Part shown: positions 1 through 64,000 of the stretch, one piece after another | How the letters are laid out: the number at the start of each line of letters is the position of its first letter | Position numbering within the stretch: position 1 is the first letter of the stretch | The notes under the pieces: generated by a model | The model's database searches: none | What the model was told of the DNA's origin: nothing | The model's input: the letters and a program-made list of their open reading frames with translations, nothing else | DNA from: Naegleria gruberi | Lineage: Eukaryota | Assembly: GCA_000004985.1 (NCBI GenBank) | Contig: GG738845.1 | Reading direction: 5' to 3' (one strand) | Length of the DNA: 64,000 bases | Program-made: the position numbers and the translations under genes

Positions 1-3000
1 NNNNNNNNNNNNNNNNNNNNNNNNNNNNNNNNNNNNNNNNNNNNNNNNNNNNNNNNNNNNNNNNNNNNNNNNNNNNNNNNNNNNNNNNNNNNNNNNNNNN
101 NNNNNNNNNNNNNNNNNNNNNNNNNNNNNNNNNNNNNNNNNNNNNNNNNNNNNNNNNNNNNNNNNNNNNNNNNNNNNNNNNNNNNNNNNNNNNNNNNNNN
201 NNNNNNNNNNNNNNNNNNNNNNNNNNNNNNNNNNNNNNNNNNNNNNNNNNNNNNNNNNNNNNNNNNNNNNNNNNNNNNNNNNNNNNNNNNNNNNNNNNNN
301 NNNNNNNNNNNNNNNNNNNNNNNNNNNNNNNNNNNNNNNNNNNNNNNNNNNNNNNNNNNNNNNNNNNNNNNNNNNNNNNNNNNNNNNNNNNNNNNNNNNN
401 NNNNNNNNNNNNNNNNNNNNNNNNNNNNNNNNNNNNNNNNNNNNNNNNNNNNNNNNNNNNNNNNNNNNNNNNNNNNNNNNNNNNNNNNNNNNNNNNNNNN
501 NNNNNNNNNNNNNNNNNNNNNNNNNNNNNNNNNNNNNNNNNNNNNNNNNNNNNNNNNNNNNNNNNNNNNNNNNNNNNNNNNNNNNNNNNNNNNNNNNNNN
601 NNNNNNNNNNNNNNNNNNNNNNNNNNNNNNNNNNNNNNNNNNNNNNNNNNNNNNNNNNNNNNNNNNNNNNNNNNNNNNNNNNNNNNNNNNNNNNNNNNNN
701 NNNNNNNNNNNNNNNNNNNNNNNNNNNNNNNNNNNNNNNNNNNNNNNNNNNNNNNNNNNNNNNNNNNNNNNNNNNNNNNNNNNNNNNNNNNNNNNNNNNN
801 NNNNNNNNNNNNNNNNNNNNNNNNNNNNNNNNNNNNNNNNNNNNNNNNNNNNNNNNNNNNNNNNNNNNNNNNNNNNNNNNNNNNNNNNNNNNNNNNNNNN
901 NNNNNNNNNNNNNNNNNNNNNNNNNNNNNNNNNNNNNNNNNNNNNNNNNNNNNNNNNNNNNNNNNNNNNNNNNNNNNNNNNNNNNNNNNNNNNNNNNNNN
1001 NNNNNNNNNNNNNNNNNNNNNNNNNNNNNNNNNNNNNNNNNNNNNNNNNNNNNNNNNNNNNNNNNNNNNNNNNNNNNNNNNNNNNNNNNNNNNNNNNNNN
1101 NNNNNNNNNNNNNNNNNNNNNNNNNNNNNNNNNNNNNNNNNNNNNNNNNNNNNNNNNNNNNNNNNNNNNNNNNNNNNNNNNNNNNNNNNNNNNNNNNNNN
1201 NNNNNNNNNNNNNNNNNNNNNNNNNNNNNNNNNNNNNNNNNNNNNNNNNNNNNNNNNNNNNNNNNNNNNNNNNNNNNNNNNNNNNNNNNNNNNNNNNNNN
1301 NNNNNNNNNNNNNNNNNNNNNNNNNNNNNNNNNNNNNNNNNNNNNNNNNNNNNNNNNNNNNNNNNNNNNNNNNNNNNNNNNNNNNNNNNNNNNNNNNNNN
1401 NNNNNNNNNNNNNNNNNNNNNNNNNNNNNNNNNNNNNNNNNNNNNNNNNNNNNNNNNNNNNNNNNNNNNNNNNNNNNNNNNNNNNNNNNNNNNNNNNNNN
1501 NNNNNNNNNNNNNNNNNNNNNNNNNNNNNNNNNNNNNNNNNNNNNNNNNNNNNNNNNNNNNNNNNNNNNNNNNNNNNNNNNNNNNNNNNNNNNNNNNNNN
1601 NNNNNNNNNNNNNNNNNNNNNNNNNNNNNNNNNNNNNNNNNNNNNNNNNNNNNNNNNNNNNNNNNNNNNNNNNNNNNNNNNNNNNNNNNNNNNNNNNNNN
1701 NNNNNNNNNNNNNNNNNNNNNNNNNNNNNNNNNNNNNNNNNNNNNNNNNNNNNNNNNNNNNNNNNNNNNNNNNNNNNNNNNNNNNNNNNNNNNNNNNNNN
1801 NNNNNNNNNNNNNNNNNNNNNNNNNNNNNNNNNNNNNNNNNNNNNNNNNNNNNNNNNNNNNNNNNNNNNNNNNNNNNNNNNNNNNNNNNNNNNNNNNNNN
1901 NNNNNNNNNNNNNNNNNNNNNNNNNNNNNNNNNNNNNNNNNNNNNNNNNNNNNNNNNNNNNNNNNNNNNNNNNNNNNNNNNNNNNNNNNNNNNNNNNNNN
2001 NNNNNNNNNNNNNNNNNNNNNNNNNNNNNNNNNNNNNNNNNNNNNNNNNNNNNNNNNNNNNNNNNNNNNNNNNNNNNNNNNNNNNNNNNNNNNNNNNNNN
2101 NNNNNNNNNNNNNNNNNNNNNNNNNNNNNNNNNNNNNNNNNNNNNNNNNNNNNNNNNNNNNNNNNNNNNNNNNNNNNNNNNNNNNNNNNNNNNNNNNNNN
2201 NNNNNNNNNNNNNNNNNNNNNNNNNNNNNNNNNNNNNNNNNNNNNNNNNNNNNNNNNNNNNNNNNNNNNNNNNNNNNNNNNNNNNNNNNNNNNNNNNNNN
2301 NNNNNNNNNNNNNNNNNNNNNNNNNNNNNNNNNNNNNNNNNNNNNNNNNNNNNNNNNNNNNNNNNNNNNNNNNNNNNNNNNNNNNNNNNNNNNNNNNNNN
2401 NNNNNNNNNNNNNNNNNNNNNNNNNNNNNNNNNNNNNNNNNNNNNNNNNNNNNNNNNNNNNNNNNNNNNNNNNNNNNNNNNNNNNNNNNNNNNNNNNNNN
2501 NNNNNNNNNNNNNNNNNNNNNNNNNNNNNNNNNNNNNNNNNNNNNNNNNNNNNNNNNNNNNNNNNNNNNNNNNNNNNNNNNNNNNNNNNNNNNNNNNNNN
2601 NNNNNNNNNNNNNNNNNNNNNNNNNNNNNNNNNNNNNNNNNNNNNNNNNNNNNNNNNNNNNNNNNNNNNNNNNNNNNNNNNNNNNNNNNNNNNNNNNNNN
2701 NNNNNNNNNNNNNNNNNNNNNNNNNNNNNNNNNNNNNNNNNNNNNNNNNNNNNNNNNNNNNNNNNNNNNNNNNNNNNNNNNNNNNNNNNNNNNNNNNNNN
2801 NNNNNNNNNNNNNNNNNNNNNNNNNNNNNNNNNNNNNNNNNNNNNNNNNNNNNNNNNNNNNNNNNNNNNNNNNNNNNNNNNNNNNNNNNNNNNNNNNNNN
2901 NNNNNNNNNNNNNNNNNNNNNNNNNNNNNNNNNNNNNNNNNNNNNNNNNNNNNNNNNNNNNNNNNNNNNNNNNNNNNNNNNNNNNNNNNNNNNNNNNNNN

Positions 3001-6000
3001 NNNNNNNNNNNNNNNNNNNNNNNNNNNNNNNNNNNNNNNNNNNNNNNNNNNNNNNNNNNNNNNNNNNNNNNNNNNNNNNNNNNNNNNNNNNNNNNNNNNN
3101 NNNNNNNNNNNNNNNNNNNNNNNNNNNNNNNNNNNNNNNNNNNNNNNNNNNNNNNNNNNNNNNNNNNNNNNNNNNNNNNNNNNNNNNNNNNNNNNNNNNN
3201 NNNNNNNNNNNNNNNNNNNNNNNNNNNNNNNNNNNNNNNNNNNNNNNNNNNNNNNNNNNNNNNNNNNNNNNNNNNNNNNNNNNNNNNNNNNNNNNNNNNN
3301 NNNNNNNNNNNNNNNNNNNNNNNNNNNNNNNNNNNNNNNNNNNNNNNNNNNNNNNNNNNNNNNNNNNNNNNNNNNNNNNNNNNNNNNNNNNNNNNNNNNN
3401 NNNNNNNNNNNNNNNNNNNNNNNNNNNNNNNNNNNNNNNNNNNNNNNNNNNNNNNNNNNNNNNNNNNNNNNNNNNNNNNNNNNNNNNNNNNNNNNNNNNN
3501 NNNNNNNNNNNNNNNNNNNNNNNNNNNNNNNNNNNNNNNNNNNNNNNNNNNNNNNNNNNNNNNNNNNNNNNNNNNNNNNNNNNNNNNNNNNNNNNNNNNN
3601 NNNNNNNNNNNNNNNNNNNNNNNNNNNNNNNNNNNNNNNNNNNNNNNNNNNNNNNNNNNNNNNNNNNNNNNNNNNNNNNNNNNNNNNNNNNNNNNNNNNN
3701 NNNNNNNNNNNNNNNNNNNNNNNNNNNNNNNNNNNNNNNNNNNNNNNNNNNNNNNNNNNNNNNNNNNNNNNNNNNNNNNNNNNNNNNNNNNNNNNNNNNN
3801 NNNNNNNNNNNNNNNNNNNNNNNNNNNNNNNNNNNNNNNNNNNNNNNNNNNNNNNNNNNNNNNNNNNNNNNNNNNNNNNNNNNNNNNNNNNNNNNNNNNN
3901 NNNNNNNNNNNNNNNNNNNNNNNNNNNNNNNNNNNNNNNNNNNNNNNNNNNNNNNNNNNNNNNNNNNNNNNNNNNNNNNNNNNNNNNNNNNNNNNNNNNN
4001 NNNNNNNNNNNNNNNNNNNNNNNNNNNNNNNNNNNNNNNNNNNNNNNNNNNNNNNNNNNNNNNNNNNNNNNNNNNNNNNNNNNNNNNNNNNNNNNNNNNN
4101 NNNNNNNNNNNNNNNNNNNNNNNNNNNNNNNNNNNNNNNNNNNNNNNNNNNNNNNNNNNNNNNNNNNNNNNNNNNNNNNNNNNNNNNNNNNNNNNNNNNN
4201 NNNNNNNNNNNNNNNNNNNNNNNNNNNNNNNNNNNNNNNNNNNNNNNNNNNNNNNNNNNNNNNNNNNNNNNNNNNNNNNNNNNNNNNNNNNNNNNNNNNN
4301 NNNNNNNNNNNNNNNNNNNNNNNNNNNNNNNNNNNNNNNNNNNNNNNNNNNNNNNNNNNNNNNNNNNNNNNNNNNNNNNNNNNNNNNNNNNNNNNNNNNN
4401 NNNNNNNNNNNNNNNNNNNNNNNNNNNNNNNNNNNNNNNNNNNNNNNNNNNNNNNNNNNNNNNNNNNNNNNNNNNNNNNNNNNNNNNNNNNNNNNNNNNN
4501 NNNNNNNNNNNNNNNNNNNNNNNNNNNNNNNNNNNNNNNNNNNNNNNNNNNNNNNNNNNNNNNNNNNNNNNNNNNNNNNNNNNNNNNNNNNNNNNNNNNN
4601 NNNNNNNNNNNNNNNNNNNNNNNNNNNNNNNNNNNNNNNNNNNNNNNNNNNNNNNNNNNNNNNNNNNNNNNNNNNNNNNNNNNNNNNNNNNNNNNNNNNN
4701 NNNNNNNNNNNNNNNNNNNNNNNNNNNNNNNNNNNNNNNNNNNNNNNNNNNNNNNNNNNNNNNNNNNNNNNNNNNNNNNNNNNNNNNNNNNNNNNNNNNN
4801 NNNNNNNNNNNNNNNNNNNNNNNNNNNNNNNNNNNNNNNNNNNNNNNNNNNNNNNNNNNNNNNNNNNNNNNNNNNNNNNNNNNNNNNNNNNNNNNNNNNN
4901 NNNNNNNNNNNNNNNNNNNNNNNNNNNNNNNNNNNNNNNNNNNNNNNNNNNNNNNNNNNNNNNNNNNNNNNNNNNNNNNNNNNNNNNNNNNNNNNNNNNN
5001 NNNNNNNNNNNNNNNNNNNNNNNNNNNNNNNNNNNNNNNNNNNNNNNNNNNNNNNNNNNNNNNNNNNNNNNNNNNNNNNNNNNNNNNNNNNNNNNNNNNN
5101 NNNNNNNNNNNNNNNNNNNNNNNNNNNNNNNNNNNNNNNNNNNNNNNNNNNNNNNNNNNNNNNNNNNNNNNNNNNNNNNNNNNNNNNNNNNNNNNNNNNN
5201 NNNNNNNNNNNNNNNNNNNNNNNNNNNNNNNNNNNNNNNNNNNNNNNNNNNNNNNNNNNNNNNNNNNNNNNNNNNNNNNNNNNNNNNNNNNNNNNNNNNN
5301 NNNNNNNNNNNNNNNNNNNNNNNNNNNNNNNNNNNNNNNNNNNNNNNNNNNNNNNNNNNNNNNNNNNNNNNNNNNNNNNNNNNNNNNNNNNNNNNNNNNN
5401 NNNNNNNNNNNNNNNNNNNNNNNNNNNNNNNNNNNNNNNNNNNNNNNNNNNNNNNNNNNNNNNNNNNNNNNNNNNNNNNNNNNNNNNNNNNNNNNNNNNN
5501 NNNNNNNNNNNNNNNNNNNNNNNNNNNNNNNNNNNNNNNNNNNNNNNNNNNNNNNNNNNNNNNNNNNNNNNNNNNNNNNNNNNNNNNNNNNNNNNNNNNN
5601 NNNNNNNNNNNNNNNNNNNNNNNNNNNNNNNNNNNNNNNNNNNNNNNNNNNNNNNNNNNNNNNNNNNNNNNNNNNNNNNNNNNNNNNNNNNNNNNNNNNN
5701 NNNNNNNNNNNNNNNNNNNNNNNNNNNNNNNNNNNNNNNNNNNNNNNNNNNNNNNNNNNNNNNNNNNNNNNNNNNNNNNNNNNNNNNNNNNNNNNNNNNN
5801 NNNNNNNNNNNNNNNNNNNNNNNNNNNNNNNNNNNNNNNNNNNNNNNNNNNNNNNNNNNNNNNNNNNNNNNNNNNNNNNNNNNNNNNNNNNNNNNNNNNN
5901 NNNNNNNNNNNNNNNNNNNNNNNNNNNNNNNNNNNNNNNNNNNNNNNNNNNNNNNNNNNNNNNNNNNNNNNNNNNNNNNNNNNNNNNNNNNNNNNNNNNN

Positions 6001-9000
6001 NNNNNNNNNNNNNNNNNNNNNNNNNNNNNNNNNNNNNNNNNNNNNNNNNNNNNNNNNNNNNNNNNNNNNNNNNNNNNNNNNNNNNNNNNNNNNNNNNNNN
6101 NNNNNNNNNNNNNNNNNNNNNNNNNNNNNNNNNNNNNNNNNNNNNNNNNNNNNNNNNNNNNNNNNNNNNNNNNNNNNNNNNNNNNNNNNNNNNNNNNNNN
6201 NNNNNNNNNNNNNNNNNNNNNNNNNNNNNNNNNNNNNNNNNNNNNNNNNNNNNNNNNNNNNNNNNNNNNNNNNNNNNNNNNNNNNNNNNNNNNNNNNNNN
6301 NNNNNNNNNNNNNNNNNNNNNNNNNNNNNNNNNNNNNNNNNNNNNNNNNNNNNNNNNNNNNNNNNNNNNNNNNNNNNNNNNNNNNNNNNNNNNNNNNNNN
6401 NNNNNNNNNNNNNNNNNNNNNNNNNNNNNNNNNNNNNNNNNNNNNNNNNNNNNNNNNNNNNNNNNNNNNNNNNNNNNNNNNNNNNNNNNNNNNNNNNNNN
6501 NNNNNNNNNNNNNNNNNNNNNNNNNNNNNNNNNNNNNNNNNNNNNNNNNNNNNNNNNNNNNNNNNNNNNNNNNNNNNNNNNNNNNNNNNNNNNNNNNNNN
6601 NNNNNNNNNNNNNNNNNNNNNNNNNNNNNNNNNNNNNNNNNNNNNNNNNNNNNNNNNNNNNNNNNNNNNNNNNNNNNNNNNNNNNNNNNNNNNNNNNNNN
6701 NNNNNNNNNNNNNNNNNNNNNNNNNNNNNNNNNNNNNNNNNNNNNNNNNNNNNNNNNNNNNNNNNNNNNNNNNNNNNNNNNNNNNNNNNNNNNNNNNNNN
6801 NNNNNNNNNNNNNNNNNNNNNNNNNNNNNNNNNNNNNNNNNNNNNNNNNNNNNNNNNNNNNNNNNNNNNNNNNNNNNNNNNNNNNNNNNNNNNNNNNNNN
6901 NNNNNNNNNNNNNNNNNNNNNNNNNNNNNNNNNNNNNNNNNNNNNNNNNNNNNNNNNNNNNNNNNNNNNNNNNNNNNNNNNNNNNNNNNNNNNNNNNNNN
7001 NNNNNNNNNNNNNNNNNNNNNNNNNNNNNNNNNNNNNNNNNNNNNNNNNNNNNNNNNNNNNNNNNNNNNNNNNNNNNNNNNNNNNNNNNNNNNNNNNNNN
7101 NNNNNNNNNNNNNNNNNNNNNNNNNNNNNNNNNNNNNNNNNNNNNNNNNNNNNNNNNNNNNNNNNNNNNNNNNNNNNNNNNNNNNNNNNNNNNNNNNNNN
7201 NNNNNNNNNNNNNNNNNNNNNNNNNNNNNNNNNNNNNNNNNNNNNNNNNNNNNNNNNNNNNNNNNNNNNNNNNNNNNNNNNNNNNNNNNNNNNNNNNNNN
7301 NNNNNNNNNNNNNNNNNNNNNNNNNNNNNNNNNNNNNNNNNNNNNNNNNNNNNNNNNNNNNNNNNNNNNNNNNNNNNNNNNNNNNNNNNNNNNNNNNNNN
7401 NNNNNNNNNNNNNNNNNNNNNNNNNNNNNNNNNNNNNNNNNNNNNNNNNNNNNNNNNNNNNNNNNNNNNNNNNNNNNNNNNNNNNNNNNNNNNNNNNNNN
7501 NNNNNNNNNNNNNNNNNNNNNNNNNNNNNNNNNNNNNNNNNNNNNNNNNNNNNNNNNNNNNNNNNNNNNNNNNNNNNNNNNNNNNNNNNNNNNNNNNNNN
7601 NNNNNNNNNNNNNNNNNNNNNNNNNNNNNNNNNNNNNNNNNNNNNNNNNNNNNNNNNNNNNNNNNNNNNNNNNNNNNNNNNNNNNNNNNNNNNNNNNNNN
7701 NNNNNNNNNNNNNNNNNNNNNNNNNNNNNNNNNNNNNNNNNNNNNNNNNNNNNNNNNNNNNNNNNNNNNNNNNNNNNNNNNNNNNNNNNNNNNNNNNNNN
7801 NNNNNNNNNNNNNNNNNNNNNNNNNNNNNNNNNNNNNNNNNNNNNNNNNNNNNNNNNNNNNNNNNNNNNNNNNNNNNNNNNNNNNNNNNNNNNNNNNNNN
7901 NNNNNNNNNNNNNNNNNNNNNNNNNNNNNNNNNNNNNNNNNNNNNNNNNNNNNNNNNNNNNNNNNNNNNNNNNNNNNNNNNNNNNNNNNNNNNNNNNNNN
8001 NNNNNNNNNNNNNNNNNNNNNNNNNNNNNNNNNNNNNNNNNNNNNNNNNNNNNNNNNNNNNNNNNNNNNNNNNNNNNNNNNNNNNNNNNNNNNNNNNNNN
8101 NNNNNNNNNNNNNNNNNNNNNNNNNNNNNNNNNNNNNNNNNNNNNNNNNNNNNNNNNNNNNNNNNNNNNNNNNNNNNNNNNNNNNNNNNNNNNNNNNNNN
8201 NNNNNNNNNNNNNNNNNNNNNNNNNNNNNNNNNNNNNNNNNNNNNNNNNNNNNNNNNNNNNNNNNNNNNNNNNNNNNNNNNNNNNNNNNNNNNNNNNNNN
8301 NNNNNNNNNNNNNNNNNNNNNNNNNNNNNNNNNNNNNNNNNNNNNNNNNNNNNNNNNNNNNNNNNNNNNNNNNNNNNNNNNNNNNNNNNNNNNNNNNNNN
8401 NNNNNNNNNNNNNNNNNNNNNNNNNNNNNNNNNNNNNNNNNNNNNNNNNNNNNNNNNNNNNNNNNNNNNNNNNNNNNNNNNNNNNNNNNNNNNNNNNNNN
8501 NNNNNNNNNNNNNNNNNNNNNNNNNNNNNNNNNNNNNNNNNNNNNNNNNNNNNNNNNNNNNNNNNNNNNNNNNNNNNNNNNNNNNNNNNNNNNNNNNNNN
8601 NNNNNNNNNNNNNNNNNNNNNNNNNNNNNNNNNNNNNNNNNNNNNNNNNNNNNNNNNNNNNNNNNNNNNNNNNNNNNNNNNNNNNNNNNNNNNNNNNNNN
8701 NNNNNNNNNNNNNNNNNNNNNNNNNNNNNNNNNNNNNNNNNNNNNNNNNNNNNNNNNNNNNNNNNNNNNNNNNNNNNNNNNNNNNNNNNNNNNNNNNNNN
8801 NNNNNNNNNNNNNNNNNNNNNNNNNNNNNNNNNNNNNNNNNNNNNNNNNNNNNNNNNNNNNNNNNNNNNNNNNNNNNNNNNNNNNNNNNNNNNNNNNNNN
8901 NNNNNNNNNNNNNNNNNNNNNNNNNNNNNNNNNNNNNNNNNNNNNNNNNNNNNNNNNNNNNNNNNNNNNNNNNNNNNNNNNNNNNNNNNNNNNNNNNNNN

Positions 9001-12000
9001 NNNNNNNNNNNNNNNNNNNNNNNNNNNNNNNNNNNNNNNNNNNNNNNNNNNNNNNNNNNNNNNNNNNNNNNNNNNNNNNNNNNNNNNNNNNNNNNNNNNN
9101 NNNNNNNNNNNNNNNNNNNNNNNNNNNNNNNNNNNNNNNNNNNNNNNNNNNNNNNNNNNNNNNNNNNNNNNNNNNNNNNNNNNNNNNNNNNNNNNNNNNN
9201 NNNNNNNNNNNNNNNNNNNNNNNNNNNNNNNNNNNNNNNNNNNNNNNNNNNNNNNNNNNNNNNNNNNNNNNNNNNNNNNNNNNNNNNNNNNNNNNNNNNN
9301 NNNNNNNNNNNNNNNNNNNNNNNNNNNNNNNNNNNNNNNNNNNNNNNNNNNNNNNNNNNNNNNNNNNNNNNNNNNNNNNNNNNNNNNNNNNNNNNNNNNN
9401 NNNNNNNNNNNNNNNNNNNNNNNNNNNNNNNNNNNNNNNNNNNNNNNNNNNNNNNNNNNNNNNNNNNNNNNNNNNNNNNNNNNNNNNNNNNNNNNNNNNN
9501 NNNNNNNNNNNNNNNNNNNNNNNNNNNNNNNNNNNNNNNNNNNNNNNNNNNNNNNNNNNNNNNNNNNNNNNNNNNNNNNNNNNNNNNNNNNNNNNNNNNN
9601 NNNNNNNNNNNNNNNNNNNNNNNNNNNNNNNNNNNNNNNNNNNNNNNNNNNNNNNNNNNNNNNNNNNNNNNNNNNNNNNNNNNNNNNNNNNNNNNNNNNN
9701 NNNNNNNNNNNNNNNNNNNNNNNNNNNNNNNNNNNNNNNNNNNNNNNNNNNNNNNNNNNNNNNNNNNNNNNNNNNNNNNNNNNNNNNNNNNNNNNNNNNN
9801 NNNNNNNNNNNNNNNNNNNNNNNNNNNNNNNNNNNNNNNNNNNNNNNNNNNNNNNNNNNNNNNNNNNNNNNNNNNNNNNNNNNNNNNNNNNNNNNNNNNN
9901 NNNNNNNNNNNNNNNNNNNNNNNNNNNNNNNNNNNNNNNNNNNNNNNNNNNNNNNNNNNNNNNNNNNNNNNNNNNNNNNNNNNNNNNNNNNNNNNNNNNN
10001 NNNNNNNNNNNNNNNNNNNNNNNNNNNNNNNNNNNNNNNNNNNNNNNNNNNNNNNNNNNNNNNNNNNNNNNNNNNNNNNNNNNNNNNNNNNNNNNNNNNN
10101 NNNNNNNNNNNNNNNNNNNNNNNNNNNNNNNNNNNNNNNNNNNNNNNNNNNNNNNNNNNNNNNNNNNNNNNNNNNNNNNNNNNNNNNNNNNNNNNNNNNN
10201 NNNNNNNNNNNNNNNNNNNNNNNNNNNNNNNNNNNNNNNNNNNNNNNNNNNNNNNNNNNNNNNNNNNNNNNNNNNNNNNNNNNNNNNNNNNNNNNNNNNN
10301 NNNNNNNNNNNNNNNNNNNNNNNNNNNNNNNNNNNNNNNNNNNNNNNNNNNNNNNNNNNNNNNNNNNNNNNNNNNNNNNNNNNNNNNNNNNNNNNNNNNN
10401 NNNNNNNNNNNNNNNNNNNNNNNNNNNNNNNNNNNNNNNNNNNNNNNNNNNNNNNNNNNNNNNNNNNNNNNNNNNNNNNNNNNNNNNNNNNNNNNNNNNN
10501 NNNNNNNNNNNNNNNNNNNNNNNNNNNNNNNNNNNNNNNNNNNNNNNNNNNNNNNNNNNNNNNNNNNNNNNNNNNNNNNNNNNNNNNNNNNNNNNNNNNN
10601 NNNNNNNNNNNNNNNNNNNNNNNNNNNNNNNNNNNNNNNNNNNNNNNNNNNNNNNNNNNNNNNNNNNNNNNNNNNNNNNNNNNNNNNNNNNNNNNNNNNN
10701 NNNNNNNNNNNNNNNNNNNNNNNNNNNNNNNNNNNNNNNNNNNNNNNNNNNNNNNNNNNNNNNNNNNNNNNNNNNNNNNNNNNNNNNNNNNNNNNNNNNN
10801 NNNNNNNNNNNNNNNNNNNNNNNNNNNNNNNNNNNNNNNNNNNNNNNNNNNNNNNNNNNNNNNNNNNNNNNNNNNNNNNNNNNNNNNNNNNNNNNNNNNN
10901 NNNNNNNNNNNNNNNNNNNNNNNNNNNNNNNNNNNNNNNNNNNNNNNNNNNNNNNNNNNNNNNNNNNNNNNNNNNNNNNNNNNNNNNNNNNNNNNNNNNN
11001 NNNNNNNNNNNNNNNNNNNNNNNNNNNNNNNNNNNNNNNNNNNNNNNNNNNNNNNNNNNNNNNNNNNNNNNNNNNNNNNNNNNNNNNNNNNNNNNNNNNN
11101 NNNNNNNNNNNNNNNNNNNNNNNNNNNNNNNNNNNNNNNNNNNNNNNNNNNNNNNNNNNNNNNNNNNNNNNNNNNNNNNNNNNNNNNNNNNNNNNNNNNN
11201 NNNNNNNNNNNNNNNNNNNNNNNNNNNNNNNNNNNNNNNNNNNNNNNNNNNNNNNNNNNNNNNNNNNNNNNNNNNNNNNNNNNNNNNNNNNNNNNNNNNN
11301 NNNNNNNNNNNNNNNNNNNNNNNNNNNNNNNNNNNNNNNNNNNNNNNNNNNNNNNNNNNNNNNNNNNNNNNNNNNNNNNNNNNNNNNNNNNNNNNNNNNN
11401 NNNNNNNNNNNNNNNNNNNNNNNNNNNNNNNNNNNNNNNNNNNNNNNNNNNNNNNNNNNNNNNNNNNNNNNNNNNNNNNNNNNNNNNNNNNNNNNNNNNN
11501 NNNNNNNNNNNNNNNNNNNNNNNNNNNNNNNNNNNNNNNNNNNNNNNNNNNNNNNNNNNNNNNNNNNNNNNNNNNNNNNNNNNNNNNNNNNNNNNNNNNN
11601 NNNNNNNNNNNNNNNNNNNNNNNNNNNNNNNNNNNNNNNNNNNNNNNNNNNNNNNNNNNNNNNNNNNNNNNNNNNNNNNNNNNNNNNNNNNNNNNNNNNN
11701 NNNNNNNNNNNNNNNNNNNNNNNNNNNNNNNNNNNNNNNNNNNNNNNNNNNNNNNNNNNNNNNNNNNNNNNNNNNNNNNNNNNNNNNNNNNNNNNNNNNN
11801 NNNNNNNNNNNNNNNNNNNNNNNNNNNNNNNNNNNNNNNNNNNNNNNNNNNNNNNNNNNNNNNNNNNNNNNNNNNNNNNNNNNNNNNNNNNNNNNNNNNN
11901 NNNNNNNNNNNNNNNNNNNNNNNNNNNNNNNNNNNNNNNNNNNNNNNNNNNNNNNNNNNNNNNNNNNNNNNNNNNNNNNNNNNNNNNNNNNNNNNNNNNN

Positions 12001-15000
12001 NNNNNNNNNNNNNNNNNNNNNNNNNNNNNNNNNNNNNNNNNNNNNNNNNNNNNNNNNNNNNNNNNNNNNNNNNNNNNNNNNNNNNNNNNNNNNNNNNNNN
12101 NNNNNNNNNNNNNNNNNNNNNNNNNNNNNNNNNNNNNNNNNNNNNNNNNNNNNNNNNNNNNNNNNNNNNNNNNNNNNNNNNNNNNNNNNNNNNNNNNNNN
12201 NNNNNNNNNNNNNNNNNNNNNNNNNNNNNNNNNNNNNNNNNNNNNNNNNNNNNNNNNNNNNNNNNNNNNNNNNNNNNNNNNNNNNNNNNNNNNNNNNNNN
12301 NNNNNNNNNNNNNNNNNNNNNNNNNNNNNNNNNNNNNNNNNNNNNNNNNNNNNNNNNNNNNNNNNNNNNNNNNNNNNNNNNNNNNNNNNNNNNNNNNNNN
12401 NNNNNNNNNNNNNNNNNNNNNNNNNNNNNNNNNNNNNNNNNNNNNNNNNNNNNNNNNNNNNNNNNNNNNNNNNNNNNNNNNNNNNNNNNNNNNNNNNNNN
12501 NNNNNNNNNNNNNNNNNNNNNNNNNNNNNNNNNNNNNNNNNNNNNNNNNNNNNNNNNNNNNNNNNNNNNNNNNNNNNNNNNNNNNNNNNNNNNNNNNNNN
12601 NNNNNNNNNNNNNNNNNNNNNNNNNNNNNNNNNNNNNNNNNNNNNNNNNNNNNNNNNNNNNNNNNNNNNNNNNNNNNNNNNNNNNNNNNNNNNNNNNNNN
12701 NNNNNNNNNNNNNNNNNNNNNNNNNNNNNNNNNNNNNNNNNNNNNNNNNNNNNNNNNNNNNNNNNNNNNNNNNNNNNNNNNNNNNNNNNNNNNNNNNNNN
12801 NNNNNNNNNNNNNNNNNNNNNNNNNNNNNNNNNNNNNNNNNNNNNNNNNNNNNNNNNNNNNNNNNNNNNNNNNNNNNNNNNNNNNNNNNNNNNNNNNNNN
12901 NNNNNNNNNNNNNNNNNNNNNNNNNNNNNNNNNNNNNNNNNNNNNNNNNNNNNNNNNNNNNNNNNNNNNNNNNNNNNNNNNNNNNNNNNNNNNNNNNNNN
13001 NNNNNNNNNNNNNNNNNNNNNNNNNNNNNNNNNNNNNNNNNNNNNNNNNNNNNNNNNNNNNNNNNNNNNNNNNNNNNNNNNNNNNNNNNNNNNNNNNNNN
13101 NNNNNNNNNNNNNNNNNNNNNNNNNNNNNNNNNNNNNNNNNNNNNNNNNNNNNNNNNNNNNNNNNNNNNNNNNNNNNNNNNNNNNNNNNNNNNNNNNNNN
13201 NNNNNNNNNNNNNNNNNNNNNNNNNNNNNNNNNNNNNNNNNNNNNNNNNNNNNNNNNNNNNNNNNNNNNNNNNNNNNNNNNNNNNNNNNNNNNNNNNNNN
13301 NNNNNNNNNNNNNNNNNNNNNNNNNNNNNNNNNNNNNNNNNNNNNNNNNNNNNNNNNNNNNNNNNNNNNNNNNNNNNNNNNNNNNNNNNNNNNNNNNNNN
13401 NNNNNNNNNNNNNNNNNNNNNNNNNNNNNNNNNNNNNNNNNNNNNNNNNNNNNNNNNNNNNNNNNNNNNNNNNNNNNNNNNNNNNNNNNNNNNNNNNNNN
13501 NNNNNNNNNNNNNNNNNNNNNNNNNNNNNNNNNNNNNNNNNNNNNNNNNNNNNNNNNNNNNNNNNNNNNNNNNNNNNNNNNNNNNNNNNNNNNNNNNNNN
13601 NNNNNNNNNNNNNNNNNNNNNNNNNNNNNNNNNNNNNNNNNNNNNNNNNNNNNNNNNNNNNNNNNNNNNNNNNNNNNNNNNNNNNNNNNNNNNNNNNNNN
13701 NNNNNNNNNNNNNNNNNNNNNNNNNNNNNNNNNNNNNNNNNNNNNNNNNNNNNNNNNNNNNNNNNNNNNNNNNNNNNNNNNNNNNNNNNNNNNNNNNNNN
13801 NNNNNNNNNNNNNNNNNNNNNNNNNNNNNNNNNNNNNNNNNNNNNNNNNNNNNNNNNNNNNNNNNNNNNNNNNNNNNNNNNNNNNNNNNNNNNNNNNNNN
13901 NNNNNNNNNNNNNNNNNNNNNNNNNNNNNNNNNNNNNNNNNNNNNNNNNNNNNNNNNNNNNNNNNNNNNNNNNNNNNNNNNNNNNNNNNNNNNNNNNNNN
14001 NNNNNNNNNNNNNNNNNNNNNNNNNNNNNNNNNNNNNNNNNNNNNNNNNNNNNNNNNNNNNNNNNNNNNNNNNNNNNNNNNNNNNNNNNNNNNNNNNNNN
14101 NNNNNNNNNNNNNNNNNNNNNNNNNNNNNNNNNNNNNNNNNNNNNNNNNNNNNNNNNNNNNNNNNNNNNNNNNNNNNNNNNNNNNNNNNNNNNNNNNNNN
14201 NNNNNNNNNNNNNNNNNNNNNNNNNNNNNNNNNNNNNNNNNNNNNNNNNNNNNNNNNNNNNNNNNNNNNNNNNNNNNNNNNNNNNNNNNNNNNNNNNNNN
14301 NNNNNNNNNNNNNNNNNNNNNNNNNNNNNNNNNNNNNNNNNNNNNNNNNNNNNNNNNNNNNNNNNNNNNNNNNNNNNNNNNNNNNNNNNNNNNNNNNNNN
14401 NNNNNNNNNNNNNNNNNNNNNNNNNNNNNNNNNNNNNNNNNNNNNNNNNNNNNNNNNNNNNNNNNNNNNNNNNNNNNNNNNNNNNNNNNNNNNNNNNNNN
14501 NNNNNNNNNNNNNNNNNNNNNNNNNNNNNNNNNNNNNNNNNNNNNNNNNNNNNNNNNNNNNNNNNNNNNNNNNNNNNNNNNNNNNNNNNNNNNNNNNNNN
14601 NNNNNNNNNNNNNNNNNNNNNNNNNNNNNNNNNNNNNNNNNNNNNNNNNNNNNNNNNNNNNNNNNNNNNNNNNNNNNNNNNNNNNNNNNNNNNNNNNNNN
14701 NNNNNNNNNNNNNNNNNNNNNNNNNNNNNNNNNNNNNNNNNNNNNNNNNNNNNNNNNNNNNNNNNNNNNNNNNNNNNNNNNNNNNNNNNNNNNNNNNNNN
14801 NNNNNNNNNNNNNNNNNNNNNNNNNNNNNNNNNNNNNNNNNNNNNNNNNNNNNNNNNNNNNNNNNNNNNNNNNNNNNNNNNNNNNNNNNNNNNNNNNNNN
14901 NNNNNNNNNNNNNNNNNNNNNNNNNNNNNNNNNNNNNNNNNNNNNNNNNNNNNNNNNNNNNNNNNNNNNNNNNNNNNNNNNNNNNNNNNNNNNNNNNNNN

Positions 15001-18000
15001 NNNNNNNNNNNNNNNNNNNNNNNNNNNNNNNNNNNNNNNNNNNNNNNNNNNNNNNNNNNNNNNNNNNNNNNNNNNNNNNNNNNNNNNNNNNNNNNNNNNN
15101 NNNNNNNNNNNNNNNNNNNNNNNNNNNNNNNNNNNNNNNNNNNNNNNNNNNNNNNNNNNNNNNNNNNNNNNNNNNNNNNNNNNNNNNNNNNNNNNNNNNN
15201 NNNNNNNNNNNNNNNNNNNNNNNNNNNNNNNNNNNNNNNNNNNNNNNNNNNNNNNNNNNNNNNNNNNNNNNNNNNNNNNNNNNNNNNNNNNNNNNNNNNN
15301 NNNNNNNNNNNNNNNNNNNNNNNNNNNNNNNNNNNNNNNNNNNNNNNNNNNNNNNNNNNNNNNNNNNNNNNNNNNNNNNNNNNNNNNNNNNNNNNNNNNN
15401 NNNNNNNNNNNNNNNNNNNNNNNNNNNNNNNNNNNNNNNNNNNNNNNNNNNNNNNNNNNNNNNNNNNNNNNNNNNNNNNNNNNNNNNNNNNNNNNNNNNN
15501 NNNNNNNNNNNNNNNNNNNNNNNNNNNNNNNNNNNNNNNNNNNNNNNNNNNNNNNNNNNNNNNNNNNNNNNNNNNNNNNNNNNNNNNNNNNNNNNNNNNN
15601 NNNNNNNNNNNNNNNNNNNNNNNNNNNNNNNNNNNNNNNNNNNNNNNNNNNNNNNNNNNNNNNNNNNNNNNNNNNNNNNNNNNNNNNNNNNNNNNNNNNN
15701 NNNNNNNNNNNNNNNNNNNNNNNNNNNNNNNNNNNNNNNNNNNNNNNNNNNNNNNNNNNNNNNNNNNNNNNNNNNNNNNNNNNNNNNNNNNNNNNNNNNN
15801 NNNNNNNNNNNNNNNNNNNNNNNNNNNNNNNNNNNNNNNNNNNNNNNNNNNNNNNNNNNNNNNNNNNNNNNNNNNNNNNNNNNNNNNNNNNNNNNNNNNN
15901 NNNNNNNNNNNNNNNNNNNNNNNNNNNNNNNNNNNNNNNNNNNNNNNNNNNNNNNNNNNNNNNNNNNNNNNNNNNNNNNNNNNNNNNNNNNNNNNNNNNN
16001 NNNNNNNNNNNNNNNNNNNNNNNNNNNNNNNNNNNNNNNNNNNNNNNNNNNNNNNNNNNNNNNNNNNNNNNNNNNNNNNNNNNNNNNNNNNNNNNNNNNN
16101 NNNNNNNNNNNNNNNNNNNNNNNNNNNNNNNNNNNNNNNNNNNNNNNNNNNNNNNNNNNNNNNNNNNNNNNNNNNNNNNNNNNNNNNNNNNNNNNNNNNN
16201 NNNNNNNNNNNNNNNNNNNNNNNNNNNNNNNNNNNNNNNNNNNNNNNNNNNNNNNNNNNNNNNNNNNNNNNNNNNNNNNNNNNNNNNNNNNNNNNNNNNN
16301 NNNNNNNNNNNNNNNNNNNNNNNNNNNNNNNNNNNNNNNNNNNNNNNNNNNNNNNNNNNNNNNNNNNNNNNNNNNNNNNNNNNNNNNNNNNNNNNNNNNN
16401 NNNNNNNNNNNNNNNNNNNNNNNNNNNNNNNNNNNNNNNNNNNNNNNNNNNNNNNNNNNNNNNNNNNNNNNNNNNNNNNNNNNNNNNNNNNNNNNNNNNN
16501 NNNNNNNNNNNNNNNNNNNNNNNNNNNNNNNNNNNNNNNNNNNNNNNNNNNNNNNNNNNNNNNNNNNNNNNNNNNNNNNNNNNNNNNNNNNNNNNNNNNN
16601 NNNNNNNNNNNNNNNNNNNNNNNNNNNNNNNNNNNNNNNNNNNNNNNNNNNNNNNNNNNNNNNNNNNNNNNNNNNNNNNNNNNNNNNNNNNNNNNNNNNN
16701 NNNNNNNNNNNNNNNNNNNNNNNNNNNNNNNNNNNNNNNNNNNNNNNNNNNNNNNNNNNNNNNNNNNNNNNNNNNNNNNNNNNNNNNNNNNNNNNNNNNN
16801 NNNNNNNNNNNNNNNNNNNNNNNNNNNNNNNNNNNNNNNNNNNNNNNNNNNNNNNNNNNNNNNNNNNNNNNNNNNNNNNNNNNNNNNNNNNNNNNNNNNN
16901 NNNNNNNNNNNNNNNNNNNNNNNNNNNNNNNNNNNNNNNNNNNNNNNNNNNNNNNNNNNNNNNNNNNNNNNNNNNNNNNNNNNNNNNNNNNNNNNNNNNN
17001 NNNNNNNNNNNNNNNNNNNNNNNNNNNNNNNNNNNNNNNNNNNNNNNNNNNNNNNNNNNNNNNNNNNNNNNNNNNNNNNNNNNNNNNNNNNNNNNNNNNN
17101 NNNNNNNNNNNNNNNNNNNNNNNNNNNNNNNNNNNNNNNNNNNNNNNNNNNNNNNNNNNNNNNNNNNNNNNNNNNNNNNNNNNNNNNNNNNNNNNNNNNN
17201 NNNNNNNNNNNNNNNNNNNNNNNNNNNNNNNNNNNNNNNNNNNNNNNNNNNNNNNNNNNNNNNNNNNNNNNNNNNNNNNNNNNNNNNNNNNNNNNNNNNN
17301 NNNNNNNNNNNNNNNNNNNNNNNNNNNNNNNNNNNNNNNNNNNNNNNNNNNNNNNNNNNNNNNNNNNNNNNNNNNNNNNNNNNNNNNNNNNNNNNNNNNN
17401 NNNNNNNNNNNNNNNNNNNNNNNNNNNNNNNNNNNNNNNNNNNNNNNNNNNNNNNNNNNNNNNNNNNNNNNNNNNNNNNNNNNNNNNNNNNNNNNNNNNN
17501 NNNNNNNNNNNNNNNNNNNNNNNNNNNNNNNNNNNNNNNNNNNNNNNNNNNNNNNNNNNNNNNNNNNNNNNNNNNNNNNNNNNNNNNNNNNNNNNNNNNN
17601 NNNNNNNNNNNNNNNNNNNNNNNNNNNNNNNNNNNNNNNNNNNNNNNNNNNNNNNNNNNNNNNNNNNNNNNNNNNNNNNNNNNNNNNNNNNNNNNNNNNN
17701 NNNNNNNNNNNNNNNNNNNNNNNNNNNNNNNNNNNNNNNNNNNNNNNNNNNNNNNNNNNNNNNNNNNNNNNNNNNNNNNNNNNNNNNNNNNNNNNNNNNN
17801 NNNNNNNNNNNNNNNNNNNNNNNNNNNNNNNNNNNNNNNNNNNNNNNNNNNNNNNNNNNNNNNNNNNNNNNNNNNNNNNNNNNNNNNNNNNNNNNNNNNN
17901 NNNNNNNNNNNNNNNNNNNNNNNNNNNNNNNNNNNNNNNNNNNNNNNNNNNNNNNNNNNNNNNNNNNNNNNNNNNNNNNNNNNNNNNNNNNNNNNNNNNN

Positions 18001-21000
18001 NNNNNNNNNNNNNNNNNNNNNNNNNNNNNNNNNNNNNNNNNNNNNNNNNNNNNNNNNNNNNNNNNNNNNNNNNNNNNNNNNNNNNNNNNNNNNNNNNNNN
18101 NNNNNNNNNNNNNNNNNNNNNNNNNNNNNNNNNNNNNNNNNNNNNNNNNNNNNNNNNNNNNNNNNNNNNNNNNNNNNNNNNNNNNNNNNNNNNNNNNNNN
18201 NNNNNNNNNNNNNNNNNNNNNNNNNNNNNNNNNNNNNNNNNNNNNNNNNNNNNNNNNNNNNNNNNNNNNNNNNNNNNNNNNNNNNNNNNNNNNNNNNNNN
18301 NNNNNNNNNNNNNNNNNNNNNNNNNNNNNNNNNNNNNNNNNNNNNNNNNNNNNNNNNNNNNNNNNNNNNNNNNNNNNNNNNNNNNNNNNNNNNNNNNNNN
18401 NNNNNNNNNNNNNNNNNNNNNNNNNNNNNNNNNNNNNNNNNNNNNNNNNNNNNNNNNNNNNNNNNNNNNNNNNNNNNNNNNNNNNNNNNNNNNNNNNNNN
18501 NNNNNNNNNNNNNNNNNNNNNNNNNNNNNNNNNNNNNNNNNNNNNNNNNNNNNNNNNNNNNNNNNNNNNNNNNNNNNNNNNNNNNNNNNNNNNNNNNNNN
18601 NNNNNNNNNNNNNNNNNNNNNNNNNNNNNNNNNNNNNNNNNNNNNNNNNNNNNNNNNNNNNNNNNNNNNNNNNNNNNNNNNNNNNNNNNNNNNNNNNNNN
18701 NNNNNNNNNNNNNNNNNNNNNNNNNNNNNNNNNNNNNNNNNNNNNNNNNNNNNNNNNNNNNNNNNNNNNNNNNNNNNNNNNNNNNNNNNNNNNNNNNNNN
18801 NNNNNNNNNNNNNNNNNNNNNNNNNNNNNNNNNNNNNNNNNNNNNNNNNNNNNNNNNNNNNNNNNNNNNNNNNNNNNNNNNNNNNNNNNNNNNNNNNNNN
18901 NNNNNNNNNNNNNNNNNNNNNNNNNNNNNNNNNNNNNNNNNNNNNNNNNNNNNNNNNNNNNNNNNNNNNNNNNNNNNNNNNNNNNNNNNNNNNNNNNNNN
19001 NNNNNNNNNNNNNNNNNNNNNNNNNNNNNNNNNNNNNNNNNNNNNNNNNNNNNNNNNNNNNNNNNNNNNNNNNNNNNNNNNNNNNNNNNNNNNNNNNNNN
19101 NNNNNNNNNNNNNNNNNNNNNNNNNNNNNNNNNNNNNNNNNNNNNNNNNNNNNNNNNNNNNNNNNNNNNNNNNNNNNNNNNNNNNNNNNNNNNNNNNNNN
19201 NNNNNNNNNNNNNNNNNNNNNNNNNNNNNNNNNNNNNNNNNNNNNNNNNNNNNNNNNNNNNNNNNNNNNNNNNNNNNNNNNNNNNNNNNNNNNNNNNNNN
19301 NNNNNNNNNNNNNNNNNNNNNNNNNNNNNNNNNNNNNNNNNNNNNNNNNNNNNNNNNNNNNNNNNNNNNNNNNNNNNNNNNNNNNNNNNNNNNNNNNNNN
19401 NNNNNNNNNNNNNNNNNNNNNNNNNNNNNNNNNNNNNNNNNNNNNNNNNNNNNNNNNNNNNNNNNNNNNNNNNNNNNNNNNNNNNNNNNNNNNNNNNNNN
19501 NNNNNNNNNNNNNNNNNNNNNNNNNNNNNNNNNNNNNNNNNNNNNNNNNNNNNNNNNNNNNNNNNNNNNNNNNNNNNNNNNNNNNNNNNNNNNNNNNNNN
19601 NNNNNNNNNNNNNNNNNNNNNNNNNNNNNNNNNNNNNNNNNNNNNNNNNNNNNNNNNNNNNNNNNNNNNNNNNNNNNNNNNNNNNNNNNNNNNNNNNNNN
19701 NNNNNNNNNNNNNNNNNNNNNNNNNNNNNNNNNNNNNNNNNNNNNNNNNNNNNNNNNNNNNNNNNNNNNNNNNNNNNNNNNNNNNNNNNNNNNNNNNNNN
19801 NNNNNNNNNNNNNNNNNNNNNNNNNNNNNNNNNNNNNNNNNNNNNNNNNNNNNNNNNNNNNNNNNNNNNNNNNNNNNNNNNNNNNNNNNNNNNNNNNNNN
19901 NNNNNNNNNNNNNNNNNNNNNNNNNNNNNNNNNNNNNNNNNNNNNNNNNNNNNNNNNNNNNNNNNNNNNNNNNNNNNNNNNNNNNNNNNNNNNNNNNNNN
20001 NNNNNNNNNNNNNNNNNNNNNNNNNNNNNNNNNNNNNNNNNNNNNNNNNNNNNNNNNNNNNNNNNNNNNNNNNNNNNNNNNNNNNNNNNNNNNNNNNNNN
20101 NNNNNNNNNNNNNNNNNNNNNNNNNNNNNNNNNNNNNNNNNNNNNNNNNNNNNNNNNNNNNNNNNNNNNNNNNNNNNNNNNNNNNNNNNNNNNNNNNNNN
20201 NNNNNNNNNNNNNNNNNNNNNNNNNNNNNNNNNNNNNNNNNNNNNNNNNNNNNNNNNNNNNNNNNNNNNNNNNNNNNNNNNNNNNNNNNNNNNNNNNNNN
20301 NNNNNNNNNNNNNNNNNNNNNNNNNNNNNNNNNNNNNNNNNNNNNNNNNNNNNNNNNNNNNNNNNNNNNNNNNNNNNNNNNNNNNNNNNNNNNNNNNNNN
20401 NNNNNNNNNNNNNNNNNNNNNNNNNNNNNNNNNNNNNNNNNNNNNNNNNNNNNNNNNNNNNNNNNNNNNNNNNNNNNNNNNNNNNNNNNNNNNNNNNNNN
20501 NNNNNNNNNNNNNNNNNNNNNNNNNNNNNNNNNNNNNNNNNNNNNNNNNNNNNNNNNNNNNNNNNNNNNNNNNNNNNNNNNNNNNNNNNNNNNNNNNNNN
20601 NNNNNNNNNNNNNNNNNNNNNNNNNNNNNNNNNNNNNNNNNNNNNNNNNNNNNNNNNNNNNNNNNNNNNNNNNNNNNNNNNNNNNNNNNNNNNNNNNNNN
20701 NNNNNNNNNNNNNNNNNNNNNNNNNNNNNNNNNNNNNNNNNNNNNNNNNNNNNNNNNNNNNNNNNNNNNNNNNNNNNNNNNNNNNNNNNNNNNNNNNNNN
20801 NNNNNNNNNNNNNNNNNNNNNNNNNNNNNNNNNNNNNNNNNNNNNNNNNNNNNNNNNNNNNNNNNNNNNNNNNNNNNNNNNNNNNNNNNNNNNNNNNNNN
20901 NNNNNNNNNNNNNNNNNNNNNNNNNNNNNNNNNNNNNNNNNNNNNNNNNNNNNNNNNNNNNNNNNNNNNNNNNNNNNNNNNNNNNNNNNNNNNNNNNNNN

Positions 21001-24000
21001 NNNNNNNNNNNNNNNNNNNNNNNNNNNNNNNNNNNNNNNNNNNNNNNNNNNNNNNNNNNNNNNNNNNNNNNNNNNNNNNNNNNNNNNNNNNNNNNNNNNN
21101 NNNNNNNNNNNNNNNNNNNNNNNNNNNNNNNNNNNNNNNNNNNNNNNNNNNNNNNNNNNNNNNNNNNNNNNNNNNNNNNNNNNNNNNNNNNNNNNNNNNN
21201 NNNNNNNNNNNNNNNNNNNNNNNNNNNNNNNNNNNNNNNNNNNNNNNNNNNNNNNNNNNNNNNNNNNNNNNNNNNNNNNNNNNNNNNNNNNNNNNNNNNN
21301 NNNNNNNNNNNNNNNNNNNNNNNNNNNNNNNNNNNNNNNNNNNNNNNNNNNNNNNNNNNNNNNNNNNNNNNNNNNNNNNNNNNNNNNNNNNNNNNNNNNN
21401 NNNNNNNNNNNNNNNNNNNNNNNNNNNNNNNNNNNNNNNNNNNNNNNNNNNNNNNNNNNNNNNNNNNNNNNNNNNNNNNNNNNNNNNNNNNNNNNNNNNN
21501 NNNNNNNNNNNNNNNNNNNNNNNNNNNNNNNNNNNNNNNNNNNNNNNNNNNNNNNNNNNNNNNNNNNNNNNNNNNNNNNNNNNNNNNNNNNNNNNNNNNN
21601 NNNNNNNNNNNNNNNNNNNNNNNNNNNNNNNNNNNNNNNNNNNNNNNNNNNNNNNNNNNNNNNNNNNNNNNNNNNNNNNNNNNNNNNNNNNNNNNNNNNN
21701 NNNNNNNNNNNNNNNNNNNNNNNNNNNNNNNNNNNNNNNNNNNNNNNNNNNNNNNNNNNNNNNNNNNNNNNNNNNNNNNNNNNNNNNNNNNNNNNNNNNN
21801 NNNNNNNNNNNNNNNNNNNNNNNNNNNNNNNNNNNNNNNNNNNNNNNNNNNNNNNNNNNNNNNNNNNNNNNNNNNNNNNNNNNNNNNNNNNNNNNNNNNN
21901 NNNNNNNNNNNNNNNNNNNNNNNNNNNNNNNNNNNNNNNNNNNNNNNNNNNNNNNNNNNNNNNNNNNNNNNNNNNNNNNNNNNNNNNNNNNNNNNNNNNN
22001 NNNNNNNNNNNNNNNNNNNNNNNNNNNNNNNNNNNNNNNNNNNNNNNNNNNNNNNNNNNNNNNNNNNNNNNNNNNNNNNNNNNNNNNNNNNNNNNNNNNN
22101 NNNNNNNNNNNNNNNNNNNNNNNNNNNNNNNNNNNNNNNNNNNNNNNNNNNNNNNNNNNNNNNNNNNNNNNNNNNNNNNNNNNNNNNNNNNNNNNNNNNN
22201 NNNNNNNNNNNNNNNNNNNNNNNNNNNNNNNNNNNNNNNNNNNNNNNNNNNNNNNNNNNNNNNNNNNNNNNNNNNNNNNNNNNNNNNNNNNNNNNNNNNN
22301 NNNNNNNNNNNNNNNNNNNNNNNNNNNNNNNNNNNNNNNNNNNNNNNNNNNNNNNNNNNNNNNNNNNNNNNNNNNNNNNNNNNNNNNNNNNNNNNNNNNN
22401 NNNNNNNNNNNNNNNNNNNNNNNNNNNNNNNNNNNNNNNNNNNNNNNNNNNNNNNNNNNNNNNNNNNNNNNNNNNNNNNNNNNNNNNNNNNNNNNNNNNN
22501 NNNNNNNNNNNNNNNNNNNNNNNNNNNNNNNNNNNNNNNNNNNNNNNNNNNNNNNNNNNNNNNNNNNNNNNNNNNNNNNNNNNNNNNNNNNNNNNNNNNN
22601 NNNNNNNNNNNNNNNNNNNNNNNNNNNNNNNNNNNNNNNNNNNNNNNNNNNNNNNNNNNNNNNNNNNNNNNNNNNNNNNNNNNNNNNNNNNNNNNNNNNN
22701 NNNNNNNNNNNNNNNNNNNNNNNNNNNNNNNNNNNNNNNNNNNNNNNNNNNNNNNNNNNNNNNNNNNNNNNNNNNNNNNNNNNNNNNNNNNNNNNNNNNN
22801 NNNNNNNNNNNNNNNNNNNNNNNNNNNNNNNNNNNNNNNNNNNNNNNNNNNNNNNNNNNNNNNNNNNNNNNNNNNNNNNNNNNNNNNNNNNNNNNNNNNN
22901 NNNNNNNNNNNNNNNNNNNNNNNNNNNNNNNNNNNNNNNNNNNNNNNNNNNNNNNNNNNNNNNNNNNNNNNNNNNNNNNNNNNNNNNNNNNNNNNNNNNN
23001 NNNNNNNNNNNNNNNNNNNNNNNNNNNNNNNNNNNNNNNNNNNNNNNNNNNNNNNNNNNNNNNNNNNNNNNNNNNNNNNNNNNNNNNNNNNNNNNNNNNN
23101 NNNNNNNNNNNNNNNNNNNNNNNNNNNNNNNNNNNNNNNNNNNNNNNNNNNNNNNNNNNNNNNNNNNNNNNNNNNNNNNNNNNNNNNNNNNNNNNNNNNN
23201 NNNNNNNNNNNNNNNNNNNNNNNNNNNNNNNNNNNNNNNNNNNNNNNNNNNNNNNNNNNNNNNNNNNNNNNNNNNNNNNNNNNNNNNNNNNNNNNNNNNN
23301 NNNNNNNNNNNNNNNNNNNNNNNNNNNNNNNNNNNNNNNNNNNNNNNNNNNNNNNNNNNNNNNNNNNNNNNNNNNNNNNNNNNNNNNNNNNNNNNNNNNN
23401 NNNNNNNNNNNNNNNNNNNNNNNNNNNNNNNNNNNNNNNNNNNNNNNNNNNNNNNNNNNNNNNNNNNNNNNNNNNNNNNNNNNNNNNNNNNNNNNNNNNN
23501 NNNNNNNNNNNNNNNNNNNNNNNNNNNNNNNNNNNNNNNNNNNNNNNNNNNNNNNNNNNNNNNNNNNNNNNNNNNNNNNNNNNNNNNNNNNNNNNNNNNN
23601 NNNNNNNNNNNNNNNNNNNNNNNNNNNNNNNNNNNNNNNNNNNNNNNNNNNNNNNNNNNNNNNNNNNNNNNNNNNNNNNNNNNNNNNNNNNNNNNNNNNN
23701 NNNNNNNNNNNNNNNNNNNNNNNNNNNNNNNNNNNNNNNNNNNNNNNNNNNNNNNNNNNNNNNNNNNNNNNNNNNNNNNNNNNNNNNNNNNNNNNNNNNN
23801 NNNNNNNNNNNNNNNNNNNNNNNNNNNNNNNNNNNNNNNNNNNNNNNNNNNNNNNNNNNNNNNNNNNNNNNNNNNNNNNNNNNNNNNNNNNNNNNNNNNN
23901 NNNNNNNNNNNNNNNNNNNNNNNNNNNNNNNNNNNNNNNNNNNNNNNNNNNNNNNNNNNNNNNNNNNNNNNNNNNNNNNNNNNNNNNNNNNNNNNNNNNN

Positions 24001-27000
24001 NNNNNNNNNNNNNNNNNNNNNNNNNNNNNNNNNNNNNNNNNNNNNNNNNNNNNNNNNNNNNNNNNNNNNNNNNNNNNNNNNNNNNNNNNNNNNNNNNNNN
24101 NNNNNNNNNNNNNNNNNNNNNNNNNNNNNNNNNNNNNNNNNNNNNNNNNNNNNNNNNNNNNNNNNNNNNNNNNNNNNNNNNNNNNNNNNNNNNNNNNNNN
24201 NNNNNNNNNNNNNNNNNNNNNNNNNNNNNNNNNNNNNNNNNNNNNNNNNNNNNNNNNNNNNNNNNNNNNNNNNNNNNNNNNNNNNNNNNNNNNNNNNNNN
24301 NNNNNNNNNNNNNNNNNNNNNNNNNNNNNNNNNNNNNNNNNNNNNNNNNNNNNNNNNNNNNNNNNNNNNNNNNNNNNNNNNNNNNNNNNNNNNNNNNNNN
24401 NNNNNNNNNNNNNNNNNNNNNNNNNNNNNNNNNNNNNNNNNNNNNNNNNNNNNNNNNNNNNNNNNNNNNNNNNNNNNNNNNNNNNNNNNNNNNNNNNNNN
24501 NNNNNNNNNNNNNNNNNNNNNNNNNNNNNNNNNNNNNNNNNNNNNNNNNNNNNNNNNNNNNNNNNNNNNNNNNNNNNNNNNNNNNNNNNNNNNNNNNNNN
24601 NNNNNNNNNNNNNNNNNNNNNNNNNNNNNNNNNNNNNNNNNNNNNNNNNNNNNNNNNNNNNNNNNNNNNNNNNNNNNNNNNNNNNNNNNNNNNNNNNNNN
24701 NNNNNNNNNNNNNNNNNNNNNNNNNNNNNNNNNNNNNNNNNNNNNNNNNNNNNNNNNNNNNNNNNNNNNNNNNNNNNNNNNNNNNNNNNNNNNNNNNNNN
24801 NNNNNNNNNNNNNNNNNNNNNNNNNNNNNNNNNNNNNNNNNNNNNNNNNNNNNNNNNNNNNNNNNNNNNNNNNNNNNNNNNNNNNNNNNNNNNNNNNNNN
24901 NNNNNNNNNNNNNNNNNNNNNNNNNNNNNNNNNNNNNNNNNNNNNNNNNNNNNNNNNNNNNNNNNNNNNNNNNNNNNNNNNNNNNNNNNNNNNNNNNNNN
25001 NNNNNNNNNNNNNNNNNNNNNNNNNNNNNNNNNNNNNNNNNNNNNNNNNNNNNNNNNNNNNNNNNNNNNNNNNNNNNNNNNNNNNNNNNNNNNNNNNNNN
25101 NNNNNNNNNNNNNNNNNNNNNNNNNNNNNNNNNNNNNNNNNNNNNNNNNNNNNNNNNNNNNNNNNNNNNNNNNNNNNNNNNNNNNNNNNNNNNNNNNNNN
25201 NNNNNNNNNNNNNNNNNNNNNNNNNNNNNNNNNNNNNNNNNNNNNNNNNNNNNNNNNNNNNNNNNNNNNNNNNNNNNNNNNNNNNNNNNNNNNNNNNNNN
25301 NNNNNNNNNNNNNNNNNNNNNNNNNNNNNNNNNNNNNNNNNNNNNNNNNNNNNNNNNNNNNNNNNNNNNNNNNNNNNNNNNNNNNNNNNNNNNNNNNNNN
25401 NNNNNNNNNNNNNNNNNNNNNNNNNNNNNNNNNNNNNNNNNNNNNNNNNNNNNNNNNNNNNNNNNNNNNNNNNNNNNNNNNNNNNNNNNNNNNNNNNNNN
25501 NNNNNNNNNNNNNNNNNNNNNNNNNNNNNNNNNNNNNNNNNNNNNNNNNNNNNNNNNNNNNNNNNNNNNNNNNNNNNNNNNNNNNNNNNNNNNNNNNNNN
25601 NNNNNNNNNNNNNNNNNNNNNNNNNNNNNNNNNNNNNNNNNNNNNNNNNNNNNNNNNNNNNNNNNNNNNNNNNNNNNNNNNNNNNNNNNNNNNNNNNNNN
25701 NNNNNNNNNNNNNNNNNNNNNNNNNNNNNNNNNNNNNNNNNNNNNNNNNNNNNNNNNNNNNNNNNNNNNNNNNNNNNNNNNNNNNNNNNNNNNNNNNNNN
25801 NNNNNNNNNNNNNNNNNNNNNNNNNNNNNNNNNNNNNNNNNNNNNNNNNNNNNNNNNNNNNNNNNNNNNNNNNNNNNNNNNNNNNNNNNNNNNNNNNNNN
25901 NNNNNNNNNNNNNNNNNNNNNNNNNNNNNNNNNNNNNNNNNNNNNNNNNNNNNNNNNNNNNNNNNNNNNNNNNNNNNNNNNNNNNNNNNNNNNNNNNNNN
26001 NNNNNNNNNNNNNNNNNNNNNNNNNNNNNNNNNNNNNNNNNNNNNNNNNNNNNNNNNNNNNNNNNNNNNNNNNNNNNNNNNNNNNNNNNNNNNNNNNNNN
26101 NNNNNNNNNNNNNNNNNNNNNNNNNNNNNNNNNNNNNNNNNNNNNNNNNNNNNNNNNNNNNNNNNNNNNNNNNNNNNNNNNNNNNNNNNNNNNNNNNNNN
26201 NNNNNNNNNNNNNNNNNNNNNNNNNNNNNNNNNNNNNNNNNNNNNNNNNNNNNNNNNNNNNNNNNNNNNNNNNNNNNNNNNNNNNNNNNNNNNNNNNNNN
26301 NNNNNNNNNNNNNNNNNNNNNNNNNNNNNNNNNNNNNNNNNNNNNNNNNNNNNNNNNNNNNNNNNNNNNNNNNNNNNNNNNNNNNNNNNNNNNNNNNNNN
26401 NNNNNNNNNNNNNNNNNNNNNNNNNNNNNNNNNNNNNNNNNNNNNNNNNNNNNNNNNNNNNNNNNNNNNNNNNNNNNNNNNNNNNNNNNNNNNNNNNNNN
26501 NNNNNNNNNNNNNNNNNNNNNNNNNNNNNNNNNNNNNNNNNNNNNNNNNNNNNNNNNNNNNNNNNNNNNNNNNNNNNNNNNNNNNNNNNNNNNNNNNNNN
26601 NNNNNNNNNNNNNNNNNNNNNNNNNNNNNNNNNNNNNNNNNNNNNNNNNNNNNNNNNNNNNNNNNNNNNNNNNNNNNNNNNNNNNNNNNNNNNNNNNNNN
26701 NNNNNNNNNNNNNNNNNNNNNNNNNNNNNNNNNNNNNNNNNNNNNNNNNNNNNNNNNNNNNNNNNNNNNNNNNNNNNNNNNNNNNNNNNNNNNNNNNNNN
26801 NNNNNNNNNNNNNNNNNNNNNNNNNNNNNNNNNNNNNNNNNNNNNNNNNNNNNNNNNNNNNNNNNNNNNNNNNNNNNNNNNNNNNNNNNNNNNNNNNNNN
26901 NNNNNNNNNNNNNNNNNNNNNNNNNNNNNNNNNNNNNNNNNNNNNNNNNNNNNNNNNNNNNNNNNNNNNNNNNNNNNNNNNNNNNNNNNNNNNNNNNNNN

Positions 27001-28103
27001 NNNNNNNNNNNNNNNNNNNNNNNNNNNNNNNNNNNNNNNNNNNNNNNNNNNNNNNNNNNNNNNNNNNNNNNNNNNNNNNNNNNNNNNNNNNNNNNNNNNN
27101 NNNNNNNNNNNNNNNNNNNNNNNNNNNNNNNNNNNNNNNNNNNNNNNNNNNNNNNNNNNNNNNNNNNNNNNNNNNNNNNNNNNNNNNNNNNNNNNNNNNN
27201 NNNNNNNNNNNNNNNNNNNNNNNNNNNNNNNNNNNNNNNNNNNNNNNNNNNNNNNNNNNNNNNNNNNNNNNNNNNNNNNNNNNNNNNNNNNNNNNNNNNN
27301 NNNNNNNNNNNNNNNNNNNNNNNNNNNNNNNNNNNNNNNNNNNNNNNNNNNNNNNNNNNNNNNNNNNNNNNNNNNNNNNNNNNNNNNNNNNNNNNNNNNN
27401 NNNNNNNNNNNNNNNNNNNNNNNNNNNNNNNNNNNNNNNNNNNNNNNNNNNNNNNNNNNNNNNNNNNNNNNNNNNNNNNNNNNNNNNNNNNNNNNNNNNN
27501 NNNNNNNNNNNNNNNNNNNNNNNNNNNNNNNNNNNNNNNNNNNNNNNNNNNNNNNNNNNNNNNNNNNNNNNNNNNNNNNNNNNNNNNNNNNNNNNNNNNN
27601 NNNNNNNNNNNNNNNNNNNNNNNNNNNNNNNNNNNNNNNNNNNNNNNNNNNNNNNNNNNNNNNNNNNNNNNNNNNNNNNNNNNNNNNNNNNNNNNNNNNN
27701 NNNNNNNNNNNNNNNNNNNNNNNNNNNNNNNNNNNNNNNNNNNNNNNNNNNNNNNNNNNNNNNNNNNNNNNNNNNNNNNNNNNNNNNNNNNNNNNNNNNN
27801 NNNNNNNNNNNNNNNNNNNNNNNNNNNNNNNNNNNNNNNNNNNNNNNNNNNNNNNNNNNNNNNNNNNNNNNNNNNNNNNNNNNNNNNNNNNNNNNNNNNN
27901 NNNNNNNNNNNNNNNNNNNNNNNNNNNNNNNNNNNNNNNNNNNNNNNNNNNNNNNNNNNNNNNNNNNNNNNNNNNNNNNNNNNNNNNNNNNNNNNNNNNN
28001 NNNNNNNNNNNNNNNNNNNNNNNNNNNNNNNNNNNNNNNNNNNNNNNNNNNNNNNNNNNNNNNNNNNNNNNNNNNNNNNNNNNNNNNNNNNNNNNNNNNN
28101 NNN
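1..28103. other. Assembly/scaffold gap (continuous run of N); no information
   Basis: Seen directly: every base from 1 to 28103 is n; real sequence begins at 28104. Confidence 0.99.
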
Positions 28104-28104
28104 T

Positions 28105-29022
28105 GAAAAAGAATTACTACAAGCAAAGATTGAGAATGACAATCTTATATCTCAAATCAATCAGAAAAACGAAAAGATTGAAGTTGTGCAATCAGAGGCT
28201 GCCCGCTTAAAGCAAAGTATGGATGACAAAACAAGAGTTTTAGTTCTTTTGATTCAAGAACTTTCAAATTTGACAAGTAATGGAGATTCTAAATTAACCA
28301 ATGTTCATTTGAAGAAGATTGTTTCAAGATACAATACAATTTTAACAAAAGGAATCAAGACAAACAATCAAGCAGAAAAGTTGAGAGATACAATAGAAGA
28401 ATTTGAAAGGCAAAGAGGATTTTTAGAACAAACCATAACAGGAATGAAAAGAACCCTATCGACAAGAGAAGAGCATCTAAAAAACGATCTTTTAAGAAAG
28501 AATAATGAAAATTCCATTTTAGTAGAAGAAATCAATCAATTAAGAAAAGATCAAAAGCAGTACAAACAAAGAATAATATCTTTAGAATACCAGCTCAAGA
28601 ATGCTCTTCATTTCCAACAGCAAGCACAAAGAGAATTGAACTCCTCGGCCTCCAATCCTGCATCGACTATATCTTCTGCGAGATCAAGACGAGTTGGAAG
28701 TGCCACATCTGCAAGTAGATCTTCCCTTAATAGAATACGAACTCCGGATGCATTCTTTGGAAATAGTGACATTACAGGTTTGGACAGACGAAAGGTTGCT
28801 GAATTTGTGGACTCTCTAGAAAAGAATAACAAACGATTCGAACAACAACAGCAGGATATTGACAAACTAAAGAACTATGTTCAAAACTTGTTGGAAGATG
28901 AGGGTTCGAAATCTCCTTCATCACAAAGTGACGATAATAACATTTCGTTTGGCGATTCTCCTCTTCTGGTTTCATCAGAAAAGCAAAAACCAAAATTGGC
29001 TCCGATTAAGATAAATAAATAA
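28105..29022 (+). CDS. 3' part of a coiled-coil protein gene, 5' end lost in the gap (K/E/Q-rich heptad-like sequence, S/R-rich segment, C-terminal acidic tail); stop TAA at 29020-29022
   Basis: The frame is open from the first sequenced base (28105) through ORF 28186..29022. The ORF-track start is a GTG. Composition is typical of coiled coil. No specific family recognised. Confidence 0.5.
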   Translation, partial: EKELLQAKIENDNLISQINQKNEKIEVVQSEAARLKQSMDDKTRVLVLLIQELSNLTSNGDSKLTNVHLKKIVSRYNTILTKGIKTNNQAEKLRDTIEEFERQRGFLEQTITGMKRTLSTREEHLKNDLLRKNNENSILVEEINQLRKDQKQYKQRIISLEYQLKNALHFQQQAQRELNSSASNPASTISSARSRRVGSATSASRSSLNRIRTPDAFFGNSDITGLDRRKVAEFVDSLEKNNKRFEQQQQDIDKLKNYVQNLLEDEGSKSPSSQSDDNNISFGDSPLLVSSEKQKPKLAPIKINK

Positions 29023-29063
29023 TTTATTGTTTTTGTCGCAAGTTATGTACAAAGGTTGTTGAT

Positions 29064-29450
29064 CTAGGGTCTGGTTTGTTTAGCTTGTGTTTGAACGTTA
29101 GGTTGTTGGTGATCGGCGATAGTTGCTAATTTAATTAGATTTTGTTGTAATTTCACTTGGAGTCTTTGTAAATCAATTCCATAATAAATTTTAGTATTGC
29201 CAGTCAAATATTGATAATAGTTAATATTTTGTGATGTAGATCAAACATACGGTTCACATTGATCGAATTGTCCTAGTTTTTGTCTTTCAATAATAGCAAA
29301 AATTAATTGTTGATTTTCGTCTAAATACTAATAAAGTTGTTGTTATTGTTGCGATATGAAACGTACATCCTGTATAGTTTTTGTGGTAATATTGCTGGCC
29401 GATGTATTCATATTGTCATTTGATGATGAAGCACGAGGTTGTGTGTTCAT
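29064..29450 (-). CDS. Small SS18/GIF-family protein (SNH domain), 86 aa, three exons: complement(join(29064..29163,29251..29327,29367..29450)); introns 39 nt (GTACGT..TAG) and 87 nt (GTATGT..AAG)
   Basis: Spliced translation MNTQPRASSSNDNMNTSASNITTKTIQD|YLDENQQLIFAIIERQKLGQFDQCEP|LQVKLQQNLIKLATIADHQQPNVQTQAKQTRP. This matches the SS18 N-terminal homology domain / plant GIF pattern (IQK-LDEN--LI--I---Q--GK--EC-----LQ-NL-YLA-IAD). A-rich leader before the ATG. Exon lengths sum to 261 nt, which is 87 codons. Missed by the ORF track because the exons are short. Confidence 0.6.
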
Positions 29451-29509
29451 TTTTTGTTCCGACAAAAATTATTTTGATTTAAAAAAATGATACACAACAA
29501 AGTAATAAT

Positions 29510-30343
29510 ATGTATTCAAATATGAAAATGGAAAATTATTTTGAACAAGTGTTAAAACAACAACACCTAGTTAACGATGATTTAATTGGCTTTTCTGAGT
29601 ACTTAGACCGATTACTAGAATTAAAAGATTCCTATGAACCGCCATCAATTAGGAAGGATATTGATCAATCACCACTTATGAATGTATTCGGTTTAAAACG
29701 TTCCACGGTGAAGCCTTCTTTTTTATTTTCTCATACTCCAGATATTAAACGACTTTCAGAATTTAAAAACTACTACGTTGAAAAAACATTCAACAGACAA
29801 CCTGCTTTCAAAGCTTCTTTTAGAAACAAGAACAGGGATATTAATAATGATCATTCATTTATTGAAAAGTTGGAATTGTTATTTGGCGAGAATGAAAAGT
29901 ATTTGGATAAATTGACTGATTTGAAAACTCTCTATCACATAAAGCAACTCATTTCAAAATATGAAAGGAAAAATCAATTACAAAGTAATGAGGATTTTAA
30001 TATTTATAATAGGAAGGACAATAGTTTCAATTCTTCTTCATTTTATCATCAACCAAACAAGTCACTCACTGAAGAGAGTTCAACTATTATTCATAGACTG
30101 ATTTTAACAAGTGAACTATTTTCGCCCTACGAATTTTCAAGTGATACTAACCAAAGTGCTGCTTTGAAATCATTTCAGATAGTTTTACATGGTAGCTCTA
30201 AAATATTGAAGAAGAGGCTATCCTCTCTACCAATGTATAATGATATTTATTCATCCCTCATTGAACAATGCGATAAAAGATTCTCAACACTGAGAAGGGA
30301 AATATTTCCTCAAGTAGGTTTTTTATTTTACAAATTGTTGTAA
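29510..30343 (+). CDS. Hypothetical protein, 277 aa as a stand-alone ORF; possibly the 5' exon of the downstream 1258-aa ORF (see findings)
   Basis: ORF with an A/T-rich leader. No recognisable domain. A GTAGGT donor at 30314 and a TAG acceptor at 30362-30364 would join it in frame to 30365..34177. Confidence 0.45.
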   Translation: MYSNMKMENYFEQVLKQQHLVNDDLIGFSEYLDRLLELKDSYEPPSIRKDIDQSPLMNVFGLKRSTVKPSFLFSHTPDIKRLSEFKNYYVEKTFNRQPAFKASFRNKNRDINNDHSFIEKLELLFGENEKYLDKLTDLKTLYHIKQLISKYERKNQLQSNEDFNIYNRKDNSFNSSSFYHQPNKSLTEESSTIIHRLILTSELFSPYEFSSDTNQSAALKSFQIVLHGSSKILKKRLSSLPMYNDIYSSLIEQCDKRFSTLRREIFPQVGFLFYKLL

Positions 30344-30400
30344 AAAACATGAAATCCTGATTAGCCACCTGACAGGTCAATCCCAACCAAGGAAATATCT

Positions 30401-33400
30401 ATGGAACAAATAGAATGGTTGAGTACAAAATATTTACCAAATATTTTCAGACATAGAGTTGATTGGGAAAATAGTCTCACAAAGAGATCAGAGCTGATTT
30501 ACAAACTCTTGTCCTATTTTTCAAAACAACCTGATCAAACAAACAAGGATTGGAGTTCTATAATTTGCTCCCAATACCCTGTTATGGTAAAAAGAAATGG
30601 GCAATATATGTTGATTTTCGGTATTCGTTGGAAGCCATTCACAAATATTAACAATACAATTCAATCTCTCAGGGAAAAGGGTTTATATGGTTTGGAATTT
30701 AATACAGAGCACTTCAACAACTTTCCATACTTTTTCAGGGATGGGAAAGAGTGTATTCCAACAGAAAGGCCAAATGTTACATCATCAACCCTTTTGAGAG
30801 ATTTTAAAAAACAATTGAAAACTCAAATAATAGACAGATCAGGAACAAACAAATACTCTTTTCCAAAACATCCACCATTCAGACATTGGGTATTCGATTT
30901 CTTCTTTAATCAGAGTATGTTAAGTAAGAATGATTTCCTAGCTGTTATGGAAGGAAGGAGATCCCTGCTGGAGATTATACTCAAGTATAGACCCGATCAA
31001 GTGTTGGAAAATCAAATTTATCAAACACTGATAACACAGATCGAGGAATGTTTGAAATCATCGAGAAGAGGTCATTCTTTTAAAAATACTATAGGCCACA
31101 GTGATTTGAAAAGTATACAGATTCCTGATTCCTCAAAATATCTCTCACTATTTCTTCCTTTTTACTTTCATATTGATGATAGTGAAATGTTAAGAGTTGA
31201 TCATTTATTTTCTATTAATTTGGAAGAATATATCAGATATTTTAGAAGAGTTTTAAGCGAATTGAGCGATTCTAATCTCTCCCAAGTGGGAATTTTGGAT
31301 ATATTCGAAATTAGAGAATCAATACAAGAAAACATAATGTACAACCACAAAAATCACATTAATAACTCTCTATTTAATGTTGTGGAAATTTCTAACCCTT
31401 CAAAAGGACATTATATCATTGACATTATTCCTAATCTAATTGAAACCATTCGCTCAAATGTGAAATTTTTAAGGTTGGATAATTTATATTGGAAACTCTA
31501 TTCGAGAGGACTTTACATCCCCGAAAATCCAATACTCCACCGAGATTTTATTCTACAAAGTATTAAAACCTTTCTGCATGATTTGAAAAATCGACAAGAT
31601 AAAACGGCAAGAAAATTCAATACCAAACAAGAGGACACTAATCTATTGCAAGATAACTTGACTCTAATGTCCAGATTTTTGAATTTGAAATGGAAGAGGC
31701 CTTTAGCATACGTTCAAGTTATGACCCCTTCTACAAGATTGGTCATTTCCAAATTGGTGAAAACCTATTTCCACCCCTTACACCAAGTTTTACAACACGA
31801 ACATGGCTCCCCAACTATTCCATCAAAATTGGTCAATACTATCATCCCATTCCAATCTAGAGTTAGCACTTTTGCGATAAAGCTGCTGGAAGTCACTCCT
31901 TCCCAGAACAACAATAATCAGGAAGACACTTTGGTAGATACTGTAAAGACCTTCATTGGAAAGTACAAACACGATGTACACAGATGCGAAAAGCAACTGT
32001 CAAATCGCTTGTTGTTTTTATTCTTGACTGAATGCGCTATGAGAAATATCATTACTACAGATAATGTTCTCCCCAAGTTAGCTCTCATATTTAAGAAACA
32101 TGTGCATGACAACGATACTTGTCTATTACCATGTGTTGATAGTATTGAAAGAGAAATAATTTCTCTGAAGAATTTTCCTAACAACTTGAAGAAGATTGAA
32201 AAATGCAATTTGAACACTTCTCATCTACATCCTTTGGTAATTTCCAATACACTCATGTGGAGAAATGACTTTACAGACATTTCAAATCTCAAGGCACTGA
32301 TATGGAATTCATTGAAAACTACCAACTATTTGATTAACCCTATCAAAGTTATAATAGCAAATTTTGAAAAAGAAAATACCTACATATGGAACAATATGTT
32401 AGAGCAAAGCTTTGATGTATTAGCTATTGAAAATATCAAACACCATGTTAGTAGTTTCTTTCCAATACGATCTAGAGAAGAAGAGGAAAAAGAATGGTCA
32501 GTTCACTACAAGAGATTACAAAAGTTAGGCATAGATTATTTACAATATTACCCATTCAAAGATTTACATGCAAAGGCATTGCTATCCCTTTCAAAAAAGT
32601 CATTAACCACCACTAAACTTGAAGAAAAGGAAGACATTATTGATATGTTTTTTCAACCCATTGATACCCTCAACTCTAATTCTAGACTCGTGTTGGATAA
32701 CTCAATTAATAGTTTGAGCTTGAAAAAATCAACTAGTTCTCTATATAATCGCCAATTTGGATTTCTTTATAATGATCTATCGGATATGAGAAAACCAAAC
32801 CAATTTCTAGATGATTGGGATTTGACACTAACGATTAAATGTATGTCTAGGAGAATACTTCGCAAGTTGAAACAAGCCACACAAAGAAGGGAAATTCTAG
32901 GAAGGATGGAAACCACTTTCAATATTTCTTCAGAGCTTTCTGCTGAGATATTGGAATTTTCTTCATTTATGATAGAATCAATGGATAAGCATTCCAATAA
33001 GGAATCCAAATTGTTGAAAAAATTTAAGAACATTACAAATGGTGGCAGTGACAAACAAAAATTTTCATCCCTACAAGAATTAATTGAACAAGTTTTAGAG
33101 TTTTGTAAAAAATATGAAATTTCCAGAATATCGCATGAAACAATAACAGACTCACCAGAGCAAATATTGTTACCAAGAGAGCAATCTTCTTATTGCCCTG
33201 CCACCACTGTCAGAAATTCTATCAACAATAATGAAATTTACTCTATAGTACCATTTATAGAAAGAACCCTAACTAGATCTAAAACAAAGGAAATAATATC
33301 TAATACTCTAACAAGATACGAAGAGGATGATTTATTGTTCCAAAACCAAATGAAAATGGTAGAATATTCTCCTTTCCTCCATTACTTTGAGAAAAAGATT

Positions 33401-34177
33401 CAAAATATTTTTGAAAATTCTTTTGAAAACTCGTTTTTTGAAAAAATAATTGATTTCTCTTACATTTTGTCTTATGGAAAGGTGAAGATTTTAAACTTCA
33501 ATCATTATGATGAGTCTTTCAACTCTGTTTTCATAACCGAAGCTGAAGCATCATATATGAACGAGCATGACAGACCTTATTTCTATAAATCATCAGACAC
33601 TGCATGGGATATTCTGAATAAGGATTTCCCTTCTCATGCCATTTGTGAGAATTTTGAAAAACTAGAAACATTAGCATCTGAAGGTGTTGACAGCCGCATG
33701 ATATTTGGTGGCTTTTGTGGAGGAGATTGTGAATTGCTGCTTTTTCATCCTGATTGTGAAGAGTTAAAAAATGGGAACACTGAAATGAGCTATCTGAAAG
33801 AGGCACTTACAAATCGAAGAATGGAACATTTTGGAGAGATTACTTGTGGATGGATGAATTTTGATGACCTAGTTGGTCCTGGTATTGAAATGACAAATGC
33901 AAAATGTGGGAATATTACTAGAGAAAATATTTGGATTTCCAATGAATGTTGTACATTCAATTATAATCCAAACAAGACTCTTGAAGAGAACAACAAGGAA
34001 CGACAAGCTAAACAGAAAGCAAATAAGGGTTTAAAGTATGTCAATCACCCCAAAAGATTTAATCAACTTGAATGTGGACATCACCACTTAAGAGAAACAA
34101 TACCTCTCTATGATTTAAAATTCTTGTTTTATTCGGCAACACCCTTCAATTTCAAAGAGTTTTATGATAATAAATAA
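30401..34177 (+). CDS. Large uncharacterised protein (1258 aa from the ATG at 30401; about 1538 aa if fused to the upstream exon); C-terminal Cys/His-rich region; no confident family assignment
   Basis: 3.8 kb uninterrupted ORF ending in TAA (34175-34177). The upstream in-frame sequence is open back to 30365. The ATG at 30401 lacks the A-rich leader seen at other starts. Confidence 0.6.
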   Translation: MEQIEWLSTKYLPNIFRHRVDWENSLTKRSELIYKLLSYFSKQPDQTNKDWSSIICSQYPVMVKRNGQYMLIFGIRWKPFTNINNTIQSLREKGLYGLEFNTEHFNNFPYFFRDGKECIPTERPNVTSSTLLRDFKKQLKTQIIDRSGTNKYSFPKHPPFRHWVFDFFFNQSMLSKNDFLAVMEGRRSLLEIILKYRPDQVLENQIYQTLITQIEECLKSSRRGHSFKNTIGHSDLKSIQIPDSSKYLSLFLPFYFHIDDSEMLRVDHLFSINLEEYIRYFRRVLSELSDSNLSQVGILDIFEIRESIQENIMYNHKNHINNSLFNVVEISNPSKGHYIIDIIPNLIETIRSNVKFLRLDNLYWKLYSRGLYIPENPILHRDFILQSIKTFLHDLKNRQDKTARKFNTKQEDTNLLQDNLTLMSRFLNLKWKRPLAYVQVMTPSTRLVISKLVKTYFHPLHQVLQHEHGSPTIPSKLVNTIIPFQSRVSTFAIKLLEVTPSQNNNNQEDTLVDTVKTFIGKYKHDVHRCEKQLSNRLLFLFLTECAMRNIITTDNVLPKLALIFKKHVHDNDTCLLPCVDSIEREIISLKNFPNNLKKIEKCNLNTSHLHPLVISNTLMWRNDFTDISNLKALIWNSLKTTNYLINPIKVIIANFEKENTYIWNNMLEQSFDVLAIENIKHHVSSFFPIRSREEEEKEWSVHYKRLQKLGIDYLQYYPFKDLHAKALLSLSKKSLTTTKLEEKEDIIDMFFQPIDTLNSNSRLVLDNSINSLSLKKSTSSLYNRQFGFLYNDLSDMRKPNQFLDDWDLTLTIKCMSRRILRKLKQATQRREILGRMETTFNISSELSAEILEFSSFMIESMDKHSNKESKLLKKFKNITNGGSDKQKFSSLQELIEQVLEFCKKYEISRISHETITDSPEQILLPREQSSYCPATTVRNSINNNEIYSIVPFIERTLTRSKTKEIISNTLTRYEEDDLLFQNQMKMVEYSPFLHYFEKKIQNIFENSFENSFFEKIIDFSYILSYGKVKILNFNHYDESFNSVFITEAEASYMNEHDRPYFYKSSDTAWDILNKDFPSHAICENFEKLETLASEGVDSRMIFGGFCGGDCELLLFHPDCEELKNGNTEMSYLKEALTNRRMEHFGEITCGWMNFDDLVGPGIEMTNAKCGNITRENIWISNECCTFNYNPNKTLEENNKERQAKQKANKGLKYVNHPKRFNQLECGHHHLRETIPLYDLKFLFYSATPFNFKEFYDNK

Positions 34178-34179
34178 AT

Positions 34180-36232
34180 TTAGAAAGTGTAATTGTTTGG
34201 ACAATCCAAAGCCCAAGGGAATTTGTCTTGCAAAGTTTTTGAGAAGAGTTTGGCTACTGGTACGTCAGTTCTCTTGCACCATGCAATTGTAATTCTAGGA
34301 TCACAATAGTTTGTTCTTGATGTTGTAAGAGAAACTGTCTTGTTTTCAATTTTCATCTTTTTTTCTTGTTTGAGATCATCAATCTTCTTCTTAATGGCCT
34401 CAATCTTGGAGGAAATAGATTCAGGGGTTTTTGGTAAAAGTGGTTGTGTTGGCTTTTTAGGTGGCTTGCTCTTCTTTGCAGAACCCAAATATGCAGCAAC
34501 AGATTTTCCTGCTTTTTTGGCTTTTTCAGCTAATTCTTTTTCTTGTTGCTTGTGTTCTTCCAACTTTTGTTCATATTCTTTCATTAATTTTTCATTTTCC
34601 TTATCCCATTTTTCTTTTACGTCTTCATATCCTTTCTTTTTAACTTCCTTTAATGCTTGTTGGAGTCTTTCCAAGTAGGTTTCTTGATCTTCAATTTTCT
34701 TTTCCATAGTTTCGACTGAAGTATCAAATGTCTTTGGTGCTGCACGTTGATGGTTACAGAGAATAGCAACTTGTCTGTTGGCAGAGTTGAAAATGCTTAC
34801 TTTCTCAGCAACACTCATGTCACTAGTAATTTCTCTTTCCAACTTTTTCAATTCTCTATCCAATGTAATAGATGCATTATAGGTACGGAAAACCTTGGCA
34901 GATAATTTTTCCATATAGGACTTGAGGTGATCATTGAGTTTGGATGGATTAATCTTGTGGAAGAGCATGTCAGATTTTTTCTTTCCTTCAATAAATCCCT
35001 TTACACATTTGTAAACCTCCTTCTCAACTTCTACAGTATTTTCATATCTGATTGAGTCTTTACCAAGGAAATCAAATTTGATAGATGAAGGAGCAACCAA
35101 GCTCACATGTTCAACTCTTAAACTGCAACAACCAACTGTGTCTGCCTCTTCTTCATCATCTTTTTCATTACCGACTCTCAAAGCAAGCTTATCTATAAAG
35201 TAGATGGCAACTCCCAATTGTCTATCACTTTCTTGCTTCTCCGTCCATTGTTGTTTGTAATCTTCTCTTATCTTTTCTATGCAATCCTTCAAGCTTCTTG
35301 CAGTTTGATATTTCAGATAATCATTCATTGCCTTCATACTTGATCCACTGGCAAATTGTACATACTTGTTCTTATTGTTGATTGCATCTTTAAAAGCAGC
35401 AACCCACAATACTGTATTGTTGGATACAACACCACCCCATTTATGTCCTGTTGGTGGAGGCGGAACATCTTCCAATCTTCCAATATTAATTGTGATATCT
35501 TCAGGTTGAATTCTCTTTTTCAACATACCCATTTTAGGATGGGTACCTCTACCTCTAAATAATCCAGGAGGTTCAATCTTGAACTGTTGAACCTTTTCCT
35601 TCCGTCCATCAACAAGAGCATACTTGTATGCGTCCTCAAACTTTGCTTTTAATTCCTTTTCCGCCTTCTTTTCTTCTGAAGTTCTGTTTAATTTGGTCTC
35701 CTTTTCTGTCAATAAATGTTCCCAAATTTTAGAAAAATCACACTTGGCAAGAGATTTGATTGTGTGATTTTTCCCGAGAAGTTCCTTCCAAGCAGCCCAA
35801 AAATTTTCATTAAATTGTTTCTTCTGTATGTAATCCGATTCCAACATGGAGGCGTACATTGTTGCTACTTCCTCTTGTTCTGGGTCAAGCTTTACAGGTT
35901 TTCCATCATAATAAACAGGAATGCTATGAGGTTGATAATCTGGTGGGAATAATACACCATTATGCTTGAGTGTTTGCCACTTTTGATCAGAGTTTAAAAT
36001 TGACTGGATAGTATCATCCGATTGTGCCCACCATTTGTAAACTCCATCATCTGGTTTAGTGTCCATTTCATCCTTAGATTCTTCCTTCTTTACTTTCTTT
36101 GTGTCTTTTTTAACTATTACTACCTTTTCTTCCTCCTCACTCTCACTATCATCATCCAAAATTCTTTTTCTTTTCTAAAGTTTTGTTGAACAATAAAAAC
36201 GCAACCCGCAAAAAAAAACTTACGTCGACCAT
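34180..36232 (-). CDS. TOP1: DNA topoisomerase I (eukaryotic type IB), 667 aa: complement(join(34180..36174,36224..36232)); 9-nt first exon ATGGTCGAC plus a 49-nt intron (GTAAGT..TTTAG)
   Basis: Core and catalytic regions are conserved (LFRGRGTHPKMG, SLRVEHV, NYCDPRITIAWCKR, C-terminal ..KFPWALD..F then TAA). The ORF-track start is a TTG. In-frame upstream sequence hits TAG unless the upstream micro-exon is spliced in, which gives MVDKRKRILDDDSESEEE.. Confidence 0.88.
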
Positions 36233-36262
36233 TTTTTTTTAATTGTTATTTAATTTCAAAGA

Positions 36263-36272
36263 GGCGGGAAGG
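36263..36272. promoter_or_regulatory. E2F-like site GGCGGGAAGG (TTCCCGCC on the other strand) in the 139-nt divergent TOP1/DNAAF4-like promoter, about 30 nt upstream of the TOP1 ATG
   Basis: Match to the E2F consensus TTTSSCGC/GGCGGGAA seen in sequence. The only GC-rich motif in an otherwise AT-rich spacer. Confidence 0.3.
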
Positions 36273-36370
36273 TTTTTTAACTGCAGTGTATTTTGGGTGA
36301 TGTATTTTTGCGCCAACTTGGTTATTTTAAAACTACAAAAAAAAGACATAAATTTTTAGCCAATTTTATA

Positions 36371-38514
36371 ATGCCAATTTCACTTTTGTATGATTTTGAA
36401 GAAACCTCGGAACAGATTATTATTAAAGTTAATCTTAAAGGAGCTACCAGAAGTAGTCTCTCCACCACTATTTCTGATTGTTATATCAAAGTCAATTGCC
36501 CACCTCATCATTTTTTGGAATTAGATTTGAAGGAGACAATTGTGTTGGATGACTCATCGAGAACACACAAAGTTGAGGGTCACAATGTTGTGTTTGTTTT
36601 GAAAAAGAAGGATAAAAAGGAGTGGGGTTCTGCAATCTTGAAACCAAATGATGAAGTTAGCAAGGAGATGATCGAATCTAGAAGAAAGGAGTCTCTGGAA
36701 AGACTCTCGAAAATGGAGGCAGAAGAAAGAGAGGAAAGAAAAAAACAAAGGACAAAAGAAGAACAGAGACTTTTAGAGCTTCATTGGCAAGAGGAAAAGA
36801 AAAAGAGAGAGGATATTGAAAGAAAGAAACAAGAAGAAAAGGAGCAAGCAGCACTTGAATTGAGTCAACTTAAAGAAAGAGATGAAACATCTTCCCAAAA
36901 ATCTGAAAAATACAGGGTTGCAAATCAAAGACAAGTAACTATTGAAGATATTACTGAGGAGGATATAGCTGTTGATGAAAAGAACTCAAATTATGAACAT
37001 TTTACTGCACCAATCAGACAGACAGAAACATCAACTATTAAGTTATCATTCACACCAAGAGCATTGAGGACTCCTGCAAGGGAGGACAAGGATAGTGAAA
37101 CATTGAAAAAATACGAAATTTGGAGAAGAAAAAACAAACCTGCAGAATTGGAAGAAAATGGTAAGTATTTATTACTCTAAATAAGGTAAAATTTCTAGTT
37201 GTGTGGGTGATTGAAAGAGGAGATAAATTTATGAAAAAGAAAAATTTCAACTCTGCAATTAGTGCCTACACTGAGGCTTTACACATGGAATCGAGTGTCA
37301 TTACATGTTTGCCGAAGAGAGCAGAGTGTTTCTTTGAAAGAAAAGAATATTTGAAGGCTATCGAAGATTGTACCAATTTTTTGAACACTGAATCAAAACA
37401 GAATGCTCAAATAGAAGATAAATTCCTGCTTCAAGCATTAACAACAAGATCGAAATGCTATAAGGAGATTTCAGATCTTAAGAAAGCACTGGAGGATGTG
37501 AAAATAGCATATAGAATTGACTCGAGTATCGAACTACAAAAAATGATAAGAGAGTTAGAAAATACTCTATCAAAAGAGTTGATGGAAGACAAAGATAAGG
37601 CTGATTTGTTGAAAGATCAAGCTGATCAAGAATACTTTGAACAAAGATTTGAAGAGGCCATCAAGCTCTATACTGATGCCATCAATCATAGAGCTCATTT
37701 CTTCAGAGCCTATAGCAACAGATCTGTTTGCTACCTTCAACTGAATAGATACTTTGAGTGCATTCAAGACTGTACATATATTCTTCAAAACATTCATTCC
37801 AAATCGGTTCCTGAGCCCGAAAAAAAGAACGCTGCTTCTTTCATCCTCAAATCATACCTGAGAAGAGGTACATGTCATTTTAAAGTTGGTGACTACAATA
37901 ATTCATATAAGGACTATGAGCAAGCATCAAGAATGGCTCCAGAGGATGAAGAAATTCTTGCCGACTTGGAAAAAGTCAACGAAGAACTTACCTCCAAACT
38001 TCAAGGGGATTGGTTAAAAAATACAGCCAACAACTTTTACTTAAGAGGAGATTTTGCTTCTGCTATTCATTCCTATACATTGGCTGTCAATCTTGACAAG
38101 ACGAATCCAGTTTATTATTCCAACAGAGCTCAGTGTTTCTTTAAAACTGGTGACTTTGTCAGATGTGTAAAGGATTGCAATACAGCCCTCTCCGTGCTAT
38201 CTGAAGATGATGAACTGAAAGTCGATCAAATTCTGGAAGAGGAAAAAAACGTTGAAGCAATGCAAGACTCAAAGAAGGAAAAGGAAGAGTTTCCGACTAA
38301 TCCAAAACTTACTCCTAAATTGCAACTTAAACTCTACCTTAAAAGAGCAGTTGCTTACAAGGAGATGGAAGAATACGAAAGAGCCTTTTTAGATATTCGA
38401 AGAGCTCACCAACTCGAGCCTGAAAATAAGGAAATCAAATCAGAATATGATTCTATTGAAAAATTATATGAGTTAACTAAAAAAGATGAAATCAAAATTG
38501 AGATAAAGGAATAA
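36371..38514 (+). CDS. DNAAF4: DYX1C1/DNAAF4-like protein (N-terminal CS/p23 domain, charged coiled-coil linker, C-terminal TPR repeats), about 701 aa: join(36371..37160,37199..38514); 38-nt intron GTAAGT..TCTAG
   Basis: The N-terminus MPISLLYDFEE..YIKVNCPPHHFLELDL..VVFVLKKKDKKEW aligns with the human DYX1C1 CS domain (YLKVNFPP..IVFTLYKKE..W). TPR-like repeats in the second ORF. The two ORFs (36293..37180 and 37201..38514) join in frame across a GTAAGT..TAG 38-nt intron. The real start is the ATG at 36371 with an A/T leader. Confidence 0.65.
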
Positions 38515-38570
38515 ATATTAATTTCTTTCGTGTAAAAATGTTCCTCACAAATTTTGAACATTAAAAAAAA

Positions 38571-41500
38571 ATGAGTAAAATGCTTGCAAAGATTCAAAAA
38601 TTGAAGAAGAGTAGAGCCACTTCTTCAACCAAACAAAACAAACATGAGGAAGAAGAGTATGATAAATCATTTTTCGGATATATGGATGATTCATCATCGG
38701 ATGATGACAATTTTGATCCATCAATTTATGGAGGAAGAGAAGTAGTTGGAAGTTTTGTTGAGAAGGATGGTAGTGATGATGAATTATCGGGACATGTGCA
38801 ATTTTCAACTAACAGTGATGACGATGATGAATATAATCTTACTGTTGGTGACCTTCAAAATGAAGAGGAACAACCAAAGAAGAAAAAGAAGACTACACCT
38901 GTGGTTTCAACACAAAAACCACAACAGGTTATAGAAGAACATAATGATGATAACGATCTGGAAATGAATGATGCAACCGATGACACTCACGAAACCAATG
39001 AAGACCATCAAGAAGAAACCTCAACAACTGCCAAAAAATCAAGTAATCTTGATGAATGGACAGAAGAGGAATTGAAAGAAAACGATTCTACCTCTTCCAC
39101 ATGGAAGAAGATTAAATTATCTGATGAGGATGCCTTTTCATGTGAAGGAATGTACTCTCTTGAAGTATTAGATGAAGATAATGAGGAATACAAGTCAATA
39201 ATGCGAAGTCTTTATGGTGATGACTATGACAAGAAAGATGAAAAGAAGGAAAATCCAACCAGTATTGAAAAAGATACCAGAACAAAGGAGGAAATCAAAA
39301 AGGAACGAAACAAGAAGAAAAGAGAAAGAAAGGCTAAAAAGGCAGAGGAAAAAAAGCTTGCTGAAAATACCACCCAAGAATTACAAACCAAAGTATCTCA
39401 AGAAGAAAAAATTGAAAAGGTAAAAAAGGAAAATGAAACAAAGAAATTAGAGAAGAAAAAACTTGAAACAACAGAACAAAAATTGGTCAAGAATGAACAA
39501 GAAAACAAAGTGCAAGAAGAAACTAAAAAAAAGAGAGAAAAAGCTGGTGATTTGAAAGTTGTAAATGAAAATGCAGATACTGCTCCATTTGAAGAAGTAG
39601 CTTCTAAAATGACTGCTTGGAATTTCAATGATACCATTCAATTACATGAACAAGTTGTTCGTAATTTGTATCGCCTTGGATTTTACAAGCCAACACCAAT
39701 CCAAGAAGAATCAATTCCTAAAGCTATTGGTCAACAAGCTGATATTTTAGCTGCTGCTGAAACTGGTTCAGGAAAGACATTGGCATTTGTTTTACCAATT
39801 ATTGATGAGTTGATGAAATTGAAAGAAAATGAACCTGCTCAACAAGTCAAAGATGATGAATCTAGAACTGTAGATGGAATTTCACTCAATGAAATTGGTG
39901 TTAAAAATAAGAGAAAGAAACTTTTACGCGATGTTAAAAAGGACATGTTCCAACTCAGATCACTTATTCTTTTACCTACAAGAGAATTAGCATTGCAAGT
40001 TTGTTCACATATTGAAGCTGTCATTCGAAACACATCCCTAAAGGTTGTTGGACTAGTTGGTGGACTAAATGAAGAGAAGCAAATCAGAGAAATTCACGTA
40101 CAAAAACCTGATATTATTGTTGCTACACCTGGTAGATACTGGTTTTATATTGATAAGGGTATGTTTGCCTCCAACTCAATTCTTGGCCTCAGATTTTTGG
40201 TGATTGACGAAGCTGATAGAATGGTAGCTGATGCTCACTTTTTCGAACTCCAATCCATTTTGAGATATATTACCATTGAAAGATTCAAAAGAAGTCAACA
40301 AGGAGAATCAAACTCAATCTTGAGAAAATTCATCTCTTCTGCAACTCTTACTTTTATTGATGATAAGTGGAAGAAGCAATTATATGAATTATCACTCCAA
40401 GAACAAGAAAAGAGAGAATCCAATTCAGAAGATTATATCAACCAAAAAGAAGAAGAACAGGTTGAAATACCTCAAGAACAAGATGCTGAGCATAAGAAGA
40501 AAGAAAAAGAAACTAAAACACAAAAGATTATCCAAAAAATTCTTGCCATTTTAGATATGAAAAATCCAGTGATGGTTGACTTGACTACCAGCAATTTATT
40601 AGCCCACACTCTCCAAGAAGCCTTCATACAAAGTACCAGAGAAGATAAGGTTCTCTATCTTTACTATTTCTTGACAATTTATTCTGGTCGTACAGTAGTC
40701 TTTACAAATAATATTAAGGTTGTTAGATTTATTGGTAATATTTTGAAAGAGCTCTTTAATAAGGGACCTAATGCCAAGCAAACAAGTATTACAATTGTTT
40801 CATTACATGGTAAGATGGACCAACAATCTCGTTTTAAGAATTTGGAAAAGTTTAAAAAGGCTGAAAATAGTATCTTGATTACTACCGACGTATTTGCTCG
40901 TGGTATTGATATTCCTGATGTAGAAAATGTTGTACATTTCAATATTCCAATTGATACCAAGACTTATATCCATCGTTGCGGACGTTCTGGAAGAGCAGGC
41001 AAACAAGGATTTAGTTTGGCTATTGTTTCTCCGGAGGAACGTAAATCATTCTATCATATTCTAAGAGATACTCGAGGTGAAGGTAGTGAAATGCCTCCTT
41101 TCCCGATGTCACATCCTGATTTGTTAGAAGTTTTACGTAAGCGTGTAAATTTGGCAATTGAAATTGAAAAATTGGAAGAAAGAAAGGCTGCCAGAACTCA
41201 AGAACAAGATTGGTTTACAAAACAAGCCGCTGCTATGGATATTGATTTAGATGAACGATTTTTCAAGGACTTGAAGAAAGATAAGGATTTGAAACTCAAA
41301 GGATTAGCTCCTGATCAAGAACGTAAGCTTGCAACTATGAAGAAACAACTTGAAGGCTTACTCAAACAAAATGTTTTCATGCAAACAAAGACAAGTATTT
41401 CAGGAACTAATCGTCTATTTACTGTTGGTGATCCAAGAAGTGTTGATCTTATCAGAGCTAGTCTTAGTGGATTGAGAGAAAACAAAGCAAGAGCTGATTT

Positions 41501-41582
41501 AGAAGAAGCCCAAAAGCCTTCCGAAGTTCCAACTAAAAGTCAATCGAAAAAAAGAAAGAGAAATCAAAAAAAGAATAAATAA
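38571..41582 (+). CDS. DEAD-box ATP-dependent RNA helicase, 1003 aa, acidic/Lys-rich N- and C-terminal extensions; long insertion between motifs I and Ia resembles DDX24/Mak5
   Basis: Motifs AAETGSGKT, PTRELA, VIDEADRM, SAT, ARGIDIP, HRCGRSGRAG. Intronless. A-rich leader aaaaaaaaATG. TAA stop at 41580-41582. Confidence 0.85.
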   Translation: MSKMLAKIQKLKKSRATSSTKQNKHEEEEYDKSFFGYMDDSSSDDDNFDPSIYGGREVVGSFVEKDGSDDELSGHVQFSTNSDDDDEYNLTVGDLQNEEEQPKKKKKTTPVVSTQKPQQVIEEHNDDNDLEMNDATDDTHETNEDHQEETSTTAKKSSNLDEWTEEELKENDSTSSTWKKIKLSDEDAFSCEGMYSLEVLDEDNEEYKSIMRSLYGDDYDKKDEKKENPTSIEKDTRTKEEIKKERNKKKRERKAKKAEEKKLAENTTQELQTKVSQEEKIEKVKKENETKKLEKKKLETTEQKLVKNEQENKVQEETKKKREKAGDLKVVNENADTAPFEEVASKMTAWNFNDTIQLHEQVVRNLYRLGFYKPTPIQEESIPKAIGQQADILAAAETGSGKTLAFVLPIIDELMKLKENEPAQQVKDDESRTVDGISLNEIGVKNKRKKLLRDVKKDMFQLRSLILLPTRELALQVCSHIEAVIRNTSLKVVGLVGGLNEEKQIREIHVQKPDIIVATPGRYWFYIDKGMFASNSILGLRFLVIDEADRMVADAHFFELQSILRYITIERFKRSQQGESNSILRKFISSATLTFIDDKWKKQLYELSLQEQEKRESNSEDYINQKEEEQVEIPQEQDAEHKKKEKETKTQKIIQKILAILDMKNPVMVDLTTSNLLAHTLQEAFIQSTREDKVLYLYYFLTIYSGRTVVFTNNIKVVRFIGNILKELFNKGPNAKQTSITIVSLHGKMDQQSRFKNLEKFKKAENSILITTDVFARGIDIPDVENVVHFNIPIDTKTYIHRCGRSGRAGKQGFSLAIVSPEERKSFYHILRDTRGEGSEMPPFPMSHPDLLEVLRKRVNLAIEIEKLEERKAARTQEQDWFTKQAAAMDIDLDERFFKDLKKDKDLKLKGLAPDQERKLATMKKQLEGLLKQNVFMQTKTSISGTNRLFTVGDPRSVDLIRASLSGLRENKARADLEEAQKPSEVPTKSQSKKRKRNQKKNK

Positions 41583-41583
41583 T

Positions 41584-41865
41584 TTAAATTTGTTTTGAAA
41601 TATAGTACACTATTTGACAATTGTAATCAATTATTTAAATATTCATCTACCTACCATTATTTCCTCTAATAAAAGCGTCTCCGTATGTTCCAGTCTGCAC
41701 TCCATCAACATATTCCTTTGTTTGTTCCAAAGCAACATTCATATATCCATCTAGACAGGTTAAAACTCCTCTATATTCAGCACCAGAATTTAATTTAACA
41801 ATCACTGGTTTTCCGACAATATCATTTTTTAAAAAGGTTGTTGGGTCCAAATTGTTTGCTGACAT
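41584..41865 (-). CDS. LSM6: Sm-like protein LSm6, 78 aa: complement(join(41584..41609,41655..41865)); 45-nt intron GTAGGT..AATAG
   Basis: ..GKPVIVKLNSGAEYRGVLTCLDGYMNVALEQTKEYVDG..YGDAFIRGNN then the spliced V YYISKQI. This matches the LSm6 pattern (DYRGVLACLDGYMNIALEQTEEYVNGQLKNKYGDAFIRGNNVLYIS). The unspliced frame ends GNNGR* on a GTAGGT donor. Confidence 0.8.
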
Positions 41866-41929
41866 TTTTTTTGTTGATAAAATTATTTTTAAACTTTCAA
41901 TTTTTTAATTTTTTTAATATTTACAAGTT

Positions 41930-42970
41930 TTAAAGTTGTTCTGGCCTTGGATGTGATTCCTTACCAAAGTTTGGTGTCACTCTGACAAATTCTGCCTTTC
42001 TTTGCAATTCTTTAATATCTTTGGCACCTCCATAAGTGAGGGCACTTCTCAATGAACCACAGAAATTATCAATAACATCTTGAGCAGAACCTGTACATTT
42101 GGCATGGAATGAAACACCTTCTGGAACAGTACCTTTCTTCAAACCTCCATAGAAATCATCTTGGAAATCCTTACTGGCCTGACCTCTATACTTGACAAGA
42201 GTAATTTCTTGACCGTTTTCTAAAGTTTTCTTTGATTTTGGAGCAGCACTTTCCATTGTCTTTGCAAAAATACTTCCCATCATGACTGTACTAGCACCAG
42301 CAGCTAAAGCAAGAACCATATCTCTTTCAAAAACAATACCGCCATCAGCAATAATTGGAACACGGAGTTTACGAGCTAATTCAGCACAATTCTTGATGGC
42401 AGAAAATTGTGGTAATCCGAAACCTGTCTTGATTCTTGTAGTACAAGCAGCTCCACAACCAACACCAACTTTAACTGCATCAGCACCAGCTGTGACAAGA
42501 TCTTGATAGCCCATTGGTGTACAAACATTACCAGCAATGATTTCCTTGTGTGGTAATTGTTTCTTTAAATTTCTAATAAATGTACACATAGCATCACTGT
42601 GACCATGAGCAATATCAATAACTACACCTTTAGCTCCCAATTCCAACAATTTTACAGTTGATTCCATATCATTGAGACCACAAGAAACAAAACAATTATT
42701 TTCATATTTTTTCACCCATTCAGATTGTTTTTCAAATGAAGTGAAACGATGGAATAATGGAATACCTCCATTAGCAATCAAAACATCAGCCAATTCATCA
42801 CCAATAACTGTATCCATATTAGCAGCAAGGAGTGGCATTCCAATCTTTGTATTCTTTGTCAACCAAGTATCTAATGAAGGGTGCAAACGTGAAGGAACGT
42901 TATTATATTGAGGAACAAGTGTAACGTCATCAAATGTCAAACACACTTCTTGGTGAATATTGCTCATCAT
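41930..42970 (-). CDS. GMPR: GMP reductase (IMPDH/GMPR family without CBS domains), 346 aa
   Basis: [38 protein letters not shown]. Length and C-terminus match GMPR. TAA stop. A-rich leader. Confidence 0.85.
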
Positions 42971-43374
42971 TTTTGTAGAGAATGTTTCTTTGTTGAATTC
43001 TTGTACAACCGAATAATCTAGGTAGTGGGTGATTGTATTTTTTTCATCGTTTTTTTGAATTCAATAATGTGGTGAGTGGTGTTTTTATGTCACCACCCAC
43101 CACATGGTTCAAGTTTGTAGAGGAGAAGCAGGGTGGGTACCTAACTGGTTACAATTTTTTGTAGTGGTTGGTACGTACCTAGGTAATAATTTGTGCACCA
43201 GTAAGGTTTTTTTAATAAGAATCATTGGATATATCTTAGCTCAGGATATCAATTCCAACCCAACTCCCTTAACCAACTACAACTTTGATCCACACTCTAC
43301 GGGGTTGTAGAGCTTGTGATACTTCTTGTCTCTCATGTCTGCACAGATGAACATAATGTCACCACTCAAAAAAA

Positions 43375-46300
43375 ATGATCAAGAAATTGGGCGTAAAAGC
43401 TCAAAAATTTTCTCTCATACTTCACCCTGCATTTAAACACGCAACTGATCAACATAAAACAAAACTTGTTGAAGAATCGGAAGGTCATGTTGTTCATCAT
43501 GTTATTAGTGAAGATTGTCTTGATGGAGAGTCTAAAGTTAATAGTGAAGAATTAATTGTTAGTGATTTGATTGATGAAGATATTGATGAAGATGATAAAA
43601 AAGAGATTGATGAAAATTTACTTCAAAAAGCATTATACTATGCTCTATTAACTTTACATTTACCGATTCATATGGTTCCTGAAAGAATTCAAGATGTTCC
43701 CCTCACACTCTCACAATTACAAGGTGAAGTTTTAAAATTATTTGAACCCAAGTTAACTCTTGAAGAGTTGCAAAAAACTTGGAATGAAATATATATTCAG
43801 AAATCAGATAATGGCTCTATTGATTTAATTGTAGATTTTCTATTGTTGAGAAAGTATATTTTTGAAAACGAACATCAATTACCATATACAACCTCTGATT
43901 TTGTTAGTGTGGAGAAGTATCAGTTTTGGAGACATAACAAGATTAAGGAAATTGACCTCATGTTGGATAGTATTAAAACTGCTAGAAAGAAGGAATTCAA
44001 TTGCAAGTTGGAATTTGAATTTGATAATGTTATCCTAAACAATTCTGAGTCTCTTGTTAAGAAAACTGAGTGCGATTTGATGTATCATTTGGATACAACT
44101 GATCCTGAGAGTTCCATTAAAATTAACAATGATACCAAAACTAAAACTGTATATGAATCAAAACCTGTAGAAACCAAGAAGAAGGATGCTGCTTTTAAAC
44201 CAATCTTTAAAGAACTTGTTAAATTGTAAGTGTTACCTCTAATGATGTGTTCTAACTTCTTCAAATATGTAGATCTCTAGCAAATAGAGATCAAGAGGTA
44301 AAATTTTCTATCATCTTGTCAAAATATGCAGGTTTGAAAAAGAAGGAAATTGGTCACGTTATTATTCCAGTTACCAGTTTAATTGAAAAACTTTTCCCAA
44401 AAACAAATTGGGGAAACATTGATCAACCGATTCGAGCTGATTTTCCAATTGTTTTTAATAATTCAACTATTGGTGATATTCAACTCAAAATTACAAGAGG
44501 AAATTATCAATACTTCCCAGCAAATCAAAATAATTGGACTACATATGTTTCCAAGAGGCTTGACTTTATCAAGAATAATTTAAATACATTTGATATTCCA
44601 GATGTTTACAAGATCAAAAAAGTTCTATTAAGAAGAGCATTTAATTCGCCAAAGACAGACCTTAACTTAGTGACTTATGTTCAAAAATGGATTCTTGGAG
44701 AGATTGACCTCTTATTTGGTATGTCTACCCATAATGCAGAAATTAGTTTGTTAGATGTACTTTCAAGAAATATTCGTTTTTTAATTTCATTTGCTGATCA
44801 ATTTTCAAAAAGTTATCAAACTGCTACAAAAATAATTAGTGATAATATTAAACAAACCAACAAGATCAACCAAATTATGGACAAGACTGAAAAGAAAGTT
44901 GTTGATCTCTTAATGCATTTCAAGGAGAGATTCCCAAGAAACAAACCAGATGGTGCTTTAGAAAATGTTGTTAAACTATATGACACCATTATTTCTGTAC
45001 ACAAAAAACATTCATTTGAAGAATTTTTAGATATTCTTAAAGACCTTTTGAAAAAGTCACTCGAAAATGATTATTTGCTTATTAAGAAGCAACAATTAGA
45101 GGTTTTCAAAACAGAAGAGTTGAATGCCAAGGTGTTAATTGGAATGATTCCAGGGATTGTATACAAATTGGATAGGTAAGTTGACATGTCATTTAAAATT
45201 TCAAAATATTTTCAAAAACCTTAATTGACCAAACAACTTAACATCACTTTCAAAGACTCTATGATTATTCTGATACACTCCCACAGGATGTTAAATATGA
45301 AAGCATGAACATGATCTATTATGAATTGTTCAAGAAGGATTTCCAACAAGTTGCTCAATCAGGAGGGTTCTCTGGTTATCAGATGTTGCATTTTTGCACT
45401 AAGATTAAAGATTTAGCTGAAGTGATTGGAAACTCCAACGATTTGAGTCAAAAAAAATCCGAATTGATTGACATCGCTGAAGTTTCTAAAGGCTATGAAG
45501 AAAAATTCATTGAAGAATTAGCGGCTAAACTCGGTGATTGCGCAGATCAATCTATTAAGATTGACAATTGGGTACCAGTTAATCAAGACGTGAAACACTC
45601 AACAAGTGTTGTTGATTTTTACACTGCAGCTAACGAGATTTGGAACTATGTTTCTGAATTGGAGTTTTTCAATGAACATTTATTGCAAATGTTCACAGAA
45701 ATGTTGGCAAAGGTCACTCTCGATTATGCAAATAAGGTTAAAAATATTGCAGTACAAATTATTACTAGAAATACAAAAGAGAAATCAAGTACATCCCCAA
45801 CAACTGAAAAGACCAAAAAATCCAAAACAATCAACCTCTTTAGTAGAAATGAAGTTAAAAACGCGGAGCAAGAGAGTGATTTAATTTATTCTGAGATTGA
45901 ATTGACCTCAGATTTTTTAATAATGCTTAATAATATTAGCGTTTCGAAGCAAGAAATGGAAGAAATTATCGATAGTATTATTGAAAAACAAAAGGACTTG
46001 AAAGATAGTGAAGAAGTCACTAGACAAGTAGAAAGAAACGAGGAAGAAGATTTGGACTTGGAAAATGAAGAAGATTTGAAAAAGACCTCAGATATGATTG
46101 GTGAGCATCAAATGAGTGCTCTTGAAAAATCCAGAAAAAATATTGACCTTATTATTGAATCATTGATTGCTATCATCTCCTCCAGTTTCAGAGTTCCAAT
46201 TAGAAGTACACTACAAAATATTTTTAACAAAACTAAAACCTTGGTTGAAAAAAGTTCACCATCGAACAGACCCCTCTCCAAAGATACTACTCTCAAAATT

Positions 46301-48280
46301 GTGCAATCAGAAATTGATTCAATTTTGAGTAGTGAATTACTTGAGTCTATTCTTACACCTGCCTTTACAATTCTATCCGAAAGTTGCTATGATCAATTAT
46401 TTAAATTAATCTTGGAAAATATTTTGGATATTACAAACTCAGAAATGATTAATTCATTTATTATTCCAACTGATAATTATGATATTGAATCTGATAAGGA
46501 CAAATTCCTCACTGTTGAACAATTATTTGTACTTGAAAGCGTTCACACAACCTTTGGAATTTATCTTTGTGGTAATGATGATGATCCTGATACTGGATTG
46601 AATGAACAAGTATTTGAGTCCAAATCACGTCTCCTACTCAGATTAATTTCCCTCTATCAATGCACAACACCCAAGTTGATTAACATTTACCAAAAGTACA
46701 CCAAGTATCCTAATTTGAACTTTTCAAACATTTTGAAAAAGCATCACATATTACTTTTACTCAAATCTAAGGGTGATAAAGAAGCTCTATCATTCTACAA
46801 AATTCATCAAAAAGAGGCAGAACATCAACGTATTATTCAAGTCTTCAATTTGAAACCAGTTGATGGAGCAGGAGATGAAGATGAAAGCAATGACAGGTAT
46901 GAAGAGTTGTTGGTGACTGTGAGTGGTATTTATGAATTAAGTCCGTATGATGTTCATGTTACTGAACTCAGACTTTTACTAGAATCTAAATGTTCTAGAA
47001 AGACTAAAGAATTTTTATTGAGAGATGTCATTAATGCCAAATTGAGTAAACATTTACTCTCCACAAAGGGTGTTCAATTTTCAATCAAGGGTGATGAAAA
47101 GAGAGTTTACATTCTAAATTTTACTGATTCAGAATTGAGAACCAAATTCCTAAATGTATTTTACCAACAATTGAAGAATATTGGTAATGAACAACCTCAG
47201 CTTCAAGAATTGAAATCCCCAACAACAAGTGGAAGTTCTGTTAAAATCCTTGACTCTAATTTGTTTGATCAAGCTGCAGATGCCTTAAAACTCAAGTTTA
47301 AAATCAAAAACTCATCATGTAAACTTTTAAAAAGAATTATTGCTCAAGCTGCCTACAAGGTCGATAATACCAAAGTTTTTGCGGATGGTGAAGTATTATT
47401 ATTCAATTATGGTCTTTGTTTCCATTGTGGTTCAGATGGTGTTAAAGGAACTTTCTCTCTAAAACTCAACTTTTCAATTGTAAAACAAATTGAAGGAAAG
47501 AAGAGAAAGGACAATTCCATGAGAATCAAAATTGATCTGCAAGGAGGCTATTCTCTGTCTTTTTATAATGTTGAATTTTTTGAGAATTGTCTCTCTGATA
47601 TTATCAATGCATTTGAACAATGGTCCAAGGATTCAACAATTACACCTCTACCAAAATCAGATGATAAGAATTATTTCATTTCAAAATTCAAATTGAAATG
47701 TATTGGAGAGAGTGATGAATGCTTAGATAGAAAGTTGAGCTGTGGATCAGCACTTACAGAAAATGGAACATTGTTTATTGGAAACTATCATTGTTGTTAT
47801 GAATCCAATTCTCTCCTTCCAAATAACGGAGACATACAAAAGGAAGAGCAAATCTTAATCCCTGTTGCATTTATCAAGGATATTGAGAAGTATGTTCATT
47901 CAAAATTATTGGCTCTCCGTTTATTGAGTGGCCATATTGTTTGTTTCATGTTCCATGATGAAAAGAGTTTAGAAATCGCCTTCCAAAGAATCACTGTCAA
48001 GGTACAATGTATCACTAAGCCAAAAATATCCATATTTGGATCTTCAAACAGTGAAAATAATCTTTATATTTCAAATATTTTAAAAAATGAAAAGATAGAT
48101 TTGGATTCTTGCGATCAGAGAATATTGAATAGTGCTATATTGACAAAACAAGCTCAAGAAGCACCAATCCAAACTTTAGGTAATTTGGGAAGCGGTGTCA
48201 AACAAGCAAGTCAAAGTGGTGGAGTTTTCCATTATTTTACCAATATTGGAAAGAATATTTTCGGAAATAAGAAGAAATAA
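43375..48280 (+). CDS. Large protein of about 1590 aa with two C-terminal PH-GRAM-like modules (..EVLLFNYGLCFHCGS.. and ..GTLFIGNYHCCYESN..): join(43375..44225,44273..45175,45256..48280); introns of 47 nt (GTAAGT..GTAG) and about 80 nt (GTAAGT..AAAG; alternative acceptor at 45303)
   Basis: The three ORFs 43375..44229, 44316..45179 and 45305..48280 each end on a GTAAGT that overlaps the stop codon. Their frames reopen immediately after a YAG with no intervening stops. GRAM-like G-L--NYRL-F-S motifs. Family not identified. Confidence 0.55.
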
Positions 48281-48663
48281 GTGCCTCTGTTTATTTAAAT
48301 ATAAAACTACTTTGATAAAGATTCAATCCATTATTAAGATTGAATATGGGCCATTACTGTTTGAAATTTTCATAGCAATGCGCCCATAAAAATGTCATTT
48401 AAAGTAAATGAATAGCTCCCGAATCTTCTTTGTAACCAGAAGCTAATGGAAGTTTTTAAGTGACTGTATCCATATAGTGTGCAGGTTGCCAAGTGGATAT
48501 AGGTTATCCAGTTTATAATGTTATGCTGATGGTTGGAGGAGAGAAAAATAATACAAAGTGAGCTATTAACCCAAAATTGTAATTTTAAATTCCAAACCAG
48601 ATATGTTGTTGGAAACAACCCCTCAACAACTACAATTATTTTACTAGGAAACATACAAAAAAA

Positions 48664-50722
48664 ATGATTAACTTTGTGTATCAGTTGATTATAATATTAC
48701 TCCTGCCAGGTATTCTAATCAATAGTACTTGTTGTATTTCTGGAATACCACAAGAAGAAGATACACCAATTAAAATACTAAAGGATGGAGAAATAATTCC
48801 ATTCAATAGAACCATGTTAGTTCTCATCGATCAAAGTAGCACTCCAAGAGAAGAAACTCTAGATATTGTGAGTGATGGTATTTCGTTAACATTCTCAATT
48901 CTCTCTGTAATTGGATCCTTAGCTGTGTTTGGAATGTTTTTCTTTGAACATGCTTGGGTGTTTGGTAGAGAAAAGGAACAGAAAGCAAATTATAGACGTT
49001 CTCTCAAAAGAAATACCATCAAGGATCTGGATATTCTGCAACAACACCATGTTGAATATATGAAAAAGAAGAGGCAAGTAATTTCTCAGAAAAAGAGAGA
49101 GTTTGTGCGGAGAATGATGTTATCATTGATGGTGTCAGATGTAATTTGTTCATTGAGTAGGATTATGTTTGTTGTTTGGTGGTGGATTTGTACTCAAGCA
49201 GCTCCTAATGAAATGTTCAATCATTTTACAGGTCCAGTTCAAAATTTTGGAACCAATTCATCTCAAATTATTACGAATGGATCCATTTCTTTGACTAGTT
49301 TTATTTCACCTCCTCTTTCGAAAGTCATTACAATTCATTTCAATACCAATGGAAAGGAAAAGAATAATGGGAAGGGAAAGGATAAAAAACCAGTTATTGA
49401 TAAAAAGAATGGAGGAAGTAAGAATGGTTCCATAATTGAGTATTTGTCTGATCCGTTTGGAGAAACAAACAAGTTCAACAAAAAGCAAATGGCCTTAATT
49501 GAACCTCCATCTTTCTATTCAGTGTTCAGGATTGATGGGAATGATTCCATGAATGGGACAATGTTTTATTCCTATTTTGAAATGAAAACAGCACCTCAAT
49601 TGTTTTTAGGATTTCTTGCCAATGTTAATTATGCATCATGCCTGTCAACTGCTTCCTGGGTTGCAATAGTGGCCTTTTCTGTTTTAGCAACAACGAGGCA
49701 AGTCAGTTGGGATGACGAAATGCAAGAGGAAAGTGATGACGAATCAAAGAAGGTGAAAATATTATGTGTTGAAACTGTTTTTCATTCATTTTCATGGGGA
49801 ATAGCCTTTTTTTCGTTTTTCATTATTTTTCTTCTTAGAGTAGTTTCTCACACAACACCAACAATAGATAAGACAATAATTAACATCATTACCAGTATAC
49901 TCTATATTATGTGGGCCCTGTTTTTTACCCTGGTATGTTATTAATTTCATTCAAATTAACAAAAAACAGATAATAACTATTCTTATTATAATATTAGGTT
50001 GTATTTGGAGAAAAATAGGAATACACTTCAACAAGTCTCAATTGATATTCCCAAAATTGGAGACAAGAAAAAGACAGCGTTCAGTAATACTAAAATTAAG
50101 CATGCTCCTTCTCCCATTCGCTTTTTGTGGAATTTTTGAAGTCATATTTTGGTATTACAATGCTGTCACAACTCTAACTCAACAAGATGATGTTCTCTTT
50201 GTTGTGATATTTTACAACTTTCTTTACAATGTTATCGTTCCATTGAAAGGCTTTCTTTTGGCTATTGCCTTCTTATTGGGTTCACCAGAAGTGAGATCAT
50301 GTCTCAAATGCTGTTGTTTTTGTAATAGTTTTGCTACTAGTGATTATAGCTCTAGCACAGAATCCCTTCTAGATGGTCATATTGAGGAAGCAAATAGCAT
50401 CACATCTGTTTTTGAAAATGTTAGGACAAGACTCCGAACGCCCAGCTCAGAATATGCAGGATTATACTATTCCAACTCGGCAACCACGCCAAGAACACCA
50501 CAGTTCCCAATTAGTGATTCAGAAGAGCCTAAATCCTCAGCTCACTACACAACACTGGACAGAGTGAAAGCAACCTATGCCACTATCTCAACAGAATCCA
50601 TTGAGGGAACTCTTATCACTTTTGGCCGTCTCTACACTGGTGCATCAACAAGAACCAATCAACAACAAGTGCTCCAAACTAATAGCTCTGAAATATCTGA
50701 AGACATTCATATTAATATTTGA
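48664..50722 (+). CDS. Seven-transmembrane receptor (GPCR-like; TM7 PLKGFLLAIAFLLGSPEVR resembles family-B/cAMP-receptor-like LQGF..A..Y.F.N.EVQ) with signal peptide, about 673 aa: join(48664..49932,49970..50722); 37-nt intron GTATGT..AACAG
   Basis: N-terminal hydrophobic signal, seven predicted TM helices, a CCCF motif after TM7. ORFs 48664..49944 and 50042..50722 join in frame across the 37-nt intron, and the frame is open from 49970. Confidence 0.6.
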
Positions 50723-50752
50723 TTTAAAATATTGTCAATTTATTAAAGCAAA

Positions 50753-53079
50753 TTAAAAGTTTTCCAAATCCAATTCCTTAAGGGTATCCTTCTTATTGGA
50801 TGATGAAGCATTGCTTGATGATTTGGTCTTCTTCTTGGATGGTTCCGTTCGCTTAGAAGATGGGGCACTTGTGGATTCAGTTGACTCATCTCCTCTCTTT
50901 CTCTTAAGTTTAGTCTCTTCCATTTCTTTGAGAGCAGATTCTTCTTCATCCTCTTCTTCCTCGAAGGTAACCTTTTCGTCCAATTTGGCAGCAACTCTTT
51001 CCAAAACTTCTCTGTCTTGTTTCTTCTTTTCGTTTGCATAGTACTTGTCGAGAGGTGTTTCAGTATCCTTTAAGAATTCTATAACCTTGTCAAATTCAAG
51101 TGGAGTGAAATTAATCTTGGATTTGGATTCGTTTACAAAAATGATATTGTCATTCACATGCTTAACAAGATTAGTTATTTGCTTGGAGATACCAAAATGG
51201 AGTGTTTCAGTATGTGATTTAACATACTTCTTCAAAAAGTTTGTAATTGGATAGGAAAGTTCTGGGAAGGCAACAGACTTACTATGATTAGCCAAGTGAT
51301 CCAAAAGTAAGAAACAACAATCATCAATGATTCTTTGATGGAATTCTCTAGATTTGAGTTCCTCAGGTACAGCCTTGAGTTTGAATTCGAAATATAATGG
51401 TTGTGGTTTTTGATTTTGTTTTGGAGTGTTAATAGCTTGTTTCAATTGTAAAATTTCAAAAACTGTTTGCGAAATTGGAATAAAACTCTTGTCACAATCT
51501 CTCGAAAGTTGGTTGAGCATGGTCAAAATCTTAACTTTGAATGGATAATGTTTGGCAGAATTAGTTAAACCAATAGCAGCCATAGCAATTTGTGTGACTG
51601 GGTAGAGAAGTGCTGAAATATTTTCTTGCTTGTAATAGGCACATATAACCTTTGACCAGGCATCCAAACAGTGGAAGAATTTCCAATTATAACATAAAGC
51701 ATAACCATTTTGAACTGTTGAGTCCATAGCTCTTCTCACCGTTATAGCAAGTTCTCTAATGTATGTAAAGGCATGATGGTAAGTACTAGTAAAGTTGATT
51801 GTTGACAATTCTACAAGACAATTCTTCAAAAATTCAATTTGATGGAATGTAGATGGGTTATACCCTTTAGAATTTCTCAAAAGAGTATAGTAAATACCCT
51901 TAATACATAATTCTAGGAATGGATATGGATAAATAACAGCCATACTATTGATAATAATAAATGCTCTAACTCTAACATCTTCATTGGAATGACCTAACAA
52001 GTTGAGCATGAGTCTCAAAATTTTCTTTGGTTGAGCTTCAAATAAACCATAGAATGGAACGAGTCTTACGAAATAGTGCAAAACATAAATCAATAATTTT
52101 TCATCCAAAGTCTTTTCCATCATTTGGTGGAACGCATTAATAAATGTTGAGAGAGCTAATTTAATTTGTTTCCATCCAGAATGTTTAGCTGGTAATTTGT
52201 TTCTATTATTAATATAGTTAATGAAACTATTTCCTAAAAAAATTACTTACGATCCTTGTTCATATTTTGTCAAAATAGTTGCCAAATCTCCCAAACACTT
52301 AACACAAGCCATTGTAACTCTTGCAAATGTTGCAACATCAGGAACAACATATGGAATTTCTGGTTCTTTTTCCTTCTTTTTTGATTCTTGATTTTCTCCT
52401 TCCTTCTTCAAACCTGATCTGAAACATAAAATCAAGTGGAATAATGGTTGCACAGCGTTAGAAGTTTTAATCTTTTTAACCCAACGAGCAATCAATGCTT
52501 TTGTTACTTTAATTCTATTACCAAATTCTTTAGTATCCTTTTCATCTTCTTCTTGTATTTCACCTGCAATTCTTTCAAAGTATTGTTCATCTTCTTCGTC
52601 TACTTCTTGTTGATCAGTAACATCATCAGTCATTTCATCATCCTCTTCCTTATCACCTCCGTGGAAAACTTCCTCATCAGAATCATCAGAAACACTAGCA
52701 ATCAATTGTTGAATTTCTTCTTCTTCTTCCTTTGTTGTTTTTCCTCCTTCTTGTTTAAGTTTTTCAAGGAATTCCTCAACTTCATGTTTAGTTATACTAT
52801 TTAATGTTAAAATCATCATGATTGTTTCAGTTGTACATACCCATTATCATTTTTTGTTGATTCCTTCTTATCCTTCTTCTTAGATATCTTCAAATAATGT
52901 TGGTCAAGTTGTTGTTCTTCTTGTTCGGAATCGGAAAGGTCATCTCTTTTCAGCTTTTCATTTCTAATAGTTTCTCTAATATACTTTTGTTGACCAATCT
53001 TTTGAGTTCTTATCTTGGCTTTAACCAAACTTTTATTGGATTTGTATTTTTTATCACTCTTTGTTTGCTTTTTACCCAT
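50753..53079 (-). CDS. NOC2L: Nucleolar complex protein 2 (NOC2/NOC2L), about 752 aa: complement(join(50753..52226,52251..52796,52841..53079)); introns of 44 nt (GTATGT..AATAG) and a candidate 24-nt micro-intron (GTAAGT..AATAG)
   Basis: The N-terminus MGKKQTKSDKKYKSNKSL.. resembles yeast Noc2 (MGKVSKSTKKFQSKHL..). ..HEVEEFLEKLKQE.. matches DPEFYKFLQEND. HAFTYIRELAITVRRAM matches HAFLYIRQLAIHLRNAM. LCYNWKFFHCLDAW matches SVYNWQYVHCLFLW. The sequence upstream of the ORF-track start at 52123 is conserved NOC2 sequence in the same frame, interrupted by a single TAA. Confidence 0.75.
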
Positions 53080-53371
53080 TATTGTGAAGTACCGATTTTT
53101 TTTTGAAGTTTTTTATTTTCAATAAATTTTTGAATGGCAATAATTCTCATCACAACCTGCAGAATTTTGCTGCATTTATTTGTTTTTCATAATAATTTAA
53201 AACTGAAAGAAAACTGTTATCAGAGTGGCAGAAAGCTTGTAGTAACCACTATCACACAGGATAGATAATCACAAATTTCATTGACAAAAAATTAGGTACT
53301 ATGAAAAGTAACTTAAAGTTGTCAATAATATATTATACTTTTTATTAATTTTTTAAAAAAATACCTCAAAA

Positions 53372-53527
53372 ATGTCTGCTGAAGGTCATCACGGTCCATA
53401 CAATACTCGTTTGTTCTCTTGGAGAATGATTGCGATCGCCGCCGGTTTCTCCATGATTCCTTTGTTGTTCTCAAAGCCTGCTCCTCAACCAAAGACTGAA
53501 ACTTTCACTCCTCCAAGTAGGTATTAA
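53372..53527 (+). CDS. Small single-pass membrane protein, about 51 aa: MSAEGHHGPYNTRLFSWRMIAIAAGFSMIPLLFSKPAPQPKTETFTPPSRY. Possibly a COX7C/Cox8-family subunit. The 3' end is uncertain: a GTAGGT donor at 53517 could splice to 53562 or 53577
   Basis: A-rich leader (cctcaaaaATG). One predicted TM helix. G-Y-N--F..AAGF-MIP resembles the COX7C/yeast Cox8 pattern. Below the ORF-track size cutoff. Confidence 0.3.
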   Translation: MSAEGHHGPYNTRLFSWRMIAIAAGFSMIPLLFSKPAPQPKTETFTPPSRY

Positions 53528-53684
53528 TAATTTAAATTATTCTTGATTTTCTTTTATTCAGAACATTAAATTTCAGACACCATGGGACTTTAATAAAAAA
53601 ACTACTTTTAAATTCTAACAAAATTCATTATTTGAAAGTTTCATATTATTGCTTGCCGATGATTATTGCTACACCTTCAAAAAA

Positions 53685-56600
53685 ATGTCTTCGTTGGAGC
53701 AGTGGGTGAGTGACGAATTATACGATGTAATCAAGTATAGTAGCACCACTGTCAGTAGCTATGTAATCAATTTGGCAACTAAATATCAAGCCAATCCTTC
53801 CAAGTTAATTAAAGAATTGGAAAAAGAATTACTGTCACCTGATGAAGTGCCTGTACATCATTCCAAGATTGATTCATTTGCTAGACATCTCATTCTAAAA
53901 TTACCATCCATTAATAGTTTGAAATCATCCGAGTCATCAATATCAAAAACTAATTCTAAATATTCGTCAGCAATTAGTGAGGATGTATCTTCCTTGTTGG
54001 TACTTTCCGAGGAAGAAGATAATCAAGACAAGAAAAAGAAAAAAAAGAAAAAGAATGTAAACTTGAGAAGAAAGATATCGACAAATGACAATGATGAGGA
54101 AGATCAAATGCCACCTAAAAAGGTTAAACACGAAGAGGAGGATCAGATTTTCATTTCACAAGATTCTATTGAGGACAACAACCAAAGCTCTTCAGCAGCC
54201 GAGGAAAATCAACATGATAATCAACAAATTGTAAATAATAATGAACCAAAGAAAAGGTTAACTAGGGAGGAACTTTTATCTCAAAGAGCTAAAAATCCTC
54301 AAGACAGGAGAATAGTTCTGGAAGAATTGAGAAAAAAATCTAGAAATCACTATCTTAATGAGAGAGAAAAGAAATTGTTACGAGAATTGGAAAATAATCT
54401 CATAGAAGAAGAAATTAATAGACGAGATGAGGACTTGACAGAATCTGAAAGATTGGAAAGAGAATCTAAAAGAAAAATTTTGGAATATACCAAAAATAGA
54501 AATAAGAAGAAACATACCGATTATTTTCAAATGCCAGATACATACTACGATCCAGAAACAGGAGTTTCCAAGAATAGAGACAAATTGGAGCTCATTAAGA
54601 AAAGAGATGACTACATTGACCATCATCACAAGGGCAACAGATCATCAGATCAGAAAAAATTGGAAGATGATCTCATTCAACAATCTACGATGAAGTTTGG
54701 AGCAATGGATAGACTTAAGCAAGCTGAAAGGGAATACGAAAAGGAAAAACAAGTTGAATTGGAAATTGAGGATGAAATTGAATTTATTCAAGAAATACTT
54801 GAAGGAAAGAGAGAAATGCCAAAAGAATTAATGAAAGAGCTTGGATTGAGCGAAACGCCAGGTACAGAAAAGAAAAAAACCTTATCAATGGAGGAGTTCA
54901 GAAAAACATTACCAATCTATCAAATGAGAGACAAGCTAATTCAAGCTGTACAAGATAATCAAGTAGTTATCATTGTTGGTGAAACAGGTTCCGGTAAAAC
55001 CACTCAATTGACTCAATATTTACACGAGGCTGGGTTCACTAAGAATGGGAAAAAAATAGGGTGCACCCAACCTCGTAGGGTAGCTGCAACTTCAGTAGCT
55101 ACTCGTGTTGCTGAGGAAATGGGAACTAAAATAGGAGATAAGGTCGGATACACCATTCGTTTTGAAGATCTCACATCTGAGAATACAATTATCAAGTATA
55201 TGACTGATGGTATGCTTTTAAGAGAGTTTCTCAAAGAACCTGATTTGGGAAGTTATAGTGTATTAATGATAGATGAAGCTCACGAACGGTCACTTCATAC
55301 TGATATTCTATTTGGGCTTGTGAAAGATATTGTTAGATACAGAAATGACATTCGTTTAATCATATCAAGTGCAACAGTTGAAGCTGAAAAATTTTCAAAG
55401 TACTTTGATGGAGCACCAATTTTCAATGTTCCTGGAAGAAAATTTCCTGTTGATGTTTACTATACAAAAGCTCCTGAGAATAATTATCTAGATGCAGCCG
55501 TTGTTACAGTTCTTCAAATCCATCTTTCCCAACCTGATGGTGATATTTTAGTATTTTTAACAGGTCAGGATGAAATTGAAAAATGTGAAGATATGCTAAC
55601 AGAAAAGCTTAAAATGATACCATCAAAAGGCAAAGGACTAATTGTAGTACCAATTTATTCTACCTTACCTTCAGATCAACAAGCCAAAATTTTTGAACCT
55701 ACTCCACAAGGCTTTAGAAAATGTGTTTTAGCAACCAATATTGCTGAAACATCACTTACCATCGATGGAATAGTTTATGTAGTTGACTCTGGATATTGTA
55801 AGCAAAATAGTTATAATCCAAGAAGTGGAATGTCTTCATTAGTTGTCACTCCAATTTCAAAAGCTGCTGCAATTCAAAGAACAGGCAGAGCTGGAAGAGT
55901 GGCACCTGGAAAATGTTTCAGATTATATACATCCTATTCATTTAATAATGAGCTGGAAGAAAGTCCAACACCTGAAATTCAACGTACTAATCTAGGAAAT
56001 GTTGTATTGTCATTGAAAAATTTGGGAATTAATGATTTGATTAATTTTGATTTTATGGATCCTCCACCTCCAGAAACATTAATTGCTGCTCTTGAACAAT
56101 TATATGCCCTGGGAGCTCTAAATGATGCTGGCGATTTGACATCAATGGGCAGAAGAATGTCAGAATTTCCACTTGACCCACAACTATCCAGAATGCTTAT
56201 TGCCTCTGAAAAATATGGTTGCACAGAGGAAATTGCAACCATTTGTGCTATGCTATCTGTAAATAATTCTATATTTTTTAGACCAAAAGAAAATGAGTTA
56301 CAATCTGATAATGCAAAAAAATCATTCCACCATCAACATGGTGATCATTTGACTCTTCTTAATGTTTTTAATGAATGGGTAGAAACTGGTTATAGTATTC
56401 CTTGGTGCCACCAACATTTTATTCAAGAAAGGTCAATGCTAAGAGCAAAAAAAATCAGAGAACAACTGGTACAACTTATGGAAAAGGTTGAGATTGAATT
56501 AATTTCAAACAGTGAGGATTCTGAAGCCATACGAAAGGCTATTACAAGTGGTTTCTTCTACAATGTAGCTACGCTTGAAGGACACACAGGAAGTTACAGG

Positions 56601-56903
56601 ACAATGCATAAGAAACAAACAGTCTATATCCATCCATCCTCTTGTCTATTCACTGGAAATGATAAGGATAAGGTTGTAACAATTATTGGTGATCCAAAGT
56701 TGGCAGCAAAAGAACAAAAAGATCCACCAAAATGGGTTGTCTTCTTTGAGCTAGTTCTCACTACCCAAGAATTTATGAGACAAGTTATTGAGATTGAACC
56801 AACTTGGTTGCTAGAGATTGCTCCTCACTTATATAATGGTAAAATTACTGTTAAGGAGCATAAGATGCCAAAAACTCTTGGAAAATCAAGTCGTAATAAA
56901 TAA
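53685..56903 (+). CDS. DHX16: Pre-mRNA-splicing factor ATP-dependent RNA helicase DHX16/PRP2 (DEAH box), about 1072 aa, intronless
   Basis: [12 protein letters not shown].. at the N-terminus. [29 protein letters not shown] matches human DHX16 [60 protein letters not shown]. The C-terminus ..[27 protein letters not shown].. is conserved. The real ATG at 53685 follows aaaaa, and the track start is a TTG. Confidence 0.88.
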   Translation: [1072 protein letters not shown]

Positions 56904-56934
56904 TTCTTTTACGAAATTGGTGTTATTTACAAGT

Positions 56935-57564
56935 TTACAGACGATTAATCTCTAATTGTTCCCACATATACTCTACAACCTCTTCACGATTCATACCACT
57001 CAGGTCATATGTTTTTGTTTCTTCCGTACCACAAATTAATGCCACAGTATTTGCATTCTCTAAATCGAATATCAGTGGGGCAATATGTTCGTAAAGTTGA
57101 ACTGAAAATTCTGTTGATTTCTGATAATCTTCAATATCTCTCTTTAGTTGTGCTTCCTTTTGTTCTAATTCTTCCAATTCACTTTCTATCAAGGCTGAAT
57201 TATGTGAATAATTTTTAATATCTTTATCAATTTGGTCAATACTGAATTGAATTTCTTGGCATTCTTTTTTCAGTATGGACATTCTCTTCTCATGCTCTTG
57301 TGTGATGAGTGTCTTGTTTTGACATGATTTTTCTAAACTTTTTAATCTAAATAACAGATTACTCATTACGTCTTTAAATTTTAATTCTTGCGATTCGGAA
57401 TACTTTTGAATAGTTTCTTGTGCTTGTGATATATTCCGAACTCGTGCAAAATTACTTTCCATGTTTAACGCATCCAATAAATTTGTTGTCATTTGATCCA
57501 ACGTAAGAAGATCTATTTCTGGGTCTTTCTTCAAATCATCCAAGTTGAGTCCTTTGTGTTGCAT
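56935..57564 (-). CDS. Kinetochore protein, probably SPC24 (NDC80 complex): coiled-coil N-terminal half plus C-terminal globular domain, 209 aa
   Basis: The C-terminal VQLYEHIAPLIFDLEN..(about 25 aa)..EVVEYMWEQLE resembles human SPC24 AQLYHQVSKIEWDYE..(about 25 aa)..ISDYLWSLVD. Size and architecture fit. A-rich leader. Confidence 0.35.
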   Translation of the reverse strand: MQHKGLNLDDLKKDPEIDLLTLDQMTTNLLDALNMESNFARVRNISQAQETIQKYSESQELKFKDVMSNLLFRLKSLEKSCQNKTLITQEHEKRMSILKKECQEIQFSIDQIDKDIKNYSHNSALIESELEELEQKEAQLKRDIEDYQKSTEFSVQLYEHIAPLIFDLENANTVALICGTEETKTYDLSGMNREEVVEYMWEQLEINRL

Positions 57565-57588
57565 TTTTTATTAAATTTTTAAAACGAA

Positions 57589-57599
57589 TTTTGGCGGGA
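57589..57599. promoter_or_regulatory. E2F-like site TTTTGGCGGGA inside a 17-nt direct repeat (AAAACGAATTT(T)GGC, copies at about 57581-57597 and 57612-57627) in the 145-nt divergent SPC24-like/F-box promoter
   Basis: TTTGGCGG matches the E2F consensus TTTSGCGS. It lies about 30 nt upstream of the kinetochore gene ATG. The repeat is seen directly. Confidence 0.3.
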
Positions 57600-57709
57600 T
57601 CTTTTTTTAATAAAACGAATTTGGCACTCACTTTCGTACTCAAAAAAATTAAGCGAAAATCTCCATCAAAAAAAAATAACAACCCTTCTCTTTAGCATCT
57701 GGAAGAAGG

Positions 57710-59869
57710 ATGATTTTTTCGGATTTGCCCTTCGAGGTTAAATGTCATATTTTTTCATTTCTGGATTATTTGGAATTTATTTTGCAAAGAGGATTATGCT
57801 TGAATAGTAATTTTTATAGATTACTAAATTCTTCTATCGGAACACCAAGAAAGCTTATTTTTGGATGTGCAAATAAACCAATTCACAGAAGAAATGAATT
57901 GGATCAAAATGAGGAAGAGGATATTTGTATTACAAATAACACACCAATATTTGAGAGAATAACAAAAGTACTCATTCCAAAATTCATCATACCAGTGTCT
58001 TTTCATAAGAGTATCACATACCTAGATGTACATCATATCAGTTCAAAGCTTACCATGAAACAAACTGTTGACTTGTGTAAAGAATTCCCGAATCTAACTC
58101 AAGTTCATTTTGTAAATCATTTCCCTACATTAGCAAGACTCAAGTCCTTTATCTTGGAGTCTCTTTTTCCTAGTCATTGCCCACATTTGAGAGTAATTGA
58201 TATTACTTCTGGAGAATTAAATGCATCTCAACACCAAAGTATGAATGGAGGATCTGTAAAGCAACAAGTCACACCTATTCAGAGATTAATGTCTGAAGAG
58301 GACTTTCCTGTAATTGTTGATTATGCTCTTTTAGTTTTACCTGACACTGCCTCTACAAAAAGTGCTTCTGGTGCTGGAGGGGGAGGAAGTGGTGGAAGTC
58401 GCTATTTGAAAATGAATGATGAACAAACTCTGTCATTTTTAAGACAATTAATTGAAAAATATCATGTACCAATCAATACATGCATACAGGGGAAATATAC
58501 TTTCTTATCAGGTGCCTGTCATAATGGGCATTTCGAATGTATCAAATATTTGTTGAATTTTGGAGCAAATAGCAGAAAGAATTTATCAAAATCGACTGAT
58601 AGTTTAAGTAGAAGCATCTCTTACGATTTAATTAGTTATGCTGAAAGTGCAGAAAAAGAAATTTTACTTTTGAAATCTCAGCCAAATAGAGCTATGTATT
58701 TTTCATTTAAAAGAAATTTCTGCATTGCTCCTCTTATAATAAGTTTAAAGGAGAATATTATTAATTTTTTATTGGAACGCCAGGTATCTTTATGCGAATA
58801 TCAAATTGGTTCTATTATTCAACACTTAAGAAGATCATTAGCAAACATTTCACTGGTTACTCCTGAGCTTAAATTAAAAATTTTAGAAAAGAAAAAGAAA
58901 CAAGAACAACTGTTTTATAATTCATTAAGGAAGGTTAATGCATTTTTATTCAATTTTGATGATTTGGATAGAGAGACTGGCTGTTCTCCAGTGCACCAAA
59001 TTTTAGATTATTCAAGTTTAAGATTGATTTTTGACAAGATGGGAATTTATCCAATATCTGCCTCTACGGAATCTCTAACAGATGAGGTTATCGATATTGT
59101 AAACAGAAAGAATATTTATACTGGAGCAACAATCATACACTTGTTGTGTGCCTCTTCTTCTTCAATAAGCAAGATGTACCAACCAACTTCAATAACTGAA
59201 CTCATATCCAGTCTGAGTAGACCAGAGAGCTCAAATCTTACAGTTCTTGATAGTGAGGTTTTCCACAATATTCAACACTTGCATAATGCATTGGGGGCCA
59301 AATTGGATATTTATGATATGAATGGTATGATGCCAATTCATTTATGTATTGATATGGAGAGGTATGAGTTGGCTAGAGAGTGGCTAAAATGGAAACCATC
59401 ACATGCACTCTTTCTTACTAAATCTACCAATGAATCAATATTACACATACTAACAGAGCACCTTTTCCAATCCCTTTTCGAGTTTAGTGCCTCAAGTAGT
59501 GAGGATGAGGGTTACAGAAGATGTATGAACAATAATTTTATTCTTGAATCACCTGCTTCACCTTCTTCAGATATTTCAATCCCTCTCAAAGATAGGTTAG
59601 AGGATAGCCTGTTAGAGAAACGAAGAATGGAGATGGTAGAAAAAGAACGAGAGAACAAGGTTACTAGAATTATTTCACTTTTCAAAGTTATTCTAACTGG
59701 GTTGGATTTGACTAATCGCGAGAAACAAGAGCTTATTAGTGTAGAAAATGATCTTGGGAGCAATGTTTTGGATATGATTGAATCATCTATTGAGGAAAAT
59801 AGCTATGAGGAAGATGATGAATTCTTTAGACAACACATTTACCAGCTGAAACAATTATTAGAATATTAA
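57710..59869 (+). CDS. F-box protein with ankyrin repeats, 719 aa
   Basis: N-terminal F-box-like LPFEVKCHIFSFLDY. Ankyrin-like ..GACHNGHFECIKYLLNFGAN.. plus further repeats. TAA stop. Confidence 0.6.
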   Translation: MIFSDLPFEVKCHIFSFLDYLEFILQRGLCLNSNFYRLLNSSIGTPRKLIFGCANKPIHRRNELDQNEEEDICITNNTPIFERITKVLIPKFIIPVSFHKSITYLDVHHISSKLTMKQTVDLCKEFPNLTQVHFVNHFPTLARLKSFILESLFPSHCPHLRVIDITSGELNASQHQSMNGGSVKQQVTPIQRLMSEEDFPVIVDYALLVLPDTASTKSASGAGGGGSGGSRYLKMNDEQTLSFLRQLIEKYHVPINTCIQGKYTFLSGACHNGHFECIKYLLNFGANSRKNLSKSTDSLSRSISYDLISYAESAEKEILLLKSQPNRAMYFSFKRNFCIAPLIISLKENIINFLLERQVSLCEYQIGSIIQHLRRSLANISLVTPELKLKILEKKKKQEQLFYNSLRKVNAFLFNFDDLDRETGCSPVHQILDYSSLRLIFDKMGIYPISASTESLTDEVIDIVNRKNIYTGATIIHLLCASSSSISKMYQPTSITELISSLSRPESSNLTVLDSEVFHNIQHLHNALGAKLDIYDMNGMMPIHLCIDMERYELAREWLKWKPSHALFLTKSTNESILHILTEHLFQSLFEFSASSSEDEGYRRCMNNNFILESPASPSSDISIPLKDRLEDSLLEKRRMEMVEKERENKVTRIISLFKVILTGLDLTNREKQELISVENDLGSNVLDMIESSIEENSYEEDDEFFRQHIYQLKQLLEY

Positions 59870-59888
59870 AGAATATTGAAACAATTAT

Positions 59889-59948
59889 TATTCCGAATTA
59901 TTGTTGTATTTGTGTCATATTACTTAGTATTCCGAATAATTGTTGTAT
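59889..59948. repeat. 21-nt direct repeat TATTCCGAAT(T/A)ATTGTTGTAT (59889..59909 and 59928..59948) between the F-box gene stop and the HEAT gene start
   Basis: Seen in sequence, one mismatch, 39-nt offset. It lies in the presumptive 5' leader or promoter of the downstream gene. The ORF track translates through it (FRIIVV twice) from a TTG. Confidence 0.6.
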
Positions 59949-59986
59949 GTTTTGTATTGAAAAACCGAAAACATACAACAAAAAAA

Positions 59987-62773
59987 ATGTCCCAAAGTGT
60001 TGATGATATCTTTGAAGAAATGATGAGAGAGGAGAAAGCCAAACTACTTCAGGCAAGCTCCTTTCAAAAACATAAAGAACAAGTTACAACGGAATACCTA
60101 GGAGCAAAAATTAACAAATCATCATCTAACACTTCAGCATCCGATACAAAAACGCCATACATTTCGTCGGAAATTGAAATTCTACTCCAACAAACACCAC
60201 AACAAATACTTCAAAATATACAAAGAGATGTAAATTGTTTAACCAGTACAGAAAAGGGAAAAAGAATTGGTGCGATGAAGAAATTAAAATCACTTTTTGA
60301 TGCTATGGAAAGCAGAAAAGATAGCCTTCCTATTGTTGATTATATGAAGTTTTTCTTTTCTCACATTTATCAACCACTCTTAAAACTATTTTCCAATGAA
60401 ACTGAATATTGCAGAGAAACTTCTGTAAAACTGATTGCAACCTTCATTAGCTATGCAAGCAGGAGTGAAATAGAAGAATCTCTTCCCTTCATGATACCAA
60501 TACTGGAAGAAAGAATGAAAGGTCCAAAGGAAAAATTTAATGAAGAAAGCGAGGAAGTTAGAGTATCACTTGTCAAATTGATGAAATTATTGATTGAAAA
60601 ATGCACTTCGATCTTTGAGGATGCAGATTACCTACAGGCAGCCATTCACTTTTTGGAAAAAGCTTTTGAAGATTTTCATGCTGTTAAAATTGAGGCTTGT
60701 GGTTGTGTTGTTTCTCTTTGTTTGTCTCTCAAGGAAACAACAATCAAGCTTTTTTCAGGATCACTGATAAAAAAACTTGTCCCTCACCTTAAACATCAAA
60801 GATTTAATGTACGGTCTGACGTTCTGGAAGCAATTAAGCATTTAGTCTCTTGCGGATCTGTAGAAGTGTTGGAAGAATTACACTCTCCTTTAAGAGAATT
60901 ATGTTTGGACAGATCTAGTGCTGTGAGGCAAAAGTTGTTGGATGTGGTTATTGACTGGACACTTAATTTAAGAGACAAATACTCATTTCAACACAACTTT
61001 GTCTATTATCTTGTCTTGCTTAGCTCTGATGAAATTGACACAATTTCCAAATCTGCATTTGACTATATTTTGGAAGCTGGGAGACAATTTGAAAATGATC
61101 ACGAAGATGAAGTCAACGAAACTAGAATGTATGATGAAGATGAGAATAATCAAATCAAATCTACTGTTTACGAAGATGTTGAAAGATTACCAAAATTACC
61201 GCCAGTAATTATTCAAAGACCTCTTCTTGGTTCTAGATTGCTTGTAGGAAAAAAACATTTGACAAAGGTGATTAATTATCTGATTACAGATTTTGAAGAT
61301 TGGAGTCTCCAAAGAAGAATTGAAGCAGCTAAAGCACTTCAATTGTGTGTGATATTTGCCGAAAGAAATCTGACACAACATTTGGACAAGTTAATGGTCA
61401 CATTATTCCAAGCCTGCAATGATGACGAAAAGGACTTAAGAGAAGAGTCACTAAGGGTTGTATCTCTGATAGGATACTTTTTAGAACCAGAAACATATTT
61501 AAATATTATTTATAACAATTCCAGACCAGAATATGCAGCATCCCCAAAATTTTTATCAACTGTTCTCAAATGCCTCTCCCTTTTGGTTTCTCACTCCCAT
61601 TCCATGTTAGTATCTAAAATTTTACCTACCTTATTGAACAAACTTGGATCACAACATTTGGTTTATAGCGAGGAGCCAAATGTCAAGTTAAATATTTTAC
61701 ACATATTGGATGCCTGTCTGTGTAACAAGTCAGTTACTACTCTAGAGATAGGGTTTGAAGTATTCATTTTGGTTTTAAAGGTTTGTTCCCAGCCAAATAC
61801 CCCTGAGGTAATTTCTAAATCGGGTCTTTCACTAATGGATCAAGAGGCAAAGTTATTCGGTTTGAATAATGTTGAGGAATTCTACAATATCTATTATGAA
61901 AAAGCTTTTACAATATTCACCTCTGATGTTGCCTCTTGGGATAAGTTATCACCAAATTTTTATTCTTTCGAAGCCCTTCTTAGAAATTCACCAAAGTCCA
62001 CCATTATCCACTTTTCAAAGATTTTTGAAGTATTGGGAATTCATCTTGCTACGGACAAAGATCCAATGATGATTCTCAGACTTCTCTCTGCTTTGAACTC
62101 GATTATTTATTCGAGTGGAAAAGAACTATCTCAAGAACACATTCATTATATATTAACACATTTTATTTACCCACACTCCAAATGGAGAAATGGAAGAGTA
62201 TACGTTGATGTTAGAAAAGCTGCAATTTCATGCTTTAGCTGTATAGTTCGACAACAATTATGTACTACAAAGGAAACTATCCAAACATTTTGCAGTGAAA
62301 GTCAATTCGATAATTTTATGTCGTGCATGGATGATGATTTCGATCCTCATTTGAGAGGTCTTGTAGTGAAGATAATGATTGATTTAATAGAGTATTCTCA
62401 TGATTTATTAACTGAAAAGCAATGGGATACCCTTTGTACAGAATTGAGAAATAGAATGGAGGATGAAAATGATGATGTGAGAGCAATTACATCTACTACT
62501 ATCGGTCAACTACTTCTTTATCTTCCAGCCCAAATGGTAGACCAATGTACTGCCCTCGTTTTTTGTTTGTCCACTCACATGGATGACCCTAATCCAGAGA
62601 TTAGAAAATCTTGTTTTAATACTTTTCAAACTGTGATATCTGATTTCAAAAATCATCAACACTTGGAATATGTAAAAGAGAGACTAGATACAATTAACCA
62701 TCAAATTAGAGGTTTTCTTCAATCATCAGTTAGGGCTAAGAATGATTCCTTACCTTACCAGAATTTAATTTGA
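59987..62773 (+). CDS. HEAT/ARM-repeat protein of about 928 aa (candidates: dynein-arm assembly HEAT protein DNAAF5-like or MMS19-like; unresolved)
   Basis: Long ORF with regularly spaced amphipathic helical repeats. The real start, aaaaaaaATGtcccaaagt at 59987, is in frame with the track ORF that starts on a TTG at 59876. TGA stop at 62771-62773. Confidence 0.6.
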   Translation: MSQSVDDIFEEMMREEKAKLLQASSFQKHKEQVTTEYLGAKINKSSSNTSASDTKTPYISSEIEILLQQTPQQILQNIQRDVNCLTSTEKGKRIGAMKKLKSLFDAMESRKDSLPIVDYMKFFFSHIYQPLLKLFSNETEYCRETSVKLIATFISYASRSEIEESLPFMIPILEERMKGPKEKFNEESEEVRVSLVKLMKLLIEKCTSIFEDADYLQAAIHFLEKAFEDFHAVKIEACGCVVSLCLSLKETTIKLFSGSLIKKLVPHLKHQRFNVRSDVLEAIKHLVSCGSVEVLEELHSPLRELCLDRSSAVRQKLLDVVIDWTLNLRDKYSFQHNFVYYLVLLSSDEIDTISKSAFDYILEAGRQFENDHEDEVNETRMYDEDENNQIKSTVYEDVERLPKLPPVIIQRPLLGSRLLVGKKHLTKVINYLITDFEDWSLQRRIEAAKALQLCVIFAERNLTQHLDKLMVTLFQACNDDEKDLREESLRVVSLIGYFLEPETYLNIIYNNSRPEYAASPKFLSTVLKCLSLLVSHSHSMLVSKILPTLLNKLGSQHLVYSEEPNVKLNILHILDACLCNKSVTTLEIGFEVFILVLKVCSQPNTPEVISKSGLSLMDQEAKLFGLNNVEEFYNIYYEKAFTIFTSDVASWDKLSPNFYSFEALLRNSPKSTIIHFSKIFEVLGIHLATDKDPMMILRLLSALNSIIYSSGKELSQEHIHYILTHFIYPHSKWRNGRVYVDVRKAAISCFSCIVRQQLCTTKETIQTFCSESQFDNFMSCMDDDFDPHLRGLVVKIMIDLIEYSHDLLTEKQWDTLCTELRNRMEDENDDVRAITSTTIGQLLLYLPAQMVDQCTALVFCLSTHMDDPNPEIRKSCFNTFQTVISDFKNHQHLEYVKERLDTINHQIRGFLQSSVRAKNDSLPYQNLI

Positions 62774-62777
62774 AATA

Positions 62778-63060
62778 AAAAGAATGTTTCTCCAGTTGAA
62801 TATTACGTGCTGCAAGCAACACCGAGAAGCGAGCATGAATCACAGAACATGAGGACAGAGGTCCTATCACACTCAGCGATCCTCTGGAACAACAAGGAGA
62901 ATATTGCTAAGGCTGATACCTAACAAAGGTGGAGTGTTTAAAGACGGTAATTGTTGAATTCTGTGCCATAAAGACACCATCAACTACTGTTAAACGCGTT
63001 GCTCCATTCAGCACTAGGAGTCGTTCTCAACATTATGCCAAACTCAAAAAATTTTAATTG
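62778..63060 (-). ncRNA. Candidate non-coding RNA locus (Pol III-like): a GC-richer ORF-free block ending (minus strand) in CTTTTTATTT. Its 3' portion carries a U6-like 5' stem-loop motif, GCTCGCTTCTCGG..CAGCAC
   Basis: A 550-nt spacer in a genome whose other spacers are 1-400 nt. Local GC is clearly above the flanks. Internal stem potential: CAGAGG..19 nt..CCTCTG and GGAC-CTCT-GTCC. The minus-strand T-run abuts the HEAT gene stop. ACAGAGA and AGC boxes were not found, so the identity is open. Confidence 0.2.
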
Positions 63061-63327
63061 TTATTTTTTAATTGGTTGTGGTTGAAGAAAATTACCGATA
63101 TTTGTTCGAGCATATTCCACATTTTAAATTAGTCTTGGGTGATGACCAATCATTGGGCATAATTAAGGAAAGGAAGATGTATTTATTTATCTCTTCCCTC
63201 ATTAACCGCCAAAAACATTATTTTGCAATCGTAAAAAATAGTGCTCACCTGGCAGCACGTCATCATCAAATATTATTTATTTATTGAGGAATTGGTTGGA
63301 GGATTTAGGCTTTGAAATATCTTCGGA

Positions 63328-64000
63328 ATGTCTCAAAGAAATCCAAAACTTGAAAGAAGTGATTCTAACCTCAGTACTACATCCACTCCTTCATCATTGG
63401 AGGATATTTACAAGGCAAAGAAGAATTTACCTTTCAAAACTATAAATTTAAGCGCTGTAAATAGAGTTGAACAAATATCGAGTAGAGGAGGTTTTGGACC
63501 AACACCAGAAATTGAGACTCCTGATTTTGCTGCCCTAAGAATTAAAACACCAACAGCACAACTGGGTAGACCTACTGAAAAAATTGATTTAAATTTCCCT
63601 AAATTAAGCTCGAGAAAAACACCACGATCTGCTAGGGAAGAAAGTTTCATATCACTAAATTCTAGTGAGATCAAAACATCAACACCCATAATTTCCCCAA
63701 AGAAAAATAGATCAGCAACAGCAATTGGACATTCGAATGAAAAAAAGGATTGGTTTTCTGAGGAAAAGAGAATAGACAATTCTCTGAGTGAATTAACAAA
63801 ATATGAGAATTATAAATTTCAACGATGGAATAGAAATCTTGAGGCTGTCCCAATTGAGCAACCTGCTGATAATGTATTAATGAGAATTGACAATGATGAA
63901 GAGATCACTCCTTTTCTTACAGAACTAACATCAAGAAACAGACAAATACAGAGGAGGACACCCCTTGGCAGGCATACTCCAACAGCAAACGAGGAAGACA
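63328..64000 (+). CDS. 5' part of a protein-coding gene running off the window end: MSQRNPKLERSDSNLSTTSTPSSLEDIYKAKKNLPFKTINLS.., S/T-P-rich, probably a phospho-regulated protein
   Basis: ATG at 63328, then about 224 codons without a stop to position 64000. The minus-strand ORFs 63408..63779 and 63671..63853 are its antisense shadows. Confidence 0.45.
   Translation, partial: MSQRNPKLERSDSNLSTTSTPSSLEDIYKAKKNLPFKTINLSAVNRVEQISSRGGFGPTPEIETPDFAALRIKTPTAQLGRPTEKIDLNFPKLSSRKTPRSAREESFISLNSSEIKTSTPIISPKKNRSATAIGHSNEKKDWFSEEKRIDNSLSELTKYENYKFQRWNRNLEAVPIEQPADNVLMRIDNDEEITPFLTELTSRNRQIQRRTPLGRHTPTANEED

Follow-up and report, generated by a model that had tools for sequence, protein, structure and literature searches.

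Here we report a compact three-exon gene for an SNH-domain-only protein of the SS18/GIF family, located on the minus strand at positions 29064-29450 of a 64,000-nt stretch of Naegleria gruberi DNA (assembly GCA_000004985.1, contig GG738845.1), the whole of which is called the window below. Positions 1-28103 of the window consist entirely of N, representing either a scaffold gap or padding, and the real DNA (28104-64000; 35.9 kb; 33% GC) begins inside a coiled-coil ORF on the plus strand that is open at the edge and ends at 29022. Long eukaryotic ORFs crowd the real DNA, among them those for topoisomerase I (TopoI), GMP reductase, DEAD/DEAH helicases, Noc2 and DNAAF5, and a 346-aa ORF (41933-42970) is identical to XP_002683466.1 of Naegleria gruberi NEG-M, a protein encoded on a scaffold of 1,555,553 bp. 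No tRNAs were found in the window. A search of positions 28800-29700 against Rfam yielded one sub-threshold match, to hveRNA (mt-5S-like) on the plus strand (29209-29323; 28.3 bits vs a gathering score of 90; E 0.024), which lies over intron 2 and exon 2 of the SNH gene on the opposite strand and most likely reflects chance in AT-rich DNA.

The features of the SNH gene and its flanks are listed in Table 1. The spliced coding sequence encodes a product of 86 aa, MNTQPRASSSNDNMNTSASNITTKTIQDYLDENQQLIFAIIERQKLGQFDQCEPLQVKLQQNLIKLATIADHQQPNVQTQAKQTRP, and its start codon is the first in-frame ATG after the upstream stop. The introns have a lower G + C content (0.25) than the exons (0.34). The exon coordinates and lengths (84, 77 and 100 nt), the junctions 29367/29327 and 29251/29163, and the 86-aa product given in a preliminary description of the locus were all reproduced exactly. 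The same description had stated that no six-frame ORF reveals the gene, which is borne out by the ORF listing: exons 1 and 3 are overlapped only by short ORFs of 40 and 47 aa, respectively, exon 2 is contained in no listed ORF, and there is no long ORF over the locus.

Table 1. Features of the SNH-domain gene and its immediate flanks, in window coordinates.
Feature	Position	Strand	Remarks
Spliced coding sequence, 261 nt including stop	29450-29367, 29327-29251, 29163-29064	-	three exons
Exon 1, CDS 84 nt	29367..29450	-	ATG 29450-29448; disordered S/N/T-rich N-terminus and first SNH residues; ends ...TKTIQD
Intron 1, 39 nt, phase 0	29328..29366	-	GTACGT...TTAG; between IQD and YLDEN
Exon 2, 77 nt	29251..29327	-	YLDENQQLIFAIIERQKLGQFDQCE plus 2 nt of the next codon; predicted helix 1 and turn of the SNH hairpin
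Intron 2, 87 nt, phase 2	29164..29250	-	GTATGT...AAAG; interrupts the codon that follows Cys52-Glu53
Exon 3, 100 nt including TAG 29066-29064	29064..29163	-	(P)LQVKLQQNLIKLATIADHQQPNVQTQAKQTRP and stop; predicted helix 2 of the SNH hairpin; 15-residue tail
SNH (SSXT) domain coding span, residues 20-76	29097..29393	-	interrupted by both introns; coordinates by arithmetic from the exon positions
Head-to-head spacer, 59 bp	29451..29509	.	SNH start codon to ATG of the divergent plus-strand ORF 29510-30343; presumably a shared promoter region
AATAAA hexamer	29023..29028	-	read from the sequence; 36-41 nt past the SNH stop codon, abuts the convergent ORF stop 29020-29022; putative poly(A) signal

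The gene is tightly packed between its neighbors. Its stop codon is separated by just 41 nt from that of the convergent plus-strand ORF 28186-29022, and the two 3' UTRs, unless extremely short, must overlap. On the other side, the divergent ORF 29510-30343 and the following ORF 30401-34177 (both on the plus strand) are in the same frame with three stops between them, and a GTAGGT donor at 30314 used with an AG acceptor at 30364 or 30391 would take out 51 or 78 nt in frame. The joined protein (29510-34177) gave one continuous tblastn HSP to an N. lovaniensis gene annotated as a single 1605-aa product, and its counterpart in N. fowleri is annotated as two genes (359 and 1222 aa); in N. gruberi, the two ORFs probably form a single gene with a short intron; no Pfam domain is present. 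Elsewhere in the window, a 284-aa ORF (43375-44226, plus strand) was clustered at 90% with an N. gruberi model of 1869 aa, XP_002683140.1 (NAEGRDRAFT_45074), which suggests that the reference annotation joins it with the next ORFs (44316-45179 and 45305-48280) as one gene.

The assignment to the SNH family was supported by the Pfam database. The preliminary description had recognized an SNH consensus and proposed a comparison with the SSXT family; the spliced 86-aa protein indeed matched SSXT (PF05030) with 61.6 bits (cut-off 26.2; E 5.2e-17), with residues 20-76 aligned to profile positions 3-59 of 62. Exon 2 alone matched positions 13-38 (26.3 bits) and the ORF of exon 3 alone matched positions 35-59 (23.3 bits), so the pieces are collinear. 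A control that made no assumption of splicing used a hidden Markov model (HMM) built from homologues without the window sequence, which was run against the 1363 stop-to-stop segments of all six frames of the 35.9 kb of real DNA. The only significant segments were those of exon 2 (E 4.5e-13) and exon 3 (E 3.2e-9), which are adjacent and lie on the same strand in different frames; all other segments had E > 0.1.

The exon boundaries were evaluated by enumerating all ATG-started models with zero to two GT-AG introns in 29600..28950 (188 models) and scoring them with an HMM from 23 homologues that excluded the window sequence. The three-exon model ranked first (96.2 bits). An alternative in-frame ATG at 29411 scored no better and is also contradicted by the N-termini of the orthologues; alternative splice sites were rejected on the same two grounds. 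At the level of sequence comparison, these results and the orthologues with the same gene structure (below) confirm the locus as a genuine and conserved gene of three exons whose product is an SNH-domain-only protein, and both introns are predicted to be spliced in vivo.

The 86-aa protein starts with about 22 disordered residues, continues with the SNH domain, which is predicted to form a two-helix hairpin (residues ~23-45 and 49-70), and ends in a tail of 15 residues after the SNH domain, HQQPNVQTQAKQTRP, which contains no Gly. No QG or QPGY region was found in the 86 residues. The protein aligned to the SS18 part of PDB entry 7VRB, a fusion of the BRG1 QLQ domain and the SS18 SNH domain (E 1.3e-8), in which the SNH hairpin and two QLQ helices form a four-helix bundle (PMC9117659). 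The SS18 mutations I32E, L54E and A65E abolish binding to BRG1 (PMC9117659); these residues correspond to I37, L59 and A70 of the N. gruberi protein and are invariant in a cross-kingdom alignment of ten sequences that included Heterolobosea, Ostreococcus, a plant GIF, SS18L2 and SS18L1. In the AF2 model for the orthologue from N. fowleri, which shares 82% core identity, two helices (33-55 and 59-80) have pLDDT > 90 and are flanked by disordered tails. A Foldseek search with this model returned 7vrb_D as the top PDB match, with a probability of 1.0 but a weak E-value (0.058), as is to be expected of a helical hairpin, an unspecific fold; below it came only generic helical hairpins, and the search contributes little beyond the sequence alignment.

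By profile searches, an annotated orthologue was identified in each of four further heterolobosean species: N. fowleri (FDP41_004121, 93 aa), N. lovaniensis (C9374_000578 / XP_044552406.1, 83 aa), Willaertia magna (ABK040_000096, 75 aa) and Acrasis kona (AKO1_007913, 108 aa). A single-sequence homology search with its lossy word index had returned three matches and missed the orthologues of N. lovaniensis and N. fowleri, both of which were recovered by the profile searches. Identity to the N. gruberi protein in the SNH core was 82-86% for N. fowleri, N. lovaniensis and Willaertia, and 59% for Acrasis. Like the N. gruberi protein, the orthologues are SNH-only or nearly so; they differ in the lengths of their N-terminal tails, and that of Acrasis kona has a longer Q/P-rich tail. 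An N-terminal MN(P/T)Q..R motif is common to the products of N. gruberi, N. lovaniensis, N. fowleri and Willaertia, and the C-terminus ...AK(Q/P)TRP, directly followed by the stop, is common to the three Naegleria species.

The exon structures of the orthologues were solved from the fetched loci using the annotated proteins. In all four, IQx is directly followed by a phase-0 intron, the next exon is exactly 77 nt long, and the codon after C-E is split by a phase-2 intron; this backs the three-exon SNH gene proposed in the preliminary description. The introns range in length from 36 to 127 nt and align poorly. Synteny is also retained: the order in N. lovaniensis and N. fowleri is TopoI, a large gene with no Pfam domain and SSXT, and the window contains its mirror image, with SSXT (minus strand), the ORFs 29510-30343 and 30401-34177 (plus strand) and TopoI (34180-36159, minus strand). 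The divergent arrangement at the start of SSXT is present in N. lovaniensis and N. fowleri as well. Codon changes in exon 2 were mostly synonymous, with synonymous to non-synonymous ratios of 9:3 (N. lovaniensis), 7:3 (N. fowleri) and 5:2 (Willaertia), and purifying selection on the gene is shown to the extent that such codon comparisons reveal it. Taken together, the intact frame, the canonical splice sites, the synonymous excess, the synteny and the shared structure argue for a functional spliced gene.

Two metagenomic SNH homologues (P0003 and P0006; JGI) have 11-12 extra residues that start with 'YV' exactly at the site of intron 2. The insert looks as if a prokaryotic gene caller had read in frame through a GTATGT intron, and the position of this intron would thus be kept also in uncultured relatives. 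A representative protein of 4799 aa contains 19 separate stretches that match the SNH profile; it may be either a compositional (Q-rich) artefact or a repeated-domain protein.

The gene is probably unannotated in the N. gruberi reference, since the exact 86-aa product is absent from a collection of 15 billion proteins (including assemblies of public sequencing runs) in which RefSeq proteins encoded on this scaffold of N. gruberi are present. No SNH protein of N. gruberi was among the results of the profile search, which did recover the orthologues of all four other Heterolobosea. A search of the literature yielded nothing on SS18 in Naegleria, and nothing informative on a Snf2 or QLQ protein of this genus. 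The earlier expectation that such a gene would be missed in annotation is therefore plausible for N. gruberi, but the gene is not hidden in its relatives, four of whose annotations carry it. The proteins of N. lovaniensis, Acrasis kona and N. fowleri are named 'SS18 N-terminal domain-containing protein' in UniRef, and the Willaertia entry is a 'hypothetical protein'.

Outside Heterolobosea, the SNH core was more similar to the GIFs of the green lineage and a protein of Ostreococcus (55-59% identity, 57-62 bits) than to vertebrate SS18 and SS18L2 (47-52%, 36-40 bits). Plant GIFs of the GIF1/AN3 type, whose SNH domains fall within the former range, also share the intron positions and phases of their first three exons with the N. 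gruberi gene. However, they comprise about 200 aa, with a C-terminal QG transactivation domain, and have GRF partners (PMC6507847), neither of which is present or expected in the case of Naegleria; in an alignment with a 218-aa GIF, the entire C-terminal region of the GIF was missing from the N. gruberi protein. The characterization of the product as GIF-like rather than SS18-like in the preliminary description thus holds for the sequence of the SNH core but not for the architecture, which lacks the QG domain. Human SS18 and SS18L1 (CREST) have a homologous SNH domain with conserved BRG1-contact residues, and SS18 has in addition a QPGY domain (about 300 aa) through which it self-associates and phase-separates (PMC9117659) and which the N. 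gruberi protein lacks.

The closest architectural relatives are two other SNH-only proteins. Vertebrate SS18L2 (77 aa) has the same size and the same introns, with a core that is about 50% identical; it coexists with the full-length paralogues SS18 and SS18L1, and its likeness to the N. gruberi protein is one of architecture and family ancestry. The 80-aa micro-protein of Ostreococcus lucimarinus (XP_001418617.1; 59% core identity) is likewise encoded in a compact genome but, unlike that of N. gruberi, by an intronless gene. In terms of the likely function, the best analogy is provided by yeast Snf11 (169 aa; PDB 7VRC) and Schizosaccharomyces pombe Snf30, both of them small subunits of SWI/SNF that bind QLQ and have no disordered activation domain (PMC9117659, PMC13580576); their sequences are much more diverged, and the Snf11-type families of fungi in Pfam gave no match to the N. 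gruberi protein at E <= 1.

The positions of the SNH introns are known to be conserved within the green lineage (Kim 2019, PMC6507847). In our comparison, a 77-nt exon of a land-plant GIF (P0032, 218 aa) was flanked by introns of phase 0, before YLDEN, and phase 2, after C-x, and SS18L2 of a bird (Calidris pugnax; P0143, 77 aa) had three coding exons with the intron positions and phases of N. gruberi. Exon 2 was exactly 77 nt long in all seven genes considered (N. gruberi, the four other Heterolobosea, the plant GIF and the bird SS18L2). The Ostreococcus version is the intronless one, with a complete gene of 243 nt for a member of its cluster. The same intron positions in Discoba, Archaeplastida and Opisthokonta most likely mean that both introns predate the split of these groups, and both are thus probably ancient.

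We propose that the locus is a functional, apparently unannotated gene of N. gruberi and that its product belongs to the SS18/GIF/SMARCL family and most likely acts as the QLQ-binding SMARCL subunit of a BAF-type SWI/SNF complex, a reading that we hold with good confidence. A minus-strand transcript would lose its two short GT-AG introns and yield the 86-aa protein, whose SNH hairpin would pack on the two QLQ helices at the N-terminus of a Snf2/Brm-type ATPase to form a four-helix bundle. In this way, the protein would serve as SMARCL, the small subunit that binds QLQ, in a SWI/SNF remodeller of the BAF type. As it has no QG or QPGY low-complexity tail, it would be expected to have a structural or identity role, like yeast Snf11 or vertebrate SS18L2, and not to be a phase-separating or transactivating subunit like SS18 or GIF.

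We infer QLQ binding and membership in SWI/SNF from homology to proteins whose interactions have been studied. Snf11, SS18 and Snf30 are QLQ-binding SMARCL subunits (PMC9117659; PMC13580576), and SMARCL has been defined as the conserved subunit of BAF-type complexes that binds QLQ, in competition with BRD7/Rsc58 for this site (PMC13580576). Yeast Snf11 binds the QLQ domain of Snf2 in the manner of the SS18 SNH domain on BRG1 (PMC9117659), GIFs bind QLQ domains and associate with SWI/SNF (PMC6507847, PMC9170682), SS18 of Toxoplasma co-purifies with SWI3 (PMC13377188), and the SNH-only SS18L2 associates with BAF members in proximity labelling (PMC9381743). The related kinetoplastid T. brucei is without orthologues of the conserved core SWI/SNF subunits examined (PMC9170682), so phylogeny alone cannot imply the presence of the complex in Discoba.

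A protein that is the interaction domain alone could also be a microprotein decoy, which would compete for the ATPase's QLQ domain with a longer SMARCL paralogue or with a SMARCI of the BRD7/Rsc58 type and would tune or inhibit assembly instead of being a constitutive subunit. SMARCL and SMARCI proteins are documented to compete for the QLQ site (PMC13580576), and vertebrates hold an SNH-only SS18L2 beside full-length SS18 and SS18L1. However, each heterolobosean species yielded one SNH protein, and no longer paralogue was found in N. fowleri, N. lovaniensis, Willaertia or Acrasis by a search with a lossy word index; moreover, yeast Snf11 is a bona fide subunit that has no disordered region (PMC9117659). 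We regard a decoy function as unlikely.

Still less probable is a role as a transcriptional coactivator of the GIF type, which would bind the QLQ domain of a sequence-specific, GRF-like DNA-binding factor and recruit the remodeller to that factor. The SNH core is nearer to that of the green-lineage GIFs and Ostreococcus than to that of vertebrate SS18, and a plant GIF has the identical exon structure; but this structure is found in animal SS18L2 as well and is thus ancestral and not specific to GIFs, the 15 residues past the SNH domain include no glycine and form no QG activation domain, and GRFs (QLQ and WRC) are reported from streptophytes only (PMC6507847).

The three exons could also be the 5' part of a longer SS18-like gene with Q-rich C-terminal exons further downstream, if the TAG at 29066-29064 were skipped by alternative splicing, as Q/P-rich tails are longer in Acrasis kona and the metagenomic relatives (proteins of 108-116 aa in total). 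This is very improbable: the convergent ORF ends 41 nt past the stop and is followed by the gap at 28103, the orthologues of N. fowleri, N. lovaniensis and Willaertia stop at the homologous position (after TRP in both Naegleria species), and the alternatives among the 188 enumerated models scored lower. A chance resemblance or a decaying pseudogene is effectively refuted by the E-values of the spliced protein against Pfam and of the unspliced pieces in the no-splicing control, the intact frame with canonical splice sites, the excess of synonymous codon changes, and the structure that is held by syntenic orthologues across genera.

The SMARCL subunit proposed here is an ordinary member of a family whose members and mechanism are already well characterized, and the result is incremental and unsurprising. 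The gene is probably one that the reference annotation of this model free-living excavate lacks, and its recovery illustrates that multi-exon micro-genes this small can be found by matching profiles to stop-to-stop segments. With it, a clear member of the SS18/GIF family (SMARCL) is placed in Discoba. A review has described the SS18/GIF family as absent from protists other than green algae (PMC6507847), and the presence of an SNH gene in Naegleria speaks against this statement; the only discoban in the main survey of SWI/SNF evolution was T. brucei (PMC9170682).

A discoban SMARCL is in support of the proposed origin of the subunit in the LECA (PMC9170682), and, as far as gene structures and taxonomic distribution can indicate, the shared introns and the presence in Discoba support a LECA age for both the subunit and its two introns. 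More tentatively, the SMARCL of the LECA may itself have been an SNH-only micro-protein encoded by three exons with these two introns, to which the QG tail of GIF and the QPGY tail of animal SS18 would have been added later and independently. The Naegleria gene would then be a little-changed survivor and its product the sole QLQ-binding subunit of a minimal discoban SWI/SNF complex, a scenario that we consider possible but rather doubtful.

Follow-up and report, generated by a model that had tools for sequence, protein, structure and literature searches.

A predicted type IB DNA topoisomerase gene (TOP1) of Naegleria gruberi and a large gene on the opposite strand form a genuine tail-to-tail protein-coding pair, with only 2 nt between their stop codons. 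The pair was found in a 64,000-nt stretch of contig GG738845.1 (assembly GCA_000004985.1), referred to below as the window. We consider it likely that this is a convergent pair of a compact genome, conserved in Naegleria, whose two 3' ends are formed through signals that do not depend on intergenic DNA of their own and whose mRNAs overlap as a result. An overlap of the 3' UTRs is predicted from the positions of AATAAA hexamers around the junction and from the N. gruberi polyadenylation biology given in a published report (PMC11529991), and is very probable. The window opens with 28,103 N, and the actual bases span positions 28104-64000 with a G+C content of ~33%. Neither Rfam nor ARAGORN detected any RNA gene across the window. 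The genome of N. gruberi is about 41 Mb.

The large-gene ORF (30401..34177, plus strand) closes with the codons GAT AAT AAA TAA, in which the TAA occupies positions 34175-34177, while the TOP1 ORF (36159..34180, minus strand) closes with AAT TAC ACT TTC TAA, in which the TAA occupies positions 34182..34180. The dinucleotide AT at 34178..34179, assigned to neither strand, is thus the entire spacer between the stop codons. Re-reading of the coordinates from the sequence agreed with the positions of both TAA codons and the 2-nt separation given in the initial annotation. That annotation regarded the junction as a second case of zero-length spacing in which the 3' UTRs must overlap. The spacing of 2 nt holds here, but the other case, if the tandem "6-nt" junction at 59869/59876 was meant, is an artefact of ORF extension, and this junction was rejected because the real ATG is located at 59987 and leaves a gap of 117 nt. 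A structured bidirectional terminator at the TOP1 junction was also rejected, since no stable RNA hairpin was detected there (z-scores of -0.43 and +0.19 relative to shuffled sequences).

As judged from its domain content, the protein encoded on the minus strand is a eukaryotic DNA topoisomerase of type IB, and it is complete. A Pfam search with the 659-aa ORF identified Topoisom_I_N (4.9e-90), Topoisom_I (3.4e-95), and Topo_C_assoc (2.7e-29), and all three type IB topoisomerase domains are complete. Specifically, Topo_C_assoc was matched over 1-70 of its 70 positions and finishes at residue 659 of 659. In the conserved motif SRTNYCDPRITIAWCK, a tyrosine stands where the catalytic residue is expected, and Asn617 and Tyr618 in ...TSRTNYCDPRI... 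are invariant in all five sequences compared. We take Tyr618 to be the catalytic residue by equivalence to Tyr723 of the human enzyme. The gene starts with a 9-nt exon 1 (ATG GTC GAC, 36224..36232, minus strand), followed by a 49-nt intron (GTAAGT...TTTAG, 36175..36223, minus strand) and exon 2 (34180..36174, minus strand), which includes the stop codon. Splicing gives a protein of 667 aa and restores the N-terminus of the homologues (KRKR...DDDSESEEEE). N. gruberi TOP1 is 80% identical to that of N. lovaniensis. Compared with eukaryotic type IB topoisomerases in general, all domains are full length and the protein has nothing unusual. Its charged region at the N-terminus is short, a trait shared with other Naegleria.

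The convergent partner had been described as a 1258-aa ORF. The convergence with TOP1 was borne out, but this ORF represents only the 3' exon of a two-exon gene encoding 1538 aa. Homologues of the large protein are ~130-430 aa longer at the N-terminus than the 1258-aa ORF, and an upstream ORF on the plus strand (29510..30343) corresponds to roughly residues 1-275 of P0002, the orthologue in N. lovaniensis (E value of 7e-33). Exon 1 accordingly spans 29510..30313 on the plus strand (268 codons) and ends at CAA/GTAGGT. A 51-nt phase 0 intron (GTAGGT...ATTAG, 30314..30364, plus strand) joins the two ORFs, and exon 2 (30365..34177, plus strand) contains the 1258-aa ORF and the stop codon. The splice product, ...REIFPQ/PPDRSIPTKEISMEQIEWL, fits the FPPPP...SKDYSxDQIEWL pattern of the homologues. 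The large protein shares 35-39% identity over its full length with those of N. fowleri, N. lovaniensis, and Willaertia magna. No Pfam domain was detected in the protein or in five relatives scanned, a sequence search of the PDB gave no match (best E value of 0.09), and an AlphaFold2 model of its conserved C-terminal 299 aa had a pLDDT of 32. A phmmer search against 1.84 billion representative proteins retrieved 10 relatives only, and almost all copies of the gene known so far appear to come from Naegleria and Willaertia, both Heterolobosea.

Each of the two proteins stops at a conserved C-terminus, as had been claimed from the sequence. In a five-sequence alignment, the final phenylalanine of N. 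gruberi TOP1 falls in the same column as those of the four homologues from N. lovaniensis, N. fowleri, W. magna, and a metagenomic Naegleria-like organism. The C-terminus of the large protein lies within 3 residues of the ends in N. fowleri, N. lovaniensis, and Willaertia. Comparison of the orthologous loci showed that the tail-to-tail junction itself recurs with gaps of 1-40 nt. The orthologues in N. lovaniensis carry adjacent locus tags (C9374_000579/000580) and are convergent with a gap of 40 nt; the corresponding gap is 25 nt in the N. fowleri assembly and 1 nt in L002, a metagenome contig of the Naegleria-like organism. By TOP1 identity, the L002 organism branches outside the group of N. 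gruberi, N. fowleri, and N. lovaniensis. In Willaertia the two genes face each other on one contig but are ~20 kb apart, and their adjacency is therefore a feature of Naegleria. The pair would appear to be adjacent and convergent throughout the genus, with a spacer that has probably contracted to 1-2 nt in two of the lineages.

[quoted passage not shown] It also describes dual-use stops, in which AAUAAA overlaps the stop codon (11-13% of stop codons) and the median UTR is 22 nt. At the present junction, two overlapping AATAAA hexamers (34169-34174 and 34173-34178, together 34169..34178 on the plus strand) are located at the end of the large gene, and the second of them spans the stop codon in the register AA-TAA-A, as in a dual-use stop. 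The first hexamer ends 3 nt short of the final base of the stop codon and the second 1 nt beyond it. With such a dual-use signal, cleavage is expected inside the TOP1 coding region of the opposite strand, probably ~12-25 nt past the stop codon and opposite the last 4-8 codons of TOP1. A GU/U-rich stretch, GUGUAAUUGUUUGG, is present downstream of this expected cleavage region.

The signal arrangement of TOP1 is different. The 120 nt ahead of its stop codon contain neither AATAAA nor ATTAAA on the minus strand, and the transcript must therefore read on. The first AATAAA past the stop (34128..34133, minus strand), at +47, is predicted to serve as the TOP1 poly(A) signal. This hexamer is antisense to the partner codons TTT TAT T (Phe-Tyr-Ser), and a CA dinucleotide follows 17 nt downstream (34112-34111). 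Reading on to this hexamer would give a TOP1 3' UTR of ~62-72 nt that is wholly antisense to the last ~23 codons of the partner. Each gene would thus probably form its 3' end without private intergenic DNA, and the predicted complementarity between the two mRNAs is ~70-90 nt. No UGUA upstream element was visible by eye near either predicted poly(A) site. As an antisense AATAAA occurs by chance in ~9% of 70-nt segments of coding sequence, the +47 hexamer may be fortuitous. A different site could then serve, such as the alternative hexamer CATAAA at +13. The layout of L002 is the same as that of N. gruberi, with AATAAA across the stop codon of the large gene and a TOP1 AATAAA at +42 within the partner coding sequence, where it arises from codons T TTA TT in contrast to TTT TAT T. 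In N. lovaniensis (+26) and N. fowleri (+11), the TOP1 AATAAA lies within the spacer and the hexamer in the coding sequence is absent. Among the true gene ends in the window, AATAAA or ATTAAA overlaps or abuts the stop codon at 7 of ~12.

The distribution of AATAAA in the window is strongly asymmetric between the strands. In ~30.9 kb of coding sequence, the hexamer was observed once in the sense direction (~52 expected from base composition) and 40 times in the antisense direction (~34 expected), indicating that it has been purged from the sense strand only. Since the antisense copies are retained, a polymerase entering a convergent neighbour encounters one roughly once per 0.8 kb. Such an asymmetry offers a simple explanation for the tolerance of tight convergent packing.

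Close spacing of convergent genes is common in these genomes. The stop-to-stop gaps of 13 convergent pairs, taken from this window and four related loci (N. lovaniensis, N. fowleri, L002, and Willaertia), were 1, 2, 16, 20, 25, 30, 30, 31, 40, 64, 347, 634, and 1760 nt. As 9 of the 13 are 40 nt or shorter, the gap of 2 nt is extreme but ordinary; it represents the low tail of normal gene packing in N. gruberi rather than an anomaly or a chance oddity. From the UTR lengths and dual-use figures in the published report (PMC11529991), most convergent pairs with a gap below ~40 nt should have overlapping 3' ends. A search for Naegleria-specific literature on convergent gene overlap retrieved none.

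The overlap might also be functional, in that a 3' mRNA duplex or transcriptional collision would couple TOP1 to the expression of its neighbour. Conceivable routes are protection by the mRNA duplex, RNAi, or transcriptional interference, and the partner codons would be under selection for the TOP1 poly(A) signal. Several observations point in this direction. Four Naegleria-type genomes have kept the pair, and in yeasts, convergent pairs separated by short gaps give rise to mRNA duplexes and are conserved preferentially (PMC6993858). The antisense AATAAA occupies nearly the same place in both lineages with a 1-2-nt spacer, where it is provided by different codons, and it is missing from that place where the spacer carries AATAAA. 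In addition, a stretch of 20 nt located 28 nt before the stop codon is the longest one without a difference among the four TOP1 genes. However, the second-longest identical run is almost as long (17 nt), the comparison comprises four genomes only, and the hexamer has the ~9% chance rate per 70 nt given above. Close packing of convergent genes is a general trait of these genomes, and the Willaertia genes are separated by ~20 kb. In the last 40 codons of TOP1, 37% of conserved degenerate codons are identical in all four species, compared with a gene average of 28%, which is no clear excess of synonymous conservation that would indicate a dual coding and UTR constraint at the TOP1 3' end. We therefore regard a functional overlap as unlikely. 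Slightly less probable still is its more specific form, in which, in the Naegleria lineages that have lost the spacer, codon choice has made the neighbour coding sequence a carrier of the antisense TOP1 poly(A) signal and the ~70-90 nt of complementarity constitutes a conserved regulatory link on TOP1 expression.

The transcripts would not overlap at all if one or both mRNAs were cleaved at the stop codon or within 2 nt of it, leaving a zero-length 3' UTR or a stop codon completed by the poly(A) tail. The very short 3' UTRs of N. gruberi (the medians of 39 nt, and 22 nt at dual-use stops, given in PMC11529991) lean towards such an arrangement, but the same source places the signal ~15-20 nt upstream of cleavage, and the large-gene hexamers end too close to the stop codon, and TOP1 lacks a hexamer before its own, for this to be more than a very remote prospect. 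The least probable reading, to which we give almost no weight, is that the junction is only apparent, produced by a dead gene, a mis-assembly, or a shift of frame: the window opens with a long run of N, and no N. gruberi entry for either TOP1 or the large protein was found among the matches in a 5.8-billion-protein database, but both ORFs stop at homologous C-termini, canonical short introns in both genes restore conserved N-terminal sequence, and three independent assemblies of relatives show the same tail-to-tail junction, which excludes the frameshift and mis-assembly considered in the initial annotation and upholds its view that the stops are not sequencing artefacts.

The convergent pair, with its predicted overlap, fits systems that have already been described. 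The dual-use stop/poly(A) arrangement described in N. gruberi and in Giardia (Genome Res 2024, PMC11529991) is matched by the large gene, which has the AA-UAA-A register and a predicted ultrashort 3' UTR. In the available part of that report, convergent neighbours are not among the topics. The present locus differs from the system as described there in that the implied cleavage falls within the coding sequence of another gene, and in that the partner, TOP1, is not of the dual-use type. It adds a clear example of a dual-use signal implying cleavage inside a neighbouring coding sequence. Overlapping transcription in microsporidia and nucleomorphs (Williams et al., 2005, Corradi et al., 2008, both cited by PMC3629993) likewise involves intergenic DNA too short for UTRs and transcripts that enter their neighbours. 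Unlike these, N. gruberi is free-living and does not have the reduced genome of a parasite or endosymbiont, and at this locus canonical AAUAAA signals seem to have been kept in suitable positions, with no apparent loss of termination. With the convergent mRNA-duplex pairs of budding yeast (Gilet et al., 2019, PMC6993858), the Naegleria pair shares a short gap, conserved convergence, and potential 3' complementarity. The 2-nt gap is at the very short end compared with the yeast pairs, and the overlap would therefore necessarily reach coding sequence, but duplex formation and regulation in Naegleria are potential only.

The TOP1/large-gene locus leaves current understanding unchanged, and its value is mainly practical. 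For annotation, it demonstrates that a coding sequence of N. gruberi can end 2 nt from one on the opposite strand, and gene finders that forbid an overlap between UTR and coding sequence will lose genes. It also provides a clean test locus for convergent termination in a free-living protist, with canonical AAUAAA and no intergenic DNA. Elsewhere in the window, an ORF on the minus strand (41933-42970) is matched end to end, without a difference, by N. gruberi XP_002683466.1 (GMP reductase), encoded on a 1.56-Mb scaffold, and another ORF clusters with N. gruberi XP_002683140.1. The DNA is therefore nuclear and comes from strain NEG-M or one nearly identical to it. A search for transcript-derived contigs with the ATG-start and TTG-start TOP1 ORFs and with the GMP reductase locus returned nothing usable. 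The other contigs identical to N. gruberi are genomic only and come from a metagenome run.

The AATAAA hexamer, the poly(A) signal in N. gruberi, is strongly asymmetric between the strands in the coding sequence of the window. In the approximately 30.9 kb of coding ORFs within 28104-64000, it was found once on the sense strand against an expectation of about 52, and 40 times on the antisense strand against an expectation of about 34. Two further convergent pairs in the window are closely spaced: an unknown gene and the Noc2-family gene (50722-50753, gap of 30 nt), and a DEAH helicase gene and an unknown gene (56903-56935, gap of 31 nt). The poly(A) hexamers of both pairs lie at or beside the stop codons or within the spacer, making it probable that their 3' ends overlap also. 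A tandem gap of 6 nt between ORFs 57710-59869 and 59876-62773 was rejected because it was due to a TTG-extended ORF. The ATG of the DNAAF5-like gene downstream of 59869 is located at 59987, and the true tandem gap is therefore 117 nt.

Around the convergent stop codons of TOP1 and the large gene, the predicted 3' UTR of TOP1 opens with AUUUAUUUAUUAU (window 34166-34179, minus strand). It includes UUAUUUAUU, a nonamer that resembles an AU-rich element and is present because this stretch is antisense to the double AATAAA of the large gene (34169-34174 and 34173-34178). The genome in which this nonamer is found is A+T-rich.

The large gene (1538 aa, plus strand) is a single gene whose two exons, ORFs 29510-30343 and 30401-34177, are separated by a 51-nt intron. 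Its protein family is tiny, with 10 relatives among 1.84 billion representative proteins. No Pfam domain was found in the family, and AlphaFold2 gave no usable model for the conserved C-terminal domain. In Willaertia magna, TOP1 and the large gene (retrieved as loci L004, 10001-12156, and L005, 10001-15163) are convergent on one contig, JBEGDK010000064.1, with about 20 kb and other genes between them. The close pairing must therefore be either a gain in the Naegleria lineage or a loss in Willaertia. No N. gruberi protein was present among the database matches for TOP1 (34180-36232, minus strand) or the large gene (29510-34177, plus strand), and the top matches were an N. lovaniensis protein (82%) for TOP1 and an N. 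fowleri protein (35%) for the large gene. Neighbouring genes in the window do have N. gruberi database entries; the gene set publicly available for N. gruberi may lack both TOP1 and the large gene.

Positions 1-28103 of the window are N throughout, which could represent padding, masking or a scaffold gap, and the first real base, 28104, falls well inside a coiled-coil ORF. ORFs 43375-44229, 44316-45179, and 45305-48280 look like exons of one plus-strand candidate gene (43375-48280). The first two each terminate at G|GTAAGT, and the 284-aa piece clusters with the N. gruberi protein XP_002683140.1 (1869 aa). G|GTAAGT also closes ORF 52247-52819 (minus strand, in window 52124-52819). This ORF may not be a gene of its own but an exon lying upstream in the Noc2-family gene at 50753-52123.

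What the first reader, a model, noticed from the sequence alone, without database searches (positions are those of the whole stretch)
41580..41660. Convergent genes with stop codons 1 nt apart; the LSm6 intron and terminal exon sit in the DEAD-box helicase 3' flank
The DEAD-box helicase stop occupies 41580-41582 and the LSm6 stop occupies 41584-41586 on the opposite strand. The 26-nt LSm6 terminal exon and its 45-nt intron (41610-41654) therefore lie in the helicase's immediate 3' flank. The two mRNAs must overlap antisense in their 3' UTRs, or use extremely short UTRs. This raises the question of how polyadenylation signals are placed.
Basis: partly seen in the sequence, partly recalled or inferred. 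Interest (0 to 1): 0.6.

Follow-up and report, generated by a model that had tools for sequence, protein, structure and literature searches.

The report
Abutting convergent genes in Naegleria gruberi
In the compact genome of the amoeba Naegleria gruberi, a DDX24/MAK5-type RNA helicase gene and the small LSm6 gene run head-on into each other with stop codons one base apart, so their mRNA tails must overlap; this is real, but ordinary for this genome and largely explained by its known ultrashort 3' ends.

Summary
The window is Naegleria gruberi nuclear DNA. The helicase (DDX24/MAK5/RH13-type, 38571-41582 +) stops at 41580-82. LSm6 (- strand) has exon 1 at 41865-41655, a 45-nt GT..AG intron at 41654-41610 and a 26-nt exon 2 at 41609-41584, with its stop at 41586-84.

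The intron is strongly supported. Five heterolobosean orthologues have an intron at the same codon position, followed by a micro-exon encoding VYYI[S/A]K. The RNA-seq-guided N. fowleri RefSeq model is spliced exactly this way. Both public N. gruberi models are wrong at the 3' end: LSm6 is unspliced (72 aa) and the helicase is partial (460 aa).

The poly(A) question has a mostly published answer. N. gruberi uses AAUAAA 15-20 nt upstream of cleavage, with a median 3'UTR of 39 nt. Here AATAAA (41574-79) forms the helicase's last two codons, which predicts cleavage inside LSm6 exon 2. LSm6 has no canonical hexamer for about 825 nt.

Tight convergence is the local norm (stop-to-stop gaps of 1, 2, 30 and 31 nt). 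Sense AATAAA is purged from coding sequence (5 seen, about 63 expected), and 4 of those 5 sit exactly at -6 from a stop.

No RNA data were available here, so the transcript ends are inferred. Interest is low to moderate.

The parts
38571..41582 (+). DEAD-box RNA helicase CDS (DDX24/MAK5/RH13-type), 1003 codons plus stop, with no intron needed
   Evidence: Single ORF. Pfam DEAD and Helicase_C domains. Nearest named relatives are DDX24/MAK5, RH13 and MAK5. The C-terminal 108 aa beyond the deposited partial model P0124 align with N. fowleri, Acrasis and P0125.
41574..41579 (+). AATAAA hexamer forming the helicase's last two codons (Asn-Lys); inferred to be the helicase poly(A) signal
   Evidence: It is one of only 5 sense-strand AATAAA in 31.8 kb of coding sequence (about 63 expected), and 4 of those 5 lie exactly at -6 from a stop. 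In-frame AAT-AAA occurs at 5 of 10,499 dicodon positions, and 4 of these are terminal (P=3e-10). AAUAAA is the N. gruberi poly(A) signal (PMC11529991).
41580..41582 (+). Helicase stop codon TAA
41589..41597 (+). TTTGTTTTG, a candidate U/GU-rich downstream element and the predicted cleavage zone (about 41589-41600) for the helicase mRNA. It is antisense to the LSm6 codons Ser-Lys-Gln.
   Evidence: Sequence. The position is inferred from the published 15-20 nt signal-to-cleavage distance and the published U-rich downstream element. Not shown by RNA data.
41584..41586 (-). LSm6 stop codon TAA
41584..41609 (-). LSm6 terminal exon (26 nt): completes the Val codon, then YYISKQI and the stop
   Evidence: The same micro-exon is present in four other heterolobosean loci. 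Pairwise codon differences are 27 synonymous versus 6 non-synonymous. It restores Pfam LSM profile positions 61-65, raising the score from 61.7 to 69.8 bits.
41610..41654 (-). LSm6 spliceosomal intron, 45 nt, GTAGGT...AG, phase 1
   Evidence: The position is conserved with introns of 37, 180, 132 and 38 nt in the relatives. Introns of similar size with GTAAGT, GTAGGT or GTATGT donors occur elsewhere in the window.
41655..41865 (-). LSm6 exon 1 (ATG at 41865-41863)
   Evidence: It is 100% identical to XP_002683465.1 / NAEGRDRAFT_28961 up to GNN.
41606..41609 (-). UGUA at the start of LSm6 exon 2, a candidate upstream auxiliary element for LSm6 3' processing
   Evidence: UGUA is the published upstream element in N. 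gruberi. A role here is inferred.
41545..41583 (-). U-rich tract (65-75% U) immediately downstream of the LSm6 stop, antisense to the helicase's Lys-rich tail. Candidate downstream element and region of the LSm6 poly(A) site.
   Evidence: No AATAAA or ATTAAA occurs on this strand until 40760 and 40733. The only near-variants are AACAAA at 41594-41589 and TTTAAA at 41588-41583.

Best explanation
This is a fully abutting convergent gene pair in the gene-dense nuclear genome of Naegleria gruberi. The DDX24/MAK5-type helicase ends at 41582. The two-exon LSm6 gene ends at 41584 on the other strand.

Shown by sequence and comparison: both stops are the true protein ends, and LSm6 needs the 45-nt intron to encode the last beta-strand of its Sm fold.

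Inferred: the helicase mRNA is cleaved about 15-20 nt after the AAUAAA that forms its last two codons (Asn-Lys). That gives a 3'UTR of roughly 7-20 nt ending inside LSm6 exon 2. LSm6 has no canonical hexamer. It is most likely cleaved within about 5-40 nt of its stop, using a weak variant (AACAAA or UUUAAA) with the upstream UGUA and the long U-tract that is the antisense of the helicase's Lys-rich tail.

The two mature mRNAs would therefore be complementary over a few tens of nucleotides, each UTR lying antisense to the other's coding sequence. I read the overlap as a by-product of genome compaction that very short 3'UTRs and a coding-embedded poly(A) signal make tolerable, not as a dedicated regulatory device.
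For: - Organism and genes.
- Exact coordinates and splice product.
- Intron: the same position in 5 taxa, with intron length varying from 37 to 180 nt while the micro-exon protein is conserved. Codon differences are 27 synonymous versus 6 non-synonymous.
- My de novo spliced N. fowleri protein equals RefSeq XP_044564920.1, which came from an RNA-seq-guided BRAKER1 annotation.
- The Pfam LSM match is completed by exon 2.
- Helicase C-terminus conserved.
- Published N. gruberi direct-RNA data: AAUAAA is the top signal, 15-20 nt upstream of cleavage; median 3'UTR is 39 nt, and 22 nt for stop-overlapping signals; UGUA upstream and U-rich downstream elements.
- AATAAA at 41574-79. Sense AATAAA occurs 5 times against about 63 expected in coding sequence, 4 of the 5 at -6 from a stop; P=3e-10.
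- Three of those four genes are the + strand members of the convergent pairs with gaps of 2, 1 and 31 nt.
- The pairing is syntenic in N. fowleri (124-nt spacer) and N. lovaniensis (72-nt spacer).
- No ncRNA, tRNA or stable structure at the junction.
Against: - No transcript data for N. gruberi were accessible. The spliced 78-aa protein is absent from the 15-billion-protein collection, and the poly(A) paper's supplements are not held. The splice junction and both cleavage sites are therefore inferences.
- LSm6 lacks any AAUAAA or AUUAAA for about 825 nt, so its 3' end is uncertain.
- The published study placed coding-sequence AAUAAA in its negative set. Use of a hexamer that lies wholly inside the CDS is thus not directly documented.
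- None of 23 long open frames in the N. fowleri, N. lovaniensis, Naegleria sp. and Willaertia loci ends AAT-AAA-stop. The embedded-signal pattern may be specific to N. gruberi or to this region.
- A regulatory role for the overlap cannot be excluded.
Confidence: 0.75

Rival explanations
1. LSm6 is unspliced, as in the deposited model (72 aa, ...GNNGR*, stop at 41649-41647). The real stop-to-stop gap would then be 64 nt, and the 'terminal exon' would be a chance ORF fragment.
For: The public N. gruberi record NAEGRDRAFT_28961 / XP_002683465.1 is this model. No N. gruberi transcript evidence is available.
Against: - All four read-through models in relatives diverge into unrelated sequence right after GNN.
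- Every locus has GT..AG followed by a VYYI[S/A]K micro-exon, under purifying selection.
- Eukaryotic LSm6 proteins in general continue GNNV[LFY]YIS.
- The N. fowleri and N. lovaniensis RefSeq models are spliced.
- The unspliced protein loses the last strand of the LSM domain.
Confidence: 0.03
2. LSm6 transcripts ignore the junction region and read through about 825-850 nt antisense to the helicase coding sequence, to the first canonical hexamers (ATTAAA at 40760, AATAAA at 40733). This would produce a long natural antisense transcript to the helicase.
For: - No AAUAAA or AUUAAA lies on the - strand between 41794 and 40760.
- In N. gruberi the identity of the hexamer is reported as the main determinant of site choice.
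Against: - The published median 3'UTR is 39 nt.
- UGUA and a 40-nt U-rich tract flank the LSm6 stop in the expected positions.
- N. lovaniensis LSm6 also lacks a canonical hexamer in its spacer, so non-canonical use seems normal for this gene.
- An 850-nt UTR on a 237-nt coding sequence would be extreme for this genome.
Confidence: 0.15
3. The overlap is a selected regulatory device. The complementary 3' ends form an mRNA duplex, or cause transcriptional interference or siRNA production, which couples expression of LSm6 (RNA decay and splicing) and the ribosome-biogenesis helicase.
For: - The convergent pairing is conserved across three Naegleria species.
- In N. fowleri and N. lovaniensis the first canonical helicase-sense AATAAA lies antisense to LSm6 exon 2, so some overlap may be ancestral.
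- In yeast, overlapping convergent 3' ends can mediate interference and duplex formation (abstracts of PMC3900390 and PMC6993858).
Against: - Spacer length is not conserved (1, 72 and 124 nt).
- Willaertia has a different neighbour.
- Four of five convergent pairs in the window are equally tight, with unrelated gene functions. That points to genome-wide compaction.
- There is no special RNA structure.
Confidence: 0.1

Closest known systems
'Dual-use' stop codon / poly(A) signals and ultrashort 3'UTRs in protists (Giardia, Spironucleus, N. gruberi; PMC11529991)
   Same: Same organism and the same AAUAAA signal. The signal is merged with the end of the reading frame, which predicts a UTR of about 10-20 nt. 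The same logic of genome compaction applies.
   Different: Here the hexamer (41574-79) abuts the stop but does not overlap it: it is the last two sense codons, Asn-Lys. The paper's search window (-2 to +5 around the stop) would not count it, and coding-sequence AAUAAA formed that study's negative set.
Convergent gene pairs with overlapping 3'UTRs in Saccharomyces cerevisiae (PMC3900390, PMC6993858)
   Same: Tail-to-tail genes whose mature mRNAs are complementary at their 3' ends. Short intergenic distance is the determinant.
   Different: Yeast pairs keep an intergenic spacer, and the overlap is UTR against UTR. Here the spacer is 1 nt, and each UTR must lie over the partner's coding sequence, over its intron too in the helicase's case. 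Functional consequences are demonstrated in yeast and untested here.
LSm6 (U6 snRNA-associated Sm-like protein) genes of other eukaryotes
   Same: Sm fold with the ...FIRGNNV[LFY]YIS ending; 66-78% identity to named LSm6 proteins of animals and fungi.
   Different: In Heterolobosea the last 7-8 codons sit on a 23-26-nt micro-exon behind a short phase-1 intron. Several automatic annotations missed this (N. gruberi, one N. fowleri record and W. magna among named genomes; also an unnamed JGI metagenome contig).
Overlapping transcription in microsporidia and nucleomorphs (from my own knowledge, not checked here)
   Same: Extreme gene packing, with transcripts that run into neighbouring genes.
   Different: Those genomes are reduced parasite or endosymbiont genomes. 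N. gruberi is a free-living amoeba with a gene-rich genome, and the packing here coexists with normal introns and long low-complexity protein tails.

Membership tests
LSm6 / Sm-like protein family (Pfam LSM, PF01423) | Significant match to the LSM domain over its full length, including the Sm2 motif strand (RGNN-V-x-Y-I) | tested here: met
   The spliced protein scores 69.8 bits over profile positions 5-65 of 66. The unspliced protein reaches only position 60, at 61.7 bits.
LSm6 / Sm-like protein family (Pfam LSM, PF01423) | Orthology to LSm6 rather than another LSm/Sm paralogue | tested here: met
   All named top hits are LSm6, at 66-78% identity. No phylogeny was built.
DDX24 / MAK5 / RH13 DEAD-box helicases | DEAD and Helicase_C core domains | tested here: met
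   Pfam E=1e-30 and 7e-24.
DDX24 / MAK5 / RH13 DEAD-box helicases | Closest named relatives belong to this subfamily, including the conserved C-terminal extension | tested here: met
   The C-terminal query hits proteins named DDX24/MAK5, RH13 (Acrasis) and MAK5. The alignment extends to the basic tail. PDB hits are generic DEAD-box proteins. No reciprocal search or tree was made.
Spliceosomal GT-AG intron | GT...AG boundaries whose removal restores a conserved reading frame | tested here: met
Spliceosomal GT-AG intron | Positional conservation in orthologues, with divergent intron sequence and conserved flanking exons | tested here: met
   Five taxa, introns of 37-180 nt.
Spliceosomal GT-AG intron | Spliced junction observed in RNA | not testable with these tools
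   No N. gruberi transcript is in the collections. There is only indirect support, from the RNA-seq-guided N. fowleri model.
Dual-use stop codon / poly(A) signal (as defined in PMC11529991) | The poly(A) hexamer overlaps the stop codon by at least one base | tested here: not met
   The hexamer is at 41574-41579 and the stop at 41580-41582. They are adjacent and do not overlap. The arrangement works like a dual-use signal but is not one by that definition.
Dual-use stop codon / poly(A) signal (as defined in PMC11529991) | Resulting 3'UTR of about 20 nt or less | not testable with these tools
   This needs 3'-end reads.
Convergent gene pair with overlapping mRNA 3' ends | Stop-to-stop distance shorter than the combined 3'UTR lengths | tested here: met
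   The gap is 1 nt, against a published median UTR of 39 nt and a 15-20 nt signal-to-cleavage distance. The overlap follows by geometry.
Convergent gene pair with overlapping mRNA 3' ends | Both overlapping transcripts observed | not testable with these tools
   No strand-specific RNA data were accessible.

The most novel reading that the evidence does not exclude
N. gruberi may have a distinct, so far uncounted class of poly(A) signals lying wholly inside the coding sequence, as terminal Asn-Lys codons (AAU-AAA-stop). The published survey scored coding-sequence AAUAAA as negatives. Such signals would let convergent genes abut with 1-2 nt between their stops.

In these pairs the 3'-processing elements of one gene would be encoded by the other gene's coding sequence. 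The helicase's U/GU-rich downstream element is the antisense of the LSm6 Ser-Lys-Gln codons. The U-rich element of LSm6 is the antisense of the helicase's Lys-rich tail. This could impose reciprocal constraints on both proteins' C-termini.
Probability: 0.35. Interest if true: 0.45.

Novelty: new member of a known kind. Interest (0 to 1): 0.25.

Why it matters
There are three practical points.

1. Both public N. gruberi gene models at this locus are wrong at the 3' end. LSm6 lacks its last strand, and the helicase is a partial model 108 aa short. The same LSm6 micro-exon is missed in an N. fowleri record, in W. magna and in an unnamed JGI metagenome contig. This affects orthology and spliceosome or decay-complex inventories for Heterolobosea.

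2. The locus illustrates how far tail-to-tail packing can go in a free-living eukaryote, and how a coding-embedded AAUAAA could permit it.

3. The near-total purge of sense AAUAAA from coding sequence, except at -6 from stops, could refine the published poly(A)-site model for N. gruberi, where such sites were treated as negatives.

None of this overturns current understanding.

Tried and rejected
- Exact-protein look-ups of the helicase and GMP-reductase ORFs found no contig. The helicase ORF is absent because the deposited model is partial.
- I looked for transcript-derived evidence of the spliced N. gruberi LSm6. The exact 78-aa protein is not in the collection.
- The supplements of the poly(A) paper, which should list per-gene 3'UTRs, are not held.
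- Literature searches for Naegleria convergent or overlapping transcripts, and for intron or intergenic statistics, gave nothing usable ([syntax error], 32, 33, 35, 46).
- A structured RNA, tRNA or terminator-like hairpin at the junction was tested and rejected: no Rfam hit, no tRNA, and fold z-scores of +1.2 and +1.0.
- The AAT-AAA-stop ending is not a general heterolobosean habit in the available data: 0 of 23 long open frames in the N. fowleri, N. lovaniensis, Naegleria sp. and Willaertia loci. The sample is small.
- Before identifying the organism I considered a microsporidian, diplomonad or nucleomorph origin. The 100% match to N. gruberi proteins rules these out.
- The apparent 18.7% G+C of the window is an artefact of 28,103 leading Ns. 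The real sequence is about 33% G+C.

Full report
**What the window is.** Positions 1-28103 are Ns. The remaining 36 kb is about 33% G+C and densely packed with eukaryotic genes. The unspliced ORF at 41647..41865(-) is 100% identical to 'predicted protein [Naegleria gruberi]' (NAEGRDRAFT_28961, XP_002683465.1, 72 aa). The adjacent 346-aa ORF is exactly N. gruberi XP_002683466.1, a GMP reductase/IMPDH-family protein. The window is therefore N. gruberi nuclear DNA.

**Checking the observation.** The + strand reads ...AAG AAT AAA TAA, with the stop at 41580-41582. Position 41583 is a single T. 41584-41586 is TTA, which is TAA on the - strand. On the - strand, 41654->41610 is a 45-nt GTAGGT...AATAG interval and 41609->41584 is a 26-nt exon. 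Joining 41655 to 41609 converts ...FIRGNNGR* into ...FIRGNNVYYISKQI*.

**Is the LSm6 intron real?** Several independent lines say yes.
- The deposited models of N. gruberi, an unnamed Naegleria (JGI metagenome), one N. fowleri record and Willaertia magna all diverge into unrelated residues immediately after GNN. LSm6 proteins from animals, fungi and other protists continue GNNV[LFY]YIS.
- In each of those loci, and in N. lovaniensis, a GT...AG interval of 37, 180, 132 or 38 nt starts at exactly that codon position. A 23-26-nt exon encoding VYYI[S/A]K... plus a stop follows it.
- The introns are unalignable and differ in length, whereas the micro-exon shows 27 synonymous against 6 non-synonymous pairwise codon differences, the latter all Ser/Ala.
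- The spliced N. fowleri protein I derived from the DNA is identical to RefSeq XP_044564920.1. That model came from a BRAKER1 annotation guided by RNA-seq (PMC6831594). The N. lovaniensis RefSeq model is spliced the same way.
- Exon 2 restores the last strand of the LSM domain: Pfam profile positions 5-65 at 69.8 bits, against 5-60 at 61.7 bits.
- Introns of 37-51 nt with GTAAGT, GTAGGT or GTATGT donors are the likely connectors of several other ORFs in the window, so the size and donor are typical.

**Is the helicase stop real?** The 1003-codon ORF has DEAD and Helicase_C domains. Its closest named relatives are DDX24/MAK5, Acrasis kona RH13 and fungal MAK5. The deposited N. gruberi model (P0124) is a 'partial' 460-aa protein that stops at window nt 41255, 108 codons short of the ORF end. 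Those 108 residues align with N. fowleri and with the Acrasis and JGI proteins. These end right after the same basic cluster: SKKRKRNQKKNK* here, PKKKRRKTK* and PKRKRRRRSNKK* there. The stop at 41580-82 is therefore the genuine C-terminus, and the two coding sequences really are separated by one nucleotide.

**How unusual is this?** It is not unusual for this genome. The five convergent pairs in the window have stop-to-stop gaps of 2, 1, 30, 31 and 634 nt. In the 2-nt pair, the - strand member is topoisomerase I, whose C-terminal domain matches Pfam end to end. The LSm6/helicase pairing itself is syntenic in N. fowleri and N. lovaniensis but with longer spacers. The N. fowleri spacer is 124 nt. 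The N. lovaniensis spacer is 72 nt once an apparent frameshift in the deposited helicase model is allowed for. Willaertia has a different neighbour.

**How are the poly(A) signals placed?** Direct RNA sequencing of N. gruberi has been published (PMC11529991):
- AAUAAA is the top signal, typically 15-20 nt upstream of cleavage.
- The median 3'UTR is 39 nt.
- In 11-13% of genes AAUAAA overlaps the stop codon ('dual-use'), with a median UTR of 22 nt.
- UGUA upstream and U-rich sequence downstream act as auxiliary elements.

In the window, AATAAA occupies 41574-41579, the helicase's last two codons. This is not chance:
- In 31.8 kb of coding sequence, sense-strand AATAAA occurs 5 times against about 63 expected from base composition. 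The antisense TTTATT occurs 41 times against about 26 expected.
- Four of the five sit exactly at -6 from a stop.
- In-frame AAT-AAA is found at 5 of 10,499 dicodon positions, four of them terminal (binomial P=3e-10).
- Three of those four genes are the + strand members of the convergent pairs with gaps of 2, 1 and 31 nt.

I infer that the helicase mRNA is cleaved at about 41589-41600, within the U/GU-rich TTTGTTTTG. That gives a UTR of roughly 7-20 nt lying entirely antisense to LSm6 exon 2. Strictly, this is not the published 'dual-use' class. The hexamer abuts the stop without overlapping it, the paper's search window was -2 to +5, and coding-sequence AAUAAA formed its negative set.

**LSm6 is the less clear partner.** There is no AAUAAA or AUUAAA on its strand from 41794 down to 40760 and 40733, about 825-850 nt past its stop. 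Near the stop there are only AACAAA (41594-89) and UUUAAA (41588-83), a UGUA at the first bases of exon 2 (41609-06), and a 40-nt tract of 65-75% U (41583-41545) that is the antisense of the helicase's Lys-rich tail. N. fowleri and Willaertia have AATAAA about 32 nt after the LSm6 stop. N. lovaniensis has none in its spacer. I consider proximal, non-canonical cleavage most likely, and long read-through a minority rival. Either way, any LSm6 UTR longer than 1 nt is antisense to the helicase stop, its poly(A) signal and its last codons.

**A further detail from the relatives.** In N. fowleri and N. lovaniensis the first canonical helicase-sense AATAAA is the antisense of the GTT TAT codons at the start of LSm6 exon 2. 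Some helicase-UTR/LSm6-exon-2 overlap may therefore predate the collapse of the spacer in N. gruberi.

**Nothing else occupies the junction.** There is no Rfam family, no tRNA and no RNA structure beyond shuffled controls.

**Verdict.** The observation and the gene-structure interpretation are correct, and they improve on the public annotation. The mRNA overlap follows from the geometry, but no RNA data here show it. The phenomenon belongs to a known kind: compact protist genomes with ultrashort 3'UTRs and signals merged with the reading frame. It is routine in this window. The modestly new element is the coding-embedded Asn-Lys-stop AAUAAA class, and the way each gene's processing elements are written in the other's coding sequence.

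Noticed in passing
window 1-28103: The first 28,103 positions are Ns (a scaffold gap). The raw 18.7% G+C of the window is an artefact, and the real sequence is about 33% G+C.
   Followed up: yes
window 29017-29022, 34172-34177, 41574-41579, 56898-56903 (all + strand): Four genes end AAT AAA TAA. Sense AATAAA is otherwise almost absent from 31.8 kb of coding sequence (5 seen, about 63 expected; the antisense TTTATT occurs 41 times). This suggests a class of poly(A) signals embedded as terminal Asn-Lys codons, which the published N. gruberi survey would have scored as coding-sequence negatives.
   Followed up: partly
window 34170-34185: A second abutting convergent pair. A 1258-codon ORF, probably joined to 29510..30313 by a 51-nt GTAGGT intron, ends at 34177 with AATAAATAAA. 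Topoisomerase I (- strand) ends at 34180, a 2-nt gap. Its first AATAAA is 49 nt downstream, antisense to the partner's coding sequence.
   Followed up: partly
window 41866-41929 (- strand): Only 64 nt separate the GMP-reductase stop (41930-32) from the LSm6 ATG (41865). This spacer holds two ATTAAA hexamers for the upstream gene. The LSm6 promoter and 5'UTR must therefore overlap the upstream gene's 3' end, or LSm6 may depend on read-through transcription.
   Followed up: no
window 38571-41582 versus P0124: The deposited N. gruberi helicase protein is a 'partial' 460-aa model. It starts at ORF residue 366, ends at residue 895 (nt 41255), and is not an exact substring of the ORF, so it also contains a spurious internal intron. 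The acidic and Lys-rich N-terminal 365 residues and the last 108 residues are unannotated.
   Followed up: partly
L007 (N. lovaniensis PYSW02000006.1), about 5650-5690: The deposited helicase model ends early (…GDPEVLI*) because of an apparent 1-nt frameshift. The homologous reading frame continues in another frame to …GDMEDDE* at 5451-5453. This is either an assembly error or a real lesion.
   Followed up: partly
L006 (Willaertia magna JBEGDK010000059.1) 5367-5442: A tRNA-Val(TAC) gene lies 91 nt downstream of the true LSm6 stop (5275). The deposited 104-aa W. magna LSm6 model mis-splices and runs into this tRNA gene.
   Followed up: yes
L001 / L002 (ENA ERZ929261, Logan ERR1078381): A run labelled as a metagenome contains a 3.8-kb contig 99.5% identical to this window (9 mismatches, 5 gaps). 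The printed stretch covering the LSm6/helicase junction reads the same as the window. This is a second N. gruberi isolate or allele.
   Followed up: partly
window 44226, 45176, 52250 (-), 37161, 49933: Several ORF 'stops' are really the TAA inside a GTAAGT splice donor (or lie next to a GTATGT donor). Six-frame ORF ends therefore over-count gene ends here. The likely introns are 37-80 nt.
   Followed up: partly
P0001 (ENA, 123 aa): The top-scoring hit for LSm6 is a 123-aa protein from a 577-nt contig in which an LSm6 segment (NSGVDYRGILNCLDGYMNIALEQT.EYVNGQLKKKY.DAFI) is repeated. This is probably a misassembly or a tandem duplication in an unidentified eukaryote.
   Followed up: no

Follow-up and report, generated by a model that had tools for sequence, protein, structure and literature searches.

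The window analysed here, a 64,000-nt stretch of Naegleria gruberi contig GG738845.1 (assembly GCA_000004985.1), consists of N at positions 1–28103 (padding or a gap), while the real sequence, with a GC content of approximately 33%, starts at 28104. On its minus strand, a long reading frame extends from an ATG at 53079 to a stop codon TAA at 50755–50753 and encodes NOC2 (nucleolar complex protein 2). The protein matched the Pfam family Noc2 (PF03715) with an E-value of 2.7e-88 (296 bits versus a cut-off of 29.9) and, among proteins with solved structures, human NOC2L (8fkv, E=4e-28) and yeast Noc2 (7nac, E=3e-13). Its closest relatives were the proteins of Naegleria lovaniensis, with a full-length identity of 75%, and Willaertia magna (53%), with two metagenome-derived Naegleria-like proteins also among the best, and no full-length identical protein was found in the protein collection searched. 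These relatives place the sequence in Naegleria (Heterolobosea), and the GC content together with the 75% identity to N. lovaniensis suggests a gruberi-like species. Two further features lie nearby, namely a small minus-strand ORF upstream of NOC2 (53370–53530), whose start reads MSAEGHHGPYNTRLFSWRMIAIAAGFSMIPLLFS.., and a large plus-strand gene of about 1,100 codons that starts near 53687.

The NOC2 frame is interrupted twice: the first break is an intron of 44 nt (GTATGT...TAG, 52840..52797), the second a single in-frame TAA (52249–52247). An earlier, sequence-only reading of this DNA had attributed the TAA to a candidate 24-nt micro-intron. Direct reading of the letters confirmed that the frame is open on both sides of this single TAA, that a GTAAGT begins at 52250 and that an in-frame TAG lies 24 nt downstream; every coordinate given in that reading was correct. 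The sequence printed for the candidate contained 8 T's (25 letters), where the genome has 7 T's (24 nt). The features of the gene, together with the other short introns of the window, are as follows (a caret marks a splice junction, or the corresponding site, here and below):

52841–53079, minus strand: NOC2 exon 1, with the ATG at 53079 and an open frame; its N-terminus aligns with that of the N. lovaniensis protein P0001.
52797–52840, minus strand: NOC2 intron 1, 44 nt, phase 2, GTATGT...TTTTAAC...AATAG, joining two long open frames.
52251–52796, minus strand: NOC2 exon 2, ending ..AAA TAT GAA CAA GGA TC (..KYEQG plus the first two bases of a Ser codon).
52203–52250, minus strand: predicted NOC2 intron 2, 48 nt, phase 2, GTAAGTAATTTTTTTAGGAAATAGTTTCATTAACTATATTAATAATAG, as indicated by orthologous introns, intronless orthologues and a branch motif.
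52245–52250, minus strand: 5' splice site GTAAGT of intron 2, read directly; the same hexamer occurs in the orthologous loci L001, L003 and L006.
52227–52250, minus strand: the 24-nt candidate of the sequence-only reading, corresponding to the 5' half of intron 2; the TAG at its end is internal to the intron, in frame and located before the branch motif.
52217–52221, minus strand: putative branch site TTAAC (context cATTAAC), whose A would be the branch point, at position 33 of the intron and 15 nt from the 3' end.
52203–52205, minus strand: predicted 3' splice site TAG of intron 2, the first AG after the branch motif (the AG itself at 52204–52203).
50753–52202, minus strand: NOC2 exon 3, starting A AAC AAA TTA CCA (..S NKLPAKHSGWKQ..) and running through the stop TAA at 50755–50753.
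37161–37198, 44226–44272, 45176–45255 and 49933–49969, plus strand: other short introns of the window, from the ORF-joining census described below.

The in-frame TAA comprises bases 2–4 of the GTAAGT donor hexamer. Since the donor G is the third base of a Ser codon (TCG), intron 2 is a phase-2 intron, and the product of an unspliced transcript would be truncated, given the immediate in-frame TAA that a GTAAGT donor creates in this phase. The letters from 52250 to 52227 read GTAAGTAATTTTTTTAGGAAATAG, exactly 24 nt with a TAG at their end, and their removal keeps the frame (..KYEQGS^FINYINN..). A second in-frame acceptor at 52203 defines a 48-nt intron, within which these 24 nt are contained, with a junction at 52251^52202 rather than 52251^52226. 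Downstream of the donor hexamer, the 48 nt carry two internal AGs, at +17 and +24; each of them would be in frame with a probability of one in three, so that an internal in-frame AG is not unusual. The branch motif cATTAAC is located downstream of the +24 TAG, with the +48 acceptor as the next AG after it, and no YTNAY or YTAAC motif was found inside the 24-nt candidate. The GC content was 0.21 in the first 24 nt of the intron and 0.12 in the second 24 nt, compared to 0.33–0.34 in the exons.

An extended GT donor, an AG that joins the conserved protein in frame and a branch-site motif thus all point to an intron of the U2 type (GT-AG). A U12-type intron was also considered and rejected, as the donor is the U2-type GTAAGT and not the U12 consensus (ATATCC or GTATCC). 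Upon removal of the 48 nt, the NOC2 coding sequence comprises 2235 nt and 744 amino acids with one terminal stop. Its Gln codons are 35 CAA and 0 CAG, and no other stop occurs in frame within the 744 codons; the genetic code is thus standard, without any sign of stop-codon reassignment. Neither spliced junction (ATATGAACAAGGATC N{0,30} AAACAAATTACCAGC) was detected when JGI metagenome and metatranscriptome contigs were scanned.

Distant homologues are unable to discriminate between the two acceptors, but close relatives are able to do so. The 24-nt form had been favoured because its product aligns with human NOC2L across the junction; this alignment, with one gap, was reproduced, but there is essentially no identity across the residues FINYINNR. 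That the 24-nt product aligns nearly gap-free is explained by the human loop, which is about seven residues longer at this place, and the choice of 24 nt therefore followed from a length fit to the longer human NOC2L loop, while the close relatives have a shorter one. When the read-through translation of the window gene, with the TAA entered as Q, was aligned with its orthologues, those of Naegleria and Willaertia lacked 16 residues (the stop and the following VIFLGNSFINYINNR) and not 8.

Three further Naegleria lineages carry a phase-2 intron at exactly the same codon, its length being 48 nt in L006, 75 nt in N. lovaniensis L001 and 126 nt in L003. These three introns begin with GGATC^GTAAGT and so give the same in-frame TAA, and in all three the acceptor ..TAG directly adjoins [A/T]AAC/T-AAR (Asn-Lys). 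Their interiors are mutually unrelated, as expected for intron sequence, and contain no in-frame internal AG; the +24 AG is thus not conserved there. Of the orthologues in which a counterpart of the micro-intron was to be sought, according to the sequence-only reading, these three do have an intron at this codon, but one whose acceptor is the counterpart of the 48-nt form. The L006 locus, with its intron at approximately 719–766, was reached through a protein search with the conserved junction region alone, which returned three fragments, one of which (P0015) led to it; a search of metagenome contigs with the conserved exon-3 alignment matched 330 patterns, none of which was confirmed. The four orthologous intron lengths at this site (48, 48, 75 and 126 nt) are all divisible by 3, which may be a coincidence.

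The intron of the window gene is orthologous to one that is already annotated in N. lovaniensis (gene C9374_013151, contig PYSW02000067.1). The two share the codon, the phase (2), the GGATC^GTAAGT donor with its in-frame TAA and the ..AATAG^A-AAC-AA acceptor context, and the N. lovaniensis intron is removed in the annotated protein. They differ in length (75 nt versus 48 nt here) and in their unrelated interiors, and the N. lovaniensis intron has no in-frame internal AG. The annotation of N. lovaniensis was made with RNA-seq-guided BRAKER1 (PMC6125883), and its protein model has exactly the orthologous intron removed, which lends indirect support to the predicted removal of intron 2 from the mRNA.

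Two relatives lack the intron altogether. One is L002, a Naegleria-like contig among the JGI metagenomes, where the site reads GGATCA^AACAAATTGCCA (longer reading, GGATCA^AACAAATTGCCAGCC; protein ..GS^NKLPAK..); the other is Willaertia magna L004, with GAATCA^AATAGATTA (longer reading, GAATCA^AATAGATTACCT; protein ..ES^NRLPK..). Both are colinear with the 48-nt product (GGATC^A AAC AAA TTA CCA GCT, giving ..KYEQGS NKLPAKHSGWKQ..). The eight residues FINYINNR that the 24-nt splice would keep are encoded in none of the relatives compared, with or without the intron. L002 is genomic, as seen from the genes that flank NOC2 there on both strands and from an intron 1 that is probably still in place. 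In this contig, the ORF call P0002 (ORF 781–3027) seems to have taken in that intron 1, a stretch of 36 nt at approximately 1040–1080 that is in frame and free of stops (GTGCGT...AATCAG), and the database protein P0002 would consequently contain 12 spurious residues (..RCVSILNSTNTIS..). Overall, the window species, L006, N. lovaniensis and L003 have intron 2, and L002 (~1617) and W. magna L004 (~3802) lack it at a precisely colinear site. This lineage-dependent distribution implies that the intron either was gained within Naegleria or was lost precisely in independent events.

The comparison shows where the intron lies, which acceptor is the orthologous one and that the protein is colinear; the choice between the two acceptors can additionally be set against the other introns of the window. 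We performed a census of introns that join ORFs, requiring at least 60 open codons on each side and an interrupted read-through. This strict census returned six confident introns of 37, 38, 44, 47, 48 and 80 nt, the 48-nt one being NOC2 intron 2, and roughly reproduced the range of 37–87 nt previously given for the neighbouring introns (37, 38, 44, 47 and 80 nt in our hands). At 48 nt, intron 2 is typical for the window (37–80 nt). A YTAAC motif with its branch A 10–17 nt before the 3' end was present in five of the six, compared to a chance expectation of 3.2% per intron (P for at least five of six, ~2e-7), and all five have the first AG past the motif as their acceptor. In NOC2 intron 1, the A of the TTAAC motif lies 10 nt from the 3' end. 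The 38-nt intron carries CTAAA in place of YTAAC. No other candidate under approximately 30 nt that joins long ORFs was found in the window. A looser census (at least 35 codons on each side) was set aside as too noisy, as it placed false 'introns' inside clearly coding NOC2 sequence, for example at 51282.

The same kind of ambiguity was observed in a second place. A minus-strand candidate intron at 33750–33810 offers an in-frame AG at either 31 nt or 61 nt, and a TTAAC lies 14 nt before the 61-nt acceptor, such that the longer form agrees with the branch-site rule seen locally. A yeast-like YTAAC near the acceptor might be a useful gene-prediction feature for this genome.

Given these observations, we consider it very probable that the TAA belongs to a 48-nt phase-2 intron of NOC2 (52250..52203 on the minus strand), an ordinary spliceosomal intron of the U2 type. 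The branch adenosine within cATTAAC, 15 nt from the 3' end, would most likely be used together with the first AG after it, whereby the exons would be joined as ..GGA TC^A AAC AAA.. to yield ..TKYEQGS-NKLPAKHSGWKQ.. in a 744-aa protein. The TAG at +24 would then be one of the internal AGs, lying before the branch site and in frame by chance. We infer the branch point from the motif as it occurs in the six local introns, and the splicing event itself is likewise predicted from the genomic letters. What had been proposed earlier is thus supported with respect to a spliceosomal intron that removes the TAA and starts with the GTAAGT at 52250, a donor and TAA shared by three other lineages; it is not supported with respect to the length of 24 nt, nor to the idea of an intron near the lower size limit, since both the relatives' acceptors and the intronless proteins match the AG at 52204–52203.

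An alternative 3' splice site, with the 48-nt acceptor as the major one and low-level use of the +24 TAG, would produce a minor isoform that is eight residues longer. Both acceptors are in frame, and the insertion would fall where distant NOC2 homologues have loops of differing length. Nevertheless, we regard this possibility as very improbable: the only good branch motif comes after the +24 AG, whose use would require a different and very cramped branch site, and because this AG is absent from L006, L001 and L003, any such isoform would be lineage-specific noise. If true, a genuine +24 acceptor would mean a spliced micro-intron of 24 nt and a NOC2 isoform with an eight-residue loop insertion, and hence a conventional spliceosome able to excise an intron far below the usual minimum.

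Even less credence can be given to constitutive removal of the 24 nt alone (52250..52227), in which case the protein would retain FINYINNR. This reading has in its favour the in-frame GTAAGT...TAG and a product that fits the longer human NOC2L loop with one gap, albeit in length only. Against it speak the eight extra residues that neither intron-bearing nor intronless relatives encode, the strong branch motif that lies downstream of its TAG, the lack of any YTNAY or YTAAC motif within the 24 nt, the intron-like GC content (0.12) of the 24 nt that would be retained and the lack of any further candidate under approximately 30 nt joining long ORFs of the window. The authors of the N. fowleri genome study moreover set the minimum intron length at 30 bp, 'based on an assessment of predicted genes' (PMC8296547). 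A micro-intron of ~25 nt or less would need both of its splice sites supported, whereas the supported acceptor lies at +48.

Finally, the absence of any splicing, be it through a sequencing error, a TAA read as Gln as in ciliates, read-through or a pseudogene, would be in keeping with a single in-frame TAA flanked by open frame on both sides, but is hardly conceivable, considering that the TAA recurs within GTAAGT in three other lineages, that the code is not ciliate-like, that no orthologue has the 16 residues which reading through this TAA, the only one in frame in the whole gene, would insert and that the remainder of NOC2 is intact and conserved. L005, a contig from an unrelated metagenome assembly (ERR1078381), shows 99.3% identity with the window across 5,025 nt, with 13 mismatches and 2 gaps, and carries the identical 48 nt, TAA included. 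Together with the GTAAGT/TAA conserved in the three other lineages, this excludes a base-call error, which had been offered along with read-through as an alternative; likewise, a corrected genomic sequence without the TAA, named as a possible refutation, is not what the second assembly provides.

In comparison with known systems, the proposed 48-nt intron resembles the short U2-type introns of Naegleria in its GTAAGT/GTATGT-type donor, its YAG acceptor, its YTAAC-like motif near the acceptor and its AT-richness, and differs from them in nothing material, even though 48 nt is at the short end genus-wide. The median intron length of N. lovaniensis is 80 bp (PMC6125883), and mean intron lengths of 126–203 bp were reported for N. 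fowleri and N. gruberi (PMC8296547).

The 24-nt candidate shares nothing but its nominal length with the micro-introns of Stentor, Paramecium and nucleomorphs. To our knowledge, micro-introns of ~15–25 nt are known only where they are the genome-wide norm, namely in Stentor, Paramecium and the nucleomorphs of chlorarachniophytes. The situation differs here, with no other candidate below ~30 nt and with the acceptor at +48, and this too speaks against a 24-nt intron.

More generally, AT-rich genomes with short introns often have internal in-frame AGs, which constitutes a trap for annotation: an acceptor chosen by its length fit to a distant homologue, in this case human NOC2L, can create spurious micro-introns. 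Such an ambiguity can be settled by close relatives in combination with the branch-site rule, that is, the first AG after YTAAC. Biologically, NOC2 intron 2 would be a routine short intron of little weight, and the practical value of the finding lies in the annotation, with a predicted junction at 52251^52202 and a protein of 744 aa.

Follow-up and report, generated by a model that had tools for sequence, protein, structure and literature searches.

Upstream (type 3) promoters for RNA polymerase III (Pol III) drive the genes of animal U6, 7SK, RNase MRP and RNase P (H1) RNAs, of plant U3 and telomerase RNAs, and of the telomerase RNA of ciliates. The gene that we describe here from Naegleria gruberi resembles this group in its layout: the inferred start of the RNA has a TATA-like box some 25-30 nt in front of it, a second conserved element stands 3-9 nt further upstream of that box, and a T-run immediately follows the last conserved nucleotide of a structured 260-320-nt product in which no stretch of U reaches 5. 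The second element, AACCAYAAY, is however not a known PSE or USE, and the RNA carries none of the sequence or structure hallmarks of the type 3 Pol III RNAs. A different likeness connects it with bipartite H/ACA RNAs, namely snR30/U17 and the H/ACA domain of vertebrate telomerase RNA, which share with it the order domain-hinge-domain-ACA, the ACA lying near the predicted 3' end of the Naegleria RNA. Unlike these RNAs, the Naegleria RNA lacks a conserved H box, a pocket at the canonical distance from the ACA, the m1 and m2 motifs and a template; its domains, moreover, branch and are roughly double the usual size. The third comparison is with orphan RNAs brought up by comparative genomics, an example being a set of conserved structural RNAs from fungi (PMC8216456). 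The Naegleria element is like such orphans in having come to light as a conserved intergenic block with more GC than the DNA around it, with compensatory changes and no family, and unlike them in that a promoter-like pair, a terminator and a two-domain layout are conserved as well and that its host is a heterolobosean amoeba.

We propose that positions 62777-63083 (minus strand) of the window, by which we mean the whole 64,000-nt stretch of DNA analysed, probably form a stand-alone gene for a stable and highly structured non-coding RNA (ncRNA) outside the catalogued families, most likely a Naegleria-wide scaffold RNA of a ribonucleoprotein (RNP). We put the probability of this reading at about 0.6.

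A conserved block beside DNAAF5

The spacer in which the gene lies extends over 554 nt, from the stop codon of a DNAAF5/HEAT gene (59987-62773, plus strand; Pfam TPR_DNAAF5, 1.4e-60) to the next ATG at 63328. The initial annotation had described this spacer as a GC-richer island devoid of open reading frames (ORFs). The length and the scarcity of ORFs are borne out, all ORFs being 71 aa or shorter, and the GC excess is real (0.435 in the 200-nt segment at 62804 against a mean of 0.333 with sd 0.036, within the top 5 of 714 segments), but the GC-richer portion is confined to about 62790-63015, and 63020-63327 has background composition. The accompanying statement that other spacers measure 400 nt or less was inexact, as two longer ones, of 487 nt (29023-29509) and of 829 nt (52820-53648), appear when only ORFs of at least 100 aa are counted. 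At the genome's GC content of 33%, T5 runs and A-rich boxes are commonplace.

The part of interest is 62777-63083 alone. A second RNA was sought in the remainder of the spacer (63090-63327), where the sequence is not conserved in the other species. This remainder holds an inverted pair, formerly placed at 63129/63259 and truly located at 63139-63146 / 63259-63266, and C-box-like UGAUGA motifs (63139-63146, 63258-63266); both the pair and the motifs fall outside the gene, and neither is conserved in N. lovaniensis or N. fowleri.

The DNAAF5 protein encoded next to the spacer has 100% identity to a protein of N. gruberi. N. lovaniensis and N. fowleri both have a homologous copy of the element at some 5.5 kb from this DNAAF5 gene, and intergenic DNA near DNAAF5 in these species matches the island by blastn (81-85% identity and E 2e-17 in N. 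lovaniensis; E 8e-10 in N. fowleri). DNAAF5 is the sole gene common to these loci. Neighbouring genes otherwise differ by species, the downstream N. gruberi gene having no counterpart beside the RNA in either N. lovaniensis or N. fowleri, and the element lies inverted with respect to DNAAF5. The RNA gene is single copy, and the length predicted for its product is about 260 nt in N. gruberi, with about 300-320 nt for the two other species. When the species are compared, the 5' half of the RNA shows 82-92% identity and the coding sequence of DNAAF5 66-71%; the comparison comprises three species, two of which are close (84% identical), so that the effective number of independent comparisons is about two. 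The view that the minus strand carries an ORF-free structured small-RNA gene with promoter-like signals of its own is supported by this comparison.

Searches further afield were negative. No copy was found by blastn in two Willaertia magna loci (L013, L014) that carry orthologues of the flanking Folate_rec and GFAT genes and in which synteny is not kept, and the element is absent by the same method from a fourth Naegleria-like contig with DNAAF5. In the JGI metagenomes, the 19-mer that is invariant among the Naegleria RNAs gave no match. A two-block pattern searched in the same metagenomes hit six loci, all of them chance matches on GC-rich, probably bacterial contigs. A literature search on Naegleria ncRNA, telomerase RNA and RNase P, and on the sequences themselves, returned nothing specific, and no ncRNA catalogue for Naegleria was found in the literature searched.

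Fold and strand of the predicted RNA

Covariation between the three species shows the predicted RNA to consist of two domains with a short hinge between them (Table 1).

Table 1. Positions in the window of the predicted RNA gene, its signals and its structural elements
Feature	Position	Strand	Remarks
Upstream promoter-like element AACCACAAC	63075-63083	minus	consensus AACCAYAAY; promoter role putative
TATA-like box TTAAAAAATAA	63061-63071	minus	44-49 nt upstream of helix P1
Predicted transcript, about 260 nt	62777-63040	minus	conserved block by blastn; strand from MFE and G-U asymmetry
5' domain	62907-63017	minus	82-92% identity; 98% canonical vs 36-49% slid; 10 changes on both sides
Helix P0 (tentative)	63014-63017 with 62907-62910	minus	
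Helix P1	63008-63012 with 62912-62916	minus	
Long irregular arm P2a-P2e	62931-63005	minus	invariant internal loops
Short hairpin P3	62918-62930	minus	
Single-stranded hinge CAAUA	62902-62906	minus	
3' domain	62788-62901	minus	P4 encloses a junction with the P5-P6 arm and hairpin P9
Closing helix P4	62896-62901 with 62788-62793	minus	
Invariant 19-mer AGGACCUCUGUCCUCAUGU	62847-62865	minus	identical in all three species
Hairpin P9, GGUGUUG-CUUG-CAGCACG	62806-62823	minus	"U6-like stem-loop" of the initial annotation
3' end	62777-62787	minus	ACAUU(C) 62782-62787, then T5 run 62777-62781

Fourteen helices are retained in all three species. A curated alignment with 91 column pairs has canonical pairs in 96.7% of its cells, compared with 41-49% when slid by 1-3 columns, and none of 1000 shuffles equalled the observed values. 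Pairs altered on both sides number 29 against 3-5 in the slid controls, a count that is inflated because this alignment was fitted to the structure by hand and the column homology of P0, P3, P6 and P9 is a matter of choice. The in-register part of a MAFFT alignment, which stops at column 253 where MAFFT shifts the N. gruberi row by one column, gives 98% paired cells and 10 changes on both sides, with 1 of 500 shuffles as high. P2a-d and P7, the helices with the highest conservation, never vary and are therefore uninformative on pairing, for or against.

Folding of single sequences adds to this picture. None of 200 shuffles was as stable as the MFE fold of N. fowleri, and the same holds for N. 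lovaniensis (z = -5.1 and -2.9); these folds recover all or most of the helices, that of N. lovaniensis differing in a portion of the 3' domain. The fold of N. gruberi alone is no better than those of shuffles (z -1.3). The N. gruberi sequence by itself, in which stable stems had been noted earlier, is not unusually stable (z -0.6 to -1.3); the signal resides in the comparison between species.

The helices differ in how they vary. The hinge reads CAAAUCG in N. fowleri and is longer, with a small hairpin of its own, in N. lovaniensis. P4 is formed by UUCUCC/GGAGAA in N. gruberi and by UCUUGGU/ACCAAGA in N. lovaniensis and N. fowleri, and the sequences of P5, P6 and P9 differ in each species with the pairing retained. 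The invariant 19-mer at the tip of the P5-P6 arm folds as the twin hairpins P7 (GGAC-CUCU-GUCC) and P8 (UCAU...GUGA), of which P8 carries a U-G to U-A change between species; we infer that this P7-P8 unit is a candidate recognition site. The loop of P9 is CUUG in N. gruberi, GAAA in N. lovaniensis and GCAA in N. fowleri, the latter two being GNRA tetraloops.

Which strand is the RNA? G-U pairs number 23 when the minus strand is read and 3 when the plus strand is read, 96.7% of cells are paired on the former against 88.6% on the latter, and for the three species the minus strand has an MFE advantage of 7, 24 and 19 kcal/mol. Tetraloops of the GNRA and CUUG types occur on the minus strand only, and P9 read on the plus strand would contain C.A mismatches. 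The plus strand has some appeal as the RNA strand, as all three species have a T6-7 run, a rival terminator, after the conserved block; the G-U asymmetry, the 7-24 kcal/mol gap in MFE and the tetraloops nonetheless lead us to reject it, and we prefer to read the T6-7 run as the TATA-like box of the gene on the minus strand.

Candidate identities

Could this be a familiar RNA in unfamiliar guise? Rfam returned nothing relevant at the gathering score for any species, and a lax Infernal search (E<=10) with the exact RNA of two species was also empty; 7SL, MRP and snoRNAs (C/D as well as H/ACA), suggested at the outset, find no match there, in the lax mode included, and neither does RNase P. Chance alone accounts for the matches to snoCD11 (E 5.7) and ACEA_U3 (E 6.3). 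For U1, U2, U5 and Sm-class RNAs, too, scanning for motifs and searching Rfam gave negative results. To dismiss the candidate on these grounds would be wrong, because conservation and covariation indicate an RNA, not a missed exon, and in poorly sampled eukaryotic lineages generally an empty Rfam result is no ground for dismissing candidates.

Among the alternatives, the one that survives best, unlikely as we hold it to be, is a highly divergent form of a universal RNP RNA: RNase MRP/P, telomerase, signal recognition particle (SRP) or U3. Such an RNA would evade Rfam because Heterolobosea are poorly represented in it. The size of 260-320 nt, the single copy, the possible Pol III-type signals, the conservation at genus level and the missing Rfam match all agree with what is usual for telomerase or MRP RNAs of protists; for Naegleria, no telomerase RNA is described in the literature searched. 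Several results speak against the individual members of the group. RNase P and MRP RNAs have a P4 pseudoknot made by CR-I and CR-V, and regular-expression scans of the three species gave no match to CR-I (GNAANNUCNGNG or GAAAGUCC-like) or to CR-V (ACNNRANNNRGNNUA). Their Rfam models RNaseP_nuc and RNase_MRP had no match at E<=10, and in both the consensus and the single folds the 5' and 3' ends do not pair with each other, the domains are two and separate, and the leader pairs with the hinge. SRP RNA is opposed by the lack of a helix-8 motif, of AGCAG and of any SRP family match in Rfam, and by P9, a near-perfect helix with a CUUG loop in N. gruberi. Neither a U3 box A core nor C/D boxes, RUGAUGA included, are found in the three RNAs, which speaks against U3 and C/D RNAs. 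For telomerase, the candidate telomere repeat of N. gruberi is TTTGGG (PMC3622300). No (CCCAAA)n stretch of at least 7 nt, as expected of a template for this repeat, itself a candidate, is present on either strand in any species, nor is there a conserved unpaired stretch of at least 8 nt usable as a template.

Quite unlikely, in our estimate, is a non-canonical RNA of the H/ACA class (compare snR30/U17 or a scaRNA), whose hairpin-hinge-hairpin-ACA layout would bind dyskerin (Cbf5), Nop10, Gar1 and Nhp2 and which would serve rRNA processing or the modification of RNA. The two hairpin domains with basal stems and the short A-rich hinge between them agree with such a layout, as would the conserved ACA that stands 0-1 nt past P4, followed by UUC/UUU and the T-run, and about 3 nt ahead of that run in N. 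gruberi and N. lovaniensis. The details of the class are missing, however. The hinges of N. gruberi and N. fowleri contain no ANANNA H box, this motif being present only inside an insertion specific to N. lovaniensis; the domains are branched and 110-160 nt long; the base of P9 is separated from the ACA by 18 nt in N. gruberi, by 25 nt in N. lovaniensis and by 22 nt in N. fowleri, against about 14-16 nt for a pseudouridylation pocket; and the snR30 motifs m1 and m2 are absent, as is any H/ACA match in Rfam.

It is very unlikely that we are dealing with the precursor of a small regulatory RNA, a pri-miRNA or an siRNA hairpin whose P2 arm is diced. The almost invariant strands of P2 (the 5' strand being 23 nt long) with a terminal extension of 5-13 bp do recall the pattern of miRNA hairpins, but the internal loops of P2 are strongly asymmetric (0/3, 2/4 and 2/5 nt), the conserved multi-helix structure P4-P9 with its compensatory changes would be needless for a Dicer substrate, and the architecture of TATA-like box and T-run does not agree with it either.

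Highly improbable, too, is that no RNA gene exists here and that the conservation is due to a missed exon, a regulatory element acting at the DNA level or an element of a neighbour's 3' UTR. The island does adjoin the stop codon of DNAAF5, and N. gruberi genes have introns. Against this stand the absence of a reading frame open in all three species, pairwise alignments that require 44-57 gap positions, the differing neighbours and inverted orientation described above, and compensatory, strand-asymmetric changes (the G-U excess on the minus strand) unexpected for a DNA element. The longest stop-free stretches of the N. gruberi block are 32-46 aa.

The initial annotation proposed a divergent U6 snRNA or a U6-like RNA, having rightly recorded GCTCGCTTCTCGG (62834-62822) and CAGCAC (62812-62807) on the minus strand, and the stem-loop it pointed to is a real and conserved hairpin, P9, with a likeness to U6 in N. 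gruberi alone. This identity deserves almost no credence: in N. gruberi the string GCUCGCUUCUCGG...GCAGCAC with an AU-rich stretch and a T-run after it resembles the U6 5' stem-loop, but the U6/U2-like GCUCGCUUCUCGG is replaced in N. lovaniensis and N. fowleri by unrelated sequences with the pairing kept, the look-alike of the 5' stem-loop GUGCUCGCUUCGGCAGCAC sits near the 3' and not the 5' end of the RNA, the three species have no match to the ACAGAGA box or to the AGC-triad context (AUUAGCA) and have no 5' stem-loop of U6 type, the Rfam covariance model of U6, which is among the most conserved RNAs, stays empty even at E<=10, and the candidate RNA is 2.5-3 times longer.

Proposed working and gene signals

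What could the proposed stand-alone RNP scaffold RNA do, and how would it be made? Transcription, most likely by Pol III, would start about 25 nt downstream of the TATA-like box, which is paired with AACCAYAAY, and stop at the T5 run. The nearly invariant 5' domain supplies the long arm with its fixed internal loops and the small hairpin, and the 3' domain, closed by P4, leaves most of its helices free in sequence provided that pairing stays. The invariant P2 loops and the P7-P8 twin hairpin are likely binding sites for proteins or for a partner RNA, the covarying helices would serve as scaffolding, and the ACA right after P4 would, together with the oligo-U tail, likely define and protect the 3' end. 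Candidate binding sites that do not vary, set among helices that covary, make an RNP scaffold the most likely role that this pattern of conservation suggests.

More tentatively, at what we judge to be somewhat short of even odds, the RNA might be the first of a new class of RNP scaffold RNAs limited to Naegleria/Heterolobosea, two-domain and Pol III-type, whose P2 loops and P7-P8 unit would recruit a partner not so used in other eukaryotes. An RNA that is single copy, more conserved than the neighbouring proteins, elaborately folded and without a family likely serves an important cellular machine. If a universal enzyme's missing RNA is what lies here, the case would show the extent to which such an RNA can diverge; were it lineage-specific, it would represent a new RNP and a parasite-specific molecule, a possible diagnostic marker or drug target. 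N. fowleri is the brain-eating amoeba, whose infection of the brain is nearly always fatal. The RNA is present in this pathogen, and if the new class exists as outlined, the human host would be without it.

The signals from which the limits of the gene are predicted recur in all three species. The upstream element is AACCATAAT in both N. lovaniensis and N. fowleri, and the TATA-like box is CATAAAAAATA in the former and CATAAAAAAATA in the latter at an unchanged distance; in each species the composite AACCAYAAY-N3-9-WAAAAAAT has no occurrence other than the one upstream of the RNA, the sequences covered being the window, L001, L005 and L006. From the spacing to the TATA-like box, the 5' end of the transcript is predicted near 63040, with a T6 run (63046-63051) upstream of it, and the 3' end is predicted to fall in the T5 run. 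As the initial annotation had it, the minus strand terminates in ...ACATTCTTTTTATTT (62790-62776), and it is at the CTTTTTATTT run named there that the predicted gene stops; 4 nt separate the run from the stop codon of DNAAF5, a convergent gene. ACAUU(C) is conserved and begins 0-1 nt past P4, and ACAUU is succeeded by T5 in all three species, at once in N. gruberi and N. lovaniensis and 12 nt further on in N. fowleri. U runs inside the RNAs never exceed 4, an internal U4 being present in N. lovaniensis and N. fowleri. Taken together, the TATA-like box, AACCAYAAY and the T5 run, whose positions are conserved, would fit RNA polymerase III as the candidate enzyme, but such motifs are common in AT-rich DNA; as Naegleria Pol III genes for comparison, the Rfam search recovered only tRNAs. 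The promoter region of N. gruberi additionally holds a (CAACCA)2 repeat, which is not conserved.

The conserved spacer element and its neighbourhood

The spacer next to DNAAF5 holds a conserved, non-coding, single-copy element (62777-63083, minus strand), whose substitutions preserve an elaborate minus-strand secondary structure and which is flanked by promoter-like and terminator-like motifs conserved in position. The neighbouring 928-aa ORF (59987-62773, +) encodes a DNAAF5-type HEAT/TPR protein with 100% identity to an N. gruberi predicted protein, and 554 nt separate it from the next ORF (start 63328). Within these 554 nt there are no ORFs above 71 aa, and a tRNA search found none. The initial annotation described the whole spacer as a GC-richer island; the excess is confined to its left half, where the 200-nt window at 62804 has a GC of 0.435 (top 5 of 714 windows) vs a mean of 0.333 (sd 0.036), and conservation was looked for but not found in the rest (63090-63327).

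By blastn, the island matches N. lovaniensis at 81% over 90 nt (E 2e-17) and 85% over 47 nt, and N. fowleri at E 8e-10 together with an exact 19-mer. The DNAAF5 loci compared were those of N. lovaniensis (L001), N. fowleri (L002/L005, and L003/L006 from a second assembly) and a Naegleria-like metagenome contig (L004). In N. lovaniensis and N. fowleri the match is intergenic, about 5.5 kb downstream of DNAAF5 and inverted relative to it, with a Ras/Roc gene on one side and a folate-receptor-like gene on the other; DNAAF5 is the sole gene that the N. gruberi window has in common with the 23-kb N. fowleri locus. The 5' half of the element is 82-92% identical between species vs 66-71% for the DNAAF5 coding sequence. 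A missed exon is rejected, because none of the reading frames stays open across the three species and pairwise alignments require 44-57 gap positions.

DNAAF5 and the RNA gene lie less than 6 kb apart in three Naegleria species, while all remaining neighbours differ: in N. gruberi DNAAF5 and the RNA gene converge directly, with 4 nt between them, and in N. lovaniensis and N. fowleri three genes (DUF1304, GFAT and Ras/Roc) separate them. The N. lovaniensis gene model at L001 9711-13863 (925 aa) fuses the Ras/Roc GTPase with GFAT (GATase+SIS); N. fowleri has them as two genes (L005 14169-18327), and the fusion is probably an annotation merge. The metagenome contig (ENA k141_253165, 9.6 kb) carries a fourth DNAAF5 of Naegleria type (65% identity with that of N. 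gruberi), in a different gene neighbourhood and with no copy of the RNA.

Secondary structure and strand

Fourteen helices (P0, P1, P2a-e, P3 to P9) were fitted by hand in a curated structural alignment of the three species. Canonical pairs fill 96.7% of the cells in 91 column pairs, vs 41-49% after sliding of the 3' partners by 1-3 columns, and 29 pairs are changed on both sides vs 3-5 in the slid controls, values reached by none of 1000 shuffles; the sample comprises three species only, two of them close. Since MAFFT displaced one row in the 3' part, a dedicated count was limited to the in-register helices (P0-P3, P7, P8), which are 98.0% paired vs 36-49% when slid, with 10 both-side changes (1/500 shuffles as high). 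P0 is tentative; P2a-d and P7, being invariant, give no covariation information. The clearest compensatory helices include P1 (A-U to G-C), P4 (UUCUCC/GGAGAA in N. gruberi vs UCUUGGU/ACCAAGA in the other two), P5 (AGAGG/CUUCU, GGAGGGA/UCUCUCU and GGAGAGU/ACUUUCC), P6 (GAGUGUGA/UCAUGCUC, GCGGAUGG/CCUAUCGC and GCCGUGUGU/GCACAUGGC) and P9. The single-sequence minimum-energy fold of N. fowleri recovers the same helix set (z -5.1) and that of N. lovaniensis most helices, with part of the 3' domain different (z -2.9), 0/200 shuffles being as stable in either case; the N. gruberi RNA alone is unremarkable (z -1.3).

T-runs are available on both strands, and strand was therefore tested explicitly. Minus-strand folds are the more stable in all three species (-59.6 vs -52.9, -100.9 vs -76.8 and -106.5 vs -87.7 kcal/mol). 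Helix by helix, 201 Watson-Crick pairs form on either strand, accompanied by 22 G-U pairs and 8 mismatches on the minus strand vs 3 and 27 on the plus strand. P9, the stem-loop likened to U6 in the initial annotation, has on the minus strand the loop CUUG (N. gruberi), GAAA (N. lovaniensis) or GCAA (N. fowleri), and would acquire C.A mismatches on the plus strand. The minus strand originally proposed is thus borne out, and the terminator had rightly been placed at its 3' end; the plus-strand T6-7 run is better taken for the minus-strand gene's TATA-like box, which is conserved.

Organization of the putative gene

Parts of the RNA gene in window coordinates
Feature	Position	Strand	Remark
Upstream promoter-like element AACCACAAC	63075-63083	-	
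TATA-like box TTAAAAAATAA	63061-63071	-	
Transcription start	near 63040	-	inferred
5' domain	62907-63017	-	
Hinge CAAUA	62902-62906	-	
3' domain	62788-62901	-	contains 19-mer and P9
Invariant 19-mer AGGACCUCUGUCCUCAUGU	62847-62865	-	twin hairpins P7-P8
Hairpin P9	62806-62823	-	
Conserved ACAUUC	62782-62787	-	
T5 run	62777-62781	-	four bases from convergent DNAAF5 stop codon

In each species' locus the composite AACCAYAAY-N3-9-WAAAAAAT is found only upstream of the RNA gene, and internal U runs longer than 4 are absent from the RNAs of all species compared. The product would be a discrete transcript of ~260-320 nt, probably made by Pol III, with its 3' end set by the ACA and oligo-U. It would probably be a ribonucleoprotein scaffold, with the twin hairpin P7-P8 and, within the P2 arm, the invariant internal loops as its recognition sites. 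The upstream element of N. gruberi belongs to a short tandem, CAACCA-CAACCA-A (63072-63084, -), superficially like a telomerase template; this candidate is rejected, the tandem not being conserved in the other species and lying upstream of the TATA-like box.

Affiliation of the RNA

To which family could such an RNA belong? We prefer to read it as a lineage-specific family. It may instead be a non-canonical H/ACA RNA, a tempting reading given its hairpin-hinge-hairpin-ACA layout; however, ANANNA is missing from the hinge of two of the three species, and its geometry is unlike that of a guide pocket. It may also be a universal RNA diverged beyond recognition. The initial annotation had suggested U6, 7SL, MRP or a snoRNA, and these labels fail. 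Rfam at gathering thresholds gave no matches in the whole window, and E-value mode on 62600-63450 gave chance-level ones only (snoCD11, E 5.7; TP73-AS1, E 3.7; ACEA_U3, E 6.3), a negative outcome that, taken alone, would have been a refutation by that annotation's own standard. Infernal in lax mode found no relevant family with the exact N. fowleri and N. gruberi RNAs or wider stretches of the three species. Regular-expression scans of the three RNAs found no P/MRP CR-I or CR-V, C box, U3 box A, snR30 m1/m2, Sm site, U1 5' end, U2 branch-point sequence, U5 loop or SRP helix-8 AGCAG, and no complementarity of at least 7 nt to (TTTGGG)n, itself only a candidate N. gruberi telomere repeat (PMC3622300). 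U6 is rejected: the same scans found neither an ACAGAGA box nor the AGC context, and the U6/U2-like string occurs in N. gruberi alone, where it lies at the 3', not the 5', end of the RNA.

The central proposal of an RNA gene at this place nevertheless holds, its expression being predicted from sequence. The predicted product is a well-supported orphan structured RNA, common to N. gruberi and the lethal human pathogen N. fowleri. JGI metagenome scans yielded nothing, or chance matches in GC-rich contigs only; in Willaertia magna, orthologues of two flanking genes have not kept synteny and have no RNA copy nearby; and the literature searched held no Naegleria ncRNA of this type and none of the RNA's sequences.

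The strings quoted in the initial annotation occur as stated, and its inverted pair exists, at 63139/63259 rather than the coordinate first assigned. GTGATGAC (63139-63146) and GTCATCAT (63259-63266) close an AT-rich panhandle (63138-63267) with inner hairpins such as GGAAGAG/CTCTTCC, lying between the RNA gene promoter and the downstream ATG, with no conserved counterpart in N. lovaniensis or N. fowleri. Both of its strands fold more stably than shuffled sequence (z -2.6 and -2.7), as would be expected of a DNA-level inverted repeat. The weak Rfam matches here, snoCD11 (63121-63170, -; 16.5 bits) and ACEA_U3 (63218-63379, -; 13.3 bits), are at chance level; the latter contains a UGAUGAUGA box as well as a box-A-like GAAUCACUUCU, and part of it runs antisense to the beginning of the downstream ORF.

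Elsewhere, window positions 1-28103 form one N run (assembly gap or masking), so that sequence is present in 28104-64000 only. Other spacers are not all within 400 nt as had been claimed: two further gaps without ORFs measure 487 and 829 nt. The latter (52820-53648), the longest in the window without an ORF of at least 100 aa, contains at about 53350-53500 a small GC-richer patch (GC 0.41-0.46) in which a 56-codon frame with MSAEGHHGPYNTRLF is open; it may represent a short exon, a small gene or a further non-coding element. In Willaertia magna, the folate-receptor locus (L013) has a 5-kb AT-rich stretch without genes (4970-10001) and two inverted tRNA genes 9 kb apart (9614-9696, +; 18984-19066, -) with identical Rfam scores of 57.3 bits each.
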